Of a stretch of DNA of 64,000 nucleotides, positions 1-64,000 are shown one piece after another (position 1 is the first letter of the stretch; each line of letters opens with the position of its first letter). The translations under genes and the position numbers were made by a program. The notes below the pieces were generated by a model. That model searched no databases, was not told where the DNA came from, and saw nothing but the letters and a program-made list of their open reading frames with translations. The stretch spans positions 64,001 to 128,000 of the forward strand of contig CAVXJS010000008.1 in the NCBI GenBank assembly GCA_963762145.1, read 5' to 3'. The DNA comes from an uncultured Candidatus Rokubacteria bacterium. GTDB lineage: Bacteria > Methylomirabilota > Methylomirabilia > Rokubacteriales > CSP1-6.

Positions 1-213
1 CCCCGACCTGCACGACGACATCCGGCGGCTGTTGACGCCTTCGGGCCGCAGCGGACGTTCTGGGGGACCGACCTCACGCGCATGCCGTGCACCTACTACG
101 AGTGCATCACGCTCTTCACCCAGCACCTGCCGTGGCTCAAGGGCGAGGACCTGGAGTAGGTGATGGGGCGCGGCGTCTGCGAGTGGCTCGGCTGGCCGCT
201 CGCGCGCGCCTGA
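1..213 (+). CDS. Amidohydrolase family protein, C-terminal fragment (in-frame TAG at 157-159)
   Basis: Manual translation: FGPQRTFWGTDLTRMPCTYYECITLFTQHLPWLKGEDLE*VMGRGVCEWLGWP. The FWGTD motif fits amidohydrolase_2. TGA at 211-213; the 5' end lies outside the window. Confidence 0.7.
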
Positions 214-224
214 GGCCGGGCGCG

Positions 225-1258
225 ATGCGATTCGGCCTCTTCTTCCAGGCGCCGGAGCCGGCCGGCGAGACGCACGCCCAGCGCTTCACCGAGATGCTCG
301 ACCTGTCGCGCTCGCCGACTCGCTCGGCTTCGACGTGGCCTGGCTCGCCGAGATCCACTTCGGCGGCGCGTTCTCGCTCCTCTCCACCCCGCTCATGGCG
401 GTGCCCGTGATCGCCCAGCGCACCCGGCGCATCCGGGTCGGCACCGCGGTGACGCTGCTGCCGCTGCACCACCCGCTGACTGCGCGGAGCAGGCGGCGAC
501 CGCCGACATCCTCTCGGGCGGGCGCCTCGAGTTCGGGGTGGGCCGCGGCTCCATCCCCACCCAGTTCCACGGCTTCCGGATCCCGTCTCGAGAACCGCGC
601 GCGCTTCGACGAGGCCTCGACATCATCCGCCTGGCGTGGACGAAGGACCGCTTCAGCTACCGCGGGGCGTTCTGGGAGATCGACAACCTCTCGGTCGTGC
701 CCAGGCCGCTCCAGCAGCCGCACCCGCCCATCCGGGTCGCCGTGCACACGAGGAGAGCTTCGCCCACATCGCGGACCGGGGCTGCCGATCTACTCGGGCA
801 CGACGACCACGCCGCTGCCGCAGCTCCGGGAATGCATGGCGGTCTACCGGAGGCGGCTCGCCGCCGCCGGGCACACCTGGCGCGACGACCAGATGGCGCT
901 GATGTTCCCGATGCACGTGGGGGCCACCGGCGGCGCCGCGCGCGACGCCATGCGGCCGGCGTGCTCCAGTACTACCGGAACATCCAGGCGATCTTCTCGG
1001 CTCCCGACTCCTCGCCGATCACCTGCCCCGCCTAAGACGTCCGAGGAGACCATCGCCAACCTGCCCTACGAGAAGTTCTGCCGCGACCAGGCGTCTTCGG
1101 CGAGCCGCGGAGGTGGTCGACCGCCTGCAGGCGGCGCGGGACGAGTTCGGGCTCTCCCAGATCATCGGCTGGTTCGACCAGGGGTCGCGCTCCCGCGCGG
1201 GGAGGTCGAGCGCACCATGCGCCGCTTCGCCGAGCAGGTGATGCCGAAGCTCGGCTGA
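225..1258 (+). CDS. LLM-class flavin-dependent oxidoreductase (several frameshifts)
   Basis: MRFGLFFQ...WLAEIHF...RIRVGTAVTLLPLHHPL...GRLEFGVGRG...PRPLQQPHPPI...RRFAEQVMPKLG spread over three frames. Confidence 0.8.
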
Positions 1259-1259
1259 T

Positions 1260-1294
1260 CCCTCTCCCCTTCGGGAGAGGGCAGGGAGAGGGGG
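1260..1294 (+). repeat. REP-like palindrome copy 1 (CCCTCTCCC-loop-GGGAGAGGG + CAGGGAGAGGGG tail)
   Basis: 9-bp stem between convergent stop codons; same family as 6594, 8814, 12129, 38707. Confidence 0.8.
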
Positions 1295-2439
1295 CTACCG
1301 GCTGCCGGGGGTGACGCGGAGGAGGCGTCCGTTGCTGTCGTCGGTCAGCAGGTAGAGCGAGCCGTCCGGGCCCTGCGCGCACGTCGCGGATCCGCGCGCC
1401 GACGCTCCGCCAGGTAGCGCTCCTCGCCGCGCCACGCGGCCGTTCGTCGATCCGCAGCCGCACGAGCGCGCCCGGGCTGAGCGAGCCGACGAAGAGGTCG
1501 CCCTTCCAGTCGGCGAACGCGTCGCCCGTGTAGAACGTGGCGCCGGACGGGGCGATCACCGGATCCCAGTAGTACACGGGCTGCTCCATGCCCGCCTTCG
1601 CGGTGCCATCGCCGATACGCGCGCCCGAGTAGTCCACGCCGTAGGTGATGACCGGCCAGCCGTAGTTCTTCCCCGGCTGCGGGTTGTTGAGCTCGTCGCC
1701 GCCGCGCGCGCCGTGCTCGACCGTCCACAACTCGCCGCGTCGCGGTCGAGCGCCGCCGCCTGGACAGTTGCGGTGGCCGAGCGACCAGATCTCGGGCAGC
1801 GCGCCGGCGCGGCCCACGAACGGATTGTCGCGGGGCGCCGAGCCGTCCGGCGTTGATGCGCACGATCTTGCCGAGCGTGGTCGAGAGATCCTGCGCGCGC
1901 TCGCGCTGGGCGTAGCGGTCGCCGAGCGTGACGAAGAGCGTGCCGTCGCGCGCGGAAGACCAGGCGCGAGCCCCAGTGATTGGGCCCCTCCACCTTGGGC
2001 TGCTGGCGCCAGATCACCTGGGTGCCCTCGAGCCCGCGCTCGCCGAGCCGCCCGCGCGCCACCGCGGTGCCCGCGCCGCCCTGGCCCGGCTCCGAGAACG
2101 AGAGGTAGACGAGCTGGTCCTGCGCGAAGCCGGGGCTGAGCGCCACGTCGAGCAGCCCGCCCTGCCCGCGCGCGTAGACCTCGGGCACGCCGGTGAGCGG
2201 CTCGGAGAGCTGCCCGCCCGCGCTCACGATGCGCAGGCGCCCCGGCCGCTCGGTCACGAGGAAGCGCCCGTCGGGCAGGAGCTCCACGCCCCAGGGATGG
2301 TCGAGCCCGCGCGCGACGTCGGTGACCGTCGCGGCCAGCTTGACCGCGGCCGGCGTCGGCGAGCGCAGCGCCTCCTGCGCCAGCGCGGGCAGGACGAGGA
2401 GCGCGAGCGCCGTCAGGACGACCGCGAGCCGGGAGCGCA

Positions 2440-2440
<1 letters not shown>
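1295..2440 (-). CDS. PQQ-dependent sugar (glucose/sorbosone) dehydrogenase, YliI-like (frameshifted)
   Basis: Signal peptide; LDHPWG...LVTERPGRLR; GQGGLLDVALSP; HWGSRLVF; EIWSLGHRN; EHGARGGDELN; NYGWPVITYG; IAPSGATFYTG. Confidence 0.85.
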
Positions 2441-3646
<1,206 letters not shown>

Positions 3647-3668
3647 TGAGTGCTTCCCTCCCGCGCCC

Positions 3669-3687
3669 ATCATACATCTGCTATCTT
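3669..3687. promoter_or_regulatory. Candidate back-to-back -10 elements for the P450 and the TPP-enzyme operon
   Basis: Minus-strand TATGAT (3669-3674) and plus-strand TG-C-TATCTT (3679-3687) in the 79-bp divergent gap. Confidence 0.4.
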
Positions 3688-3725
3688 CTCGGCAACCCCT
3701 CACCGACAGCAGGAAAGGACAGGCC

Positions 3726-5373
3726 ATGGCCACGATCACGGGATCGGAAGTGCTGGCGCAGGCGCTCAAGTCGCAGGGCGTGGACACGATGTTCTATCTG
3801 ATGGGCGGCCCGATGCTCGAGACCGAGGCGGCCTGCATCAAGCTCGGCATCCGCGCGATCGACACGCGCCACGAGCAGGCGGCGGCGATGGCGGCGCACG
3901 CCTGGACGCGCGTGACGCGGCGGCCCGGCGTGGCCATGGGCTGCTCGGGTCCCGGCGCCATCAACCTGGTCACCGGCGTGGCGAACGCCTTGACCGACTG
4001 CGCGCCGCTGGTCGCCATCGGCGGCTCGAGCCCGCGCGTGTTCCTCGGCATGGAGGCCTTCCAGGAGATCGACCAGGTCGCCCTGATGAAGCCCATCACC
4101 AAGTGGGCGGAGCGCATCTACGACGCCAGGCGCATTCCCGAGGTGGTCGACACCGCGTTCCGCCAGGCGACCAGCGGCCGGCCCGGCCCCGTGTACCTCG
4201 ACCTGCCCGGCGACGTCCTGGGCGAGAAGATCGAGGAGGAGCAGCTCCACTACCCCGGCCCCTGGCGCCCGGCGCCGCGCAGCCTCGGCGACCCGAACGC
4301 GGTGCGCGAGGCCATCGCGCTGCTGGCCAAGGCGGAGCGCCCGCTGGTCATCGCCGGCAGCGGCGTGTGGTGGTCGGACGGCGCGGCCGCGTTCCAGGCC
4401 TTCGTCGAGGCCACCGGCATCCCGTTCTACACGACGCCGATCTCGCGCGGCATCGTGCCGGAGGATCACGCGCTCGCGTTCCTGAACGCGCGCAGCAAGG
4501 CCTTCACCGAGGCCGACGTGGTGCTGGCGGTCGGCACGCGGTTCAACTAGGTGATCCAGTTCGGCCGGCCGCCGCGCTTCGCGGCCGACCTCAAGGTGAT
4601 CCAGGTCGACATCAACCCGACCGAGCTCGGCCACAACCGCCCGGTCGACGTGCCCATCGCGGGCGACGCGCGCGCGGTGCTCGAGCAGCTCCGCGCGGAG
4701 GCCAAGGGCAAGATCGACGCCCAAGCGCTACGCGGCCTGGACCGGCAAGCTCCGCACGCTCGACGCGGAGAAAGGCGCCGAGCTGGACAAGGCGATGTGC
4801 CGCGACGAGACGCCGATCCACCCGCTGCGGCTCTGCAAGGAGGTGCGCGACTTCATGCGGCGCGACGCCATCCTGGTCGTCGACGGCCAGGAGATCCTGA
4901 ACTTCGGCCGCCAGTCCATCCCGACCTTCGTGCCGGGCCACCGGCTGAACTCGGGCGCGTTCGGCACCATGGGCGTGGGCCTGCCCTTCGGCATCGGCGC
5001 GAAGGTGGCCAAGCCCGACGCGCAGGTGGTGGTGCTGCACGGCGACGGCTCGTACGGCATCAATGCCATGGAGATCGACACGGCGGTGCGGCACAAGATC
5101 CCGGTGCTGGTGGTGATCAGCAACAACGGCGGCTGGACCGCGGACGCCCCGTGGACCAGGCCCCTGCCCAAGCCCGGACGCAACCTCGGCTACACCCGCT
5201 ACGACCGCGTCGCCATGGAGCTGGGCGCGCACGGCGAGTTCGTGGAGAAGCCGCACGACATCCGCCCGGCGCTCGAGCGCGCGTTCGCCTCGGGCAAGCC
5301 GGCGGTGGTCAACGTCATCACCGATTCCAAGGCGCGCGCGACGACCGTGCGGTTCTCGGCGTACACGACATAG
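3726..5373 (+). CDS. TPP-dependent enzyme, oxalyl-CoA decarboxylase/2-hydroxyacyl-CoA lyase-like (in-frame TAG 4548-4550, frameshift ~4725)
   Basis: RHEQAAAMAA, GRPGPVYLDLP, GTRFN*VIQFG, HRLNSGAFGTMGVG, GDGSYG...NNGG TPP motif. Confidence 0.85.
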
Positions 5374-5388
5374 CGGAGGCCCTCGACC

Positions 5389-6586
5389 ATGGCCAAGGCC
5401 CTCGACGGGATTCGCGTCCTCGACCTGACCCAGTACGAAGCGGGACCGAGCTGCACCCAGATGCTGGCGTGGCTCGGGGCGGAGGTCATCAAGATCGAGC
5501 CGCCCACCGGCGAGCCCGGCCGCACCGCGCTGTCCGACAAGCGGGGCGAGGACGCGTGGTTCTTCCTGCTGCTCAACTCGTGCAAGAAGGGCGTCACCCT
5601 CAACCTGAAGTCCGAGCGCGGCCGCGCGATGTTCCTCGACCTGGTCAAGACCGCCGACGTGGTGGTCGAGAACATGGGCCCGGGCGCGATGGATCGCCTC
5701 GGCCTCGGCTGGGAGGCGCTCCACGCGCTCAACCCGCGGCTGATCGCGGCCTCGGTGAAGGGCTTCGGCGGCGGCGGGCCTTACGCCGACTACAAGAGCT
5801 TCGAGTGGATCGCGCAGGCCATGGCCGGCGCCATGAGCATGACCGGCTCGCCCGACGGCCCGCCCACCAAGGCCATCGGGGGTCTGGCCGACACCGGCGC
5901 GGGCCTGCACTACCGCGATCGGCATCCTGGCCGCCATCATCCAGCGCCAGGCCACCGGGGTGGGCCAGCAGGTCGAGGTTGCCCAGCAGGAGTCGGTGGT
6001 GAACCTCCTCCGCATCCACCTGCGCGAGAGCTACGCCACCGGCAAGCCGGCGCCGCGCCAGGGCAACCGCTCGGCGGCCGCCGCGCCGTCGAACATCTAC
6101 CGCTGCCAGCCCGGCGGGCCCAACGACTACGTGTTCATCCACTGCGCCACCGTGGACATGTGGAGGGCGCTGACCCGGATCGTCGGGCGGCCCGAGATGG
6201 GCGACGACCCGCGCTACCACGACCGGCGCGACCGCGTGCAGATCGTCGACGAGATCGACGCGATGATCGAGGCGTGGACCGAGAAGCGTACCAAGCTCGA
6301 GGTGATGGAGATCATGGCCGGCGCCGGCGTGCCGTGCGGCGCGGTGCTCGACTCCACCGAGATCCTGGCCGACCCGCACATGCGCAAGCGCCGCTTCATC
6401 GTCGATCTCGAGCACCCGCGCCGCGGCCCCTACCCGATGCCGGGCAACCCGGTGCGCCTCTCCGACTCCCCCACCGAGGTCGGCCGCTCGCCGCTCCTGG
6501 GCGAGCACAACGCCGACGTCTACGGCCGCCTGCTCGGCTACAAGCCCGAAGACGTCGACCAGCTGAAGCGCGACGGCATCATCTAA
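5389..6586 (+). CDS. Family III CoA-transferase, formyl-CoA transferase-like (frameshift ~5912)
   Basis: [33 protein letters not shown], catalytic [24 protein letters not shown]. Confidence 0.88.
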
Positions 6587-6593
6587 CATATCT

Positions 6594-6628
6594 CCCTCTC
6601 CCCTCTGGGGAGAGGGCAGGGTGAGGGG
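6594..6628 (+). repeat. REP-like palindrome copy 2
   Basis: CCCTCTCCCC-TCT-GGGGAGAGGG-CAGGGTGAGGGG just after the stop codon. Confidence 0.8.
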
Positions 6629-6676
6629 CCAGAAGGTGAGGGCCTGCAGGATGAGGCGGCCCGTCAGGAGAGCAAG

Positions 6677-7612
6677 ATGAGCGACAACCACGCCGTAGTC
6701 GTCGATCCCGCAACCTCCGGCCGCCTGGTTCTCCGCCCGGTCCCCGACCCGACGCCCGACCGTGACGAAGCGATCGTCCGGGTGCGCGCGATCTCCCTGA
6801 ACCGCGGGGAGGTGCGCCGCTCGACCATGGCCGCCGCCGGCTGGCGCCCCGGCTGGGACCTGGCCGGCCACGTGGAGCGCGCGGCGGCCGACGGCAGCGG
6901 GCCCCAGGTCGGCGCGCGCGTGGTCGGGCTGCTGGCGGAAGGCGCCTGGGCCGAGCGCGTGGCCGTGCCCACCCACGCGCTCGCCGAGCTGCCCGAGAAG
7001 GTCACGTTCTCGCAGGCCGCCACCTTCCCGGTGGCCGGCCTCACCGCGCTGCACGCGCTCGGCAAGAACGGGCCGCTCCTCGCCCGTCGCGTGCTGGTGA
7101 CCGGCGCAACCGGTGGCGTCGGCGACTTCGCGGTGCAGCTCGCGCGCCTGGGCGGCGCGCACGTGACGGCCAGCGCCCGCCGCGCCGATCAGGTCCCCGC
7201 GCTGCGCCAGCTCGGCGCGCACGAGGTGACGGTGGGCGACGAGATCCCATCCTCGCCCAAGTACGATCTGATCGTCGAGTCGGTGGGCGGCCGCACCCTC
7301 GGCACCGCCCTCGCGGCGCTCCAGCGCGGCGGGGTCTGCGTCACCCTCGGCGTCTCCGCCTCCGCCGACGTCACCTTCGATGCCCGCACGTTCTTCGCCA
7401 CCGGCCGCACCACGCTCTACGGGCTCTATCTCTTCAGCGAGCTCGGCGCCGAGCCCGCGTCGGTCGGCCTGCGCCGCCTCGCCGACCTGGTGGCCGCGGG
7501 CCAGCTCGCGCCGCACATCAGCGTGGAGCGGCCCTGGACCGAGATCGCTCAGGTGGCGGCGGACCTGATCGCGCGCAAGTACCCGGGCAAGGCCGTCCTC
7601 ACGCTCGGCTGA
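6677..7612 (+). CDS. MDR-family (quinone-oxidoreductase-like) dehydrogenase
   Basis: VRAISLNRGE, PGWDLAG, VLVTGATGGVG; no Zn-Cys ligands. Confidence 0.85.
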   Translation: MSDNHAVVVDPATSGRLVLRPVPDPTPDRDEAIVRVRAISLNRGEVRRSTMAAAGWRPGWDLAGHVERAAADGSGPQVGARVVGLLAEGAWAERVAVPTHALAELPEKVTFSQAATFPVAGLTALHALGKNGPLLARRVLVTGATGGVGDFAVQLARLGGAHVTASARRADQVPALRQLGAHEVTVGDEIPSSPKYDLIVESVGGRTLGTALAALQRGGVCVTLGVSASADVTFDARTFFATGRTTLYGLYLFSELGAEPASVGLRRLADLVAAGQLAPHISVERPWTEIAQVAADLIARKYPGKAVLTLG

Positions 7613-7616
7613 GCCC

Positions 7617-8810
7617 GTGCCCAGACTCGACCGGCTGCCTCAGCTCAACCGGAACAACCTGCTGATGCTGCCGGTCCAGGTGAACGACACCGTCCCGTTC
7701 ACGACGCTCTCGAAGCCGCTGGCGGCCTGCCGGGTCGCGATCGTCACGACCGCGGGGCTCCACCGGCGCGACGACCGGCCATTCGGGCCCGGCGAGCAGA
7801 CCTACCGCGTGATCCCGGCCGATACGCCGCTCGCGGAGATCGTCCAGAGCCACACGAGCCTGGGCTTCGACCGCGTCCCGCAGATGCTCGACCCGAACAT
7901 CTCGTTCCCGGTGGACCGCCTGCGCGAGCTGATCGCGCGGGGCGAGCTGGGCGGGACGGCCCCGCATCACTACTCGTTCATGGGCGCGCAGCGGGATCTC
8001 AAGCGCATCCAGGAGGAGACCGGGCCCGAGGTGGGCCGCAAGCTCCGCGATGCGGGCGTGGAGGTGGCCCTCGTCACTCCCACCTGACCCTTCTGCACGC
8101 ACACCGGAGGTGTGCTGGCCCGCGCGCTCGAGAGCGAAGGCATCGCCACGACGTCCATCAGCATGGTGCGCGAGCACACCCAGAAGCTGAAGCCGCCGCG
8201 CGCGCTGTTCGTGCCGTTCCCCTTCGGTCACGCCCTGGGCCGGCCGAACGATCCGGATCTCCAGCACCGTGTGCTGCGCGCCGCGCTGGACCTGCTCGCC
8301 GAGCCGGCCGGCCCGGTGCTCTGCGACTTCTCCGACGACGCCGAGCCCGGCGATCAGCCGCCCGCGCCCGCCCAGGCCTCCGGCATCGCGGCCGCGGCCG
8401 ACGTGCCGGACGATCCCGCGCTCGAGACCGCGCAGATGCGCCAGTACCACGAGCAGTGGCTGGCCCGGAGCGGCGGGCGCACCGCCTTCGGGCTCTCCGG
8501 CGTCCCGGCCACCCGTTTCCGCGGTGTGGTGCGCTTCCTCCAGGCCTTCGCGGAGGGCGAGGACACCGACATGGAGGAGCGCCCGGCCACGGTCCCGCTG
8601 CCGGGCTTCATCCGCTACTGCGCGGACGACTGGAAGGCGCTCTACTTCGAGGCGCGCCTCGCGATGAAGCCGGGCGTCACCGGCGACGAGGTCGCGCGAT
8701 GGTTCTGGAGCGAGACGGCGGCGGGCCAGGTGCTGCGGCGCGTGGGCAAGCGGCTGGAGGCCTCGGAAGACGCGCGCTGGAAGGCGGCCGCGTTCGGGGT
8801 GGCGCGGTAG
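7617..8810 (+). CDS. PrdB/GrdB-like selenoprotein (Sec at TGA 8085-8087) with C-terminal extension, 397 aa
   Basis: ORFs 7617-8087 and 8112-8810 share a frame and are separated only by TGA. Read-through gives VALVTPT-U-PFC-THTGGVLARALESEGIAT...PPRALFVPFPFG. The N-half has the PrdB-type motifs RVAIVTTAGLH, NISFPVDRLREL and SFMG. Confidence 0.85.
8088..8115 (+). promoter_or_regulatory. Putative bacterial SECIS hairpin
   Basis: GCACACC(8099-8105)-GGA-GGTGTGC(8109-8115): 7-bp stem with a G-containing loop 18 nt after the UGA. Confidence 0.7.
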
Positions 8811-8813
8811 GCT

Positions 8814-8848
8814 CCCCTCACCCTGCCCTCTCCCCGGAGGGGAGAGGG
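8814..8848 (-). repeat. REP-like palindrome copy 3 (reverse orientation)
   Basis: CCCCTCACCCTG-CCCTCTCCCC-GGA-GGGGAGAGGG between convergent genes. Confidence 0.8.
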
Positions 8849-8865
8849 AGAGGGCGGGAAGGGTG

Positions 8866-10473
8866 CTACTCGGCCAGCCACACCGTGTCGAGCTGGCAGT
8901 TCAGGAAGTGGCTCGGGGTGATCGTCCAGCCGCGCACCTTGGACAGATGCGGCACGATGCGGTTCCACTGGAACGTCATGATGAAGTGCACTTCCTCGTC
9001 GTAGAGCCGCTTCTCGAAGGCGCGCAGAACCTTCTTCCGCTCCTCCGGGTCGGTGGCGCGCGACTGCCGCACGTAGAGATCGTCCATCACCGTGTCCTTG
9101 TGGCGACTGAAGTTGACCGGTGACGTGCTCATGAACCAGTGCAGATCCATGTCGGGCTCGACGATGGAGTTGCACGGGGCGTTGGTCGACACCTCGAAGT
9201 CGCCGCTCTTCTGCACCGACAGCCACGCCGCCGACTCCAGGCTCACCTGCTTGACGTTGAGGCCGACCTGGCGCCACTGGTCGATCAGCCAGATGCCGAC
9301 CGGCTCGTAGGGCATCGGCACCGCGCGGTTGGTCAGCGTGAAGGACAGGCCCTCCTGGCCGGCCTCCTTCAGCAGCCGCCGCGCCTCCGCGCGCGCGGCG
9401 TTGATGTCGGTGCCGTAGCCGGCCAGCTTCTTGAGCTCCTCGGGCGGCGTCGCCCACGGGGTGCCGGGCACCTGGATCCCCGCCACGTCCTTCACCACCG
9501 CGATCTTGGAGAGCGCGGCCGAGCCCGCGTAGCGATCCAGCGCCAGGCTGAGCGCGCGGCGCACGCGCTTGTCCTGGAACGGCTTCTTCTCCTGGTTCAT
9601 CGCCACCTGGATCGAGCAGTTCCACGGGCTCTCCTGCACCGTGATCTTGTTACCGAGGGCCTGCACGAGCGAGTCCCGCTGCGAGGGGCTGAAGCCGCGG
9701 AACTGGACCATGGCCCGCTCGCCGCGGATGGCCGCCACCTGGGCCCCCGCGTCCTGGATGAAGATCGCGCGGTAGCCGTCCAGATACGGCTTGCCCTTGT
9801 CCCAGTAGTCGGGGTTCTTCTTGCCCACCCAGTGCGAGCCGCGCACGTACTCGACGAACTTGAAGGGGCCGGTACCGTTGATGTTCTTCTCGTGCCAGCG
9901 CGGGTCCTTGGCGAGGAGCTCGGCCCGGTAGATGTAGTTCCACGGCGACGAGACGTTGGCGATGAACGACGCCTCCGGCGCCTTCAGCCGGAACACCACC
10001 GTGTCCGGGTTCGGCGCCTCGACCGACTCCACGCCCCGGTAGGCGGCCTGCCGGCTCGAGACCACGCCCTGGGGCGGGAAGATGATGTGGTCGTAGGAGG
10101 CCTTCACGTCGGCCGAGGTCATCAGCGCGCCGTCGTGGAACTTCACGCCCCGGCGCAGCTTGAAGGTGTAGACGCGCTTGTCCGGCGACACGGTCCACGA
10201 CTCCGCGAGGTCGCCGATGAACTTGGTGCCGGTCCGGTCGGTGGGATCGACCCGCATCAAGGTGTTGTAGTGCGGCCCGGTGGGGTGGAGCATCGCGAAG
10301 GTCTCTTCGCGGTGGCCGTCGAAGCTCGGCGGCTCGGCCGCGACCACGAAGACCAGCTCACCACCCGAGCGCGGCTGCTCCTGGGCGACGGCCGGCGCGG
10401 GGGCGCCGAGCGAGAGGGCGAGAACGAGACAGCCGAGGATCGCCAGTGATCGCGAGAACGGGATCATGTCCAC
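8866..10473 (-). CDS. ABC transporter substrate-binding protein, family 5 (peptide/nickel)
   Basis: Signal peptide; GDLAESWTVSPD, FKLRRGVKFHDG, GTGPFKF, KKNPDYW. Confidence 0.9.
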   Translation of the reverse strand: MDMIPFSRSLAILGCLVLALSLGAPAPAVAQEQPRSGGELVFVVAAEPPSFDGHREETFAMLHPTGPHYNTLMRVDPTDRTGTKFIGDLAESWTVSPDKRVYTFKLRRGVKFHDGALMTSADVKASYDHIIFPPQGVVSSRQAAYRGVESVEAPNPDTVVFRLKAPEASFIANVSSPWNYIYRAELLAKDPRWHEKNINGTGPFKFVEYVRGSHWVGKKNPDYWDKGKPYLDGYRAIFIQDAGAQVAAIRGERAMVQFRGFSPSQRDSLVQALGNKITVQESPWNCSIQVAMNQEKKPFQDKRVRRALSLALDRYAGSAALSKIAVVKDVAGIQVPGTPWATPPEELKKLAGYGTDINAARAEARRLLKEAGQEGLSFTLTNRAVPMPYEPVGIWLIDQWRQVGLNVKQVSLESAAWLSVQKSGDFEVSTNAPCNSIVEPDMDLHWFMSTSPVNFSRHKDTVMDDLYVRQSRATDPEERKKVLRAFEKRLYDEEVHFIMTFQWNRIVPHLSKVRGWTITPSHFLNCQLDTVWLAE

Positions 10474-10576
10474 CTCCGGTGGTGGGTCGGATAAGGGTCG
10501 AGGGCGAGTCTACCAGATGCGGCCCGTGGTAGTCTCTTGGCCGTCCCACTCTCGGTGAGATGGCAGGAGGCGCCCT

Positions 10577-12127
10577 ATGACCCGTGCGCTCCGACCGCTC
10601 GTCCTTGATGCGCTGGCGCTGTGCGGGGCCCTGCTGGCCCTGTGCGCCGCCGCCCCCGCCGGGGCGCAGCCGAGCAGCACCGTCACCGTCGCGGCGCACA
10701 TCACGCTGGCGACCCGCTGGCTGGATCCGGCGGAGACCGATTCCGAGATCACGCCGTTCATGATCTTCTACGCGCTCCACGACGCCCTCGTGAAGCCCAT
10801 GCCCGGCGCGCTCAACTCCCCGAGCCTCGCGGAGTCGTGGAGCATGTCGAAGGACGGGCGCACGTGGGAGTTCGTGCTGCGGAAGGGCGCGCGCTTCCAC
10901 AACGGCGATCCGGTCACCGCCGAGGACGTGAAGTTCTCCTTCGAGCGCTATCGGGGCGCGGCCGCGCCGATCCTGAAGGACCGGGTCCGCGACGTGCAGG
11001 TGGTGGACCCGGGCCGGGTGCGCTTCCACCTGAAGGACCCGTGGCCGGACTTCATGACCTTCTACGGCACGAGCGCCTCGGGGGCCGCCTGGATCGTGCC
11101 CAAGAAGTACTTCGAGCGGGTCGGCGAGGAGGGCTTCCGCAAGGCGCCGGTCGGGGCCGGGCCGTACAAGTTCGTGAGCTTCCAGCCCGGGATCGAGCTG
11201 ACCCTCGAGGCCTTCGACGGCTACTGGCGCAAGCCCCCGAGCGTCAAGCGCCTGGTGATGCGCAGCGTCCCCGAGGAGTCCACGCGCGCCGCCGCGCTCA
11301 AGCGCGGCGAGGTGGACATCGCCTACTTCCTCAACGGCCCCATCGCGGAGGACGTCCGGCGCACCCCCGGGCTGACGCTGACCGCGATGCGCACCAACGG
11401 CGTGCTGTTCCTGATGTTCCCGGAGCAGTGGACGGCCGGCTCGCCGTGGGCGGACCGGCGCGTGCGGCTGGCCGCGAGCCTCTCGGTGGACCGCCAGGCG
11501 ATCAACGAGGCCGAGTCGCTCGGCTTCTCCGGCCCCACCGGCAACATCGTGCCCCGGCACCAGGAGTTCGCCCTGCCGATCCCGGCCGATCCCTACGACC
11601 CGAAGCGCGCCAAGGCGCTGCTGGCCGAGGCCGGGTTCCCCAACGGCTTCGACGCGGGCGAGTTCACGCCGTTCCCGCCCTACAACTCGATGGGCGAGGC
11701 CATCGCCAACTACTTCGGGGCGGTCGGCATCCGCACGCGCGTGCGCACGATGGAGCGCGCCGCCCTGCTCTCCGCCTGGCGCGACAAGAAGCTCCGCAAT
11801 CTCTTCGTGGGCGCCACCGGCTCCGCGGGCAACGCCTCCACCCGCATCGAGGCGTTCGCCACCGCCAGGGGCGTGCTGTCCTACGGCAGCATCCCGGAGC
11901 TCGAGACGCTCTTCACCGCGCAGCTCCAGGAGATGGACCGCAAGAAGCGCGAGGAGATGCTCCACCAGGTCCAGCGCATGATCCAGGAGCGGGTGATCTT
12001 CGCCCCGATCTGGGAGAACGGGTTCATCCGCGCCTACGGGCCGCGCATGGAGGAAGCCGCGCTGAACCTGATCCCCTCGTTCCCCTACGCGGGCCCCCTC
12101 GAGGACCTGAAGCTCAAGCCCAAGTAA
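10577..12127 (+). CDS. ABC transporter substrate-binding protein, family 5
   Basis: SLAESWSMS, LRKGARFHNGDPVTAEDVKFS, GAGPYKF, YDPKRAKALLAEAG. Confidence 0.9.
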   Translation: MTRALRPLVLDALALCGALLALCAAAPAGAQPSSTVTVAAHITLATRWLDPAETDSEITPFMIFYALHDALVKPMPGALNSPSLAESWSMSKDGRTWEFVLRKGARFHNGDPVTAEDVKFSFERYRGAAAPILKDRVRDVQVVDPGRVRFHLKDPWPDFMTFYGTSASGAAWIVPKKYFERVGEEGFRKAPVGAGPYKFVSFQPGIELTLEAFDGYWRKPPSVKRLVMRSVPEESTRAAALKRGEVDIAYFLNGPIAEDVRRTPGLTLTAMRTNGVLFLMFPEQWTAGSPWADRRVRLAASLSVDRQAINEAESLGFSGPTGNIVPRHQEFALPIPADPYDPKRAKALLAEAGFPNGFDAGEFTPFPPYNSMGEAIANYFGAVGIRTRVRTMERAALLSAWRDKKLRNLFVGATGSAGNASTRIEAFATARGVLSYGSIPELETLFTAQLQEMDRKKREEMLHQVQRMIQERVIFAPIWENGFIRAYGPRMEEAALNLIPSFPYAGPLEDLKLKPK

Positions 12128-12128
12128 T

Positions 12129-12164
12129 CCCTCTCCCCCCTGGGGAGAGGACAGGGTGAGGGGG
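12129..12164 (+). repeat. REP-like palindrome copy 4
   Basis: CCCTCTCCCC-CCT-GGGGAGAGG-ACAGGGTGAGGGGG between convergent stops. Confidence 0.8.
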
Positions 12165-12169
12165 TGGTC

Positions 12170-13117
12170 CTATTTCCCCTTCAGCTTGGGCAGGAGCTTC
12201 GCCGCCGCCTCGTCCACCTGCGCGAGCTGATCGCCCCCCGCGAAGCGCAGCGCGAGATGCCGCGCGCCCGCGTCGATCCAGCGCCCGAGCCATTCCACGC
12301 AGCCCTCGATCGGCCCCGCGTAGGTGGCCTGGCGGGCCATCATCGCGGCGGCGGGCGCCGCGTAGTAGGTCTCGAGGAACTGGTGCAGGCGCTGCTCCGC
12401 CTTCGCCTTGTCGGGATCCAGGGCGAGCGTCACGTAGGCCGCGCCCGACACCGCGTCGGCGGGCCGACCCGCCGCGCGCGCCGCGGCCTGGATGCGCGGG
12501 AAGTGCTCGGCGAAGAACGTCGCGCTCGGCCCGGTCGGGAACCACGCGTCGAAGCGCGCGGCCTCGCGGAAGGCGGTCGGGCCCCCGCCCCCGATCCAGA
12601 TCGGCGGCCCCCCCGGCCGGTGCGGCCTGGGTCCGACGGTGGCGCCGTCGAGCGTGAAGTGCTTGCCGTTGAACGTGACGCCGTCGCGCGTCCAGAGCGC
12701 GCGGCAGATCTCGATCGTCTCGAGGAAGCGCCCCACCCGGCGCTCCCAGGGCACCCCGCACGCCGCGAACTCCTGGCGGATCGCCGGCGTGTCGGCCGCG
12801 ATGCCGACGCCCAGGATCACGCGCCCCTCCGAGATCCGATCCACCGTGGCGATGAGATGCGCGAGCACCACCGGGTTGCGCAGCGCGGGCAGCAGCACCC
12901 CGGTGCCGAGGCGTACCCGCTTCGTGCGGGCGGCGATGGCGGCCATCAACGTGAGCGGCTCGTGGCGCGGCCGCGCGGTGATCGAGTCGCCGATCCAGAC
13001 CGAGTCGAAGCCGGCCGCCTCCGCGCGCTCCGCCATCGTGAGCAGCGGCCCCGTCTCGGGGCGCCCGGACATGATCGCCTCGCGGGTGGGAATCAGCACG
13101 CCGAACTCGACGGGCAT
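12170..13117 (-). CDS. LLM-class flavin-dependent oxidoreductase
   Basis: True start MPVEFGVLIP; AEAAGFDSVWIGDS, RVRLGTGVLLPALRNP, GGPPIWIGG. Confidence 0.88.
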   Translation of the reverse strand: MPVEFGVLIPTREAIMSGRPETGPLLTMAERAEAAGFDSVWIGDSITARPRHEPLTLMAAIAARTKRVRLGTGVLLPALRNPVVLAHLIATVDRISEGRVILGVGIAADTPAIRQEFAACGVPWERRVGRFLETIEICRALWTRDGVTFNGKHFTLDGATVGPRPHRPGGPPIWIGGGGPTAFREAARFDAWFPTGPSATFFAEHFPRIQAAARAAGRPADAVSGAAYVTLALDPDKAKAEQRLHQFLETYYAAPAAAMMARQATYAGPIEGCVEWLGRWIDAGARHLALRFAGGDQLAQVDEAAAKLLPKLKGK

Positions 13118-13119
13118 GG

Positions 13120-16100
13120 CTACCTCCTGACCAGATCCTCGACTTCGCGAATGAGGGGCGACGATTCGAGCCCCGCCCGCAGGGCGGGATCCCGGGTCGC
13201 CGCGCGCAATGCGGTGATGATATCCCAGGCTCCGCGATAGCGCCCGAGCGCGTCCTCCCGCCGCCCCCGTGCCGCGTCGAGCCGCCCGAGGGCCACGTGG
13301 CAGAGCCAGGTCTGGCGCGGCTGGCCGATCGCCGTCGCGAGCGCGAGCGACCGCCGCAGCGCCTCCTCCGCTTCCCCCCACACCCGCCGCGCGGTGGCGC
13401 TCTCGCCCTTGAGGCGCCAGGCCCAGGTCTCGAACTTGCGCGACGCCGTCGGCACGATGAACTCGAGGCTCTCGTCGGCGTGCCGGCGGGCCCCGTCGGC
13501 GTCGCCGCGCATCAGGGCGAGCTGGCCCTGGCTCACGTGGCAGTGCATCGCATAGCGCCAGGTCATCCAGCGGGACGGCGGCGGATTCCGCACGATCGCG
13601 CTCGACTCCGCCAGCGAATCGGCCGCGCTGGCGAGATCGCCCCGGGCCATCCAGGCGTCGGCCTCGTTGTTCCGGATGAAGGCCCGGCGCTCGGCGCCGG
13701 TACTGTGGCCGGCGCGGGACGAGCGCCCGGTCGCCTCGTAGGAGCGCTCGGACAGCTCCATGCCCCGGTCGAGGTCGCCGCACTCCAGGTAGAGCCACCC
13801 GAGCGTGTTCTGGTAGCGCGGGATGAAGGAATCGTCGCCGATCCGCTCGGCCATGGTCAGGCCTTCCGTCAGGGCGGCGAGCCCGGCGTCGTACTCGCCC
13901 AGGTCGTTCCACGCCGCGCCCTGGTTCCAGAGGCAGCGCAGCAGCGGCATGACCAGGCGATGCTCGCGGGCGAGGCGAACCCCCTCGCTGGCCGCCTCGA
14001 GGCTCTCCCGGTACTCGCCCCGCCAGGCCGAGCGCAGCGCGAGCGTGTGCAGCGCGAGCACCTGCCGGCCCAGATCGCCCACCGCCCGGCCGATGGCGAG
14101 GGCACGCTCGGTGTCCTCCTTCGCGGCGTCCAGCTCTCCGCTGACCGCGTGCACGAACCCGCGGACGATGAGGCCCCCGGCCAGCGGCCGCTGGGCTCCC
14201 GCGGCCTCCGCCAGCTCGATCGCCTCGCGCGCCCGCTCCAGAGCTCCCGGGAAGTCCTCCGCCCACTGGAGCGCCGAGGCGCCCTGGATCAGCGCATTGG
14301 CCTCCGCGGGACGATCCTGTACCCTCCGGGCCAGATCCACGAGGATCTCGGCCGCCTCCCGCGAGCGCGGGAAGTCGCCCACGCCGAAGAAGAGGTCCGC
14401 CCGGGCGGAGTGGATGGCCATGAGCGTCGTCGCGGGCACGCGATCTCCGAGGCTGTCCGCGGCGCGCAGCGCCTCCTCGTAGAGATCGAGGGCCTGCCGA
14501 AACCCGAAGGCCTGGGTCGCTTTCTCGGCCGCGCGGATCAGGTAGGTGAGGGCGCGCTCGGGATCGTCGGTGCGCGAGAAGTGATGCGCGAGGACCTCGA
14601 AGTGCTCGGGGAGGCGATCAGGGTAGAGCTCCTCGATGGCCGTGCCGACGAGGCGGTGGAGCTCGCGGCGCCGCTGGACGAGCAGGGAGGCGTAGGCCAC
14701 GTCCTGGGTCAGCGCGTGCTTGAAGCCATAGGCCAGCTCGGGAAACCGGCGCCGCTCGTGGATCAGCTCGAGCGCGCTCAGCTCTCGCAGGGCGCCGTCG
14801 GTGCCCTCGCCGACCTGGGACACACGATCGACCAGGCGCCGGCTGAACTCGCGCCCGATCACCGACGCGAGCTGGAGCGTGATCTTGGGCGCCTCGGCGA
14901 GCCGGTCGACCCGCGCGGCGATCACGTCCTGGATGCGGTCCGGCACCGTGATCTGCGAGAGGGGCCGGGTCAGCGTCAGCCGGCCGTCCACCGTCTGGAG
15001 GGCCCCGGTCTCCTCGAGGGCACGGACCAGCTCCTCGATGTAGAACGGGTTGCCCTCGGCCTTGTCCGCGACGAGGCTCCGGAGCTCCCCGGGTAGCGCG
15101 CCGACCGCCAGCACCGCCTGGGCGATGCGCGCGCTCTCCTCCGAGGACAGCGCGGCCGGCACCACGCGCGTGAAGTAGCTCCGCTCGCCGAACGGGCTCG
15201 CGTAGCCCGGGCGGTAGGTGAACACGAGCAGCGCGCGCAGCGCGGGCACGCTCTCGGTCAGGGTCGTGAGGAACTGCTCGCTCACCCCGTCGATCCAGTG
15301 CAGGTCCTCGATCACCACCACCTGCGGCCGCGCCTCCGCGCTGCGCACGAGCATGCCCCGCAGCGCCTCGACGGTCTCGGCGCGCCGCTGCGCGGGCGGC
15401 ATCGCCTCCACGTCGGCGCTCCCCGGGTCGATGGACAGGAGCGCGCGGAGATAGGGCGCCGCCGGCGCAAGCTCCGGATCGATCGCGGCGAGGCCCCGCT
15501 CGACCTTTGCGGCGATCGCCGCCTCCGTGTCCCCATCCTCGATGCCGAGCAGCCGCCGGAGCAGGTCGATCAGCGGGTGGAACGGCATGGCCCGGCCGAA
15601 GGACAGGCAGTGCCCCTCGTGCCACGCGGCCTCGCCGCCGATCCGCCGGCGCAGCTCTGCGAGCAGGCGCGACTTGCCCATGCCCGCGTCCGCCACGAGG
15701 AACGCCACCTGCCCCTGCCCGCCGCGGGCGCGCTCGAAGGCCTCGAGCAGGAGTCCCAGCTCCCGCTCCCGTCCCACGAACGGCGTGAGCCCGCCCTCGG
15801 CCGAGACCTCGAGCCGCGTGCGGGTCTCGCGGGCGGTCAGCACTTCCCACGCGGTCACCGGCTCGGCCTTCCCCTTGACCGCCAGCTCCCCGAGCGACCG
15901 CGTCTCGAAGAAGCCGCGCACGAGGCGGTGGGTCGCGTCCGAGATCGTCACGTGCCCGGGCTCCCCCGCCTGCTGCATGCGCGCGGCCACGTTGGTGGCG
16001 TCGCCGACCGCGGTGTAGTCCATGCGGAGGTCGCTGCCGATGCTGCCCACCACCACGAGCCCGGTGTTGAGCCCCTGACGGGCGCGAAAGCGAATGCCGC

Positions 16101-16686
16101 GCGGGAGCAGCTCCGCCTGGTACGCCTGAAGGGCCCGCGCGATGCCCAGCGCGGCGTGCACCGCGCGCACCGCGTGGTCCTCGTGCGCGATCGGCGCCCC
16201 GAAGATCGCCATGATGCCGTCGCCCAGGAACTGGTTGACCGTGCCCTCGTAGCGGTGCACCTCGGCCAGCATCAGGTCGAAGGCGCGGCTCATCAGCCGG
16301 TGGACCTCCTCCGGATCGAGCCCTTCGGAGAGCGACGTGAAGCCGGCCACGTCGACGAACAGCACCGTCACCTGCTTGCGCTCGCCCTGGAGCGCGCCCG
16401 CGCTGGTGAGGATCTTCTCGGCGAGGTGCCGCGGGGTGTAGGCCCGCGGCGGTGCGGACGTGACGGCAGGCGGTGGGACGGCGGGCGATGGGACGGCGGG
16501 CGGGCGGATCGCCGGCGGTACGACGGGGGCCGGCGCGCCGAGGGCCGCCCCGCACTGATGACAGAAGCGGTTGCCTGGCGGGTTGGGCGCCTGGCACGCG
16601 GGACAGGCCGCGACCAGACGGCTCCCGCATCCGCCGCAGAACTGCGCGCCGGCCGGGTTCGCCTGGCCGCAGCCGGCGCAGGTCAC
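13120..16686 (-). CDS. Double Zn-ribbon / class III nucleotide cyclase / AAA(STAND) ATPase / TPR protein
   Basis: Four CxxC pairs; GERKQVTVLFVDVAGFT, QFLGDG, GDATNVAAR; FVGREREL, AGMGKS Walker A, VVVIEDLHW, GNPFY; helical repeats. Confidence 0.9.
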   Translation of the reverse strand: MTCAGCGQANPAGAQFCGGCGSRLVAACPACQAPNPPGNRFCHQCGAALGAPAPVVPPAIRPPAVPSPAVPPPAVTSAPPRAYTPRHLAEKILTSAGALQGERKQVTVLFVDVAGFTSLSEGLDPEEVHRLMSRAFDLMLAEVHRYEGTVNQFLGDGIMAIFGAPIAHEDHAVRAVHAALGIARALQAYQAELLPRGIRFRARQGLNTGLVVVGSIGSDLRMDYTAVGDATNVAARMQQAGEPGHVTISDATHRLVRGFFETRSLGELAVKGKAEPVTAWEVLTARETRTRLEVSAEGGLTPFVGRERELGLLLEAFERARGGQGQVAFLVADAGMGKSRLLAELRRRIGGEAAWHEGHCLSFGRAMPFHPLIDLLRRLLGIEDGDTEAAIAAKVERGLAAIDPELAPAAPYLRALLSIDPGSADVEAMPPAQRRAETVEALRGMLVRSAEARPQVVVIEDLHWIDGVSEQFLTTLTESVPALRALLVFTYRPGYASPFGERSYFTRVVPAALSSEESARIAQAVLAVGALPGELRSLVADKAEGNPFYIEELVRALEETGALQTVDGRLTLTRPLSQITVPDRIQDVIAARVDRLAEAPKITLQLASVIGREFSRRLVDRVSQVGEGTDGALRELSALELIHERRRFPELAYGFKHALTQDVAYASLLVQRRRELHRLVGTAIEELYPDRLPEHFEVLAHHFSRTDDPERALTYLIRAAEKATQAFGFRQALDLYEEALRAADSLGDRVPATTLMAIHSARADLFFGVGDFPRSREAAEILVDLARRVQDRPAEANALIQGASALQWAEDFPGALERAREAIELAEAAGAQRPLAGGLIVRGFVHAVSGELDAAKEDTERALAIGRAVGDLGRQVLALHTLALRSAWRGEYRESLEAASEGVRLAREHRLVMPLLRCLWNQGAAWNDLGEYDAGLAALTEGLTMAERIGDDSFIPRYQNTLGWLYLECGDLDRGMELSERSYEATGRSSRAGHSTGAERRAFIRNNEADAWMARGDLASAADSLAESSAIVRNPPPSRWMTWRYAMHCHVSQGQLALMRGDADGARRHADESLEFIVPTASRKFETWAWRLKGESATARRVWGEAEEALRRSLALATAIGQPRQTWLCHVALGRLDAARGRREDALGRYRGAWDIITALRAATRDPALRAGLESSPLIREVEDLVRR

Positions 16687-16689
16687 GCG

Positions 16690-17661
16690 CTAGGCGGCTT
16701 CCCGCCAGGCCCCGGCCTGGTCCAGCGCGGCGGTCTGCTCGGCGTCGAGGGTGAGTTCGATCGCGCCCACCAGCTCCTTGAGCTGCGCCACCGAGGTGGC
16801 GCTCGCGATCGGCGCGGTGATGCCGGGCCGGTGGGCGAGCCACGAGAGCGAGACCTGCGCGGGCGTGGCGCTCGTCGCCGCCGCGACCTTCTCGACCGCG
16901 GCGAGCACGCGGAAGCCCCGCTCGTTCATGTAGGTCCTCTCCACGCCGCCGGCGCGCGCGGTCTTGGGCAGCGGCTCGCCCGAGCGGTACTTGCCGGAGA
17001 GGAACCCGCTGGCCAGCGAGGAGTACGGGATCACGCCGACCTCCTGCTCGCGGCAGAGGGGCTCGAGCTCGCGCTCGTACTCATCGCGGATCACCAGGTT
17101 GTACTTGGGCTGCAGGCACTCGTAGCGCACGGTGGAGGCCCGGTCGGCCTCCCAGAGCGCGCGCGTGAGACGCCACGCCGGATAGTTCGACGCGCCGATG
17201 TAACGCACCTTGCCCTGGCGCACGAGGTCGTCGAAGGCGCGGAGCGACTCCGCGAGCGGGGTCTCCTGGTCGTCCCAGTGGGCCTGATAGAGGTCGATGT
17301 AGTCGGTCTGCAGCCGCCGCAGCGAGGCCTCCACGCCCTCCACGATGTGCGCGCGCGAGAGCCCCTTGTCGTTCGGCCCGGGGCCCATCGGCCCGCACAC
17401 CTTGGTGGCGATCAGCACGGAGGCCCGGTTCTTGCGGGCGGTCATCCACTGGCCGAGCGCGGCCTCCGACTCGCCGCCCTTGTTGCCGGGCGCCCAGCGC
17501 GAGTAGACGTCGGCGGTGTCGATGAAGTTCCCGCCGGCCTCGCAGTAGGCGTCGAGCACCGCCTCGGAGGTCTTCTGGTCGGTGGTCCACCCGAACGTGT
17601 TGCCGCCCAGGCACAGCGCGGACACCTTGAGCCCGGTGCGACCCAGCTTGCGCATCAGCAT
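16690..17661 (-). CDS. Aldo/keto reductase
   Basis: LGRTGLKVSALCLG, FIDTADVY, LIATK, SLRRLQTDYIDLYQAH, IGASN. Confidence 0.93.
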   Translation of the reverse strand: MLMRKLGRTGLKVSALCLGGNTFGWTTDQKTSEAVLDAYCEAGGNFIDTADVYSRWAPGNKGGESEAALGQWMTARKNRASVLIATKVCGPMGPGPNDKGLSRAHIVEGVEASLRRLQTDYIDLYQAHWDDQETPLAESLRAFDDLVRQGKVRYIGASNYPAWRLTRALWEADRASTVRYECLQPKYNLVIRDEYERELEPLCREQEVGVIPYSSLASGFLSGKYRSGEPLPKTARAGGVERTYMNERGFRVLAAVEKVAAATSATPAQVSLSWLAHRPGITAPIASATSVAQLKELVGAIELTLDAEQTAALDQAGAWREAA

Positions 17662-17671
17662 GACGAGTCTC

Positions 17672-18811
17672 CTATCTCCAGAGTTGCCGGGACGCCAGCC
17701 GCGCGCCCTCGGTCATCGACTTGAGCTTCTCCCAGACGATCTCGGGCTCGACGAGGGCCTGCGACCGCGCGAAGGTGGCGAAGCCGCAATCGCTGCCCGC
17801 CATCACCCGCTCGCGCCCCACCACGTCCGCGTAGCGGACGAGGCGCTGAGCGACCAGCTCGGGGTGCTCGATGAAGTTGGTGGTGGTGTCGAGCACGCCC
17901 GGGATGATCACCTTGTCGTCGGGCAGATTCACCTGCCGGAACACGATCCACTCGTGCGCGTGACGCGGGTTGGCGCCCTCGAACGACAGCGCCTGCGGCC
18001 GGGCCCGGAGCACCACGGGCAGGATCTCGCGGAGCGGGATGTCCCGGTGGTGCGGGCCCTCGTAGTTCCCCCAGCACAGGTGCAGGCGCATCCGATCCGG
18101 CGGGATGTCGCGGAGCGCGTGGTTGAGCGCGTCCACGTTGCCCTCCGCGAGCTTCACGAACTCCGCGTTGCTGAGGTCGGGAAACGCCAGGTGCCGGCTC
18201 ATGGCCAGGTCCGGGCAGTCCACCTGGAGGAGGAAGCCGGCCCGGTGGATGGCGTCGTACTCCTCCTTCATCACGTCGACCAGCTGCGCCAGGTAGGCCT
18301 CGCGGCTCGGATAGTGCGTGTTCTGGAGGAAGTGCGCGATCACGCCGGGCGAGGCGGCGGACATGAAGGCCTCGGTGGGCACGGCGGCGTCCACGGCCGC
18401 GCGCAGGTTGGCCACGTCCTTGCCCACCGCGGCGCGGTCCTTCCAGTCGATGGGGCCGTTGCAGGCCGGGCGCATGATCGCGGCGCGGCGCTCCGCGCGG
18501 GCCGCCGCTTCGGGGAAGTCCGCCCAGTCGGCCCGCTTGGCCGCCCCGCTCTGGCCGTCGAAGCCGGTGAGCCGGTGCCGCACGTAGGTCGAGTAGCCCA
18601 CCTTGCCCTGCTCGCCGTCGCTGACCACGTCCACGCCCGCGTCCACCTGCAGGCGCACGATGTCGGCCACCGCGCGGCGGACGCGCGCCTCGAGCGCGGC
18701 CGGCTCGGTGGCCCCGCCGGTGTCCAGCGCGTCGAGCATCACGGCCAGATCGGGCGGCCGCGGGAGGCTGCCGGTGTGCGTGGTCAGGATGCGGTCCGTG
18801 CTTCGCTTCAT
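17672..18811 (-). CDS. Cobalamin-independent methionine synthase II family protein (epoxyalkane:CoM transferase-like)
   Basis: TTHTGSLPRP, SDGE, LQVDCPD, HLCWGN, DCGF Zn ligands. Confidence 0.88.
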   Translation of the reverse strand: MKRSTDRILTTHTGSLPRPPDLAVMLDALDTGGATEPAALEARVRRAVADIVRLQVDAGVDVVSDGEQGKVGYSTYVRHRLTGFDGQSGAAKRADWADFPEAAARAERRAAIMRPACNGPIDWKDRAAVGKDVANLRAAVDAAVPTEAFMSAASPGVIAHFLQNTHYPSREAYLAQLVDVMKEEYDAIHRAGFLLQVDCPDLAMSRHLAFPDLSNAEFVKLAEGNVDALNHALRDIPPDRMRLHLCWGNYEGPHHRDIPLREILPVVLRARPQALSFEGANPRHAHEWIVFRQVNLPDDKVIIPGVLDTTTNFIEHPELVAQRLVRYADVVGRERVMAGSDCGFATFARSQALVEPEIVWEKLKSMTEGARLASRQLWR

Positions 18812-18822
18812 GGGGGCGAGCG

Positions 18823-18852
18823 AATCTCACTCCACTCGCGAGCGATTGTCAA
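18823..18852 (-). promoter_or_regulatory. Candidate sigma70 promoter for the metE-like/AKR/cyclase/LLM run
   Basis: Minus-strand TTGACA (18847-18852), 17-18 bp from a weak GAGATT -10. Confidence 0.4.
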
Positions 18853-18870
18853 GAATGTGCAACCCGAGGG

Positions 18871-19023
18871 CTACTCGATCACCTGGTCCGCCCGGTGCAG
18901 GAGCGACGGGGGGATCGTCAGGCCGAGCGCCTTCGCGGTCTTGAGGTTGATCACCAGCTCGAATTTCGTGGATTGCTCGATGGGCAGGTCTCCGGGCTTG
19001 GCGCCCTTGAGGATCTTGTCCAC
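18871..19023 (-). pseudogene. 3' remnant of a PF04392-type ABC substrate-binding protein gene
   Basis: [50 protein letters not shown]; homology stops abruptly near 19024. Confidence 0.8.
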
Positions 19024-19210
19024 GTGTCGGTGGCCGTGGGGAGACCGGACGCGCGACGGCGACGCGGGCGCGCGCGTCGAGCATCGTGGTGTATACTTAC
19101 GCTCCGCCCTCTGAGGAGAAGCAGTAGGGCCTCGATGGAGGCCATCTTTGTGTACTCCTCGCTCGTGTCAAGCATCGGGGTCCTACGCGCTGTGGCCGGT
19201 GCTCTGAATC

Positions 19211-19819
19211 ATGGATGGCTGGGATCTTGTCAGACGAAGCATGGTCGTGGCGCTGGAATTCTGGGATCGTGTCAAGCAGGCGACGGTGATGTGGCTGACG
19301 CTCTGGAACGGCGTCAGAAGGACGTGGTTCGGAATCTTAGCCAGCTTGTTCATGGTGGTCGTCATCATCGCTGCGTGTTACGGGGCGTGGGGTGCATGGA
19401 CTTCTTGGCGCCTTGCAAAGCTGGCATCGGTTTCGACGACTTGGCCGAATATCAGAATCTTGAATGACGTGACGGTCGAGACTAGAACGAGGTGTAGAGA
19501 ATCGGTGCTGTCCTACATCGTAGTACTAGTCCCTCCGAAGAATGATGACGCGGTGACTTTGGCGGACAAGACCGACGCCGCCAAAGTCATGACCGACAGA
19601 CTCAGAGAACGTCTCAAAGCGATCCACCTGAGATTTGTCGATAAGGACGGCTTCCCTACTGCGGCCTATGACGTGGCCATCGATGAGTTCGTCAGGTTGT
19701 ACTTCAGCGACCATGCACGCCCCACGACTCTTGAGGCTCGGGGCCGGGTCCCTTGTAGTCCTGCCAGTTACCTTCAAACCAAGTCACTCCTCCTGAGCTG
19801 GACAGAACGGCCTGAGTGA
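19211..19819 (+). CDS. Hypothetical membrane-anchored protein (lower GC)
   Basis: 202 aa with one TM segment (FGILASLFMVVVIIAACYG) and atypical codon usage; TATACT at 19092-19097 upstream. Confidence 0.65.
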   Translation: MDGWDLVRRSMVVALEFWDRVKQATVMWLTLWNGVRRTWFGILASLFMVVVIIAACYGAWGAWTSWRLAKLASVSTTWPNIRILNDVTVETRTRCRESVLSYIVVLVPPKNDDAVTLADKTDAAKVMTDRLRERLKAIHLRFVDKDGFPTAAYDVAIDEFVRLYFSDHARPTTLEARGRVPCSPASYLQTKSLLLSWTERPE

Positions 19820-19856
19820 GCAGCCGCGAGTGCCAGCCGCAAGAGAGCGCCTACCC

Positions 19857-20842
19857 CTACTCGATCAGGTGATCCGCCCGCTGCAGGAGCGACGGCGGCA
19901 TCGTGAGACCGAGGGCTTTGGCGGTCCTCAGGTTGATGACCAGCTCATACTTCGCGGGCTGCTGGATGGGAAGATCGGCAGGCTTCGCGCCCTTGAGGAT
20001 CTTGTCCACATAGGCCGCGGCGTGGCGGGAGAGTTCGACGATACCGCTGCCGTATGACATCAGGCCGCCCACTTCCACGTGCTCGCGCACTCGTAGATCG
20101 CGGGCAAGCGGTACTTGGCGGCTCGCTCGACGATCTGCTTCCGGTCGCGAGTGAGGATGGGGCTCGGGAGGACAAAGAGCGCCTCGCTTCTCTCCGAAAC
20201 CATCCTCGCGAAGGCGCGGTCGTAGTCACTACCCTGAATCTCGACGACGACCAGCTTGACCCGCAGGGCTGACGCCGCCTTCTGCGCCTCCTGCAGCGAA
20301 TCCCCGCCGTGTCCACCGACAGCGAGGACCGCGAGCCGCGCGACCCCCGGGACCGCTTCCATGATCAACTCCAACCGTTTGCCGGCGAGCGCGGTCTCGC
20401 CAGCGGTTGTCACCCCGGTGATGTTCCCGCCTGGCCTTGAAAGGCTTGCCACCCATCCCCTCGCGACAGGATCGCCGCCAAAGATCATGACGATTGGGAC
20501 TGTTGCTGTCGTGTCTTTTGCGGCCTGAACGGCCGGCTCGCTCAAGGCGACGATGACGTCCACCTGGAGCCCCACCAGCTCGCGGGTGAGCTGGGGAAGC
20601 CGGTCGATTCGGCCATCCGCGAATCGTCGCTCGACGACGAGGTTTCGGCCGTCGACGTAGCCCAGCTCGCGCAGGGCCACGGGGACAAGGTTCGGTGCCG
20701 TGGCAACCGAGGGGTCTGGGACCCCGCCGGGCGAGAGGATGCCCACACGGGACACCTTCCCCGTCTGCTGCGCCTCGGCGGCGAGCGGCGAGTGGAGGAG
20801 CGCGCCCGCCGCCGCCGCGATGAAGGCCCGGCGGCCGATCAC
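19857..20842 (-). CDS. PF04392-type ABC substrate-binding protein (frameshift ~20090)
   Basis: IGRRAFIAA Tat-like start; [52 protein letters not shown]. Confidence 0.85.
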
Positions 20843-21823
20843 TCGATCACCTGGTCCGCCCGCTGCAAGAGCGACGGCGGGATCGTCAGGCCGAGGGCCT
20901 TAGCGGTCTTGAGGTTCAGCACCAGCTCGAACTTCGTGGGCTGCTCGAGCGGAAGCTCGGCGGGTTTTGCGCCGCGCAGGATGCGGTCGACGTACACCGC
21001 GGCGCGCTGAAATCGATCCAGGCGGCCGGGACCGTAAGAGAGCAGCCCCCCTTCGTCCGGAAACTGCCGTTGCTCATAGAACGCAGGCAGGCGGTGGCGC
21101 TCCGCGAGCTCGACGACCCGTCGCGAGTCGCCGTGGAGCATCGGGTCCGACACCACGATCAACGCGTCGGTACCCAGCCGGGCCATCTTGTCGAATGCCC
21201 CCGCAAGGTCTCCCCCCTTGCGGACATCTACCACATGAGCCCGTACCGACAAGGGTCTTGAGGCCGCTTCGATGGCACGAACGACCGGCGGGGTCGTGGG
21301 GTTCGCCAAGTTCGCGAGCACACCGATGATGTCCGCCTTGGGGAGGATCTCTCGAATGAGCTGAAGGCGTTTCCCACTCAGCTCCGGCGCGAAGCCCGAT
21401 ACCCCGGTTGACGTTGCCGCTCGGGCGCGCCAGGTCCGGCACCACGCCTGCACTCAGCGCATCCCCGAGCGTCTCGATGACGATAGGGATCGTACTTGTC
21501 GCCTGCATCGCTGCCTTGATGGCGGGCGCCGCGACCGCGAAGATCGCATCCGGCTTCCGGACAACCAGCTCGGTCGCCAGGGCCGGAAGCCGATCGTACC
21601 GGTTGTCGGCATACCGAAAGTCCAGAGCCAGATTCTTGCCTTCGATCCACCCGAGCTCCGATAGACGCGCACGGAATGCCTTGAACGTTTCGGCGTCTGG
21701 AACGGCGGATCCAGCGACGAGGACACCCACCCGCGCGACTCTCCCGGACGGCTGAGGCTGAGCAGCGACCGGCGCGGCGAGGAAGCTTCCGGCCACCGTT
21801 CCAAGGAAGGTACGTCGGTCCAC
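20839..21823 (-). CDS. PF04392-type ABC substrate-binding protein (frameshift ~21408)
   Basis: DRRTFLG start; LSELGWIEGKNL, LARPSGNV, GKRLQL, GGLLSYG, YVDRILRGAKP, RADQVIE; GTGA overlap with the next copy. Confidence 0.85.
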
Positions 21824-22136
21824 ACAACCCCCCGCCGGGCCGCCCGTCTAGAGGGTCCGGGGCGGAGAGAACCCAAGCTTGGCGAAGTTACACCCGCGCC
21901 GAGTGAGTCCGCTACATCTTCTTGTCGGCCATGCCTTCCGGCGGCACGGTGGGCTTCCCTAGATGCGACCCGGTGCCCCCTGCCGATCGGTAAGCAGACT
22001 CCGGCCACTCTGAACGAACGCCCCGGTACTTCTTCCGCACTTCGCACCGTCCAAGTTCCTTTAACCTCGGTTTGGTGTAGTCCGCCCGCCCGGCACGCTG
22101 CTTGCTCCTGCGCCGAAGCCCAGAGGCCTGAAAGCC

Positions 22137-22274
22137 ATGCCCAAGTGCGAGAAGTGCGGCGCACAGATGGCGACGATACTCAAGCGGGAAGGTGGGAAGA
22201 CCCAGACGGTGTACGAGTGCTTGGAGTGTAGACGAGAGGAACCAGGCAGGCCGCCCCTAGCCGGTGACGAGTAG
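22137..22274 (+). CDS. Zn-ribbon microprotein, 45 aa (not in the ORF track)
   Basis: MPKCEKCGAQMATILKREGGKTQTVYECLECRREEPGRPPLAGDE*: CxxC-x20-CxxC. Confidence 0.6.
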   Translation: MPKCEKCGAQMATILKREGGKTQTVYECLECRREEPGRPPLAGDE

Positions 22275-22285
22275 GGGGCTGTCCG

Positions 22286-22483
22286 GTGCCCGTCCTCAGC
22301 GGTGTGGTGAGTGAAGAGGGTGAAGGCTTCCTCGTGCTGGGCGGCGGAACACGGGTCAAGGTCCGGTCGAGTGTACGGCCCGCGGATCTGGTCGTCGGCG
22401 CCCGTGTGGTGGTGACCGCCCAGCTCCGAGGAGCCGAGTGGGTTGCCGAGGACGTCCGGGTTGAGGGTAGTCGGTGTCCGTGA
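22286..22483 (+). CDS. Small beta-rich hypothetical protein (OB-fold/DUF5666-like)
   Basis: 65 aa; SGVV...DLVVGARVVVTA...WVAEDVRV pattern; in tandem with its neighbours. Confidence 0.55.
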   Translation: MPVLSGVVSEEGEGFLVLGGGTRVKVRSSVRPADLVVGARVVVTAQLRGAEWVAEDVRVEGSRCP

Positions 22484-22845
22484 AGCGCCTCTTGATAGTG
22501 GATGACGACGAGAACCTCCGAGAAGTGCTCTCCGACGTTCTGAGCGAACGTGGGCGTGTGATCGATACCGCCGGCGACGGTATCGAAGCGGTAGCGATGA
22601 TCGGTCAAAATCAGTATGACCTGATCCTCAGCGATCTCAGTATGCCGGGCCTCGACGGTCCCGCCCTCTACGACGCCATTCACTCCATTGACCCTGCGAG
22701 CGCGCCTCGGGTGATCTTCATGACCGGGCACGCTGATGGTGGGGCCTACGCCGAGTTCCTCAAAGGGACAACGGAGCCGATGCTGGAGAAGCCCTTCAAT
22801 CTGGACGTTGTTCGAAACCTGGTGAACGTGCTGCTGAGGGATTAG
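22474..22845 (+). CDS. Single-domain response regulator
   Basis: LLIVDDD, DLILSDLSMPGLDG, FMTG, EKPF. Confidence 0.9.
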   Translation: MSVKRLLIVDDDENLREVLSDVLSERGRVIDTAGDGIEAVAMIGQNQYDLILSDLSMPGLDGPALYDAIHSIDPASAPRVIFMTGHADGGAYAEFLKGTTEPMLEKPFNLDVVRNLVNVLLRD

Positions 22846-22928
22846 GGGAGGGCGCGAGCGCACGGGCGCCAAGAATGCTACAGTCTCAGCCGACCCGGCC
22901 CTGATCTCCCACCACGAGGAGGATCGCC

Positions 22929-24051
22929 ATGGGACGCGCTTACAACGTCATCGACGCCGACGGCCACGTGCTCGAACCGGTGGACATCTGGGACAAGTAC
23001 ATCGATCCCGGCCTGTCGCGAGCGGGCGCCGCGGATCGTCATCGACACCGACGGCAAGGAGCGCCTCCTCGTCGAGGGGCAGGTCCTCGGCAGCCAGAAG
23101 GGCTTCGGCGTCATCGGCGCGATCGGGGCCCGGCAGGGCGAGGTAGTCCCGGAGGAGACCATGAAGTACGTGGACGGCCGGCGCGGCGGGTTCGATCCGC
23201 ACGCCCGCATCCCGGACATGGATCTGGACGGCATCGACGCCGCCTTCCTCTACCCGAGCGTCGGCCTCTTCGCGGGCGCGGTGCGGGAGCCGGGGCTCGC
23301 GGCCGGGATGTGCCGCGCCTACAATCGCTGGCTCGCGGACTACTGCCAGCCCTATCCCGACCGGCTGTTCGGGGTGGCGATGCTGCCGATGCAGTCGATC
23401 GACCTGGCGATCCAGGAGATGCGCTACGCGCGGAAGGAGCTGGGCATGCGCGCCGGCTTCCTCCGGCCCAACCCCTACAACGGCAAGATGCTGCACCACC
23501 CGGACTACGCCCCGTTCTGGGAGGAGGTCCAGGAGCTGGACATGGCGATCGGGATCCACGAGGGCGCGAGCGGCGGCATGCCCCAGGTCGGCGTGGACCG
23601 CTTCGAGACGCGCGGGGCCCGGCACATCATCTCGCACACGATGGAGATGATGCTGGCCGCGATGAGCGTGATCTGGAGCGGGGTATGCGACCGCTACCCA
23701 CGCGTGCGGATCGGCTTCATGGAGTCGGGCGGCGGGTGGATCGCGCCGTGGCTCGATCGGATGGATCGCCACTTCGACGACCAGGGCTTCAACGACTCGG
23801 GCCTCTCCATGCGGCCGACCGAGCTGTTCCGGCGCAACTGCTGGATCTCGTTCGAGCCGGTCGAGGGCTGCCTGAGCGCCCTGGCCGACTACATCGGCCC
23901 GCACAAGATCCTGTGGGCCACCGACTACCCGCATCCCGACGGCTTCTTCCCCGGCGCCCCGCAGCTCATCGCGAACCGGCCCGAGCTGTCGGACGCGACG
24001 AAGCGCGAGATCCTGGGCGGGGGCGCCCGGCGCTTCTACGGTCTGACGTAG
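22929..24051 (+). CDS. Amidohydrolase_2 family protein (frameshift ~23012)
   Basis: IDADGHVLEP, RAYNRWLADYC, IGIHE, FMESGGGW, LWATDYPHPD; RBS GAGGAGG. Confidence 0.88.
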
Positions 24052-24057
24052 CCGCCC

Positions 24058-25266
24058 GTGACCGACCGGGCGCTGACCGGCCTCCGCATCCTCGACCTCA
24101 CCCAGTTCGAGGCGGGCACCTCCTGCACCCAGCTCCTGGGCTGGCTGGGCGCCGACGTCATCAAGATCGAGCCGCCCGGCGGCGAGCAGTCGCGCCGGAA
24201 CCGGCCGGAGGTGCCGGGGCTCGACGCGATGTTCTTCCTGCTCTTCAACTCCAACAAGCGCAGCGTCACCATCGATCTCAAGAAGCCGGAAGGCCACGCG
24301 CTGTTCCTCCAGCTGGCCGAGCGGGCGGACGTGGTGGTCGAGAACTTCGCCCCCGGCCTGATGGAGCGGCTCGGGCTCGACTGGGAGCGCCTGCGCGCGG
24401 TGAATCCGCGCATCATCCTCGCGCGCCTCAAAGGCTTCGGCCTCTCGGGCCCGTATCACGAGTTCAAGAGCTTCGACATGATCGCCCAGGCGATGGGCGG
24501 CGTGATGAGCGTCACCGGCTTCCCGGACCGCGAGCCCGTGCTCTGCGGCGCCAACATCGGCGACAGCGGCGCCGGCGTGCACATGGCGGCCGGCATCATG
24601 GCCGCGGTCATCGAGCGGCAGCGGACGGGCCGGGGCCAGACGGTGGAGGTCTCCATGCAGGAGGCGGTGGCGAATCTCATCCGCCAGCGCTACGTGGTCC
24701 ACTACCGCGACGGCAAGCCCACGCCCCGCCGGGGCAACGGCGCGCCGCCGGGCGCGGTGCCCGACGGGCTCTACGCGTGCGCGCCGGGCGGCCCCAACGA
24801 CTACGTCTACATCTACGTGCAGCCGATGAACCAGGGCATGTGGCAGGACTTCGCCCGCGCGATCGGGCGCGAGGACCTGCTCGCCGACCCGCGCTGCGTC
24901 GACGCGGCTACCAGATGGGCTCATCGGGACGCGCTCAACGGCATCGCGCGGGCCTGGACGGGCGCGCGCTCCAAGCAGGAGGTGCTCGAGACGCTCGGCA
25001 AGGCGGGCGTGCCGTGCGGCGCGATCCTGGACACGCAGGAGGTGCTGGACGACCCGCACATGAACGCGCGCGGCGCCGTCCTGACGATCGATCATCCGAC
25101 GCGCGGCCGGTTCCGGGTGCCCGGCTGCCCGATCCGCCTGTCATCCTCCGAGCCGGTGACGACGCCGCCGCCGCTGGCGGGCCAGCACACCGACGAGGTC
25201 CTGGCCGAGGTGCTGGGCCTGTCGCCCCAGGCGGTGGCGGATCTGCGGGCACGCGCCGCGATCTGA
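24058..25266 (+). CDS. Family III CoA-transferase (formyl-CoA transferase-like)
   Basis: [48 protein letters not shown]. Confidence 0.9.
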   Translation: MTDRALTGLRILDLTQFEAGTSCTQLLGWLGADVIKIEPPGGEQSRRNRPEVPGLDAMFFLLFNSNKRSVTIDLKKPEGHALFLQLAERADVVVENFAPGLMERLGLDWERLRAVNPRIILARLKGFGLSGPYHEFKSFDMIAQAMGGVMSVTGFPDREPVLCGANIGDSGAGVHMAAGIMAAVIERQRTGRGQTVEVSMQEAVANLIRQRYVVHYRDGKPTPRRGNGAPPGAVPDGLYACAPGGPNDYVYIYVQPMNQGMWQDFARAIGREDLLADPRCVDAATRWAHRDALNGIARAWTGARSKQEVLETLGKAGVPCGAILDTQEVLDDPHMNARGAVLTIDHPTRGRFRVPGCPIRLSSSEPVTTPPPLAGQHTDEVLAEVLGLSPQAVADLRARAAI

Positions 25267-25269
25267 CGC

Positions 25270-25962
25270 GTGCTCTTCGGTCACTCCGCCGCCCTCTGGC
25301 AGCAGTTCCCCCAGCTCGTCCCCGGCGTGCTCGTCGTGGCGGACGTGCGCCCCGACGTGGACGTGCCGCTCGAGCCGTGGCACGCCCGCGCCCGCGAGCG
25401 GCTCGCCCGCGGCCCGGAGTCCGAGCTGGCCGAGGTGTCGGCGTGGCGGCGCGCCTACACGCAGATGGGGCTCAAGCCCACGCAGTACCGGTCCGCGGCC
25501 GAGGCGCTGCTGCGCCGCTTCCGCCGCGAGGGCGATCTGCCGCGGCTGCATCCCCTGGTCGATCTCTGCAACGCGGTCTCGCTCGCCTTCGCCCTGCCGG
25601 TGGCGGTGTTCGACCTGGCCGGGGTCGACTCGCGGCTGGAGGTCCGGCACGCGGTGGGCGGTGAGGAGCACACCGGCTTCGGCGGCGAGACCGAGCGCGC
25701 GGAGCCGGGCGAGGTGATCTTCGTGGACGCGGCCGATCACGCGCACGCGCGGCGGTGGACGTTCCGGCAGAGCCGCCGCTCGACGGTGTCGCCCGGGACG
25801 CGCGACGTGCTGATCGTCGCCGAGGGACTCCACCCCGCGGCCTCGACGGACGTGCCCGCCCTGATCGACGCGCTCGCCACCCACGTCGGCGGGCTGTGGG
25901 GCGCTCCTCGCCAGCGCGCGGTGCTGACCGCCGCGGCGCCGCGGCTCGAGTTCGCGGCCTGA
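25270..25962 (+). CDS. Free-standing B3/B4 (PheRS-beta editing-like) domain protein
   Basis: WRRAYTQMGLKPTQYRSAAEALLRR, LVDLCNAVSL, RRWTFRQS. Confidence 0.85.
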   Translation: MLFGHSAALWQQFPQLVPGVLVVADVRPDVDVPLEPWHARARERLARGPESELAEVSAWRRAYTQMGLKPTQYRSAAEALLRRFRREGDLPRLHPLVDLCNAVSLAFALPVAVFDLAGVDSRLEVRHAVGGEEHTGFGGETERAEPGEVIFVDAADHAHARRWTFRQSRRSTVSPGTRDVLIVAEGLHPAASTDVPALIDALATHVGGLWGAPRQRAVLTAAAPRLEFAA

Positions 25963-26651
25963 GCGCCCCGCCGCCGGCCGGGCCCAGCGTCCGCTCCATC
26001 GTCGCGCTCTCCCTGCCCGCCGCGGCGGCGGTCCTGGTGTTCGGCAGTCTCTACGGCGCGGCGGCGCGCGGATACCTCGGCGTTCCGCTCACGCTCGCTT
26101 CGTCGCTCCTCGTCTACTCGGGCGCGCTCCAGTTCGCGATCGTGGCCCTGCTCGGCGCGGGCGCCACCACGCTGCCGCTCCTGCTGACCGCGGGCGTGCT
26201 CAATCTCCGCCACCTGGTGCTCGGCGCCGCGCTGCGATCGCGTTTCGAGAGCGGCCCGCTGCGACGGACGCTGCTGGCCTTCTTCCTGGCGGACGAGACC
26301 TTCGGGTTCGCCATCGCGGCCGGCAACGCGGCCGAGCCGCGGGCGGTCGGCGCGGCCACCGAGCGCACGCTGCTCTACTCCGGGCTGACGCTCTATGTCG
26401 CGTGGTTCGTCGGCACGGTCGTCGGGGTGCTGTTCGGCGGGCTCGCGGCGGTCGAAGGGCTGGCGGGCGCGCTCTTCCCCGTCCTCTTCATCGGCCTGGC
26501 CGCGCTCGCGGCGACCCGGCGCTCTCACGTGGTGCGCGCCCTCGCCGCAGCTCTCCTGACCGCCGCGGTCGCCCTCCTGCTGCCCGACCTGCGCATGCTC
26601 GCGCCGGTCGTCGCGGGCGTGGTGGTGGCCCTGCCGGGGGGCGACCGGTGA
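25959..26651 (+). CDS. azlC: AzlC-family amino-acid exporter (start uncertain)
   Basis: SLLVYSGALQF, LNLRHL, FFLADETFG, YVAWFVGT. Confidence 0.8.
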   Translation: MSAPPPAGPSVRSIVALSLPAAAAVLVFGSLYGAAARGYLGVPLTLASSLLVYSGALQFAIVALLGAGATTLPLLLTAGVLNLRHLVLGAALRSRFESGPLRRTLLAFFLADETFGFAIAAGNAAEPRAVGAATERTLLYSGLTLYVAWFVGTVVGVLFGGLAAVEGLAGALFPVLFIGLAALAATRRSHVVRALAAALLTAAVALLLPDLRMLAPVVAGVVVALPGGDR

Positions 26652-26941
26652 GCCCGCTGGTCCTCGGCGCGCTCGCGGTGATCACGTACGTCAGCCGCGC
26701 CGTCCCGGTGGTGCTGCTCCCGCGCCCCAGCCCCCGCGTCGAGACGATCCTGTCGCGCATCCCCGCCCCGATCTTCGCGAGCCTCGCGACCGCCACGCTC
26801 CTCGGCGACGGCGGCACGCTCGTGAGCGGCCCGACGCTGGCCGCCGCGGCGGGCGCGCTCCTGCTCAGCCCCGCCCGGTCGCTGCTGCCGTGCCTGATCG
26901 GCGGCGCCGTCGGCTACGCGGCCGCCGTCTGGCTGGGCTGA
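26648..26941 (+). CDS. azlD: AzlD-family exporter small subunit
   Basis: GTGA overlap with azlC; ITYVSRAVP, IPAPIFASL; hydrophobic 97 aa. Confidence 0.75.
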   Translation: MSPLVLGALAVITYVSRAVPVVLLPRPSPRVETILSRIPAPIFASLATATLLGDGGTLVSGPTLAAAAGALLLSPARSLLPCLIGGAVGYAAAVWLG

Positions 26942-26950
26942 CGCGCGCCC

Positions 26951-27457
26951 TCAGCGCTTCGCCGGCCACGCCCCCATGACCTGCCGGAGGATCGCCAGCT
27001 CGCCGATGTGATAGGTGTTGTGCTCGGAGACGATCAGCAGCTCGCGGATAAGGGTGTGTTTGGGCGCGTACGGCAACGGCGCGCCGAGGGCCACGCGCGG
27101 ATCGGCCGCGATCTTCTCGAGGGCGGCGCGGTCCTTCCGGAACTCGGCGATCGTCTTCTTCCAGGCCTTCGCGTCCGCCCGGGCGTCCGCCGCGGGCCAG
27201 TAGTCGGCGGGCCAGCTCGGGTGGTGGTAGTCCTCGTCCTGGATGTACTCCAGGATGTCGCGCTGGGCGATGCGCATGTGCTCGAGCAGGTGCCACGGGG
27301 TGTACGTCACGTTCGGCGGGCGGGTATTGATGTGCTTCATCGGGAAGTCGGCCACCACGTCGTCGAAGGTCATGTACGACGGGCCGTGAACCAGGTTCTG
27401 TACCTCGGCGCGCACCGCGTCTTTCTTCATCGGGCTCCTCGTCGGGGGGCTTTTCAC
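26951..27457 (-). CDS. DinB-family protein (start may be ATG at 27430)
   Basis: WHLLEHMRIAQRDILEY and EHNTYHIGEL His motifs. Confidence 0.85.
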   Translation of the reverse strand: MKSPPTRSPMKKDAVRAEVQNLVHGPSYMTFDDVVADFPMKHINTRPPNVTYTPWHLLEHMRIAQRDILEYIQDEDYHHPSWPADYWPAADARADAKAWKKTIAEFRKDRAALEKIAADPRVALGAPLPYAPKHTLIRELLIVSEHNTYHIGELAILRQVMGAWPAKR

Positions 27458-27759
27458 GGAGACCAGGTCGGCCAGGTCGGGACGGGCGGGAAAGTCTTCA
27501 GCGCCTCCTTGAACGCGGTCCAGAGGAACAGGCTCCGCCCCATGCCGGGACCGATCAGGTGCCCCTCGGAGATCCCGAGCTCTCTCCGGGCCACCCTCGA
27601 CGCTTCCCGGAGGTCCTCGACCGCGCTGAAGGTGCCATCGGCCTGCCGGCGGCTGAGGATGGGGGTCGGTCCCGGCGGCGCCGTCGAGAAGCCGAGCAGG
27701 TACTCGGCCCCATCACTGGCCTCGAAGAGAATGCCCTTCACGGTTCCCTGTCCTTTCAT
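27454..27759 (-). CDS. Hypothetical protein
   Basis: 101 aa; GAGGAGG-like RBS upstream; overlaps the DinB start. Confidence 0.6.
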   Translation of the reverse strand: MKGQGTVKGILFEASDGAEYLLGFSTAPPGPTPILSRRQADGTFSAVEDLREASRVARRELGISEGHLIGPGMGRSLFLWTAFKEALKTFPPVPTWPTWSP

Positions 27760-27801
27760 CGCGCCCCTCCTCGAGAAAAGACTACGCGGGTCACGCCGCG
27801 G

Positions 27802-27845
27802 TTGACAAGGTTGGCTCCAGGTCTAGACTCGATCACCAAGGAGGT
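27802..27845 (+). promoter_or_regulatory. sigma70-type promoter plus RBS
   Basis: TTGACA(27802)-16 bp-TAGACT(27824); AAGGAGGT at 27838. Confidence 0.65.
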
Positions 27846-27854
27846 CACCGCCCC

Positions 27855-29315
27855 ATGACGAACGGGAACCCCCACGCCTTCCACGTCCGCCCCGACATGC
27901 GCCAGGGCCTGGCTTCCGAGACGCCCCTGCCGACGCGGCTCGTCTCGAACGAAGAGTTCCCGCCGCTGCCCCAGACCGCCGCCCAGCGCCGGGTCGAGGA
28001 CCGCATTCTCGCCGACGCGGCACGCCTGGCCCCGCGGCTCGGGCTGAGCCGGCGCCAGTTCCTGCGCACGAGCGGCGGGATGGCCACCTCGCTCCTGGCC
28101 ATGAACGCGGTGTTCGGGCGCTTCTTCGACGTGCTCCCGGTCGAGGCCGCCGAGCCCTCCGCGTTCAAGGCGCGCGCGGGCGACGCGTTCTTCATCTTCG
28201 ACGTGCAGCTCCACTACGTCGGCGCGGGCTACGACCCGGCCAACGAGGAGGCCGCGCGCCGCGGCGTGTCCAAGACGGCGCTGCTCGGCCTCCGCCAGAA
28301 CTCGCGGCGGCTCAATCCGAAGCTGGCCTCGGATCAGGGCACGCTCGCCGATCTCGCGTGGGCCAACATGGTCAAGGAAGTCTTCCTCGACAGCGAGACC
28401 GACATCGGGCTGATCTCGACGCCGCCCGGCCCGTACCCGCAGGAGGCGGTCGTGCCGCCCAAGGAGATGACCCACATCCGCGACGAGATCAACCGGGTCA
28501 CCCAGTCACGCCGGATGCTGGCCCACGGGCTCATCACGCCGCAGCTCGGGCAGGTCGATCTCGACTTCATGGATCAGCAGGCGGCCACCTTGAAGGTGGA
28601 CGCCTGGAAGGGCTACACCGGCGCCGCGCCGAAGGGCTTCGACCGCGGCTGGTTCGTGGACGACGAGAAGATCGCCTACCCGATGCTCGAGCGGGCGCGC
28701 AAGCTGGGGATCAAGCGCATCTGCCTGCACAAGGGGCTGCCGCTGGGGCCGGTCGCCGATTACAACCACCCGCGCGACGTGATCAAGGCCGCGCGCGACT
28801 TCCCCGATCTCGGCTTCGTGCTCTACCACGCCGGGCTGCTGACCGTGCCGCGCACCCAGTCGGCCGACGTGCCGTGGACCACCGAGTTCTGTCAGATGAA
28901 GAAGAAGGAGCCCGCGCTCACCAACATCTACATGGAGCTGGGCTCCACCTTCGGTCAGCTCGCCACCACGAACCCGACCGCGTGCGCGCATCTCCTTGGC
29001 CAGGTCATCGACGCCTTCGGCGCCGACCACGTGCTCTGGGGCACCGACTCGATCTGGTATGGGTCGCCCCAGTGGCAGATCGAAGCCTTCCGCCGCTTCG
29101 AGATCCCGTCGGCACTGGTGAGCGCCCACGGGTACAAGCCGCTGACCCGCCAGGTCAAGGAGCAGATCTTCGGCCTCAACGCCGCGCGCCTCTTCAGCGT
29201 CGACGCCAACGCCAAGCGCAACGAGATCCCGAAGGACTACCTCGCCCAGATCAAGATGAGCTACCTCGACGAAGGCCCGAGCCCCAGCAACCGCTTCTAC
29301 GGCTGGGTCGCCTGA
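27855..29315 (+). CDS. Amidohydrolase family protein with internal Tat-like motif
   Basis: FDVQLHYV, CLHKG, LYHAG, LWGTDSIWYGSPQWQIEAFRR; LSRRQFLRT near residue 65. Confidence 0.85.
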   Translation: MTNGNPHAFHVRPDMRQGLASETPLPTRLVSNEEFPPLPQTAAQRRVEDRILADAARLAPRLGLSRRQFLRTSGGMATSLLAMNAVFGRFFDVLPVEAAEPSAFKARAGDAFFIFDVQLHYVGAGYDPANEEAARRGVSKTALLGLRQNSRRLNPKLASDQGTLADLAWANMVKEVFLDSETDIGLISTPPGPYPQEAVVPPKEMTHIRDEINRVTQSRRMLAHGLITPQLGQVDLDFMDQQAATLKVDAWKGYTGAAPKGFDRGWFVDDEKIAYPMLERARKLGIKRICLHKGLPLGPVADYNHPRDVIKAARDFPDLGFVLYHAGLLTVPRTQSADVPWTTEFCQMKKKEPALTNIYMELGSTFGQLATTNPTACAHLLGQVIDAFGADHVLWGTDSIWYGSPQWQIEAFRRFEIPSALVSAHGYKPLTRQVKEQIFGLNAARLFSVDANAKRNEIPKDYLAQIKMSYLDEGPSPSNRFYGWVA

Positions 29316-29317
29316 AA

Positions 29318-29400
29318 GGGGTCAGGTCTTACATTCCGACATTTTCGCGACCGATGCTGGACTGGCGAGCTAGAAATGTCGGAATGTAAGACCTGACCCC
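29318..29400. repeat. Perfect 27-bp inverted-repeat element (REPIN/MITE-like)
   Basis: GGGGTCAGGTCTTACATTCCGACATTT (29318-29344) and its exact reverse complement (29374-29400), 29-bp spacer, between convergent genes. Confidence 0.85.
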
Positions 29401-29403
29401 AAG

Positions 29404-30522
29404 CTAGACGTAGACCCGCGGGATGCGGGTGTTGAGGTTGGTGAGGACCTCGTAGGGGATGGTGCCGGCCCATTCGGCGAGGTGCTCGCAGGTGATGAGC
29501 TCGTCGCCGTCGGCGCCCAGCAGCGTGACCACGTCGCCGTTGTAGGCGGTTTCCCACTCGAGATTGACCATGATCTGGTCCATGCAGACGCGGCCGACCA
29601 CCGGGTACTTCCGGCCGCGGATCAGCACGTGCGCCACGTTGGAGAGCGCGCGGAAGTATCCGTCGCCGTAGCCCACCGGCACCGTCACCACGCGCACCGG
29701 GTGATCGGACTGCCACGTGGAGCCGTAGCTCACCGGGTGGCCGGGCGTGACGACCTTGAAGTAGACCACACGCGAGCGCAGCGCCAGCGCCGGCTTCACC
29801 GGGATGGTCTGCCGCACCTCGATGGACGGGTAGACGCCGTAGAGCAGGATGCCCGGCCGCACCAGGTCCAGATGGCTCTCGCGGAGCTGGAGCACCGCGC
29901 CCGAGTTGGCCATGTGGCGCACCGGCGGCGGGACGCCCTGCTTGTCGTACCACTCGAGCACCTCGAGGAAGCGCGCGAGCTGCAGCCGCGCCGAGGTGAG
30001 GTCCTCGGCGTCCGCGTTGGCGAAGTGCGAGTAGATCCCCTCCACCCGCACCCGCGCGCAGTCGGCCGCCCGCTCGAGCAGCCCGCGCGCACTGTAGTAG
30101 TGCACGCCGATGCGCTCCATGCCGGTGTCGATCTTGAGGTGCACGGTCGCGTCGACGCGCATCTCACCCGCGATCGCGTCGATCTGCTTGAGCTTGTCGA
30201 TGGAGGACGCGGTCAGGGTCAGCCCGTGGCGCAGAAAGATCGGGATCTGGTCGCCGAAGATACCGCCCATGACGAGGATCGGCACGCCGACGCCGGCCTC
30301 GCGCAGCGCGACCGCTTCCTCCAGGAAGGCCACCCCGAGCGACCGCACCCCGAGCCCGACCAGATGCCGGGCCACCGGCACGAGCCCGTGGCCGTAGGCA
30401 TTGCCCTTGACGATCGGCATCACCGCGGCCGGCGCAACCGCCGCCTGGATCGCGCGATAGTTCTCGGCGAGACGGGCGAGGCTGACCTCGACGACCGTCG
30501 GCCGCAGTGAGCCGGTGTCCAC
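29404..30522 (-). CDS. alr: Alanine racemase
   Basis: IVKGNAYGHG PLP-Lys motif, HLKIDTGMERIG, GYGDGY, GRVCMDQ, GTIPYE. Confidence 0.93.
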   Translation of the reverse strand: MDTGSLRPTVVEVSLARLAENYRAIQAAVAPAAVMPIVKGNAYGHGLVPVARHLVGLGVRSLGVAFLEEAVALREAGVGVPILVMGGIFGDQIPIFLRHGLTLTASSIDKLKQIDAIAGEMRVDATVHLKIDTGMERIGVHYYSARGLLERAADCARVRVEGIYSHFANADAEDLTSARLQLARFLEVLEWYDKQGVPPPVRHMANSGAVLQLRESHLDLVRPGILLYGVYPSIEVRQTIPVKPALALRSRVVYFKVVTPGHPVSYGSTWQSDHPVRVVTVPVGYGDGYFRALSNVAHVLIRGRKYPVVGRVCMDQIMVNLEWETAYNGDVVTLLGADGDELITCEHLAEWAGTIPYEVLTNLNTRIPRVYV

Positions 30523-30525
30523 CGT

Positions 30526-31611
30526 TTACTTGGGTACCATGCCCTTGAAGCGGGGCATGACCTCCTTCGAGAGCAATTCCATCGAGTGCTGCCACGCCTT
30601 GGGGTTCTCGCTGTAGTCGAAGCAGAACACCAGCAGCGTGCCGAAACCGCCGACCTCCTCGTACAGGGCGTTGAGCTTGTCCGACACGGTGGCCGGCGAG
30701 CCGATGAGCCAGTTGTGCTTGGCGCAGTACTCCGGCGTCACGTCCGAGTCGGGCACCGAGGGATCGTGCTTGAGGTACTCGGTGAACCCGAAGGCGGCGA
30801 GCAGGGGCAGGAAGTACTCGGTCATCATGCGGCCCATCATGCCGCCCGCGGAGAGGCGCATCGCCTCCGCGTCGGTATCGGCCACGAAGACCTCGCGGAC
30901 CATCCGCCAGTCCGACCGCTTGGGGGTGCGCTTGGTGCGCGCCGCGCCTTCTTCCACCGCGTCCCAGTGGCTACTCACGTAGCCCGGGTTCAGGTTCAGG
31001 CTCATCGGCCAGAACCCGCGCTCCCCCGCCAGCTTGAGGGTATCCGAGCCCTTGCTGAGCCCGGCGACCCCGATCGGGGGATGCGGCTTCTGGAACGGGA
31101 AGATGTGCGGCCGGAGCGTGTTGAACATCGTCCCGGTCTTGGTCACGTGCCAGTACTTGCCCTTGTAGTCGAACTCGGGCTCGTCGCTCCAGAGCCGCAG
31201 GATGATGTCGAGCGACTCGCGCGTCATCTCCCGGTTCTGCCCCGACATGCCGTCCACGTTGAACATGGACCAGTCGCTCGGCAGCCCGCTCGCGGCCACC
31301 CCGAAGTTGAGCCGGCCCTGGGCCAGGTGGTCGAGCATCGCGACCCGGTTGGCCAGCTCGGCGGGGTGGTGGTACGGCATCAGGAAGCCGCCCGGGCCGA
31401 TCCGCATGCGCTTGGTCTGCATGAGCGCCTGGGCCACCAGCAGGTCCGGCGAGGGATGCGGCTCCCAGGGGGCGGTGTGGTGCTCGCCGATCCAGGCCTC
31501 GCTGAAGCCCATCTCGTCCGCCCAGCGCAGCTGCTGGAGATCCCACTGGTGGCCGTCGAAGAGCTTCCGCTCCGGCGGGTGCGACGGCATCGTGAACAGG
31601 CCGTAGTCCAT
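30526..31611 (-). CDS. LLM-class flavin-dependent monooxygenase
   Basis: True start MDYGLFTMPSHPP; WIGEHH, PYHHPAELA, GRLNFGV, QKPHPPIG. Confidence 0.9.
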   Translation of the reverse strand: MDYGLFTMPSHPPERKLFDGHQWDLQQLRWADEMGFSEAWIGEHHTAPWEPHPSPDLLVAQALMQTKRMRIGPGGFLMPYHHPAELANRVAMLDHLAQGRLNFGVAASGLPSDWSMFNVDGMSGQNREMTRESLDIILRLWSDEPEFDYKGKYWHVTKTGTMFNTLRPHIFPFQKPHPPIGVAGLSKGSDTLKLAGERGFWPMSLNLNPGYVSSHWDAVEEGAARTKRTPKRSDWRMVREVFVADTDAEAMRLSAGGMMGRMMTEYFLPLLAAFGFTEYLKHDPSVPDSDVTPEYCAKHNWLIGSPATVSDKLNALYEEVGGFGTLLVFCFDYSENPKAWQHSMELLSKEVMPRFKGMVPK

Positions 31612-31622
31612 GGTGTACCTCC

Positions 31623-33095
31623 TTACAGATCCTGCTCGAAGGGGTAGAGCGGCCGCCGGCGGTTCCGGTAGGTGAAGAGCCGCAGGTCGGAGCTGGTCAC
31701 GCCGTCGCCGTCGCAGAGGACGATGTGCCGGGCGATCGGCTCGAAGCCGGCCCGGAAGTGCTGGCGTGACTTGATCAGCACGTACTTCTTGCGGCGCGGG
31801 TCGATCCCGCAGTGAGTGAAGACCCCCGTGTCGAACGGCTCGCTGCGGCCCTCGGACACGACGATCTGCATGGCCCCGGTGTCGAGCACGGCGGTCTTGC
31901 CCATGCGCACGCGCGTGCCGGTGGCCATCGGCCCGGTGACGGTGAACTCCCCGTCGGTGATGCGCGTGACCTTGCCGGTCACGCTCAATGGCTTGCCGGT
32001 GAGGTTGATCTGCGGCATGTCGATGCGCCCGCCCAGCGGGAGCGTGACGCCGGCGGCGGTGCCCGCCTCCACGAGGCGGCGCACGCCCGCCGGATCGCAG
32101 ATGGGCCCGGCCACCACGTCGGTCAGCCCCTGGCGCATGACCTCCTCGATCACGCTCATGACGTCCTGGGTGCCGCCGGAAGCGGTGTTGTCGCCGTGAT
32201 CGACCAGGACGACCGGTCCATCGCCGAGCGTGCGCGCGTGGGCGATCTGCCCCGCCAGCGGGGCGCCGTTGTAGAGGTAGTCCGCCCGCCGGTCCCAGGC
32301 CATCGCGAGTAGCCGGTCCCGGAGCGCGCGGCCCGCGTCCGGGCGACGGTCGCACACGATCACCGCGGAGAGCGAGATGTGAGGGATGTCCGAATGCGGG
32401 AAGCCGCCGAACACGGAGGCGTTGAGCACCGCGCCGGACGCCTCCGCCGCCATCGCCATGTCCATCACGTCCTTCATGGGCTGGCGCGACGGGGTGTGGA
32501 CCAGCGTGCTCGTCATCATGGGGAGCGACCCCCACACCATCACCGGCTCGATCTCTCCGCGCAGCGCCCGCATCATGGTGCGCCCGGCGCGCTGCCCGGT
32601 CTCGCCCATGTCCACGTGCGGATAGGTGCAGTAGCCCGCGATGACGTTCGCGTTGTCCACCATGGCCGCGGTCATGTGCGAGTGGAAATCGAGCCCCACC
32701 GCGATCGGCACCGTGGGCGCCACCGCGCGGATGCGGCGCAGCAGCTCGCCCTCGCCGTCGTCCACGTGCTCGGCCACCATCGCGCCGTGCAGCGCCAGGA
32801 ACACCGCGTCGCAGCCGCCCCGCACCGCGCCCACGATGGCCTCGACCATGTCCTCGTAGGCCGCCCGCTCCACGTAGCCGGAGGGGTGCGCCCCGCCCGC
32901 CACCGGCAGCACGATCTCGGCGCCGGCCTGCTGGGCCACGTGGAGAAAGCCGCCGAGCTGGGTGTTGGTGTCCTTGAACTCCGCGATCGCGGCCTCGCCC
33001 TGGAGCGGCCGGAACGACGCGAGCGGGGTGGGAACCGGGGAGAAGGTGTTGGTCTCGTGCATCATCATCGCGAGGACGAGCTTGAGGCGGGCCAT
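31623..33095 (-). CDS. M81 metallopeptidase (MlrC-like)
   Basis: HETNTFSP, LHGAMV, DDGEGELL, DFHSH, YPHVD, DNTASGG, KSRQHFRA. Confidence 0.9.
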   Translation of the reverse strand: MARLKLVLAMMMHETNTFSPVPTPLASFRPLQGEAAIAEFKDTNTQLGGFLHVAQQAGAEIVLPVAGGAHPSGYVERAAYEDMVEAIVGAVRGGCDAVFLALHGAMVAEHVDDGEGELLRRIRAVAPTVPIAVGLDFHSHMTAAMVDNANVIAGYCTYPHVDMGETGQRAGRTMMRALRGEIEPVMVWGSLPMMTSTLVHTPSRQPMKDVMDMAMAAEASGAVLNASVFGGFPHSDIPHISLSAVIVCDRRPDAGRALRDRLLAMAWDRRADYLYNGAPLAGQIAHARTLGDGPVVLVDHGDNTASGGTQDVMSVIEEVMRQGLTDVVAGPICDPAGVRRLVEAGTAAGVTLPLGGRIDMPQINLTGKPLSVTGKVTRITDGEFTVTGPMATGTRVRMGKTAVLDTGAMQIVVSEGRSEPFDTGVFTHCGIDPRRKKYVLIKSRQHFRAGFEPIARHIVLCDGDGVTSSDLRLFTYRNRRRPLYPFEQDL

Positions 33096-33101
33096 GCCGG
33101 G

Positions 33102-33111
33102 AGCATACTAT
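33102..33111. promoter_or_regulatory. Overlapping bidirectional -10 elements
   Basis: Minus TATGCT (33102-33107) 6 nt before the mlrC-like ATG; plus TACTAT (33106-33111) 10 nt before the thrC-like ATG; the gap is only 26 bp. Confidence 0.55.
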
Positions 33112-33121
33112 CGCCCGGGAG

Positions 33122-34363
33122 ATGACGCACCTGTACTTCACCGGCTTCGACTGTCTCGGGTGCCGCGCCGCGTTCGCGCCGGACCAGGATCTCCTGCTCT
33201 GCCCGCGCTGCCACCAGCTCCTCGAGGCCCGTTACGATCTGGCCCGCTTCGGCCGCGAGGTGGACCGCGACGCGATCGCCCGGCGGCCCGCCGGCGTCTG
33301 GCGCTGGCGGGAGCTGTTGCCCGTGCTCGACCCCGCGCGCATCGTGACCCTGGGCGAGGGCGGCACCCCGTTCCTGCGCTCGGAGCGCATCGCGCGGGCC
33401 TGCGGGGTCCGCGAGCTCTGGCTCAAGTCCGACGCGGCCAATCCCAGCGGCTCGCTCAAGGACCGCTCGATCACGGTGTCGGCGACCAAGGCCATGGAGT
33501 TCGGCTACGACGTGCTGGCCTGCGATTCTACCGGCAACAAGGCCTCGTCCACCGCCGCCTACGCCGCGCGCGCCGGGCTCCGCAGCGTGGTGTTCTGCCC
33601 CCGGGACACGCCTCAGCCGAAGATGGCGCAGGCCGTCTTCTTCGGCGCCCGGCTCATCCGCGTGGACGGCCACTACTCGCAGATCAACGCGATGTACCGG
33701 AAGCTGATCGGGAGCGGGCGCGTGAAGTGGTACGACTGCGGCACCGACAACCCGTTCCGCTACGAGGGCAAGAAGACCTACGCCTACGAGATCGCCCAGG
33801 ACCTGGGCTGGCAGGCGCCCGACCGGGTGCTACACCCGTGCGCCGGGGGCATGTCGCTCGTGAAGACGTGGAAAGGCTTCAACGAGCTGCGCACGCTCGG
33901 CTGGACCGACCGGGTCCCCAAGATGACCGCGGTGCAGGCCGCCCGCTGCGCGCCCATCGTGGAGTCGTGGAAGAAGGGTCTTCCGCGCGTGGAGCCGGTG
34001 GAGAGGCAGCCCACCATCGCCAGCGCGGTGGCCGCGGCGGATCCCGGGCTGCTGGGCGACCAGACCCTCGCGGCGGTCCGCGCCTCCGACGGCGACGCGG
34101 TCGCGGTGGAGGAGGCCGAGATCGTCGAGGCGGTGCGGTGGCTCGCCGGGGAGGGCCTCATGATCGAGCCGAGCGGGGCGGTCACCGTCGCGGCGGTGCG
34201 CCGCGGCGTGCGCGACGGCCTCATCGACCACGGCGAGTCGGTGGTCTGCGTGCTCACCGGCTCCGGCTTCAAGGACTTCGATCGCATCCTGGACCTGGTC
34301 GAGATCCCGCGCAACGTCGTGTCGGGCTACGACGCCATGCTGGCCGAGGCGGAGAGGATCTGA
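33122..34363 (+). CDS. thrC: Threonine synthase-like PLP enzyme
   Basis: N-terminal CxxC..CxxC, TLGEGGTP, NPSGSLKDR, STGN, EGKKT, EPSGA, LTGSGFKD. Confidence 0.8.
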   Translation: MTHLYFTGFDCLGCRAAFAPDQDLLLCPRCHQLLEARYDLARFGREVDRDAIARRPAGVWRWRELLPVLDPARIVTLGEGGTPFLRSERIARACGVRELWLKSDAANPSGSLKDRSITVSATKAMEFGYDVLACDSTGNKASSTAAYAARAGLRSVVFCPRDTPQPKMAQAVFFGARLIRVDGHYSQINAMYRKLIGSGRVKWYDCGTDNPFRYEGKKTYAYEIAQDLGWQAPDRVLHPCAGGMSLVKTWKGFNELRTLGWTDRVPKMTAVQAARCAPIVESWKKGLPRVEPVERQPTIASAVAAADPGLLGDQTLAAVRASDGDAVAVEEAEIVEAVRWLAGEGLMIEPSGAVTVAAVRRGVRDGLIDHGESVVCVLTGSGFKDFDRILDLVEIPRNVVSGYDAMLAEAERI

Positions 34364-34365
34364 CG

Positions 34366-34836
34366 GTGCCCGACGCGATGCGGATCGAGAAGAAGCTCGC
34401 CGCGCTGGGGCTCGAGCTGCCCCGCCAGCCGGTGCCGGTCGGCAATTATGTCCCCGCGGTGCGGGCGGGACATCTCGTCTTCACCTCCGGCCAGACCGCC
34501 CGCATCGACGGGGTGCGCCGCTACGTCGGCGTGGTCGGCCAGGAAGTGAGCCAGGCGGACGCCTACCTCTCGGCGCGCGACGCGACACTCAACTGCCTGG
34601 CGTGCGTGAAGCAGGCGGTCGGCTCGCTCGACCGGGTCACGCGCGTGGTCAAGGTGATGGGCTTCGTGAACGCGGGACGCGACTTCGAGCACCCGCCCGC
34701 GGTCATCAATGGCGCGTCCGATCTCCTCGAGCGGCTCTTCGGCGAGGCGGGGCGCCACGCCCGCAGCGCGGTCGGCCTCTCCTCCCTGCCGTCCAACGTC
34801 TCGGTCGAGATCGAGCTGATCGTGGAGGTGCGATAG
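34366..34836 (+). CDS. RidA/YjgF-family protein
   Basis: PVGNYVP, FTSGQ, VINGASDLL, GRHARSAVG, VEIE (alternative ATG at 34378). Confidence 0.88.
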   Translation: MPDAMRIEKKLAALGLELPRQPVPVGNYVPAVRAGHLVFTSGQTARIDGVRRYVGVVGQEVSQADAYLSARDATLNCLACVKQAVGSLDRVTRVVKVMGFVNAGRDFEHPPAVINGASDLLERLFGEAGRHARSAVGLSSLPSNVSVEIELIVEVR

Positions 34837-35922
34837 ATGCGCGCAGCCGTGATGCGGGACAAGCGACTCGTGGTGGCCGACCTGCCCCGGCCCGAGCCGG
34901 GGCCCGGAGAGGTGCTGGTCAAGACCCTCGCCTGCGGGATCTGCGGCTCCGACCTGCACGCGCTCCGGCACGCCGAGCAGTTCGTGGCGGCCTCGCGGCG
35001 CGCCGGCAACATCTTCGCCATGGATCTCGCGCGCGACGTGGTGATGGGCCACGAGTTCTGCGCCGAGATCGTCGAGCACGGGCCGCAGACGACCCGGGCG
35101 CTCCGCGCCGGCACGCGCGTCTGCTCCCGCCCGAGCCTGATCCGCGCCGAGGGTCCGCGCACGGTGGGCTACTCCAACGACACGCCCGGCGGGTACGCCG
35201 AGTACATGCGGCTGACCGAGGCGCTGCTGCTGCCGGTGCCGGACGGGCTCGTCACGGAGCACGCCGCGCTCACCGAGCCGATGGCGGTGGGCCTCCACGC
35301 GGTGGCCAAGGCGCGGCTCGACCCCGACGACGCGCCGCTCGTGATCGGCTGCGGCCCGGTGGGCCTGGCCGTGATCGCGGCGCTCCGCCTGCACGGGGCG
35401 CGGCCCATCGTGGCCGCGGACTTCTCGGCCCGCCGGCGCGAGCTGGCCGCCGCGCTGGGCGCCGATCTCGTGGTGGATCCGGCGCAGACCACGCCGTGGC
35501 AGAGCTGGCGCGAGGCCGCGGTGTGGCGCGACGCGAGCCGCGCGCCGGCCCTGCCGCCGTGGATCAAGGGGCCGGCGGTGCGGCCGGCGGTCGTCTTCGA
35601 GTGCGTGGGCGTGCCCGGCGTGCTCGACCAGATCATGGCCGCCTCCCCGCGCGGCACGCGCATCGTGGTGGTCGGCGTGTGCATGGAGGCCGACACGATC
35701 TACCCGATGCTCGGCATCAGCAAGGAGCTGAACCTCCAGTTCGTGCTGGGCTACACCCCGGACGAGTTCGCCGCGACCCTCACCCACATCGCGGAGGGCC
35801 GCATCCCGGTCGCGCCCCTGATCACCGGGAAGGTCGGCGTCGAGGGCGTGGCCGGCGCGTTCGAGGCCCTCGCGTCGCCCGAGCGCCACGCCAAGATCCT
35901 CGTCGAGCCCTGGCGGGCTTGA
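34837..35922 (+). CDS. Zn-dependent alcohol dehydrogenase
   Basis: CGICGSDLH, MGHEF, EPMAVGLH, GCGPVG. Confidence 0.9.
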   Translation: MRAAVMRDKRLVVADLPRPEPGPGEVLVKTLACGICGSDLHALRHAEQFVAASRRAGNIFAMDLARDVVMGHEFCAEIVEHGPQTTRALRAGTRVCSRPSLIRAEGPRTVGYSNDTPGGYAEYMRLTEALLLPVPDGLVTEHAALTEPMAVGLHAVAKARLDPDDAPLVIGCGPVGLAVIAALRLHGARPIVAADFSARRRELAAALGADLVVDPAQTTPWQSWREAAVWRDASRAPALPPWIKGPAVRPAVVFECVGVPGVLDQIMAASPRGTRIVVVGVCMEADTIYPMLGISKELNLQFVLGYTPDEFAATLTHIAEGRIPVAPLITGKVGVEGVAGAFEALASPERHAKILVEPWRA

Positions 35923-37118
35923 CGACCTTCGCGGCGCTCCGGGAGCGCAACTACCGCTTCTACTGGGTCGGGCTCGTGTTCTACGTGCTCGGGCACCGCG
36001 CCGAGTACGTGACCTTCGCGTGGCTGGTCTGGGAAGCGACCCACGACGCGCTCCACCTGGGCTATCTCGGGCTCGCCCAGGGCGTCCCGCTCGTGGTCTT
36101 CCAGCTCTGGGGCGGCGTGCTCGCCGATCGGGTGAACCGGCTGCGCCTGCTGCTCGCCACGCAGGTGCTCACCACCCTGATCCTGCTGGCCACCTTCGCC
36201 CTCGCCGCGTTCTCGCTGATCCGCGTCGAGCATCTCCTGGCCCTCGCCGCGCTCAGCAACACCTTTCGCGCGTTCGACGAGCCGACCCGGATGTCCATGG
36301 TGCCGCAGATGGTCGGGCGCGAGCGGCTGGCCAACGCGGTCGCGCTCGGCTCCATTCCCTGGCAGGCCGGCCGCATGATCGGCCCCTCCATCACCGGCAT
36401 CCTGATCGCGGCCTTCGGCGGCACGGCCGGCCTCGCCATCGCCGCGGTCGCCTCCGGGATGGCGCTCGCGATGTACTCGCGGCTGCGCGTGGACGCGCGG
36501 GCGGCCGCGGCGCCCGCCGGGCACATGGGCACCCAGCTCGTCGAGGGGCTGAGCTTCGTCCGCCACAACTTCGTGTTCGCGGCGCTGATCTGCCTGGCCC
36601 TCTTCAACGCGGTCTTCGGCCTCTCCTACGTCACGCTGCTGCCGATCTACGCCGACGTGTACTTCCAGGCCGGCTCCGCCGGCTTCGGCCTGCTCAACGC
36701 CGCGCACGGCACCGGTGCGCTCGTGGGCACCCTGATCGTGGCCTATCTCGCCGCGCGCTTCCGGCACCGCGGCCTCGTCATCCTGGTGGGCGCGGCGGGC
36801 ATGGGCCTGGGGCTCGCGATCTTCTCGCAGTCGCCCGGGCTCGGGCTGGCCCTGCCGATGCTGGCCCTCGTCGGGTTCAGCAACACGTTCTATCTCACGC
36901 AGGTGAGCACGCATCTCCAGCAGGCGGTGCCCGATCACCTGCGCGGCCGCGTGATGAGCCTCTACGCGCTCTGCTGGAACCTGCTGCCGCTCGGCGGGCT
37001 GCTGGGCGGCGCCCTCGCCGCGGCGGTGGACGCCCGCTTCGCGGTGCTGGTGGGCGGCGCGATGGTGGCGGCCAACGCGCTCGTGCTGCTCGCGTCGCGA
37101 CGTCTCCGGCTGCTATAA
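35919..37118 (+). CDS. MFS transporter
   Basis: TTGA overlap start; GGVLADRVNR motif A, LRGRVMSLY, about 12 TM. Confidence 0.85.
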   Translation: MTTFAALRERNYRFYWVGLVFYVLGHRAEYVTFAWLVWEATHDALHLGYLGLAQGVPLVVFQLWGGVLADRVNRLRLLLATQVLTTLILLATFALAAFSLIRVEHLLALAALSNTFRAFDEPTRMSMVPQMVGRERLANAVALGSIPWQAGRMIGPSITGILIAAFGGTAGLAIAAVASGMALAMYSRLRVDARAAAAPAGHMGTQLVEGLSFVRHNFVFAALICLALFNAVFGLSYVTLLPIYADVYFQAGSAGFGLLNAAHGTGALVGTLIVAYLAARFRHRGLVILVGAAGMGLGLAIFSQSPGLGLALPMLALVGFSNTFYLTQVSTHLQQAVPDHLRGRVMSLYALCWNLLPLGGLLGGALAAAVDARFAVLVGGAMVAANALVLLASRRLRLL

Positions 37119-37119
37119 T
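37111..37119 (+). promoter_or_regulatory. Consensus extended -10 (TG-C-TATAAT) overlapping the upstream stop codon
   Basis: TGCTATAAT, 13 nt before ATG 37133. Confidence 0.55.
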
Positions 37120-37132
37120 CGCGGGCACGCTC

Positions 37133-38380
37133 ATGTCCTCGTCCCGGGTGTTCTACGGCTGGTGGGTCACCGTCGCCTTCTCCGTCATGGTCTTCGTCTC
37201 GGCCGGCGTGCGTCACGCGGTCGGGCCCTTCCTCAAGCCGATGGCGACGGACCTGGGCGTGGACCGCGGCTCCTTCTCGCTGGTCATCGCCCTCGGCCTC
37301 TTCCTCTACGGCGCCTTCATGCCGTGGATCGGCGGCCTCACCGATCGCTTCGGGGCGCGGCGGATCACCGCGGCGGGCTCGGTGCTGCTGGCCCTCTCCC
37401 TCGTGCTCACCGCCTACTGCCAGAACCTCTGGCAGCTCGCGCTGGTCTACGGCGTGCTCGCCGCGCTGGGCCTCGCCTGCACCGGCCCGGTGGTGGCCAA
37501 CGCGGTGGTCACGCGCTGGTTCGTGCGCCGGCGCGGCACCGCGGTGTCCCTGCTCGGCAGCGCGGCGATGACCGGGATGAGCCTGCTGGTGCCGGTGGTG
37601 GCGTGGCTCATCGTGATGTTCGACTGGCGGACCGCCTACATGGTCCTGGGCGCCGCGGTGCTGGTGGGCATGCTCCCGCTCTGCCTCTTCGTGGTGCGCG
37701 ACTCGCCCGAGGAGATGGGGATGCGCCCCGACGGCGACGCGCTGGTGCCGGGCGCACCCGCGCCGATCATCACCCGGACCTCCGCCGGCACCGCGCTGCG
37801 CACGGTGGCCTTCTGGCAGCTCGGCGGCTCGTTCTTCACCTGCGGGTTCTCGATGGCCCTGGTGGCCGCGCACGGGGTGCCGATGCTCACCGACCACGGC
37901 TACACGCCGATCTTCGCGTCGTGGGTGATCGGCGTGCTCGGCGCCTCCAGCATCGTGTTCACCCTGACCCTGGGCCGGCTGTCGGACGCGTACGGGGCGC
38001 GGCCGGTGCTGGCCGCGATCTACGCGGGGCGCGCGGTCATCTTCGCCGGGCTCTTCCTAATCCGGGACAATCCGGCCGCGATGATCGGCGTCGCCATCGT
38101 GGGCGGCATCACCCTGGCCGGGTCGATGTCCATGACCTCGGTGCTCACCGCCGACATCTACGGCCGCTACTCGGTCGGCTCCATCCTGGGCGTGATCTTC
38201 CTCGTGCACCAGACCGGCGCCGCGCTCGGCTCCTGGCTCGCGGGCGCCCTCTTCGAGGCGACGGGCGGCTATGGCGCCATGTTCGCCATCGCCTGCGTTC
38301 TGCTGGCCGCCGCCGGCCTCGTCAGCCTGCACGTGGACCGGGAGCCGCGCGTGCTTCGCTGGGCCCCTCTCACCCGCTAA
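37133..38380 (+). CDS. MFS transporter (OFA/MCT-like)
   Basis: VFYGWW, GGLTDRFGARR, RWFVRRRGTA, GRLSDAYGAR. Confidence 0.88.
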   Translation: MSSSRVFYGWWVTVAFSVMVFVSAGVRHAVGPFLKPMATDLGVDRGSFSLVIALGLFLYGAFMPWIGGLTDRFGARRITAAGSVLLALSLVLTAYCQNLWQLALVYGVLAALGLACTGPVVANAVVTRWFVRRRGTAVSLLGSAAMTGMSLLVPVVAWLIVMFDWRTAYMVLGAAVLVGMLPLCLFVVRDSPEEMGMRPDGDALVPGAPAPIITRTSAGTALRTVAFWQLGGSFFTCGFSMALVAAHGVPMLTDHGYTPIFASWVIGVLGASSIVFTLTLGRLSDAYGARPVLAAIYAGRAVIFAGLFLIRDNPAAMIGVAIVGGITLAGSMSMTSVLTADIYGRYSVGSILGVIFLVHQTGAALGSWLAGALFEATGGYGAMFAIACVLLAAAGLVSLHVDREPRVLRWAPLTR

Positions 38381-38395
38381 CCAAGGAGATCAGTC

Positions 38396-38704
38396 ATGGC
38401 CGAAGTGCTCACGGTGATCGCGAAGATCCGGGCGGTGAAGGGCAAGGGCGACGCGCTGGCCGCGCTGCTCAAGGAGCAGGTGGCCGTCGTCACGAAGGCG
38501 GAGCCGGGCCTCCTGATCTACCGTCCGCATCGCTCCAGCAAGGATCCCGACCTCTTCATCTTCTACGAGCAGTACAAGGACGACGCCGCCTTCGAGGTGC
38601 ACCGCAAGGCGCCGTACCTGGCCGCCTACCGGGAGCGCCGCGAGAAGGAAGGCCTGACCGAGGGCCCCGCCGAGGTCGAGATCTACCGCTCGCTGACGGA
38701 CTAG
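38396..38704 (+). CDS. ABM-domain protein (putative quinol monooxygenase)
   Basis: AEPGLLIY, FIFYEQYKDDAAFEVH; RBS AAGGAG. Confidence 0.88.
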   Translation: MAEVLTVIAKIRAVKGKGDALAALLKEQVAVVTKAEPGLLIYRPHRSSKDPDLFIFYEQYKDDAAFEVHRKAPYLAAYRERREKEGLTEGPAEVEIYRSLTD

Positions 38705-38706
38705 CC

Positions 38707-38760
38707 CTCGCCCCTCACCCTCTCGCCCCTCACCCTACCCTCTCCCCAGTGGGGAGAGGG
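38707..38760 (-). repeat. REP-like palindrome copy 5 with duplicated tail
   Basis: (CTCGCCCCTCACCCT)x2 + CCCTCTCCCC-AGT-GGGGAGAGGG between convergent stops. Confidence 0.8.
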
Positions 38761-38762
38761 TT

Positions 38763-39965
38763 CTACCGGCGCTCGGCCGCGAGCTCCTTGCGGAGCGCGT
38801 CGGCGAGCCGCGCGAACTGCTCGGCGCGGTTGTAAAGCTGGGCGGAGACGCGGACGTGCCGCCGCGGCGGCGCGGGCCAGCGGAAGATCGGCACCTCGAT
38901 GCCGTGGCCGGCGAAGAGCCGCGCCTGGAGGGGGTCGGGCACCCGCCACCCGGTGTCGGTCGTCACGCTGTCCGGCAGGAGCACGCTCGCGAGCGTGCCG
39001 ATCATCTCATCCGGGCAGGCCGGCTCCGTTCCGACCGCGGCGCAGAGCGTCCGCCGCGCCTCCAGCGCGAGCGCGCGGTTGCGCGCCATCAGGGCGGGCC
39101 AGCCGCCCGGCACCAGCCCGCCCAGGTACTCGATCGCCTTCGGGACCGTCAGCCACGCGGTCGGGTCCTGGGTGCCGGTCCAGTCGAACTCGAGCCGGAA
39201 GCGCGTCCGGCCGGGCCGCTCGCCCGTCGCGCCGTGGCTGATCGTCAGCGGGTGGATGCGGGGCTGGCAATCGCGGCGCACCCAGAGGAAGGCGGAGCCC
39301 TTCGGCGTGCAGAGCCACTTGTGACAGTTGGCGCTGTAGTAGGCGGCGCCGAGCGCCCGCAGATCGAGCGGGACCATGCCGGGCGCGTGCGCGCCGTCCA
39401 CCAGCGTCTCCACGCCCCGCGCCCGCAGCTCGGCGACCAGGCGCTCGATGGGCAGGATCAGCCCGGTGGCGCTCGTGATGTGGTCCAGCAGCGCCAGGCG
39501 CGTTCGCGACGTCACCCGGGCCAGCACCGCGCTCACGACCGCCTGCGGGGATGCCACCGGGAACGGGACGGTGGCGACCACGACGCGGGCGCCGGTGCGG
39601 CGCGCGACGTAGTCGAGCGTGTTCTTGCAGGCCGCGTAGGCATGATCGGTGGTGAGCAGCTCGTCGCCGCCCGCGAGCTCGAGCGAGCGCAGCACCGCGT
39701 TGACGCCGCTGGTGGCGTTGCCGACGAAGGCGAGATCGTCGGGATCGGCGCCGACGAAGGCGCCGAGGGCCGCCCGCGCGGTGTCGAGGCGCCCGTCCAG
39801 CTCGCGCCCGAGGAAGCGCACCGGCTCGGCTTCGAGCTCCGCGCGGAGCGCGCTCTGGTAGGCCAGGATCTCGGCCGGGCAGGCGCCGTAGGAGCCGTGG
39901 TTGAGGAACGTCACGGCGGGATCGAGCGGCCACTGGGCCGCCCACTGGGCCTCGCTCATCGGCAT
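38763..39965 (-). CDS. Class V aminotransferase (isopenicillin-N epimerase / Egt2 C-S lyase-like)
   Basis: FLNHGSYGACP, DHITSATG, VDGAHAPG, NCHKWLCTPKG, RVSAQLYN. Confidence 0.88.
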   Translation of the reverse strand: MPMSEAQWAAQWPLDPAVTFLNHGSYGACPAEILAYQSALRAELEAEPVRFLGRELDGRLDTARAALGAFVGADPDDLAFVGNATSGVNAVLRSLELAGGDELLTTDHAYAACKNTLDYVARRTGARVVVATVPFPVASPQAVVSAVLARVTSRTRLALLDHITSATGLILPIERLVAELRARGVETLVDGAHAPGMVPLDLRALGAAYYSANCHKWLCTPKGSAFLWVRRDCQPRIHPLTISHGATGERPGRTRFRLEFDWTGTQDPTAWLTVPKAIEYLGGLVPGGWPALMARNRALALEARRTLCAAVGTEPACPDEMIGTLASVLLPDSVTTDTGWRVPDPLQARLFAGHGIEVPIFRWPAPPRRHVRVSAQLYNRAEQFARLADALRKELAAERR

Positions 39966-39967
39966 GC

Positions 39968-41518
39968 TCAGAACCCCGGAGGCGGCCGGAAGCCGCCGAT
40001 CACGTCGGCGAGCCGGCCCGCCAGGTCGATGGGTGTCGCGTCCTCGAGATACGGGCCCACGATCTGGATCCCCACCGGCAGCCCGCCCGGCGTGAAGCCG
40101 ACCGGCGCCGTCGTCGCGGGCAGGCCGGCCAGCAACGCGAACGAGGTCCAGAAGGACAGATCCAGGTAGGGCCGCTCGCCCCGCGGCGTGGCGAGCACGC
40201 GCATGACCGGCGCGCCCGCCTGATCGTGCGGAAACGCGGCGACGAGGGCAGTCGGCAGCAGGAAGGCGTCGTACGAGCGGAAGTAGGCCTGCCAGACGCC
40301 GCGCGCGACCCGGCGCCGCGCCTCCACGGTCTGCATGTGGGCGTCGGACGCGGTGACCGCGCGGGCGTAGCGCGCGAGGTAGGAAGTGTCCTGGCTGGCC
40401 GCGAGCTGCCGGAAGCCGGCGAGCTGCTCCTCGCGCACCGGCGGCGTGAAGCGCGCGATGAGCAGCGTGTAGTAGGCGTCGAACTGCTCCCCGGGATTCA
40501 CCCCGGGCGGCCAGCCCTCGGCGAGCTGGGCGCCGGCGCGGCGCAGCGCCTCGACCGCGGCGGCGAGCGCGTCGCCCACCTCCGGCGCCACCGGGGCGCG
40601 CGGATCGTCGAGCACGTAGCCGATGCGGTAATCCGCGAGCCGCGTGCCGCGCGCGGGCGGCAGCGACCATCGCCAGGCCCGCGCCTCGTCGCCGTCGGGC
40701 CCGCCCAGCACCTCGAGGGCGGCGCGCAGATCCCCGGCGGAGCGCGCGAGGGGGCCGGCCACCGGCAGCGTCGAGGGCGGAGACGCCGGGATGCCCGGCG
40801 GCGGCGGGATGTGGCCCCGCATCGGCACTACGTCGAGTGAGGGCTTGTGGCCGTAGACCCCGCAGAAGTGCGCGGGAATGCGGATCGAGCCTGCGAGATC
40901 GCTCCCCGGCTCGAGATAGGTGAGCCCCGCCGCGAGCGCGGCCGCGCCTCCGCCGGTCGAGCCGCCGGGCGTGCGCGCGACGTCCCAGGGATTGCTGGTC
41001 TGTCCGTACACCGCGTTGTAGCTCTGCCAGTCGGTGGCGAAGATCGGGACGTTCGTCTTCCCCAGGATGACCATGCCCGCCGCGCGGAGCCGCGCCGCCA
41101 CCGCCGCGTCCCGGGTGGGCACGTGGTTCCGCAGCGAGGGCGAGCCCGCGGTGGTCGTGACGCCGGCCACCTCGAAGGTGTCCTTGATGGTGCACGGCAC
41201 GCCGTGGAACGGCCCGGCCAGGTCCCGGCGGGCTCGCGCCTCGTCGGCCGCGCGCGCGCGATCCACCGCGTCGGGGGCGAAAGCGACGATGGCGTTGAGC
41301 CGGCCGTTGTACTGCTGGATCCGGTCCAGGATCCGGGTCGTGAGCTCGACCGAGGAGATCTGCCCGCTGCGAATCGCGCGGCCCGCGTCCAGGGCCGAGG
41401 CGAAGTCGAGGTCGCCGGCCCCGGCGCGCGCCGCGCGCACCGGGGCCAGCGCACTGGTCGTGACGGCGGCGAGCCCTCCCGCGAGAAATCCTCGCCGCGT
41501 GAGCTCCCGCGCGCTCAC
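39968..41518 (-). CDS. Amidase-signature family protein with Tat-like leader
   Basis: GTG start, LTRRGFLAG; IKD, GKTNVP, PGGSTGG, GSDLAGSIRIPA. Confidence 0.88.
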   Translation of the reverse strand: MSARELTRRGFLAGGLAAVTTSALAPVRAARAGAGDLDFASALDAGRAIRSGQISSVELTTRILDRIQQYNGRLNAIVAFAPDAVDRARAADEARARRDLAGPFHGVPCTIKDTFEVAGVTTTAGSPSLRNHVPTRDAAVAARLRAAGMVILGKTNVPIFATDWQSYNAVYGQTSNPWDVARTPGGSTGGGAAALAAGLTYLEPGSDLAGSIRIPAHFCGVYGHKPSLDVVPMRGHIPPPPGIPASPPSTLPVAGPLARSAGDLRAALEVLGGPDGDEARAWRWSLPPARGTRLADYRIGYVLDDPRAPVAPEVGDALAAAVEALRRAGAQLAEGWPPGVNPGEQFDAYYTLLIARFTPPVREEQLAGFRQLAASQDTSYLARYARAVTASDAHMQTVEARRRVARGVWQAYFRSYDAFLLPTALVAAFPHDQAGAPVMRVLATPRGERPYLDLSFWTSFALLAGLPATTAPVGFTPGGLPVGIQIVGPYLEDATPIDLAGRLADVIGGFRPPPGF

Positions 41519-42667
41519 GGGGCCTCGTCGCCCGGCGTGGGCATCGTCCGACCGGTGGACGCCCGCGCCGGGAACCGGGCGAGCGCTGCCTCGTCGAGGT
41601 CGATGCCGAGCCCGGGGGACGCGGGGACCGCGATATACCCCGCCTTCACCTCGAACCCGGGGCGTGGCGATCTCGCGGCCGCGGGCCTCGAAGTTCACGA
41701 AGTACTCGGTGATGAGGAAGTTGGGGATCGCGGCGGAGACGTGCAGCGTGGCGGCCAGGCCGACGGTGGTGCTGTTGTAGTTGTGGGGCGAGACCGTGAC
41801 CAGCGACGGCTCGGCCATCTGGGCGATGGCGCGCAGCTCCAGGATGCCGCCGCAGTTGCACACGTCGGGGTTGACGATGTCGGCCGCGCGCAGCTCGAAG
41901 GCGCGCCGGAACTCGGCGCGGGTGTAGAGCTCCTCGCCGGTGACGATCGGGATCGCGATCTGCCGCCGGCACTCCGCGAGCGCCTCCAGGTTCGTGGACG
42001 ACACCGGCTCCTCGTACCAGAAGGGCCGGAAGCGCTCCATCTCGCGCGCGATCCGCACCGCGTGCATGGGAGCCAGCCGCCGGTGCACCTCGATCAGCAG
42101 ATCCACCTCGGCGCCGACCGCCTCGCGCACCGCGGCCACGTTGGCCACCGCCTGCTCCTCGGCCGCGCGCGTGATGTGGGTGCGCCAGGGGCCGGGGAAC
42201 GGATCGAACTTCAGCGCGTCGAAGCCGCGGCCCACCGTGTCGCGCGCCCGCGCCGCGTACTCTCCCGGGGTCTTGGCGCCGCCGTACCATCCGTTGGCGT
42301 AGACGCGCACGCGCTCGCGACACGGCCCGCCCAGCAGCGCGTGCACCGGAACCCGGTGGCGCTTGCCCGCGATGTCCCAGAGCGCCTGCTCGAGCCCGCT
42401 CACCGCGCTCCAGAAGTCCATCGCGCCACGCTTGGCCGCGAAGTCGTGGTAGGCCCAGTGCACGAAGTGGGTGATGTGGCCCGCGTCGCGCCCCACGAGG
42501 TAGCGGCCGATCGCCTCCACGAGCGCCACGATGCTCGTGTCGCGGTCGGCCTGGGTGTAGCACTCACCCCAGCCGTGCGGGCCGCCGTCGGTCTCCACCT
42601 TGACGAAGCACAGATTCTTGCCGCTGCCGAGATCGGCCAGGAACGGGGTGACGCGGCTCACGCGCAT
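41515..42667 (-). CDS. Mandelate racemase/galactonate dehydratase-like enolase (frameshift ~41660)
   Basis: GWGE, ALWDIAGK, YANGW, KFDPF, EVH, YEEP, TGE, NPD; the tail PGLGIDLDE is in another frame and stops at 41515. Confidence 0.88.
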
Positions 42668-42689
42668 GACGATGATCGCTCCGGCCGCG

Positions 42690-42731
42690 ATCGTATCAGA
42701 ATCGAGCGGACCGGAGCGAGCGTGATACGAT
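42690..42731. promoter_or_regulatory. Mirror pair of identical extended -10 elements (TGATACGAT on each strand)
   Basis: ATCGTATCA 42690-42698 and TGATACGAT 42723-42731 between divergent genes. Confidence 0.5.
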
Positions 42732-42742
42732 TCCTCCGCCTC

Positions 42743-44005
42743 ATGCACGCTCTGACAGAGACGTCACGGCGCGGCTCGGTCCGCGTCAAGCTGATGGCCA
42801 CGCTGTTCGTGGCCCAGGTCTGCGGCAGCACCGGCCACGCGATCGGCATGGCGGTCGGCAGCATCATGGCGGCGAGCATCACCGGCACCAATACCTGGTC
42901 GGGTCTGCCGATCGCGGTGGGCGCGCTCGGCACCGCGCTGGCGAGCTGGCCGCTGGCCCGCCTGATGGCGCGCTCGGGCCGGCGCCCGGGCCTGGCGCTC
43001 GGCTACGCGCTCGCGATGATCGGCGCGGGGCTCGTCCTCTGGGGCGTGGCCGGCCGCAGCTTCACGCTGATGCTGATCGGCATGGCGCTGTTCGGCATCG
43101 CGAGCACCTCCAACCTGCTCGCCCGCTACGCGGCCGCCGACGTGAGCTCGCCCACCCGGCGCGGCCGCGCGATGGGCCTGATCGTCTGGGGCTCCACGGT
43201 GGGCTCGATGATCGGCCCCAACCTGATGGCCCCCGCGCTCTCCATCGGCGCGCTGCTCGGGGTCCCGGGGACCGCGAGCGCGTTCCTGATCAGCGTGGCC
43301 AGCTACGCCATCGCCGCGCTCCTGACCTTCTGCTGCCTGCGCCCGGATCCGCTCGCCCTCGCCCGGCAGGAGCAGGCGGCCGCGGATGCGGGCCGGCCCG
43401 CCGGCGCCGCGCGCGCGCTCGGCGTGATCCTCGCGGACGTGCGCGTGCAGATCGCGCTCGCTACGCTGTCGGTCAGCCAGTTCGTGATGATCAGCACCAC
43501 CGCCATCTCGCCGCTCTACCTCCACGATCAGGGCCACGCGGTCGGGACCATCGGCGTCGCGGTCTCGCTCCACCTGGCCGGCATGTACGTGGCCTCGCCG
43601 CTCTCGGGCTGGCTCGCGGATCGCTTCGGGCGGCTGCCGGTGATCGCGGCGGGCGCGCTCCTGCTGATCTTCTCGGTGGGTCTGGCCGGGATCGCCCCGG
43701 GCACCGAGGCGGTGCCGGTCATCCTCGCGCTCTTCCTGAACGGCGTCGGCTGGAATCTCGCGTTCGTGGCCGGCAGCGCCCTGCTCACCGACGCGCTCGC
43801 TCCGGCGGAGCGGGCGTCGGTGCAGGGCTTCGCGGATCTGCTCATGGGCTTGATGGGCGCGATCGGCGCGGTGGCGGGCGGGATGATCCTGGGGCTCTGG
43901 GGCTTCGCCATCCTGAACGCGGTCGGCGGGGTGCTGGTGCTGGGCCCGCTCGCGGTCACGTGGCTGCGACGGCCCGCGCTCGCCTCCCTGTCGAGCCGGA
44001 GCTGA
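42743..44005 (+). CDS. MFS transporter
   Basis: ARSGRRPGL, ARYAAAD, GWLADRFGR; hydrophobic. Confidence 0.85.
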   Translation: MHALTETSRRGSVRVKLMATLFVAQVCGSTGHAIGMAVGSIMAASITGTNTWSGLPIAVGALGTALASWPLARLMARSGRRPGLALGYALAMIGAGLVLWGVAGRSFTLMLIGMALFGIASTSNLLARYAAADVSSPTRRGRAMGLIVWGSTVGSMIGPNLMAPALSIGALLGVPGTASAFLISVASYAIAALLTFCCLRPDPLALARQEQAAADAGRPAGAARALGVILADVRVQIALATLSVSQFVMISTTAISPLYLHDQGHAVGTIGVAVSLHLAGMYVASPLSGWLADRFGRLPVIAAGALLLIFSVGLAGIAPGTEAVPVILALFLNGVGWNLAFVAGSALLTDALAPAERASVQGFADLLMGLMGAIGAVAGGMILGLWGFAILNAVGGVLVLGPLAVTWLRRPALASLSSRS

Positions 44006-45198
44006 TGCTTCGGCTGCTCCCCGATCTGCGCTACCTGGGCGCCGGCACGCTGCTCAACTCGATCGGCATGATGGGTGAGCTCGTCGTGCTCGGCTGGCTC
44101 GCTCTCGAGCTGACCGACTCGCCCTTCCTGGTCGGCGCCGCGATGGGCGCGCGCGCCCTGCCGCTCTTCTTCGTGGGTGTGCCCGCCGGGGTGATCGCGG
44201 ACCGGCTGCCGCGCCGGCGCCTGCTCATCGCGACCGGCGCCGGCCAGGCGCTCACCGCCGCCCTCATGGGCGTGCTCGCGCTGACCGGCGCGGTGAGCCT
44301 CGCCCAGCTCGTCCTGCTCACGTTCGTGGGCGGCATCCTGCGCGGCCTCGAGCACGCGGCGCGCCAGAGCTACGCGCACGACGTCGTCGGCGCCGCCGGC
44401 CTCGTGAGCGGCCTCGCCATCCTGGGCGTGGCGATGCGCGCGGGCTGGCTGGTGGGCTCGCTCGGCGCGGGCGCCGTCATCGCGCGCTACGGCTCGGGCC
44501 ACGCCTATCTCTTCGTCGCCGCGGCGTACCTGGCCGGGGGCCTCGCCATGCTCCCGGCCCGCGCGATGACCCCGGCGGTGGCGGCCGCGCCCGATTCCAT
44601 GTGGCGGGGCATCACCAGCTTCGTCGACGCGGTGAACCGCGACCGCATGCTGCTGGTCCTGATGATGCTCACCGCGGGGGCCGAGGTGCTGGGCTTCGCG
44701 CACCAGGCGCTCCTGCCGAGCCTCGCCCGCGACGTGCTCCACACCGGCCCCGAGGGGCTCGGCGTCCTCAATGCGGCGCGCTCGATCGGCGGCATCCTGG
44801 CGCTCCTCGCCTCCCTGCGCGGCTTCACCGCAGGCGGCGGCGCGCTCTTCGTGGCGGTGCTGGTGTCCTTCGGAGGCAGCCTGATCGCCCTCGGGGTGGC
44901 GCCGTACCTGGTCGGGTTCGCCGGCGTCGCGCTGCTGGTCCTCCTCGCCAACGCGGCGGGGGCCCTGGCGGATCTGCTCGCGCAGAGCCTGCTCCAGCTG
45001 CGCGTCCCCGCCCACCTGCGCGGGCGCGCGGGAGGGGCCTGGGTGGTGGCCATCGGCCTGGCCCCGCTCGGCCAGATCCAGATCGGCGCGCTCGCCTCGC
45101 TGTTCGGGGTCAGCGCGGCGCTGGGCGCGAGCGGCCTCGGCCTCGTCGCCCTCGCGGGCGCCACCGCCCTGCTCTACCCGCGCCTGCGCGCGCTCTGA
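44005..45198 (+). CDS. MFS transporter
   Basis: TGATG coupling; GVIADRLPRRR, LRGRAGG. Confidence 0.85.
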   Translation: MLRLLPDLRYLGAGTLLNSIGMMGELVVLGWLALELTDSPFLVGAAMGARALPLFFVGVPAGVIADRLPRRRLLIATGAGQALTAALMGVLALTGAVSLAQLVLLTFVGGILRGLEHAARQSYAHDVVGAAGLVSGLAILGVAMRAGWLVGSLGAGAVIARYGSGHAYLFVAAAYLAGGLAMLPARAMTPAVAAAPDSMWRGITSFVDAVNRDRMLLVLMMLTAGAEVLGFAHQALLPSLARDVLHTGPEGLGVLNAARSIGGILALLASLRGFTAGGGALFVAVLVSFGGSLIALGVAPYLVGFAGVALLVLLANAAGALADLLAQSLLQLRVPAHLRGRAGGAWVVAIGLAPLGQIQIGALASLFGVSAALGASGLGLVALAGATALLYPRLRAL

Positions 45199-45256
45199 CC
45201 GGCTCCGCCCGCGGCTGGGTTGCCGGTCCGGGGAGCCGCTGGTAAGCTCTGCGGGC

Positions 45257-45538
45257 ATGACGCGCATGCGAGACGGCAGCGACGGGCCGGGGCCGAGCAC
45301 GTCCGAGATGGCGCGGGACATCGTGGTCGCCCTGGTGCAGTCCGGCAAGATCCACCTCGATCCCGATCCGAAGAAGCAGGGCGAATGGCTCGGCGATCTC
45401 TTCAAGGCCGTCCACCAGAAGATCGTCGTGGAGGGCGCCCTCGAGATGCTCGTCGAGGATCAGCTCAAGAACTTCAACCTCGACGACCTCCGCCAGCTCC
45501 GCGGACTCCTCGACGCGGAGATCGCGGCGCGGAGCTGA
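45257..45538 (+). CDS. Small helical hypothetical protein
   Basis: 93 aa with host-like codon usage; TG-G-TAAGCT at 45240-45248. Confidence 0.65.
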   Translation: MTRMRDGSDGPGPSTSEMARDIVVALVQSGKIHLDPDPKKQGEWLGDLFKAVHQKIVVEGALEMLVEDQLKNFNLDDLRQLRGLLDAEIAARS

Positions 45539-45542
45539 GGCG

Positions 45543-47096
45543 TCACCGCAGGCCGCGCACGCTCCAGACCGGCACCGGGCGGGCCAGGCCCTTGAGGGTG
45601 ATCGGGCCCACGCTCTCCGCGTCGATCAGAGCCTCCACCGCGACCGCGACCCGCGCCGAGATCAGGATCTGCCCGCCGTCGGCCTCGCCGCAGAGGCGCG
45701 CGGCGAGGTTCGTGACCGCCCCGATCGCGCCGTAGTCGACGCGTCCCTCGAAGCCGATCGCGCCGATGGTGGCGTAGCCCTGGGCGAGGCCGATCTTGAG
45801 CGCCAGGTCCCAGCCCCGCTTGCGCCACTGGACGCCGAGGGTGTCGATGAGGTCGCGCATGGCGATCGCCATGCGCATCGCCCGCTCGGCCGGATTCGGC
45901 ACCTCGACCGGGTCGTTGAAGAAGATCATCATCCCGTCGCCGGTGAAACGCTCGAGCGTGCCCTCGTGCTCCAGGATGAGCCGGCCCATCTCCGCGTGGT
46001 ACTCGCGGAGCATGCCCATGATCTCCTCGGGCTCGGCGGTCTCGGCGAAGGAGGTGAAGCCGCGGAGGTCGATGAACACGACGGTGACCTCCCGGCGATG
46101 AGTCTTGAGTGGGTCGTCCGCCCCGCCGGCCACGATGAGCTCGGCGAGCTGCGGGGAGAAGAACCGCTTGAGGCGGCCGAGCCGCTCGAGCTGGGCCACC
46201 TGCTCGGCGACACGGCGCTCCAGCGTCTCGTTCAGCTCCGCGAGCTCGCGGCGCTGCCGGGCCTCCCGATCGTGGAGGCGCTTCTTCTCCAGGCACGCGC
46301 CGACCCGAGCCTGGAGCAACACGGGCTCGAACGGCTTGCCGAGGTAGTCCTCCGCCCCGAGCTGGATGCAGCGCACCACGCTGTCGAGCTCGTCCAGCGC
46401 CGAGATCATGAGCACCGGGATGTCGCGGAGGGCGGGATCGGCCTTGAGCCGCTCGAGCACCGCGTAGCCGTCGAGGTCCGGCATCATCACGTCGAGCAGC
46501 ACCAGGTCCACCGGCGTCGCGGTGAGCGTGGCCAGGGCGGCCCGCCCTCCGGCCGCGGTCAAGACTTCGTAGTTCTGACGCCTCAGGCGACGCGCGAGCA
46601 TGTCGCGATTGTCCTCGTTGTCGTCCACGACCAGGATCAGCCCTCGGTGCGCCGCCGGCTGACCGGCGGCGGGCTCCGCGCCAGCGCCCTGCTGCGCGCC
46701 CTCCCGGGCCGAAGGAGCGCCACCCGGACCCAGCAGCTCGTCGAGCCGCCCGGTGGCCGAGCGGATGCGGTCCAGATCGGCGAGCAGCGCGCCGGCGCCG
46801 GCTTCCGCCGCCCGTCGGCGCAAGGCCTCGCCGGCCGCACGGACGCGCTCCAGTGGCGGGCCCAGCGTGCCGCGCGCGGCCGCGAGATCCGGCGGCCCCG
46901 CGTGGCCCCGCGCCAGGACCTCGTTCAGCCGGGTCAGAAGCTGGCGCGCGTCCGCGCGCAGGGCGGAGAGGCCGGCGGCCAGCTCGAGGTGGTCGCCGCT
47001 CTCGAGCTCCTCGAGCAGCATCTCGGCGTAGCCGATGATGTGGTTCAGCGGCGTGCGCAGCTCGTGGCGAAGCTGCGCGGCGGGATCGATGCTCAC
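45543..47096 (-). CDS. DHp(HisKA)-REC-class III nucleotide cyclase
   Basis: [13 protein letters not shown] without HATPase; VVDD..DVMMPD..SA..KPF; FIDLRGFT, TGDG, TNLAARL. Confidence 0.9.
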   Translation of the reverse strand: MSIDPAAQLRHELRTPLNHIIGYAEMLLEELESGDHLELAAGLSALRADARQLLTRLNEVLARGHAGPPDLAAARGTLGPPLERVRAAGEALRRRAAEAGAGALLADLDRIRSATGRLDELLGPGGAPSAREGAQQGAGAEPAAGQPAAHRGLILVVDDNEDNRDMLARRLRRQNYEVLTAAGGRAALATLTATPVDLVLLDVMMPDLDGYAVLERLKADPALRDIPVLMISALDELDSVVRCIQLGAEDYLGKPFEPVLLQARVGACLEKKRLHDREARQRRELAELNETLERRVAEQVAQLERLGRLKRFFSPQLAELIVAGGADDPLKTHRREVTVVFIDLRGFTSFAETAEPEEIMGMLREYHAEMGRLILEHEGTLERFTGDGMMIFFNDPVEVPNPAERAMRMAIAMRDLIDTLGVQWRKRGWDLALKIGLAQGYATIGAIGFEGRVDYGAIGAVTNLAARLCGEADGGQILISARVAVAVEALIDAESVGPITLKGLARPVPVWSVRGLR

Positions 47097-47470
47097 GCGC
47101 CGCCCGTGCGCCCGAGCAGGGCCTCGATCTTCTCGAGCAGGCGGGCCAGATCGACCGGCTTGGTGTCGAAGTCGTCGCAGCCCGCCGCGACCGCCTTCTC
47201 GCGATCGCCGGACATGGCGTGCGCGGTGAGCGCGATCACGGGAATGCCGCGGGTCTCCGGCGCCGCCTTGATCCGGCGAGTCGCCTCCCAGCCGTCCAGC
47301 CCCGGCAGGCTCATGTCCATCAGGATCAGCGCCGGCGCCTCCGAGCGGGCCATCGCGACGCCCTGCTCGCCGTCCACCGCGATGGCGACCTCGTAGCCGC
47401 GCCGGACGAGGCGGCGGGACAGCATGTCGCGGTTCATCTCGTTGTCCTCGACCAGCAGGATCTTGGCCAT
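47093..47470 (-). CDS. Single-domain response regulator (DivK-like)
   Basis: [34 protein letters not shown]. Confidence 0.92.
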   Translation of the reverse strand: MAKILLVEDNEMNRDMLSRRLVRRGYEVAIAVDGEQGVAMARSEAPALILMDMSLPGLDGWEATRRIKAAPETRGIPVIALTAHAMSGDREKAVAAGCDDFDTKPVDLARLLEKIEALLGRTGGA

Positions 47471-50400
47471 CAGGCGCCGGGCCTCCGGCGGGCGACGCTG
47501 GTCGCCACCAGGTCGCGCACCTCGGCCAGCAGCTGCTCCCGGCCGTGGGTACCCTTCTGGAGGATCTTCTCGACGTGGCCGTTGAGGCGCTCGCGATCGT
47601 CGTGGGACAGGTCCTTGGCGGTGACGACCACGATGGGGATCGCGCGCCACGGCTCGTGGCGGCGGAACTCGGCGACGAACTCGAAGCCGTCCATCTCCGG
47701 CATCATCAGGTCGAGCAGGATGACGCTCGGCGAGGTGTCGCGCAGGCGTTCCAGCGCGACCCGCCCGTTCGGCGCCTCCACGACCGTATAGCCCTCGGGC
47801 TCCAGCATGCGCCGGAAGAGCTGACGGACCTCGACGTCGTCGTCCACCACGAGCACCGGCAGGTCGCGTCGGTGCTGCCTCAGCACCGTTACCAGGCGCT
47901 CGCGGTCGATCGGCTTGGTCAGGTAGTCGGAGGCTCCCAGAGCGTAGCCGAGGTTCCGGTCGTCGACGATCGTCAGCATGATCACCGGGATGTCGGCCAG
48001 GTCCGGGTCGGCCTTGAGGGCGGAGAGGACGGCCCAGCCGTCCATGCCCGGCATCATGACGTCGAGCGTGATCGCGTCCGGCCGCAGCTCCCGGGCTCGC
48101 CGGAGGCCCTCCTCGCCGCCCGCCGCGGTGACGATCCGGAAGCCCTCCTTGGTGAGGAACCGCTGCATCAGGTCTCGCACCGCCGCCTCGTCGTCGATCA
48201 CGAGCACCGTGCCGACACCGGGGGCCGCGCGCTCGGCCGGGCCGGCGAGGACCGGCGGCTCGACGGCTTCGGCCACCTCGGCCGGCAGCCGGATCGTGAA
48301 CGTGCTGCCCCTGCCCGCCTCGCTCTCGACGGTGACGTCGCCGCCCATCATGCGGCAGAGACGCCGGCTGATCGCCAGGCCGAGCCCGGTCCCGCCGTAC
48401 TTGCGGGTGGTGGCCGCGTCGGCCTGGGAGAACGCCTCGAACAGCCGCCCGAGCTGCTCCTCGGTCATGCCGATGCCGGTGTCGCTGACCGCGAAGACCA
48501 TCGAGTCCTGCCCACTCCCGGTCTCCCGGGTCACCGCCAGCGTGATCGTGCCGTGGTCGGTGAACTTGCAGGCGTTGGACAGCAGGTTGAACAGGGCCTG
48601 GCGGACCTTGGTCAGGTCCGCCTGCATCGGCCCGATGTCGTCGGGGCAGCGCACCACCAGCCTGTTCGCGTTCTTCTCGACCAGCGGCTGGATCATCGCC
48701 GCGACGTCGCGCACCAGGCCGGCCACCTCGAAGCTCTCGAGATACAGCTCCATCTTGCCCGCCTCGATCTTGGAGAGGTCGAGGATGTCGTTGATCAGCC
48801 CCAGCAGGTGCTTGCCCGCCGCGTTGATCTTCTGGAGATCGCGGTGAACTGCTCGGCCCCGAGGTCGTCCGCCTCCTCCTGGAGCATCTCGCTGTAGCCG
48901 ATGATGGCGTTCAGCGGCGTGCGCAGCTCGTGGGACATGTTGGCCAGGAACTCCGACTTGTGGCGGTCGGCCTCCTCGAGCTGGCGGCTCTTGTCCTCGA
49001 TCTCCTGGAAGAGGCGCGCGTTCTGGATCGCCAGCGCCGACTGGGTGGCGAAGGTCTGCAGCAGGTCGACCACCTCCGGGGAGAACTCCCGGGCGTCTTC
49101 TTGTTGACGGTGAGCGCGCCGATGAGATGCTCCTCCCGCGGAGCGGCACCGCCGAGCAGGGCGCGGTTTCCCGTCCGGAGCAGGACATCACGGAGTGGGC
49201 CACGGTACGCGCCTTCCAGGCCGATGTCGGGGATCTGGACCGGCTCCCGGGTCACGGCCATGCGCCCGCATGCGCCTTCGCCCGCGTCGGATCGGCGTGC
49301 GCCGGGACACCTCGATCACCTCCTCGGTCGAGGTTGTCGGTCGCCCGGAAGTGAACTCCTCGGTCCCCTCGTCGTACTCGCAGACCGAGCACGCCGTCGG
49401 CACCGGCGAGCTGGCTGGCGCGGGACACGATCGTGCTGAGCACCGTCTCGAGGTCGAGCGTCGAGCTGAGGGCCTGGCTGACCTCGCCCAGCGCCTGCAG
49501 CTCCTCGACCGAGCGGGTGAGCTCGGCGGTCCGCTCCTGCAGCTCGCTGAGCAGCCGGGCGTTCTCGATGGCGATGACCGCCTGGTCGGCGAAGGTCTCC
49601 AGCAGCGCGATCTGGCCGTCGGTGAACGGCCGGACCTCGTGCCGGTAGATCGATGATCACGCCCGAGCAGCTCGCCCGCTCGGACGCATCGGGATCGCCA
49701 TGACGGTCCGGTCAGCGTCGATCTGCTGCGCTCCGTAGCCGTACTCGGGATCGGCCGACGTCGTCGGCACGTGGACGGTCCGCCGCTCGAGCACCGCGCG
49801 CCCGGTGGCGCTGCCGCGGCCCGAGCGACGATGGGATCTGCTCGACGAACGCTCGAAGCTCCGGCGAGGCTGTGTGGGCGACCCGACGCGCAGATAGCTG
49901 CACCGTCGAACCGGAAGATCAACCCGCTCGGCCTCGCACAGCCGCACAGCATTCTCGGCGAGCGTCTCGAAGACCGGCTGGAGATCGAACGTGGAGCGCC
50001 CGATCACCTTGAGCATCTCGCTGGTCGCGGTCTGCTGCTCGAGCGCGACCCGCAGCTCGCTGTTGCGCTCCTCGAGCTCCTCGAACAGGCGCACGTTCTC
50101 GATGGCGATCACCGCCTGGTCGGCGAAGGTCTTGAGGAGCTCGACTGGCCGGCCGCGAACGCCCCCGGCTCTGACCGCTGGATGACGATGACCCCGATCG
50201 GCGTCGCCGTCGGCCCGGAGCATCGGGACCCCGAGCAGGCTCCGCCAGTCGCGTCTGGGCCGCGCATCTCTTGCGGATACTCCGCGTCGGCCGCGCACGT
50301 CCTGGATCTGCGCCGACGGCCCGGTCCAGGATCGCCCGCCCCGACGACCTGCGCCCGTGCGTCGGCGCATCGGGATAGACGCGCTGCAGCGCCGCGAGCG

Positions 50401-53400
50401 CCTCGGCGGCTGATCGTGATGCGCCGACCAGATGGAGACAGTCGCCGTCGAACTGAACACGGCGCCGGTCGCGGGCCCCGCGACAGCTGCACGCGCGCTC
50501 CGACGATCGTCGTCGAACACCGGCTGGACGTCGGTCGGCGAGCTGCTGATGACGCGCAGGATCTCGCTGGTCGCGGTCTGCTGCTCCAGCGCCTCGGTGA
50601 GGTCGGCGTTCTTGGCCTGCAGCTCGCTGAGCAGCCGCGCGTTCTCGATCGCGATCGCCGCCTGGTCGGCGAAGGTCTCCATCAGGGCGATCTGGCCGTC
50701 CGTGAACGGCCGGACCTCGAGCCGGTAGATGGTGATCACCCCGAGCAGCTCGCCCGCCCTGAGCATCGGAACCGCCAGCGCGGTCCGGATCGGGTCATGT
50801 GCCGGAGCCCGAACGCGTACTCGGGGTCGGCCTGACGGCGTCGTGGATGTGGACGGTACGCCGCTCGAGGGCGGCCCGCGCCGGACCGCTGCCGCGGCCG
50901 GGCGTAATGGGATTCCGCTCGACGAACTCCCTGAGCTCGGGGGGGGCGTTGTGGGTGACCACCGACTCGCAGGACCTGCCGTCGGGCCGCCAGACGAACG
51001 CGCGCTCGGCCTCGCACAGGCGGACCGCGTTCTCGGCCAGCGTCTCGAAGACCGGCTGCAGGTCGAAGGTGGACCGGCCGATCACCTTGAGCAGCTCGCT
51101 GGTCGCGGTCTGCTGCTCGAGCGCGACCCGCAGCTCGCTGTTGCGCGCCTCCAGCTCGGTGAAGAGGCGGACGTTCTCGATCGCGATCACCGCCTGCTCG
51201 GCGAAGGTCTGGAGCAGCGCGATCTGATTCGGTCGGGAACGGCCGCGGCTCGACCGCGCCGGATGACGATTGCCCCGATCGCGGCGCCCTCCCGCAGCAT
51301 GGGAACCGCGAGCATGGCTGCGCGCAGCCTCCCAGCGTGGCCACTCTCTGCTGATACTCGGGGTCGGTCAGGGTGTCCTCGATGTCGCACCGACCGCCGC
51401 GCTCAGGACGGCCCGGCCCGCCGCGTGCTGCCGGTTCGGCCGATCGGGTACAGAGCCTTCGCAGCAGCTCGAGGAGCTCACCGGTCACGTTGTGGTGCAG
51501 CGCGACCAGGTGCATGCGCTCGCCATCGAATCGGTAGAGCACGACAGAAGCGGCGCCGCACAGACGCAGGCGCGCTGTCCGACGATCGCGTCGAAGACCG
51601 GCTGCACGTCGGTCGGCGAGCCGGAGATCACGCGCAAGATCTCGGCTGGTGGCCGTCTGCTGCTCCAGGGCATCGGTGAGGTCGGCGTTGCGCGCCTCGC
51701 AGCTCCGTGAACAGCCGCACGTTCTCGATCGCGATGACCGCCTGGTCGGCGAAGGTCTGGAGCAGCTCGATCTGCTGCTCGGTGAAGGGTCTGACGATCC
51801 GGCGCGCCAGCGTGATGGCGCCCAGCGCGCGACCGTCGCGGATCAGCGGAACGGAGAGGACGGTCCGATAGATCCGGCGGAGCGGCCTCCTCGAGCTCGG
51901 GGTCCTCCCGGACATCGGCGATGTGCACCGCGGCCGCGCTCAGGATGGCCCGGGCGGTCGGGCTCTGGCGCGCCGGCGCCTGGGGGAACGACCCCCGGGC
52001 CGACTCGATCTCCGTCGAGGTACGGCCGTGGTGAGCCACGAAGTGGATCAGCTCGCCGTCGAAGCGGAAGAGGCTGGCGGTATCCGCCTCGCACAGCCCG
52101 GTCGCCGAGGTGGCGATGGCCTCGAAGGTCGGCTGGATCTCGGTCGGCGAGCCCGAGATCACCCGCAGGATCTCGGCGGTCGCGGTCTGCTGCTCCAGCG
52201 CGACCCGCAGCTCGGCGTTGCGCGCCTCCAGCTCCGTGAACAGGCGGACGTTCTCGATCGCGATGACCGCCTGGTCGGCGAAGGTCTCGAGGAGCCTCAC
52301 CTGCTTGTCGGAGAAGGGCAGAGCTCTCCATGCGCCGGATCAAGATCGCGCCGAGGGCGACGCCCTCGCGCAGCAATGGCACGGCCAGCGTCGTCGTGGT
52401 GGCCGGTCTGCCGCTGGTCGAGTTTCCCTTCCGGATACTCGGAGTCCGACTCCGCCGCGAGGTCGTGTACGTGAATGGTCCGCCGATCGACCACGGCGCG
52501 CCCGGTCACCGCACCCGCGACCGATCGGCTCGACTCTCATAGGTGCGCAGCGACCGGCCCATGATGCCGCCACTCGCACGAGGGATCCGTCCTCCACGCG
52601 GAAAATCGCCCGCGTCGATGGCGCCGCACAACCTGCGCCGCGTTCTCGGCCGATCGCGTCGAGGACCGGCTGGAGATCGGTCGGCGAGCTCGAGATGACG
52701 CGCAGGATCTCGCTGGTCGCCGTCTGCTGCTCCAGGGCCTCGGTGAGGTCGGCGTTCCTGCTCTGCAGCTCGGTGAGCAGCCGCGCGTTCTCAATGGCGA
52801 TCACCGCCTGGTCGGCGAAGGTGGCGACGAGGTCGATCTGCTTGTCGGTGAACGCGCGGACCTCGGTCCGCCACATGAAGAACAGTCCGATCAGCTCGTC
52901 CTGCCTCAGCATGGGGACGGCCAGCACGGTCCGGTAGCCGCCGAGCCGCTGCGCCTCGTGCTGCTCCCACTCGAGATCGGCGACCGTGTCGAGGATGTGG
53001 ACGGTCCGGCGCTCGATGGCGGCCCGCCCGATCGCGGAGCCGCGTCCGGGCCGAATCACGTTCCGTCGCCAGAACTCGCTGAACGCGGGGCTGGCCCCAT
53101 GCTCCGCGAGGAACCGAAACACCTCGCCGTCGAACCGCGCGATGAGCGCTCCCTCGGCCCCGGCCAGCCGAGCCGCGTTCTCGACCAGGGTCTCGAGCAC
53201 CGGCTGGAGATCGAACGTCGAGCGGCTGATCACCTTGAGCACTTCGCTGGTGGCCGTCTGCTGCTCGAGGGCCAGTCTCAGCTCATTGTTCCGCACCTCC
53301 AGCTCGCTGAACAGCCGCACGTTCTCGATGGCGATCACCGCCTGGTCAGCGAAGGTCTGGAGCAGGGCGACCTGACGCTCGGTGAAGGGTCGCGCCTCGG

Positions 53401-55546
53401 TGCGGCGAACGCCGATCATGCCGATGGCAACTCCCTCTCGGAGCAAGGGGACGCCCAGTATCGTCCGATGGCCCAGGCGCCTCGCGGTCTCGCTACCCTC
53501 CGGGAACTCGGCCTCGGCAGCCTGGATATCGGCCACGTGAACGGTCCGGCCATCGAGAATGGTTCGGCCGTTGACCGTTCCCCGGATGACCGGGATGGTG
53601 GCCGGGGGAGGAATCGGGCCATGATGGGCGGCGAGGTGTGTGAGGTCTCCGTCCCGGCGGAACACCGCGGCGTCCAGCGAGTCGCAGAGACGCGCGGCAC
53701 TCTCCGCGACCACGTCGAAGACCGGCTGGACGTCGGTCGGCGAGCGCGAGATGACACGCAGGATCTCGCTCGTCGCGGTCTGCTGTTCCAGGGACTCGGT
53801 GAGGTCGGCATTTCTCGCCTGCAGCTCGCCGAGCAGGCGCGCGTTCTCCACCGCGATCACCGCCTGGTCGGCAAACGTCCGGAGCAGCGCGATCTCGGCG
53901 GACGCGAACCCCCCCGCCGGCGCCCGGGTGACCGCGACCACTCCGACCACGTCCTCGCCGCGCAACATCGGCACCGCGACGGCCGAGCGAAAGCCGTGTG
54001 CCCGGGCCTCCTCCTGGAACCTCACGCTCCAGGAGCGGTCCGCGTCCGTGTCGACGATGTGCTGCACGGTCCGCGTCAGCACCGTGCGGCCCGAGAGCGA
54101 GCCCTCCATCGGAGGGTGCGGGACGCCGCGCGCCTCGATGAAGGGCGCGACACTCCCGGGCGAGCCGCCCCGTGCCGCGGCCAGGCGGATGAGATTGTCC
54201 TCCCCGTCGAAGGCCCACACCGAGACCGCCCAGGCTTGGAGCAGCCGCATGCTGCTGTCCGCGATGGCCTCGAAGACCGGCTGGACGTCGGCCCGGGCGT
54301 GGCTGATCGCGCGAAGGATCTCGGCGGTGGCGGTCTGACGGTCGAGGGCGTCCGTCAGGTCGCGGTTGCGGCCCTCCAGCTCCCTGAACAGGCGGACGTT
54401 CTCGATGGCGATGACGGCCTGGTCGGCGAAGGTCTTCACCAGCGCGATCTGGCTCTCGGAGAACGCCCGTGGCTCAGCCCGCGAGATCCGGATCACTCCG
54501 ATCGGCGTGCCTTCGCGCAGCATCGGGACCGCCAGGGCAGACCGATAGCCGATAGCGCGGGCGGTCTCCCCCGCCTGTCGGTACTCCGGATTGTCCATCA
54601 CATCGGCCACGTGGATGATGGTCCGATCCAGGATCGCCAGGCCCACCCAGGTCTCGCGGGTCGCGCGACTGGGGAACATGCGCCGAAGGGCCTCGAGCCC
54701 GTCGCCCCGGAGGTTGTGATGAGCAACAAGGCTGATCATCTCTCCATCGAAGCGATAGAGCGCACCGAAGAGCCCTTCGCAGAGTCTGACCGCGCTCTGG
54801 ACGATCGCCTCGTAGACCGGCTGGACGTCGGTCGGCGAGCTCGCGATGACGCGCAGGATTCCGGAAGTGGAGGTCTGCTGCTCCAGCGCCTCGGCGAGGT
54901 CCGCGTTTCGGGTCTGGAGCTCGCTCAGCAGGCGCGCGTTCTCGATCGCGATCGTCGCCTGGTCGGCGAACGTCTGCGCCAGCGAAAGCTCGGCGGGCGT
55001 GAAGCCACCCACCTGCGTCCGGGCGATCCCGATCAGACCAGCGACCGCACCCGCACCGAGCATCGGCACCACCACGAGGGCGCGGAAGCCACGCAATCTG
55101 GCCTGTTCACGGATCCGCGGACCCCAGGATGGATCGGTGTCCACGTCGACGATATGCTGCACGGTTCGGGTGAGCACCGCCCGGCCTTGAGGCGTGTCCT
55201 CGCTCGGGGGACGCGGCGCCCCAAGCTCCGCCAGGAACACCTCGCTGCTGCCAGGCAGCCCTCCCCGCGCCGTCACCATCCGGATGAGCCCGCCCTCGTA
55301 CCGGAAGACCGTGACCGACCAAGCGCCGAAGAGCCGCATCGCGCTGTCGGCGATGCCCTCGAAGACCGGCTGGACGTCCGCCGGCGCACCCGCGATCACC
55401 TTCAATATCTCGCCGGTGGCGGCCTGGCGCTCCAGCGCCTCGGTCAGCGCGTGCTCGAACCGGGCGCTCTTCGCCCGCTCCTCCACGAGCGAGGCCTGGA
55501 GAGCGTCGACCAGCGCCGCGAGCTCAGTCCGATCGTGTGAGGCCAT
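47470..55546 (-). CDS. Giant 12xGAF hybrid histidine kinase (HisKA-HATPase-REC-REC), about 2,700 aa, frameshifted at 48.8-52.7 kb
   Basis: Twelve TFA(D/E/T)Q..IAI(E/Q)NxRL motifs at ~540-bp spacing; [31 protein letters not shown], two REC domains. Confidence 0.85.
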
Positions 55547-55582
55547 CGCCTGACTCCGAGAAGGGCAGATTGGAGCCGGGAC

Positions 55583-55591
55583 ACTCTAGCA
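55583..55591 (-). promoter_or_regulatory. Candidate extended -10 for the GAF kinase operon
   Basis: Minus-strand TG-C-TAGAGT 36 nt before the ATG; GGAG RBS. Confidence 0.4.
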
Positions 55592-55594
55592 CAG

Positions 55595-56668
55595 CTATCC
55601 GCGCGCCTTCTTCTCGCGCACTCTCGCCTCACGCGCGTAGAGGCGCAGCACCGCGACCGCGAGGGCCATGATCACCGGACCCGCGATCAGGCCCATCAGG
55701 CCCATCACCTCGAGCCCGCCGAACAGGGCGAGGAAGGTCAGGATCACGGGCATCTCCTCGTCGCCCACGAGGCGCGGTCGGATCACGTAGTCGCTGAAGC
55801 CCACCACGACCAGCGCGCCCCACAGCAGCTCCACCACGCCCATGGCCGGGCTTCCGACCGCGAAGAGGTAGATGCCCGCGGGAATCCAGATCAGCAGCGT
55901 GCCCACCGCGGGGACCAGCGAGGCGATCGCGGTCGCCACCGCCAGGAAGAGTGGGGTTGGCACGCCGGTGATCCAGTAGCCGAGGCCGGCGAGGGCGCCC
56001 TGGGCGAGACCGGTGACGATCGTGCCGGAGAGCGTCAGGCGCCCGACCCGTCGGAACTCCTCCAGCAGCGCGCGGGTGTACTCGTGGCGCAGCGGGGAGA
56101 CACCCTCGGCCGTCGCGACCATGCGCGGCCAGTGGCGGAGGATCACGTGCATGGTCAACAGGGCGAAGAAGAGCCCGAGCAGGGTCCGGACGGTGACCGA
56201 GGCGGCCGTGCCCGCGACCGCCGCCGACCCCGAGGCGATCTCGGTGGCGGCACCCTCGAGGCGCTGCCGCAGGTTCTCGGTGGAGATGCCGAACCGGCCG
56301 AGCCAGCCCGTCACCGCGTCGAGCCAGCCGATGAGAGCCCCTCCCGGCTTGAGTCCCTCGCGCGCCGCGGCGATCAGCGCGACCGCCTGGGTCACGAAGG
56401 ACGACACGAAGGCCACCACCGCGCCGACGATGACGAGCCCCGTCGCGAGCACGGTGGCGACCGAGGCGAGCAGCGGACGGCGGCTCCAGCGCGCCAGGCG
56501 GTCGTACACCGGCTCGAGCGTGAAGCCCATCAGCGCGCCCAGCAGGAGGCCCGTGGCAAAGAGATGCGAGAGCCAGGCGATGATCAGCAGCGCGGCGGCC
56601 GCCAGCCAGGCGAGGGCCCGCCCCGGCGTTCCGCGGCCCGGCTCCGGAGGGATGGCGGCCACCGTCAC
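55595..56668 (-). CDS. AI-2E (UPF0118) family transporter
   Basis: LEPVYDRL, AQGALAG, SLVPAVG, DYVIRPRLVG, GLMGLIAGP. Confidence 0.88.
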   Translation of the reverse strand: MTVAAIPPEPGRGTPGRALAWLAAAALLIIAWLSHLFATGLLLGALMGFTLEPVYDRLARWSRRPLLASVATVLATGLVIVGAVVAFVSSFVTQAVALIAAAREGLKPGGALIGWLDAVTGWLGRFGISTENLRQRLEGAATEIASGSAAVAGTAASVTVRTLLGLFFALLTMHVILRHWPRMVATAEGVSPLRHEYTRALLEEFRRVGRLTLSGTIVTGLAQGALAGLGYWITGVPTPLFLAVATAIASLVPAVGTLLIWIPAGIYLFAVGSPAMGVVELLWGALVVVGFSDYVIRPRLVGDEEMPVILTFLALFGGLEVMGLMGLIAGPVIMALAVAVLRLYAREARVREKKARG

Positions 56669-57963
56669 CGCATCAGGCTCGGAAGCCAGAGGGAGATGAT
56701 GGGAAAGGCCACCAGGATGGCGAGGCGGAGCACGTCGGCCCACATGAAGGGCATCACGCCGCGGAAGACGGTGCCGGTGGAGATGTGGGGCAGCAGGCTC
56801 TTCAGCACGAACATGTTCATGCCCACCGGCGGGCTGATGAGCCCGATCTCGACCACGCAGACGATGATGATGCCGAACCACACCGGGTCGAGGCCCAGGT
56901 GCACGATCACCGGGAAGAAGACCGGCATGGTCAGCAGGACCATGGACAGCTCCTCCATCGCGCTGCCCAGCACCACGTAGATCACGCAGATGGCCGCCAC
57001 CACCATCAACGGGCTCAGCCCCAGCGTCGAGACGAGCGTCTTGAGGTCGGCGGGCATGGTGGTGATGTTGACGAACTCCGCGAACATCAGCGCCCCGATC
57101 AGGATCATGAACAGCATGGCGGTGGTGCGCGCGGACTCGAGCAGGGCCGCGTAGAGCGTCTGCCAGGTGAGCGCCCGGCGCGCCCCCGCAAAGACGAGCG
57201 CGCCCATCGCCCCCATCCCCGCCCCCTCGGTGGCGGTGAAGAGGCCGCCGTAGATGCCGCCCATGACGAACACGAAGAGCGCCGCGACCGCCCAGACGTC
57301 CTTCAATGCGCTCAATCGCTCGCCCCAGCTCGACCGCGGGCCGCGCGGGCCCCAGTCCGGATGCCGCCAGGTGGTGCAGACGATGGCCCCGCAGAGCAGC
57401 ACCGCGCCGAGAATGCCCGGCAGCACGCCCGCGGCGAAGAGCTTGCCGATATTGGTCTCGGTGAAGACACCGTAGATGATCATGATCGTGGACGGCGGGA
57501 TCATGATCCCCAGCGTACCGGCCCCCGCCACCGTACCGGCCGCGAGCTGATCGTGGTAGCCGAAGCGCTTCATGGACGGGTAGGCCACCTTGGCCATGGT
57601 GGCCGCGGTCGCGATGGATGACCCGCAGATGCCCCCGAACCCCGCCGAGGCCCACACGGTGGCCATGGCGAGGCCGCCGCGCAGGTGGCCGATGAAGGCA
57701 TAGGCGGCGCGAAAGAGCTCCTGCGACATCCCGGCGCGGGTCACGAGGTTGCCCATGAGGATGAAGAGCGGCACCACCGAGAGCGTGTAGTTCCGGCCCG
57801 TCTCGTAGATCTTGGTCTGGGCGGTGGCGAAAGCGACCCACCAGTTCCAGTCGCGCATGTAGGCGTAGCCGAGGATGCCCACGATCCCCATCGCGTACGC
57901 GATGGGGATGCGCAGGAAGGCCAGCGCCATCATGAGGCCCAGGCCCACCAGCCCCTCGATCAC
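56665..57963 (-). CDS. dctM: TRAP transporter large permease
   Basis: VPLFILMG, GGLAMAT, GSSIAT, IPPS, FTATE, SPPVG. Confidence 0.93.
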   Translation of the reverse strand: MIEGLVGLGLMMALAFLRIPIAYAMGIVGILGYAYMRDWNWWVAFATAQTKIYETGRNYTLSVVPLFILMGNLVTRAGMSQELFRAAYAFIGHLRGGLAMATVWASAGFGGICGSSIATAATMAKVAYPSMKRFGYHDQLAAGTVAGAGTLGIMIPPSTIMIIYGVFTETNIGKLFAAGVLPGILGAVLLCGAIVCTTWRHPDWGPRGPRSSWGERLSALKDVWAVAALFVFVMGGIYGGLFTATEGAGMGAMGALVFAGARRALTWQTLYAALLESARTTAMLFMILIGALMFAEFVNITTMPADLKTLVSTLGLSPLMVVAAICVIYVVLGSAMEELSMVLLTMPVFFPVIVHLGLDPVWFGIIIVCVVEIGLISPPVGMNMFVLKSLLPHISTGTVFRGVMPFMWADVLRLAILVAFPIISLWLPSLMR

Positions 57964-58427
57964 CGGCGGGCCGCCATCTTGTAGAGGTGGATCACCCCGG
58001 TGAGCGCGATGGCAATGGCCATGAAGTAGACGAACGGGCCGTAGACGATGCGCAACACGTCGGTCGCGTCCCGGTAGGCCCAGATGCGGTCGGCCTTCAG
58101 CCACACCAGCCAGGCGAGCAGGAACATGGTCGCCGCGCACACGCCCTGCACCAGGCGCTCGAGCCGGACGGTGCCGCGCGGGCCCAGCAGTCGGTCGATG
58201 AAGTCCATGAGAGCGTGCTCGTCGGAGTAGGTGACGAGCGGCAGACCCGCGAAGATCAGCACCAGCAGCAACAGCTCGGTCACCTCGAAGGCGCCCGCGA
58301 TCGGCCGGTTGAACAGGTAGCGAGCGACCACGTCCACGAAGGTGAGGCACATCATGACCAGCAAGATGAGGGCGGCGGCGATGCCGAGGAGGCCCTCGAC
58401 GCGCCGCCCCCACTCGGCGCGAATCAC
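57960..58427 (-). CDS. dctQ: TRAP transporter small permease
   Basis: DVVARYLFNRPI..EVTE; 4 TM; coupled to dctP and dctM. Confidence 0.9.
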   Translation of the reverse strand: MIRAEWGRRVEGLLGIAAALILLVMMCLTFVDVVARYLFNRPIAGAFEVTELLLLVLIFAGLPLVTYSDEHALMDFIDRLLGPRGTVRLERLVQGVCAATMFLLAWLVWLKADRIWAYRDATDVLRIVYGPFVYFMAIAIALTGVIHLYKMAARR

Positions 58428-59464
58428 TTCTCGGCGGCGACCTTCTTCAGCTCGGCCCGGAACTCGGCCAGGATCTTGGCCGCGTCGACGCCCTTGGCGG
58501 AGGCCTTCTTGATCCAGTCCTCCACGATGGGCGCGGAGCGCTTCTGCACTTCCGCCGTGAAGGCGGCGTCCGCGTTCACGATCTTCACGCCCGACTTCTT
58601 GAGCGCCTCGAGTCCCTTCGCGTCCGCCTCGTCCCAGGAGCGGCCGGCCAGGCGGGCGATGTGCTCGCCCGAGAGCTTGGTGATCGCGTCCTGGTCCTGC
58701 TTGGGCAGCTTGTTCCACTTGTCCTCGTTCATGAAGAAGCCGAAGGCGGAGCTGTACATGCCGCCCGGGAAGAGCGTGGCCTGCTCGAGGACGGTCTCGA
58801 GCTTGAACGACACGATCGACTCGAGCGGGAAGAACACGCCGTCGGCCACGCCGCCCTTGAGCAGCTCGTAGGATTCGGGCGCCGGCTTCACGAACGCGGA
58901 CATCCCCAGCGCCTTGGCCACCGCCTCCGCGATCCCACCGCCGGTGCGGACCTTGAGGCCCTGCACGTCGCCGATGCCGGTCACCGCCTTCTTGGTGAAC
59001 ATCTGGCCGGGGCCGTGGGTGAACACGCCGAGCAGCTTGACGCCCTTGTACTCGCCGACCTCCTGGAAGTACTTCCAGTAGACGCGGGAGTAGGCTATCG
59101 AGTTGACCAGCGCGGTATCGCCCGCCCCGGGCAGCTCCGGCATCAGCGGCAGGATGTGCCGCGCCGGCGTGTAGCTCGCGGTGACGTAGGAGAGATCCAC
59201 GAGGCCGTCCCGCACCGCGTCGAAGGTGCCGGGCGGCGCCGACGGGTGCTTCGGCAGCATGGTGAACTTGACGCGGCCGTTGGTGGCCTTCTCCACCTCG
59301 GTCGCCCAGCCCTGCAGCACGACGCTGGTCAGGTGGTGCTGGGGCGACACCCACGAGGACATCGTGAGCGTGGTGGTCTGCGCGAGCGCGGGCGCGGCCG
59401 TGACGGCCAGGGCCAGCGCGGCCAGCCCCAGCTCGGCCAGAACGACTTTCAGCACATTCGCCAT
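58424..59464 (-). CDS. dctP: TRAP transporter substrate-binding protein
   Basis: Start MANVLK; ATNGRV, GLKVR, YELLKGGVADG, MNEDKWNKLP. Confidence 0.9.
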   Translation of the reverse strand: MANVLKVVLAELGLAALALAVTAAPALAQTTTLTMSSWVSPQHHLTSVVLQGWATEVEKATNGRVKFTMLPKHPSAPPGTFDAVRDGLVDLSYVTASYTPARHILPLMPELPGAGDTALVNSIAYSRVYWKYFQEVGEYKGVKLLGVFTHGPGQMFTKKAVTGIGDVQGLKVRTGGGIAEAVAKALGMSAFVKPAPESYELLKGGVADGVFFPLESIVSFKLETVLEQATLFPGGMYSSAFGFFMNEDKWNKLPKQDQDAITKLSGEHIARLAGRSWDEADAKGLEALKKSGVKIVNADAAFTAEVQKRSAPIVEDWIKKASAKGVDAAKILAEFRAELKKVAAEK

Positions 59465-59630
59465 GTGGTCTCCCCTCCAGGTGGGCGTGACGGCTCTCGG
59501 CGGACGGTAGTGTATCGCAGGTCCGGCGGCCCCGGGGATACCCTTGCGCACGCGCCGGGGGCGCGGTAGAAGGAAGGTCCATGAAACAGACCGGCGCCTC
59601 CAGCTTCCGTCCGCAGTAGCTCGCTCCCCG

Positions 59631-60434
59631 ATGCCCAAGCGCGTCGAGGGGAAGGCGGCCATCGTCGTCGGAGGCGGCCAGACCCCGGGTCAGACGGTCG
59701 GCAACGGGCGAGCCACCGCCATCGTGCTGGGCCGGGAAGGCGCGCAGGTCTGCGTGGTGGACCGCGAGCTGCCCTCGGCCCAGGAGACGGTGGACCTCAT
59801 CAAGAAGGAAGGCGGCCAGGCCTGGGCCTTCGCGGCCGACGTCACCCGCGAGGAGGACGTCAAGCGCCTGATCGCAGCCGTCTTCGCGAAGACCACACGG
59901 ATCGACATCCTGCACAACAACGTGGGCGCGAGCCTGGCCCTGGGCGACGCGGTGGCCACCGATCTCACCGAGGAAGCCTTCGACCGGAGCCTCGCGGTCA
60001 ACCTGAAGGCCACCTGGCTCACGTGCAAGCACGCCCTGCCCGCGCTGCGGGACGCGCACGGCTCCATCGTGAACATCGCGTCCATGGCCGCGCTGAACGC
60101 CTACCCGCTGGTGGGCTACAAGACCACCAAGGCCGCGGTTGTCGCGTTCACCGAGAACCTGGCCGCCCACAACGCGAAGTACGGCGTGCGCGCCAACTCG
60201 ATCCTCCCCGGTCTGATGAACACCCCGATGGCGATCGAGTCGCGCGTGGCCGCCGGCACGCCGCGCGAAGAGGTGATCGCCGCGCGCGACCGGCGGGTCC
60301 CGCTCGGCCACCGCATGGGCACCGGCTGGGACGTGGCGAACGCGGCGCTGTTCCTGCACTCCGAGGAGGCCGGCTTCATCACCGGGGTCTCGCTCATCGT
60401 GGACGGCGGCGAGAGCGTGAGCTGGGGCTCCTGA
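59631..60434 (+). CDS. SDR family oxidoreductase
   Basis: GGGQ..GNGRA, HNNVG, YKTTK, RANSILPG, ITG..VDGG. Confidence 0.92.
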   Translation: MPKRVEGKAAIVVGGGQTPGQTVGNGRATAIVLGREGAQVCVVDRELPSAQETVDLIKKEGGQAWAFAADVTREEDVKRLIAAVFAKTTRIDILHNNVGASLALGDAVATDLTEEAFDRSLAVNLKATWLTCKHALPALRDAHGSIVNIASMAALNAYPLVGYKTTKAAVVAFTENLAAHNAKYGVRANSILPGLMNTPMAIESRVAAGTPREEVIAARDRRVPLGHRMGTGWDVANAALFLHSEEAGFITGVSLIVDGGESVSWGS

Positions 60435-61234
60435 TGGCCGCGCCTCCCCTGCCCGAGAACGCCTACCGCGCGCGCGCCGAGCGCGGGGAAATTCAGTTGG
60501 GCACCTGGATCACCCTGATCCGCACGCCCAGCGTGCTTACGTTGCTCCAGACCGCCGGCCTCGACTACGCCCGGCTCGATCTCGAGCACTCCGCGTTCTC
60601 GATCGAGACGGTGGCCGACATGGCCGCCCTCGCGCGCGCGCTCAACTTTCCTCTGGTGGTCCGGCCGCCCGACGGCAATCGCGAGTGGATCACGCGGCTG
60701 CTCGACGCGGGGGTGTGGAACCTCCACATCCCCCAGGTCGAGTCGGCGGAGCAGGCGGCGGCGGTGGTGGCGGCCACCCGCTACGCGCCCCTCGGCTCGC
60801 GCGGCATGTACGGCTCGGGCCCCCACACCGGCTTCCACGCGCGCCCGGCCGCCGAGCACCTGGCGACCGCCAACGCCCGCGTGCACGTCACCGCGATGCT
60901 CGAGAGCAAGCACGCCTTCGACCGGCTCGACGAGATCGCGGCGGTGCCCGGCATCGACGCGCTCACCATCGGTCCCACCGACCTGTCGCAGGACCTGGGC
61001 GTGCTGGGCACCCCGGCCCAGGCCCAGGTTCTCCGTGAGCACCGCGTCCGCCTGGGCGAGGCCGCGCGCAAGCACGGCAAGACGGTGGCGATGGCGGTGG
61101 ACACGATCGAGGCGGTGCGCGAGGTGATCGCGCTGGGCGCCACCATCATCAACTACTCGTCCGACACGAACGTGCTCCGCTCCACCTACGCGGCCGCGGT
61201 CGCGCAGATCCGTACCCCAAAGGAGACGTCATGA
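60434..61234 (+). CDS. HpcH/HpaI aldolase family protein
   Basis: DLEH, VVRPP, LLDAG, RYAPLGSRG, MLES, IGPTDLS. Confidence 0.9.
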   Translation: MAAPPLPENAYRARAERGEIQLGTWITLIRTPSVLTLLQTAGLDYARLDLEHSAFSIETVADMAALARALNFPLVVRPPDGNREWITRLLDAGVWNLHIPQVESAEQAAAVVAATRYAPLGSRGMYGSGPHTGFHARPAAEHLATANARVHVTAMLESKHAFDRLDEIAAVPGIDALTIGPTDLSQDLGVLGTPAQAQVLREHRVRLGEAARKHGKTVAMAVDTIEAVREVIALGATIINYSSDTNVLRSTYAAAVAQIRTPKETS

Positions 61235-62874
61235 AGATCAAGGCCGTCAACGGCTTCGCGCGCATCCTCAAGTCCGAAGGCACCCCGTGGGTGAGCTGCT
61301 ACCCGACGAGCCCGGTCAACAACGCGCTCGGCGAGGAAGGCATGCCGATCCTGATGATGGGCGAGGAGCGCTTCGCGGTCGCGGTGGCCGACAGCTTCTC
61401 GCGCGTGACCAACGGCAAGCAGATCGGGGTGTGCACGGTCATGGCCGGCCTCAACGCGGCGGGCATCCAGATGGCCTTCGGCGCCATCGCGCAGGCGTGG
61501 GAGGACTCCTCCCCGCTGCTGGTGATCGCGGAGGGCCTGGGCGTGGGGGCCAGCCGCCACACCCACTTCGACATGGCGGAGGCCTTCAAGCCGGTCACCA
61601 AGTGGGTCGGCAAGGTGGACCGGGCCGATCTCATCCCGGAGTACACGCGCCGCGCCTACACCCACCTCCGCTCCGGCCGGCCGGGCCCGGTGCTGCTGCT
61701 GATCCCGCGCGATCTGGGCGAGTACGACGCGGACGAGCATCCCTACTCGCCGGTGAAGGGCTGGCGCACCGGTCCCGATCCGGACGACGTCAAGTCGGCC
61801 ATCCGCGCGCTGCTCTCGGCCAAGGATCCCCTGCTCCACATCGGCGAGGGCGTCTGCTACGCGGACGCGGCGGCCGAGCTGCTCCAGTTCGCGGAGGCGG
61901 CCCAGATCCCGGTGATGACCACGCTCAAGGCCAAGGGCGTTTTCCCGGAGAACCACCCGCTGTCCATCGGCGTGCGCGGCTCGATGGTCGATCACTTCCT
62001 GCGCAAGTGCGACCTGCTCTTCTCGGTCGGCTCGAGCCTCTTCCCCGGCCGCTTCAGCCACACGGTGCCGGACGCCCACAAGAAGACCATCGTGCAGTGC
62101 ACGGTGGACACGCTCGACATCAACCGCAGCTACGAGACCCGGCACGCGGTGATCGGCGACGCCAAGCTCACGCTCCAGGCCCTGGCGGACGAGCTCCAGG
62201 CCAAGGGCGCGCGCAAGAAGCCGGAGGTGCTGGAGGAGATCCGGGGGCAGCGGCAGATCTTCAAGGACAAGTTCCGCCCGTGGCTCGAGTCCAACGAGAC
62301 GCCGATCAATCCCTATCGCGTCTTCGGCGACCTGGCGAAGGTCCTCGATCCCAAGCACTCGTTCCTGACCGCGGACTCCGGCAACACGCGCGACCAGACC
62401 AGCACCGTCTACGAAGCCCAGATCCCGCGCGGCTATCTCGGGTGGGGCAACGTCTCCACGCTCGGCTTCAGCCTGGCCGGCGCGGTGGCGGCCAAGCTCG
62501 CCTACCCGCAGCGGCAGTGCGTGCTGGTGACCGGTGACGCGGGCGTCTGCTACATGATGGGCAACTTCGAGGCGGTCGCGCGTTACAAGATCGGCATCAC
62601 CACCATCCACATCAACAACGGGGGCTACTCGGGCTACGGCCCCGGCTTCTGGGGCGAGGGCCACGATCCCTACACCTGGAAGGTGTCCGACCACGGCAAC
62701 GCGTGCATGGCGAGCATGGCCCGCGCGGTCGGCTTCCACGGCGAGGACGTGACCGAGCCCGCCGAGATCATCCCCGCGCTCAAGCGCGCCTTCGACGAGA
62801 ACGCCAAGGGCCGCCCCGCGTTCGTGGAGTTCATCTCCTCGCATCACCCGGTGCACGGCGGCTGGGTGCGGTGA
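61231..62874 (+). CDS. TPP-binding enzyme (acetolactate synthase-like)
   Basis: EERFAVAVAD, GRPGPVLL, GDAG...NNGG. Confidence 0.88.
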   Translation: MKIKAVNGFARILKSEGTPWVSCYPTSPVNNALGEEGMPILMMGEERFAVAVADSFSRVTNGKQIGVCTVMAGLNAAGIQMAFGAIAQAWEDSSPLLVIAEGLGVGASRHTHFDMAEAFKPVTKWVGKVDRADLIPEYTRRAYTHLRSGRPGPVLLLIPRDLGEYDADEHPYSPVKGWRTGPDPDDVKSAIRALLSAKDPLLHIGEGVCYADAAAELLQFAEAAQIPVMTTLKAKGVFPENHPLSIGVRGSMVDHFLRKCDLLFSVGSSLFPGRFSHTVPDAHKKTIVQCTVDTLDINRSYETRHAVIGDAKLTLQALADELQAKGARKKPEVLEEIRGQRQIFKDKFRPWLESNETPINPYRVFGDLAKVLDPKHSFLTADSGNTRDQTSTVYEAQIPRGYLGWGNVSTLGFSLAGAVAAKLAYPQRQCVLVTGDAGVCYMMGNFEAVARYKIGITTIHINNGGYSGYGPGFWGEGHDPYTWKVSDHGNACMASMARAVGFHGEDVTEPAEIIPALKRAFDENAKGRPAFVEFISSHHPVHGGWVR

Positions 62875-64000
62875 TGGCCCCCGGCCGGGCCGCCGAGATC
62901 GATCCGTTCGCGAGCGCGACCACGCTCCTGTCCGCGCTGCGCCGGGGCTCGATCGGCGCGGCGGAGCTGACCGAGCTCTACATCCGCCGCATCGAGCGGC
63001 ACGACGGCCGGCTCAACGCGGTGGTGGTTCGCGACTTCGACCGCGCCCGCCAGCAGGCGAAGGCGGCCGACCAGGCGCGGGGCCGCAACGAGACGAAGCC
63101 GCTCCTCGGGCTGCCGATGACGCTCAAGGAGTCCATCAATGTCACCGGGCTCGGGACCACCTGCGGCGTCCCGGACTGGAAGGGCTACGTCTCCCCGCAC
63201 GACGGCGCCGCCGCCGCCCGCACCCGCGGGGCCGGCGCGGTGCTGCTCGGCAAGACCAATGTGCCGCCCATGCTCGCCGACTGGCAGTCGGCGAACCCGG
63301 TCTTCGGGCGCACCAGCAACCCGTGGGACCTGGGCCGGACGCCCGGCGGGAGCAGCGGCGGCAGCGCGGCGGCTCTCGCGTCGGGATTGACCGCCTTGGA
63401 AGTCGGCTCGGACATCGGCGGCTCCATCCGCGTGCCCGCCGTCTTCTGCGGCGTCTACGGCCATCGCCCGAGCGAGACCCTGCTGCCGCGCAGCGGCCAG
63501 TTCCCGATGCCGCCGATGCCCAACCCGGCCGTGGTGATGGGCGTGCAGGGCCCGCTCGCCCGCAGCGCGGAGGATCTCGAGCTGGCCCTCTCGGTCCTGG
63601 CCGGCCCCGACGTGGGCGAGGACGTGGCGTGGACGGTCGCGCTGCCCCCCGCCCGCCGGGAGAAGCTGGCCGACTTCCGCGTGGCGGTGCTGCCGCCGGT
63701 CCCGTGGCATCCGGTGGACGAGCAGATCTGGGCCGCCCAGGAGGATCTCGTGGCGCGCCTCGGCAAGCTGGGCTGCGTGGTCAAGGAGGCGCAGCCCGAG
63801 GGCCTCGGCGACCACCGCGAGTACCACGGCTTCTACCGCACCCTGCTCGCCGCGATCACGGGCGCGCGCATGGACGCGGAGACCCGGCGGCAGCGCGCGG
63901 CCATGTTTCGCGCCGTCGGCGACGATCTGTCCATCGCCCACGCGCGCGGCTTCGAGGGATCGGCGGGAGATTTTCTCCTCTGGCACGGCCGGCGAGAGCA
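62874..64000 (+). CDS. Amidase-signature family protein (runs off the window; absent from the ORF track)
   Basis: Manual translation: MAPGRAAEIDPFASA...LNAVVVRDF..LKES..GKTNVP..PGGSSGGSAAA..GSDIGGSIRVPA. Confidence 0.9.
   Translation, partial: MAPGRAAEIDPFASATTLLSALRRGSIGAAELTELYIRRIERHDGRLNAVVVRDFDRARQQAKAADQARGRNETKPLLGLPMTLKESINVTGLGTTCGVPDWKGYVSPHDGAAAARTRGAGAVLLGKTNVPPMLADWQSANPVFGRTSNPWDLGRTPGGSSGGSAAALASGLTALEVGSDIGGSIRVPAVFCGVYGHRPSETLLPRSGQFPMPPMPNPAVVMGVQGPLARSAEDLELALSVLAGPDVGEDVAWTVALPPARREKLADFRVAVLPPVPWHPVDEQIWAAQEDLVARLGKLGCVVKEAQPEGLGDHREYHGFYRTLLAAITGARMDAETRRQRAAMFRAVGDDLSIAHARGFEGSAGDFLLWHGRRE

Follow-up and report, generated by a model that had tools for sequence, protein, structure and literature searches.

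Positions 7617-8810 of the 64-kb stretch of DNA analysed here (the window) are best explained as one gene encoding a selenoprotein of about 43 kDa, in which a PrdB-like domain is joined to a helical domain. We give a probability of roughly 80% to this reading, which places the product in a large family of selenocysteine (Sec) and cysteine (Cys) forms and apart from Stickland D-proline reductase. The case for a selenoprotein is of a familiar type, and selenoproteome surveys have long counted 'PrdB' sequences like this one; what is new is the architecture and the context, while the superfamily and the existence of such selenoproteins are already known.

Reading frame, selenocysteine codon and hairpin

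The candidate gene, its putative Sec codon and the adjoining hairpin were located as follows:

7617..8810, plus strand: predicted selenoprotein gene; 397 codons, GTG start, TAG stop, Sec at codon 157
8085..8087, plus strand: UGA predicted to be read as Sec (U157) within a U-P-F-C160 motif; assigned from TGA/TGC counts in related loci and from the Cys alignment
8096..8117, plus strand: SECIS-type hairpin; core stem 8099-8105 / 8109-8115, loop 8106-8108, two lower pairs with a bulged C

The sole interruption of the 397-codon frame is the TGA at 8085-8087. The ORF 7617-8087 (156 aa, GTG start) and the ORF 8112-8810 share one frame, and read-through yields a product of 397 residues containing VTPT-U157-PFC-THT. 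An earlier sequence-only reading had described two such ORFs split by this TGA (TPT-U-PFC-THT), and all of its statements about the letters checked out. Among 79 informative related loci, a biased sample because the 80 loci collected (including the truncated, uninformative L043, which was left out) were found with two peptide patterns of this PrdB-like subfamily, the codon was TGA in 76 and TGC in 3 (Actinomycetota). The TGA-bearing loci came from independent assemblies and spanned at least six phylum-level labels, with both halves conserved as protein.

Homologues deposited as unsplit proteins carried Cys at the same place. All five close full-length homologues (394-399 aa, 49-53% identity, end-to-end alignment) had Cys at the Sec site, within the motif TPTCP[FV]CTHT (TPSCP in one). 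Across 17 diverse full-length homologues, the Sec-site column was Cys in 15, and C160 was invariant. Cys was likewise found in 37 of the 50 cluster representatives that span the site; of all 150 representatives, 57 began just after it and 12 stopped just before. The sequence-only reading had named the lack of an aligned Cys or Sec and of a conserved hairpin in homologues as grounds for rejecting a selenoprotein, and both were present.

The hairpin was confirmed as first read, with GCACACC (8099-8105), GGA (8106-8108) and GGTGTGC (8109-8115), the stem starting 11 nt and the loop 18 nt after the UGA. It was kept in 77 of 77 TGA forms, with 91.4% of alignment cells paired. Core pairs 16-30 to 20-26 were paired in 68-70 of 70 distinct sequences, and pair 19-27 was AU in 62, GC in 6 and GU in 2, a compensatory AU-to-GC change; the strong conservation of the encoded peptide left covariation at only two pairs. 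The loop column G22 was at least 90% conserved, a third-codon-position T was retained at column 27 despite a GC3 of ~95%, and the hairpin contains the rare Gly codons GGA (29 of 729 Gly codons) and GGT (27 of 729). Compared with 5000 synonymous recodings of the same peptide at the codon usage of the window, the hairpin was more stable (-12.4 vs -7.5 +/- 2.2 kcal/mol), only 10 recodings being equally stable. The mean fold energy of the Sec forms was -11.2 kcal/mol (n = 76), compared with -2.5, -10.0 and -4.8 kcal/mol for the three Cys forms; the hairpin was lost in two of these, and the Cys form L040 still folded to -10.0 kcal/mol. An Rfam scan of the whole 64-kb window at gathering thresholds gave 0 matches, and a permissive scan of 8040-8180 returned only chance miRNA/lncRNA matches (E >= 0.96) and no SECIS family.

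A real stop, a nonsense mutation or an assembly error, leaving two genes or a pseudogene with the hairpin as a by-product of a conserved peptide, would fit three observations. Frameshift-split genes lie just upstream of the selenoprotein gene and indicate imperfect sequence quality; dinucleotide shuffles of the 61-nt fold gave z = -0.30, with 76 of 200 folding as well, so that the hairpin alone is not beyond chance; and the halves are stored as separate database proteins. This explanation is highly improbable and is effectively refuted by the recurrence of TGA in 76 of 79 loci from separate assemblies and different phyla, where the protein sequence is conserved on both sides of it, by Cys at the site in unsplit homologues, and by the hairpin, which surpasses 4990 of the 5000 recodings in stability and has decayed in two of three Cys forms. 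A variant genetic code in which UGA means Trp, Gly or Cys would also leave the frame open, as would any TGA-sense code; we regard it as scarcely credible, because TGA serves as an ordinary stop for many high-GC3 ORFs elsewhere in the window, among them the gene 4 nt upstream (6677-7612), the aligned residue in homologues is the Cys of a CxxC redox motif, and the hairpin has a fixed position downstream of the UGA. Given the retention of TGA in 76 of 79 loci, the Cys aligned with it in homologues and a conserved hairpin under selection, TGA 8085-8087 is, as judged from comparative sequence evidence, a selenocysteine codon and not damage.

The way in which these proteins are deposited agrees with the expectation that standard annotation would split the gene. 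Nearly all database copies are two 'hypothetical' halves: of the best 120 relatives, 115 are 232-aa C-terminal halves, mostly labelled 'hypothetical protein'. The predicted Sec forms of the family are thus routinely mis-annotated as two ORFs, and a widespread selenoprotein family (Methylomirabilota, Chloroflexota, Tectimicrobiota and others) is invisible to standard pipelines.

During translation, UGA 8085-8087 would be decoded as Sec, a step to which the conservation points, and the mRNA hairpin at 8096-8117 would act in the bacterial SECIS arrangement by recruiting SelB with Sec-tRNA(Sec). The sel genes would lie outside the window: a tRNA scan of the 64 kb found no tRNA of any kind and hence no tRNA-Sec, and 60 related loci contained only ordinary tRNAs and no tRNA-Sec. 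The support for Sec decoding in this organism comes from phylum-level literature, namely one Methylomirabilota MAG with 63 predicted selenoprotein genes (PMC13188914) and Sec-type hydrogenases reported in Methylomirabilota (PMC13582414), as given in the available parts of these reports.

Two other same-frame pairs split by TGA in the window were rejected as not Sec-like. At 24052-25266 / 25267-25962, a complete CoA-transferase gene precedes one for a distinct B3_4 protein, and the pair 49252-49656 / 47470-49251 on the minus strand is a sensor-kinase region broken in several places.

PrdB-like domain, helical domain and absent partners

The predicted protein consists of two domains:

7686..8303, plus strand: PrdB-like catalytic alpha/beta domain (residues 24-229); TIGR04483 match, Pfam GRDB and confident predicted fold
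8394..8807, plus strand: family-specific C-terminal helical domain (residues about 260-397, six helices); predicted fold and homologue conservation

The best NCBIfam match was TIGR04483, the PrdB model (Clostridium sticklandii / Clostridioides difficile), with residues 24-229 aligned to model positions 16-220 of 238 (145.1 bits, E 2.3e-42); the score was below the PrdB equivalog cut-off of 300 bits. The protein, for whose U-containing translation a Pfam search had been proposed, matched GRDB (PF07355) at residues 18-156 with 32.3 bits against a gathering score of 22, over profile positions 206-347 of 347 only. TIGR01918 was matched over model positions 204-419 of 431, below its cut-off (39.8 vs 65.45). 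In the AF2 model (pLDDT 88.5, pTM 0.89), U157 lies between strand 150-154 and helix 160-173. The predicted selenoprotein belongs to an uncharacterised, widespread group of relatives of the proline and glycine reductase selenoproteins, with an extra helical domain.

The comparison with known systems revealed both likenesses and differences. PrdB and the gene described here each have an in-frame UGA followed by a hairpin, and both carry UxxC, with Sec at U157 here and at U151 in C. difficile PrdB, according to the available part of PMC11229817. The protein is ~160 residues longer than PrdB owing to its helical C-terminal domain, and its hosts are Methylomirabilota, Chloroflexota and other non-fermentative lineages. 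GrdB, GrdF and GrdH (PF07355, TIGR01918) belong to the same superfamily, and GrdB proteins share with the present one a Sec that is the presumed nucleophile and a resolving Cys nearby; the match, however, covers only the C-terminal half of GrdB, without its N-terminal ~200 residues, and the motif is UxxC (TPT-U-PFC-THT), in contrast to the UxxCxxC described for GrdB in the accessible text of PMC13188914.

Residues about 230-397 (168 residues) fall outside the PrdB and GrdB models, in agreement with the ~150 unassignable residues noted at the outset. The predicted fold of the C-terminal domain comprises six helices with pLDDT mostly > 88, and D338, Y343, W362, T367 and G370 are conserved in homologues. 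No match was obtained in Pfam, in a PDB sequence search with a profile of 18 homologues (nothing < E 0.05) or in a PDB fold search (0 matches at E <= 0.001; best E 0.028, TM <= 0.27). In the ESM Atlas, the C-terminal portion of one naturally Cys-containing homologue hit no named cluster, the unnamed ones scoring <= 0.86, within chance range, and a weak search among proteins of 696-2000 aa gave no fused forms. By sequence comparison, the helical domain is confined to the PrdB-like family of this gene. To call the extension unusual for this particular protein was an overstatement, the domain being the norm among homologues.

The absence of PrdA, GrdA/C/D/E and selABCD from the 64 kb, as originally reported, held in the ORFs scanned: Pfam scans of 67 window ORFs (3 + 31 + 33), picked by length and GC3 and hence not exhaustive, contained no PrdA/GrdE, GrdA, GrdC/GrdD or SelA/B/D domain. 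Around related genes, 131 neighbour ORFs were scanned, of which 20 represented clusters from 17 loci and 111 came from 14 loci; none was of the PF09338 type (Gly_reductase, PrdA/GrdE). PrdH was likewise not seen in the window or the scanned neighbourhoods.

These data bear on whether the protein could be a true B subunit of D-proline (or glycine/betaine) reductase, with its PrdA or GrdE encoded elsewhere in the genome. The rank and E-value of the TIGR04483 match would be expected of such a subunit, as would UxxC at the conserved PrdB position (U157/C160) and the JGI name 'D-proline reductase (dithiol) PrdB' given to two Cys homologues. We nevertheless consider it very unlikely, in view of the two scores below cut-off, the length of 397 residues compared with ~240 for single-domain PrdB, the extra domain outside both models, the lack of a PF09338-type gene among the ORFs scanned and the aerobic-type gene sets of the hosts; moreover, Prd requires co-encoded PrdA and PrdH, as stated in the available part of PMC11229817. 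The proposal of a PrdB/GrdB-like, non-Stickland enzyme is consistent with, though not proven by, the low PrdB score, the extra domain and the lack of PrdA in the scanned neighbourhoods. Because no pyruvoyl PrdA partner was seen among the ORFs scanned, the selenoprotein with a PrdB-like and a helical domain is probably not Stickland D-proline reductase.

Gene neighbourhood and the adjacent MDR gene

The selenoprotein gene and its upstream neighbour are flanked by repeats:

6594..6616, no strand: REP-like perfect palindrome (10-bp arms, 3-nt spacer) between a CoA-transferase gene and the MDR gene; upstream boundary of the two-gene unit
6677..7612, plus strand: MDR-superfamily NAD(P)H oxidoreductase gene, 311 aa (ADH_zinc_N 1.7e-14, ADH_zinc_N_2, ADH_N)
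8826..8848, no strand: second copy of the REP-like palindrome, 16 nt past the stop codon; downstream boundary of the unit

The MDR gene ends in a TGA stop codon 4 nt ahead of the selenoprotein GTG at 7617, as had been stated. The palindrome occurs in three exact copies in the window, compared with 0 in 100 shuffles, and a promoter and terminator scan of 6400-9000 found nothing. In this lineage, the selenoprotein and MDR genes are a tight two-gene unit.

The sequence-only reading had further suggested a partnership with the MDR enzyme. In its strongest form, the selenoprotein would be half of a two-component reductase with the adjacent MDR as obligate partner, supplying NAD(P)H electrons or forming a complex. 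The 4-nt gap and the palindromes bracketing exactly this pair speak for it, as does the recurrence of the arrangement: besides the window, 14 of 79 loci have an MDR gene immediately before the PrdB-like gene in the same orientation, and these cases fall into two distant lineages; the window's own MDR type holds this position (gap 5-81 nt) in L001, L003, L006, L024, L038 and L039. An adjacent MDR is absent, however, from the other 65 of the 79 loci, most of which have other neighbours, although 73 loci have at least 1000 nt of upstream sequence. The two MDR subfamilies at these loci show no BLASTP similarity to each other (E 3.5), and MDR genes are common in these genomes, with a further one in the window at 34837-35919. 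The established targets of reduction by MDR enzymes are C=O or C=C bonds, not disulfides or selenenyl-sulfides. Synteny was therefore partial, the case for a partnership is weak, and an obligate MDR partner is unlikely; a role for the MDR enzyme in the same substrate pathway is more probable than direct electron donation.

The gene set had been described as aerobic in appearance on account of a P450 and luciferase-like monooxygenases. This was partly confirmed by a luciferase-like monooxygenase (164-1255), a P450 fragment inside 1559-3247 (minus strand) and an ABM monooxygenase (38381-38701). Related loci had monooxygenase, CoA-transferase, TPP-enzyme and MDR genes among their neighbours. When ORFs within ~7 kb were clustered for 78 loci plus the window, no universal conserved neighbour emerged; the most widespread non-self cluster, the luciferase-like monooxygenases at variable positions, reached 27 loci. 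These heterogeneous neighbourhoods point to no single pathway. Downstream of the Cys forms, at a distance of 4 nt, lies a gene for a lipoyl GcvH-like protein, within actinomycete ring-cleavage gene clusters.

Proposed chemistry and spread of the family

U157 and C160 would sit at the junction of a beta-strand and a helix N-terminus, a site that we take to be the position of the redox-active UxxC in D-proline reductase and in glycine reductase protein B. By analogy with the GRDB superfamily, the selenolate would attack a small catabolic intermediate at an electrophilic carbon or sulfur, C160 would resolve the adduct to give a selenenyl-sulfide, and an external dithiol would re-reduce the enzyme. 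The chemistry, substrate and reductant suggested here are drawn entirely from this analogy. The helical domain may take over substrate binding.

Until now, GRDB/PrdB chemistry has been associated with Stickland fermentation in anaerobes and with a pyruvoyl partner. The present family retains the Sec-x-x-Cys centre, swaps the partner for a helical domain and sits amid aerobic catabolic genes, a combination that suggests that soils and oceans host a selenium-dependent reaction not yet characterised. We tentatively put forward, at well below even odds, a selenoenzyme that works alone and without PrdA, its helical domain standing in for the pyruvoyl subunit, and that would carry out reductive C-X (or S-S/S-X) cleavage in the aerobic catabolism of soil and ocean bacteria, with a dithiol carrier such as the lipoyl GcvH-like protein as reductant. 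If true, this would be a new enzyme class and would account for the abundance of 'PrdB' in oxic metagenomes.

Literature on the terms 'PrdB-like' and 'GrdB-like' consisted of work on fluoroacetate in Synergistota. The candidate fluoroacetate reductases FarB/FarE are GrdB-like, with Sec attack proposed on bonds other than C-N (PMC10838667), and these proposals support a general model of reductive C-X cleavage. FarB/FarE differ in being full-length GrdB/GrdE pairs of anaerobes that feed the glycine reductase A/C system, whereas such partners are not present here. A search outside subscription journals and supplements, with BSepDB (PMC13326102) and an Actinomarina preprint included, found no description of the PrdB-like plus helical architecture.

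Sec or Cys members of the family were found in Methylomirabilota, Chloroflexota, Tectimicrobiota, Acidobacteriota, Binatia and Actinomycetota. To present the selenoprotein as unusual for an aerobic setting was an overstatement: according to the available parts of PMC1088965 and PMC2398784, UxxC 'PrdB' selenoproteins of oxic environments have been catalogued since 2005 and rank with the most numerous selenoproteins in metagenomes of the oxic surface ocean, at 42 genes for the Sargasso Sea and 235 Sec vs 110 Cys forms for GOS. The marine 'PrdB' (Zhang, Fomenko, Gladyshev 2005; Zhang and Gladyshev 2008) is a pfam07355-type UxxC protein like the one described here, and in both groups Sec forms outnumber Cys forms. 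In the accessible text of these reports it is treated as proline reductase, with no distinct architecture described (PMC1088965, PMC2398784). Compared by description only, the marine 'PrdB' is likely to belong to the same subfamily as the gene described here, C-terminal domain included.

The selenocysteine codon and its homologues

Two open reading frames in the same frame lie directly behind an NAD(P)H oxidoreductase (MDR) gene and were read as one gene. Everything that the sequence-only reading said about the sequence proved correct, including the frame, the hairpin and the 4-nt gap after the MDR stop:

6677-7612 (+), MDR gene with ADH_N and ADH_zinc_N domains, stop 4 nt ahead of the GTG
7617-8087 (+), ORF 1 of the selenoprotein gene, GTG start, 156 aa
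8112-8810 (+), ORF 2, same frame as ORF 1
8099-8115 (+), 7-bp hairpin (GCACACC / GGA / GGTGTGC), loop starting 18 nt past the UGA

TGA 8085-8087 was the sole interruption between the two ORFs, and its translation as U yielded a 397-residue protein containing ...ALVTPT-U157-PFC160-THTGGVL.... Three independent lines, namely Sec/Cys pairing, codon conservation and the hairpin, identify this TGA as a selenocysteine codon; the selenoprotein finding is genuine, and the core interpretation of the sequence-only reading is right. A variant genetic code for TGA was ruled out, because TGA serves as the normal stop of the MDR gene and of many high-GC3 ORFs in the window.

From 5.8 billion proteins, a word-indexed search returned 908 matches. 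Among the best 120 of these, 115 were proteins of 228-233 aa starting just past the TGA site, largely Methylomirabilota/Rokubacteria records mostly named 'hypothetical protein', and the remaining 5 were full-length (394-399 aa, 49-53% identity) with Cys in place of U (TPTCP[FV]CTHT in 4, TPSCPVCTHT in 1). Searching 1.84 billion cluster representatives exhaustively with HMMER gave 2531 relatives at E ≤1e-3, including 115 at ≤1e-30. We classified the best 150 of the 2531 at the site: 37 spanned it with Cys, 13 spanned it with another residue or a gap, 57 started just past it, 12 ended just ahead of it, and 31 were other fragments. In the alignment of 17 diverse full-length homologues, Cys occupied the site in 15 and C160 was invariant.

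We also scanned 185,579 species genomes with two peptide patterns of the window protein's subfamily, and the 197 relatives found sample that subfamily only. Eighty loci were kept, 79 of which cover the site (L043 is truncated). The codon was TGA in 76/79 informative loci and TGC in 3/79 (L037, an Actinomycetota MAG; L040, Umezawaea; L077, Streptomyces), so the UGA is conserved at a Cys-equivalent redox position. The 80 loci were labelled Methylomirabilota/Rokubacteria (34), Chloroflexota, mostly Dehalococcoidia (26), Entotheonella/Tectimicrobiota (6), Actinomycetota (6), Acidobacteriota (4), Binatia (2) and other (2). Three loci with 72-84% identity to the window protein (L003, L006, L011) carry the labels Deferrimicrobiaceae, Limnocylindria and Micromonosporaceae; they are possibly mis-binned or recently transferred, because the closest relatives are all Methylomirabilota.

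The hairpin and decoding capacity

The single hairpin was unremarkable against dinucleotide shuffles (z = -0.30). When synonymous codons were resampled for the same peptide, the hairpin (-12.4 kcal/mol) was more stable than the recodings (-7.5 ± 2.2 kcal/mol), which were equally stable in 10/5000 trials. In the 77 TGA-bearing sequences, 70 of them distinct, the structure was paired in 91.4% of cells, and its five core pairs were intact in 68-70/70 distinct sequences. At pair 19-27, AU was replaced by GC in 6 distinct sequences and by GU in 2, and column 27, a third codon position, was kept at T (GGT, AGT, TGT) despite ~95% GC3 in the window. The loop and 3' arm codons GGA and GGT account for 29 and 27 of the 729 Gly codons counted in the window's confident genes. 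Mean hairpin energy was -11.2 kcal/mol over the 76 Sec-form loci, and the three Cys forms gave -2.5, -10.0 and -4.8 kcal/mol. These results demonstrate a hairpin under selection. The stem begins 11 nt past the UGA and the apical loop holds a conserved G, in keeping with the E. coli fdhF-type bacterial SECIS; no Rfam model matched the hairpin.

A tRNA search and Pfam scans of window ORFs found no selABCD within the 64 kb. Sec decoding is backed by literature at the phylum level: a review records 63 selenoprotein genes predicted in one Methylomirabilota MAG (PMC13188914), and Sec-type group 4 hydrogenases are described from Methylomirabilota (PMC13582414).

Protein family and architecture

The read-through protein matched Pfam GRDB above cut-off (residues 18-156, 32.3 bits vs 22). 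This match (window 7668-8084) reaches the last profile position, 347/347, one residue ahead of U157, and the model apparently describes just the family part upstream of the Sec codon. NCBIfam PrdB TIGR04483 matched residues 24-229 at 145 bits, far under its equivalog cut-off of 300, and TIGR01918 (selenoprotein-B subfamily) scored 39.8 against 65.45, only across the model's C-terminal half. The extra C-terminal residues singled out by the sequence-only reading (~230-397) do lie outside every model, but they are no peculiarity of this gene. They can be aligned across the whole family, and D338, Y343, W362, T367 and G370 reach 90% conservation or more even among homologues of 29-37% identity.

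The AlphaFold2 model, built from an 18-sequence alignment, was confident (pLDDT 88.5, pTM 0.89) and predicted an alpha/beta domain (~30-240) that a disordered linker (243-258) connects to a six-helix domain (267-395). The protein has a PrdB-like domain and a family-specific helical domain. The model places U157 between strand 150-154 and helix 160-173, and a strand-helix junction is the classic site for a redox CxxC. PDB searches by sequence and by Foldseek (best E 0.028) found no relative, an Atlas look-up, run with the C-terminal part of a naturally Cys-bearing homologue, gave unnamed clusters only, and longer fused forms did not turn up, which is weak evidence.

UxxC 'proline reductase PrdB' was reported among the commonest selenoprotein families of the Sargasso Sea (42 Sec genes, 1 Cys homologue; PMC1088965), GOS data contained 235 Sec and 110 Cys PrdB forms placed in pfam07355 (PMC2398784), and Anaeromyxobacter dehalogenans and Geobacter uraniumreducens were recorded with 'proline reductase' selenoproteins (PMC1794560). 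Compared by description only, these families are probably identical or related to the present one. The selenoprotein call is therefore textbook and known in kind. The literature searched contained no account of the domain architecture, the separation from true PrdB, the missing PrdA or the aerobic catabolic context. The result is useful for annotation and points to an uncharacterised, widespread selenoenzyme; it brings no new principle.

Gene neighbourhood and proposed mechanism

The gene order in the window is TPP enzyme, family III CoA-transferase, MDR, selenoprotein gene and two SBP_bac_5 genes. Features around the pair were as follows:

3588-5373, TPP enzyme, split by a frameshift
5389-6624, family III CoA-transferase, frameshifted
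8866-10473 (-), SBP_bac_5 solute-binding protein
10577-12127 (+), SBP_bac_5 solute-binding protein
6594-6616, 8826-8848 and 38738-38760, perfect palindrome with 10-bp arms (CCCTCTCCCC, 3 nt, GGGGAGAGGG)

The palindrome looks like a REP-type intergenic element (3 copies in the window, 0 in 100 shuffles). Its first two copies flank exactly the MDR-selenoprotein pair, which suggests a discrete bicistronic unit.

No neighbour was universal across the 79 loci, of which 73 extend 1000 nt or more upstream. In 14/79 an MDR gene immediately preceded the selenoprotein gene on the same strand. Six of the 14, each with 79% or higher identity to the window protein, had the window's MDR type (labelled Methylomirabilota/Rokubacteria in three, and Methylomirabilia, Deferrimicrobiaceae and Limnocylindria); eight Dehalococcoidia loci had a Zn-ADH type, and BLASTP found no similarity between the two types. 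The proposed MDR partnership kept its recurrent adjacency, but with two unrelated types and no directly adjacent MDR in the remaining loci it is weak. Recurring neighbours were luciferase-like monooxygenases, TPP enzymes, family III CoA-transferases, Ldh_2 dehydrogenase, branched-chain-type ABC transporters, enolase-superfamily enzymes and, in Entotheonella, HpcH aldolase, enoyl-CoA hydratase and ETF. All three Cys-form loci (L077 at ~6900-14100) lay within catechol/hydroxyquinol-type, aromatic ring-cleavage-type clusters with intradiol dioxygenase, dienelactone hydrolase, Fe-ADH, CoA_trans A/B subunits, MR_MLE and LysR genes. In two of them a GCV_H gene (glycine-cleavage H, lipoyl carrier) starts 4 nt past the stop (L037 11186-11608, L040 11186-11620), and its product is a possible dithiol partner.

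In the proposed mechanism, SelB would insert Sec at UGA 8085-8087, the U157 selenolate would act as nucleophile on a small-molecule substrate, and C160 would resolve the resulting adduct into a selenenyl-sulfide, in line with proposals for GrdB and PrdB. Re-reduction would involve a dithiol, with thioredoxin as a candidate or, possibly in the actinomycete Cys forms, the lipoyl GcvH-like neighbour. Canonical Prd requires the pyruvoyl subunit PrdA, matured by PrdH in the presence of PrdB (PMC11229817), whereas neither PrdA nor PrdH was seen beside the window-type gene. Pfam scans of window ORFs and scanned neighbour ORFs returned no PrdA/GrdE-type, GrdA, PrdC or sel genes, bearing out the absence of PrdA, GrdA and selABCD noted for the window. 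Since PrdA is missing from the scans though canonical Prd needs it, the substrate is probably bound by other means, plausibly by the helical C-terminal domain. The varied catabolic surroundings point in general terms to a small acid or CoA-ester, or to a compound derived from an amino acid, as substrate; the proposed fluoroacetate reductase of Synergistota suggests GRDB-family cleavage beyond C-N bonds (PMC10838667). A 'stand-alone, non-Stickland' enzyme is plausible.

Several window genes are split between frames: 3588-4550/4600-5373 (TPP enzyme), 5389-6624 with 5843-6586 (family III CoA-transferase), 20063-20899/20842-21453 (ABC substrate-binding protein) and 47470-52339 (-) (GAF sensor-kinase region). 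Their relatives have one ORF (L003, for example, encodes the TPP enzyme in one 548-aa ORF), which points to assembly indel errors or pseudogenes; the MDR and selenoprotein genes, unlike these, are intact. In a 931-codon stop-to-stop frame at 39971-42763 (-), an amidase domain comes after an enolase-superfamily (MR_MLE) one; the frame is either two adjacent same-frame genes or a fusion. In eight Dehalococcoidia/Chloroflexota loci (L051, L053, L054, L055, L063, L064, L066, L071) a 140-aa RF-1-domain gene (ArfB-like peptidyl-tRNA hydrolase) lies just upstream on the same strand, ~1-1.9 kb from the Sec codon; it is a curious neighbour for a gene needing UGA recoding and may be a coincidence.
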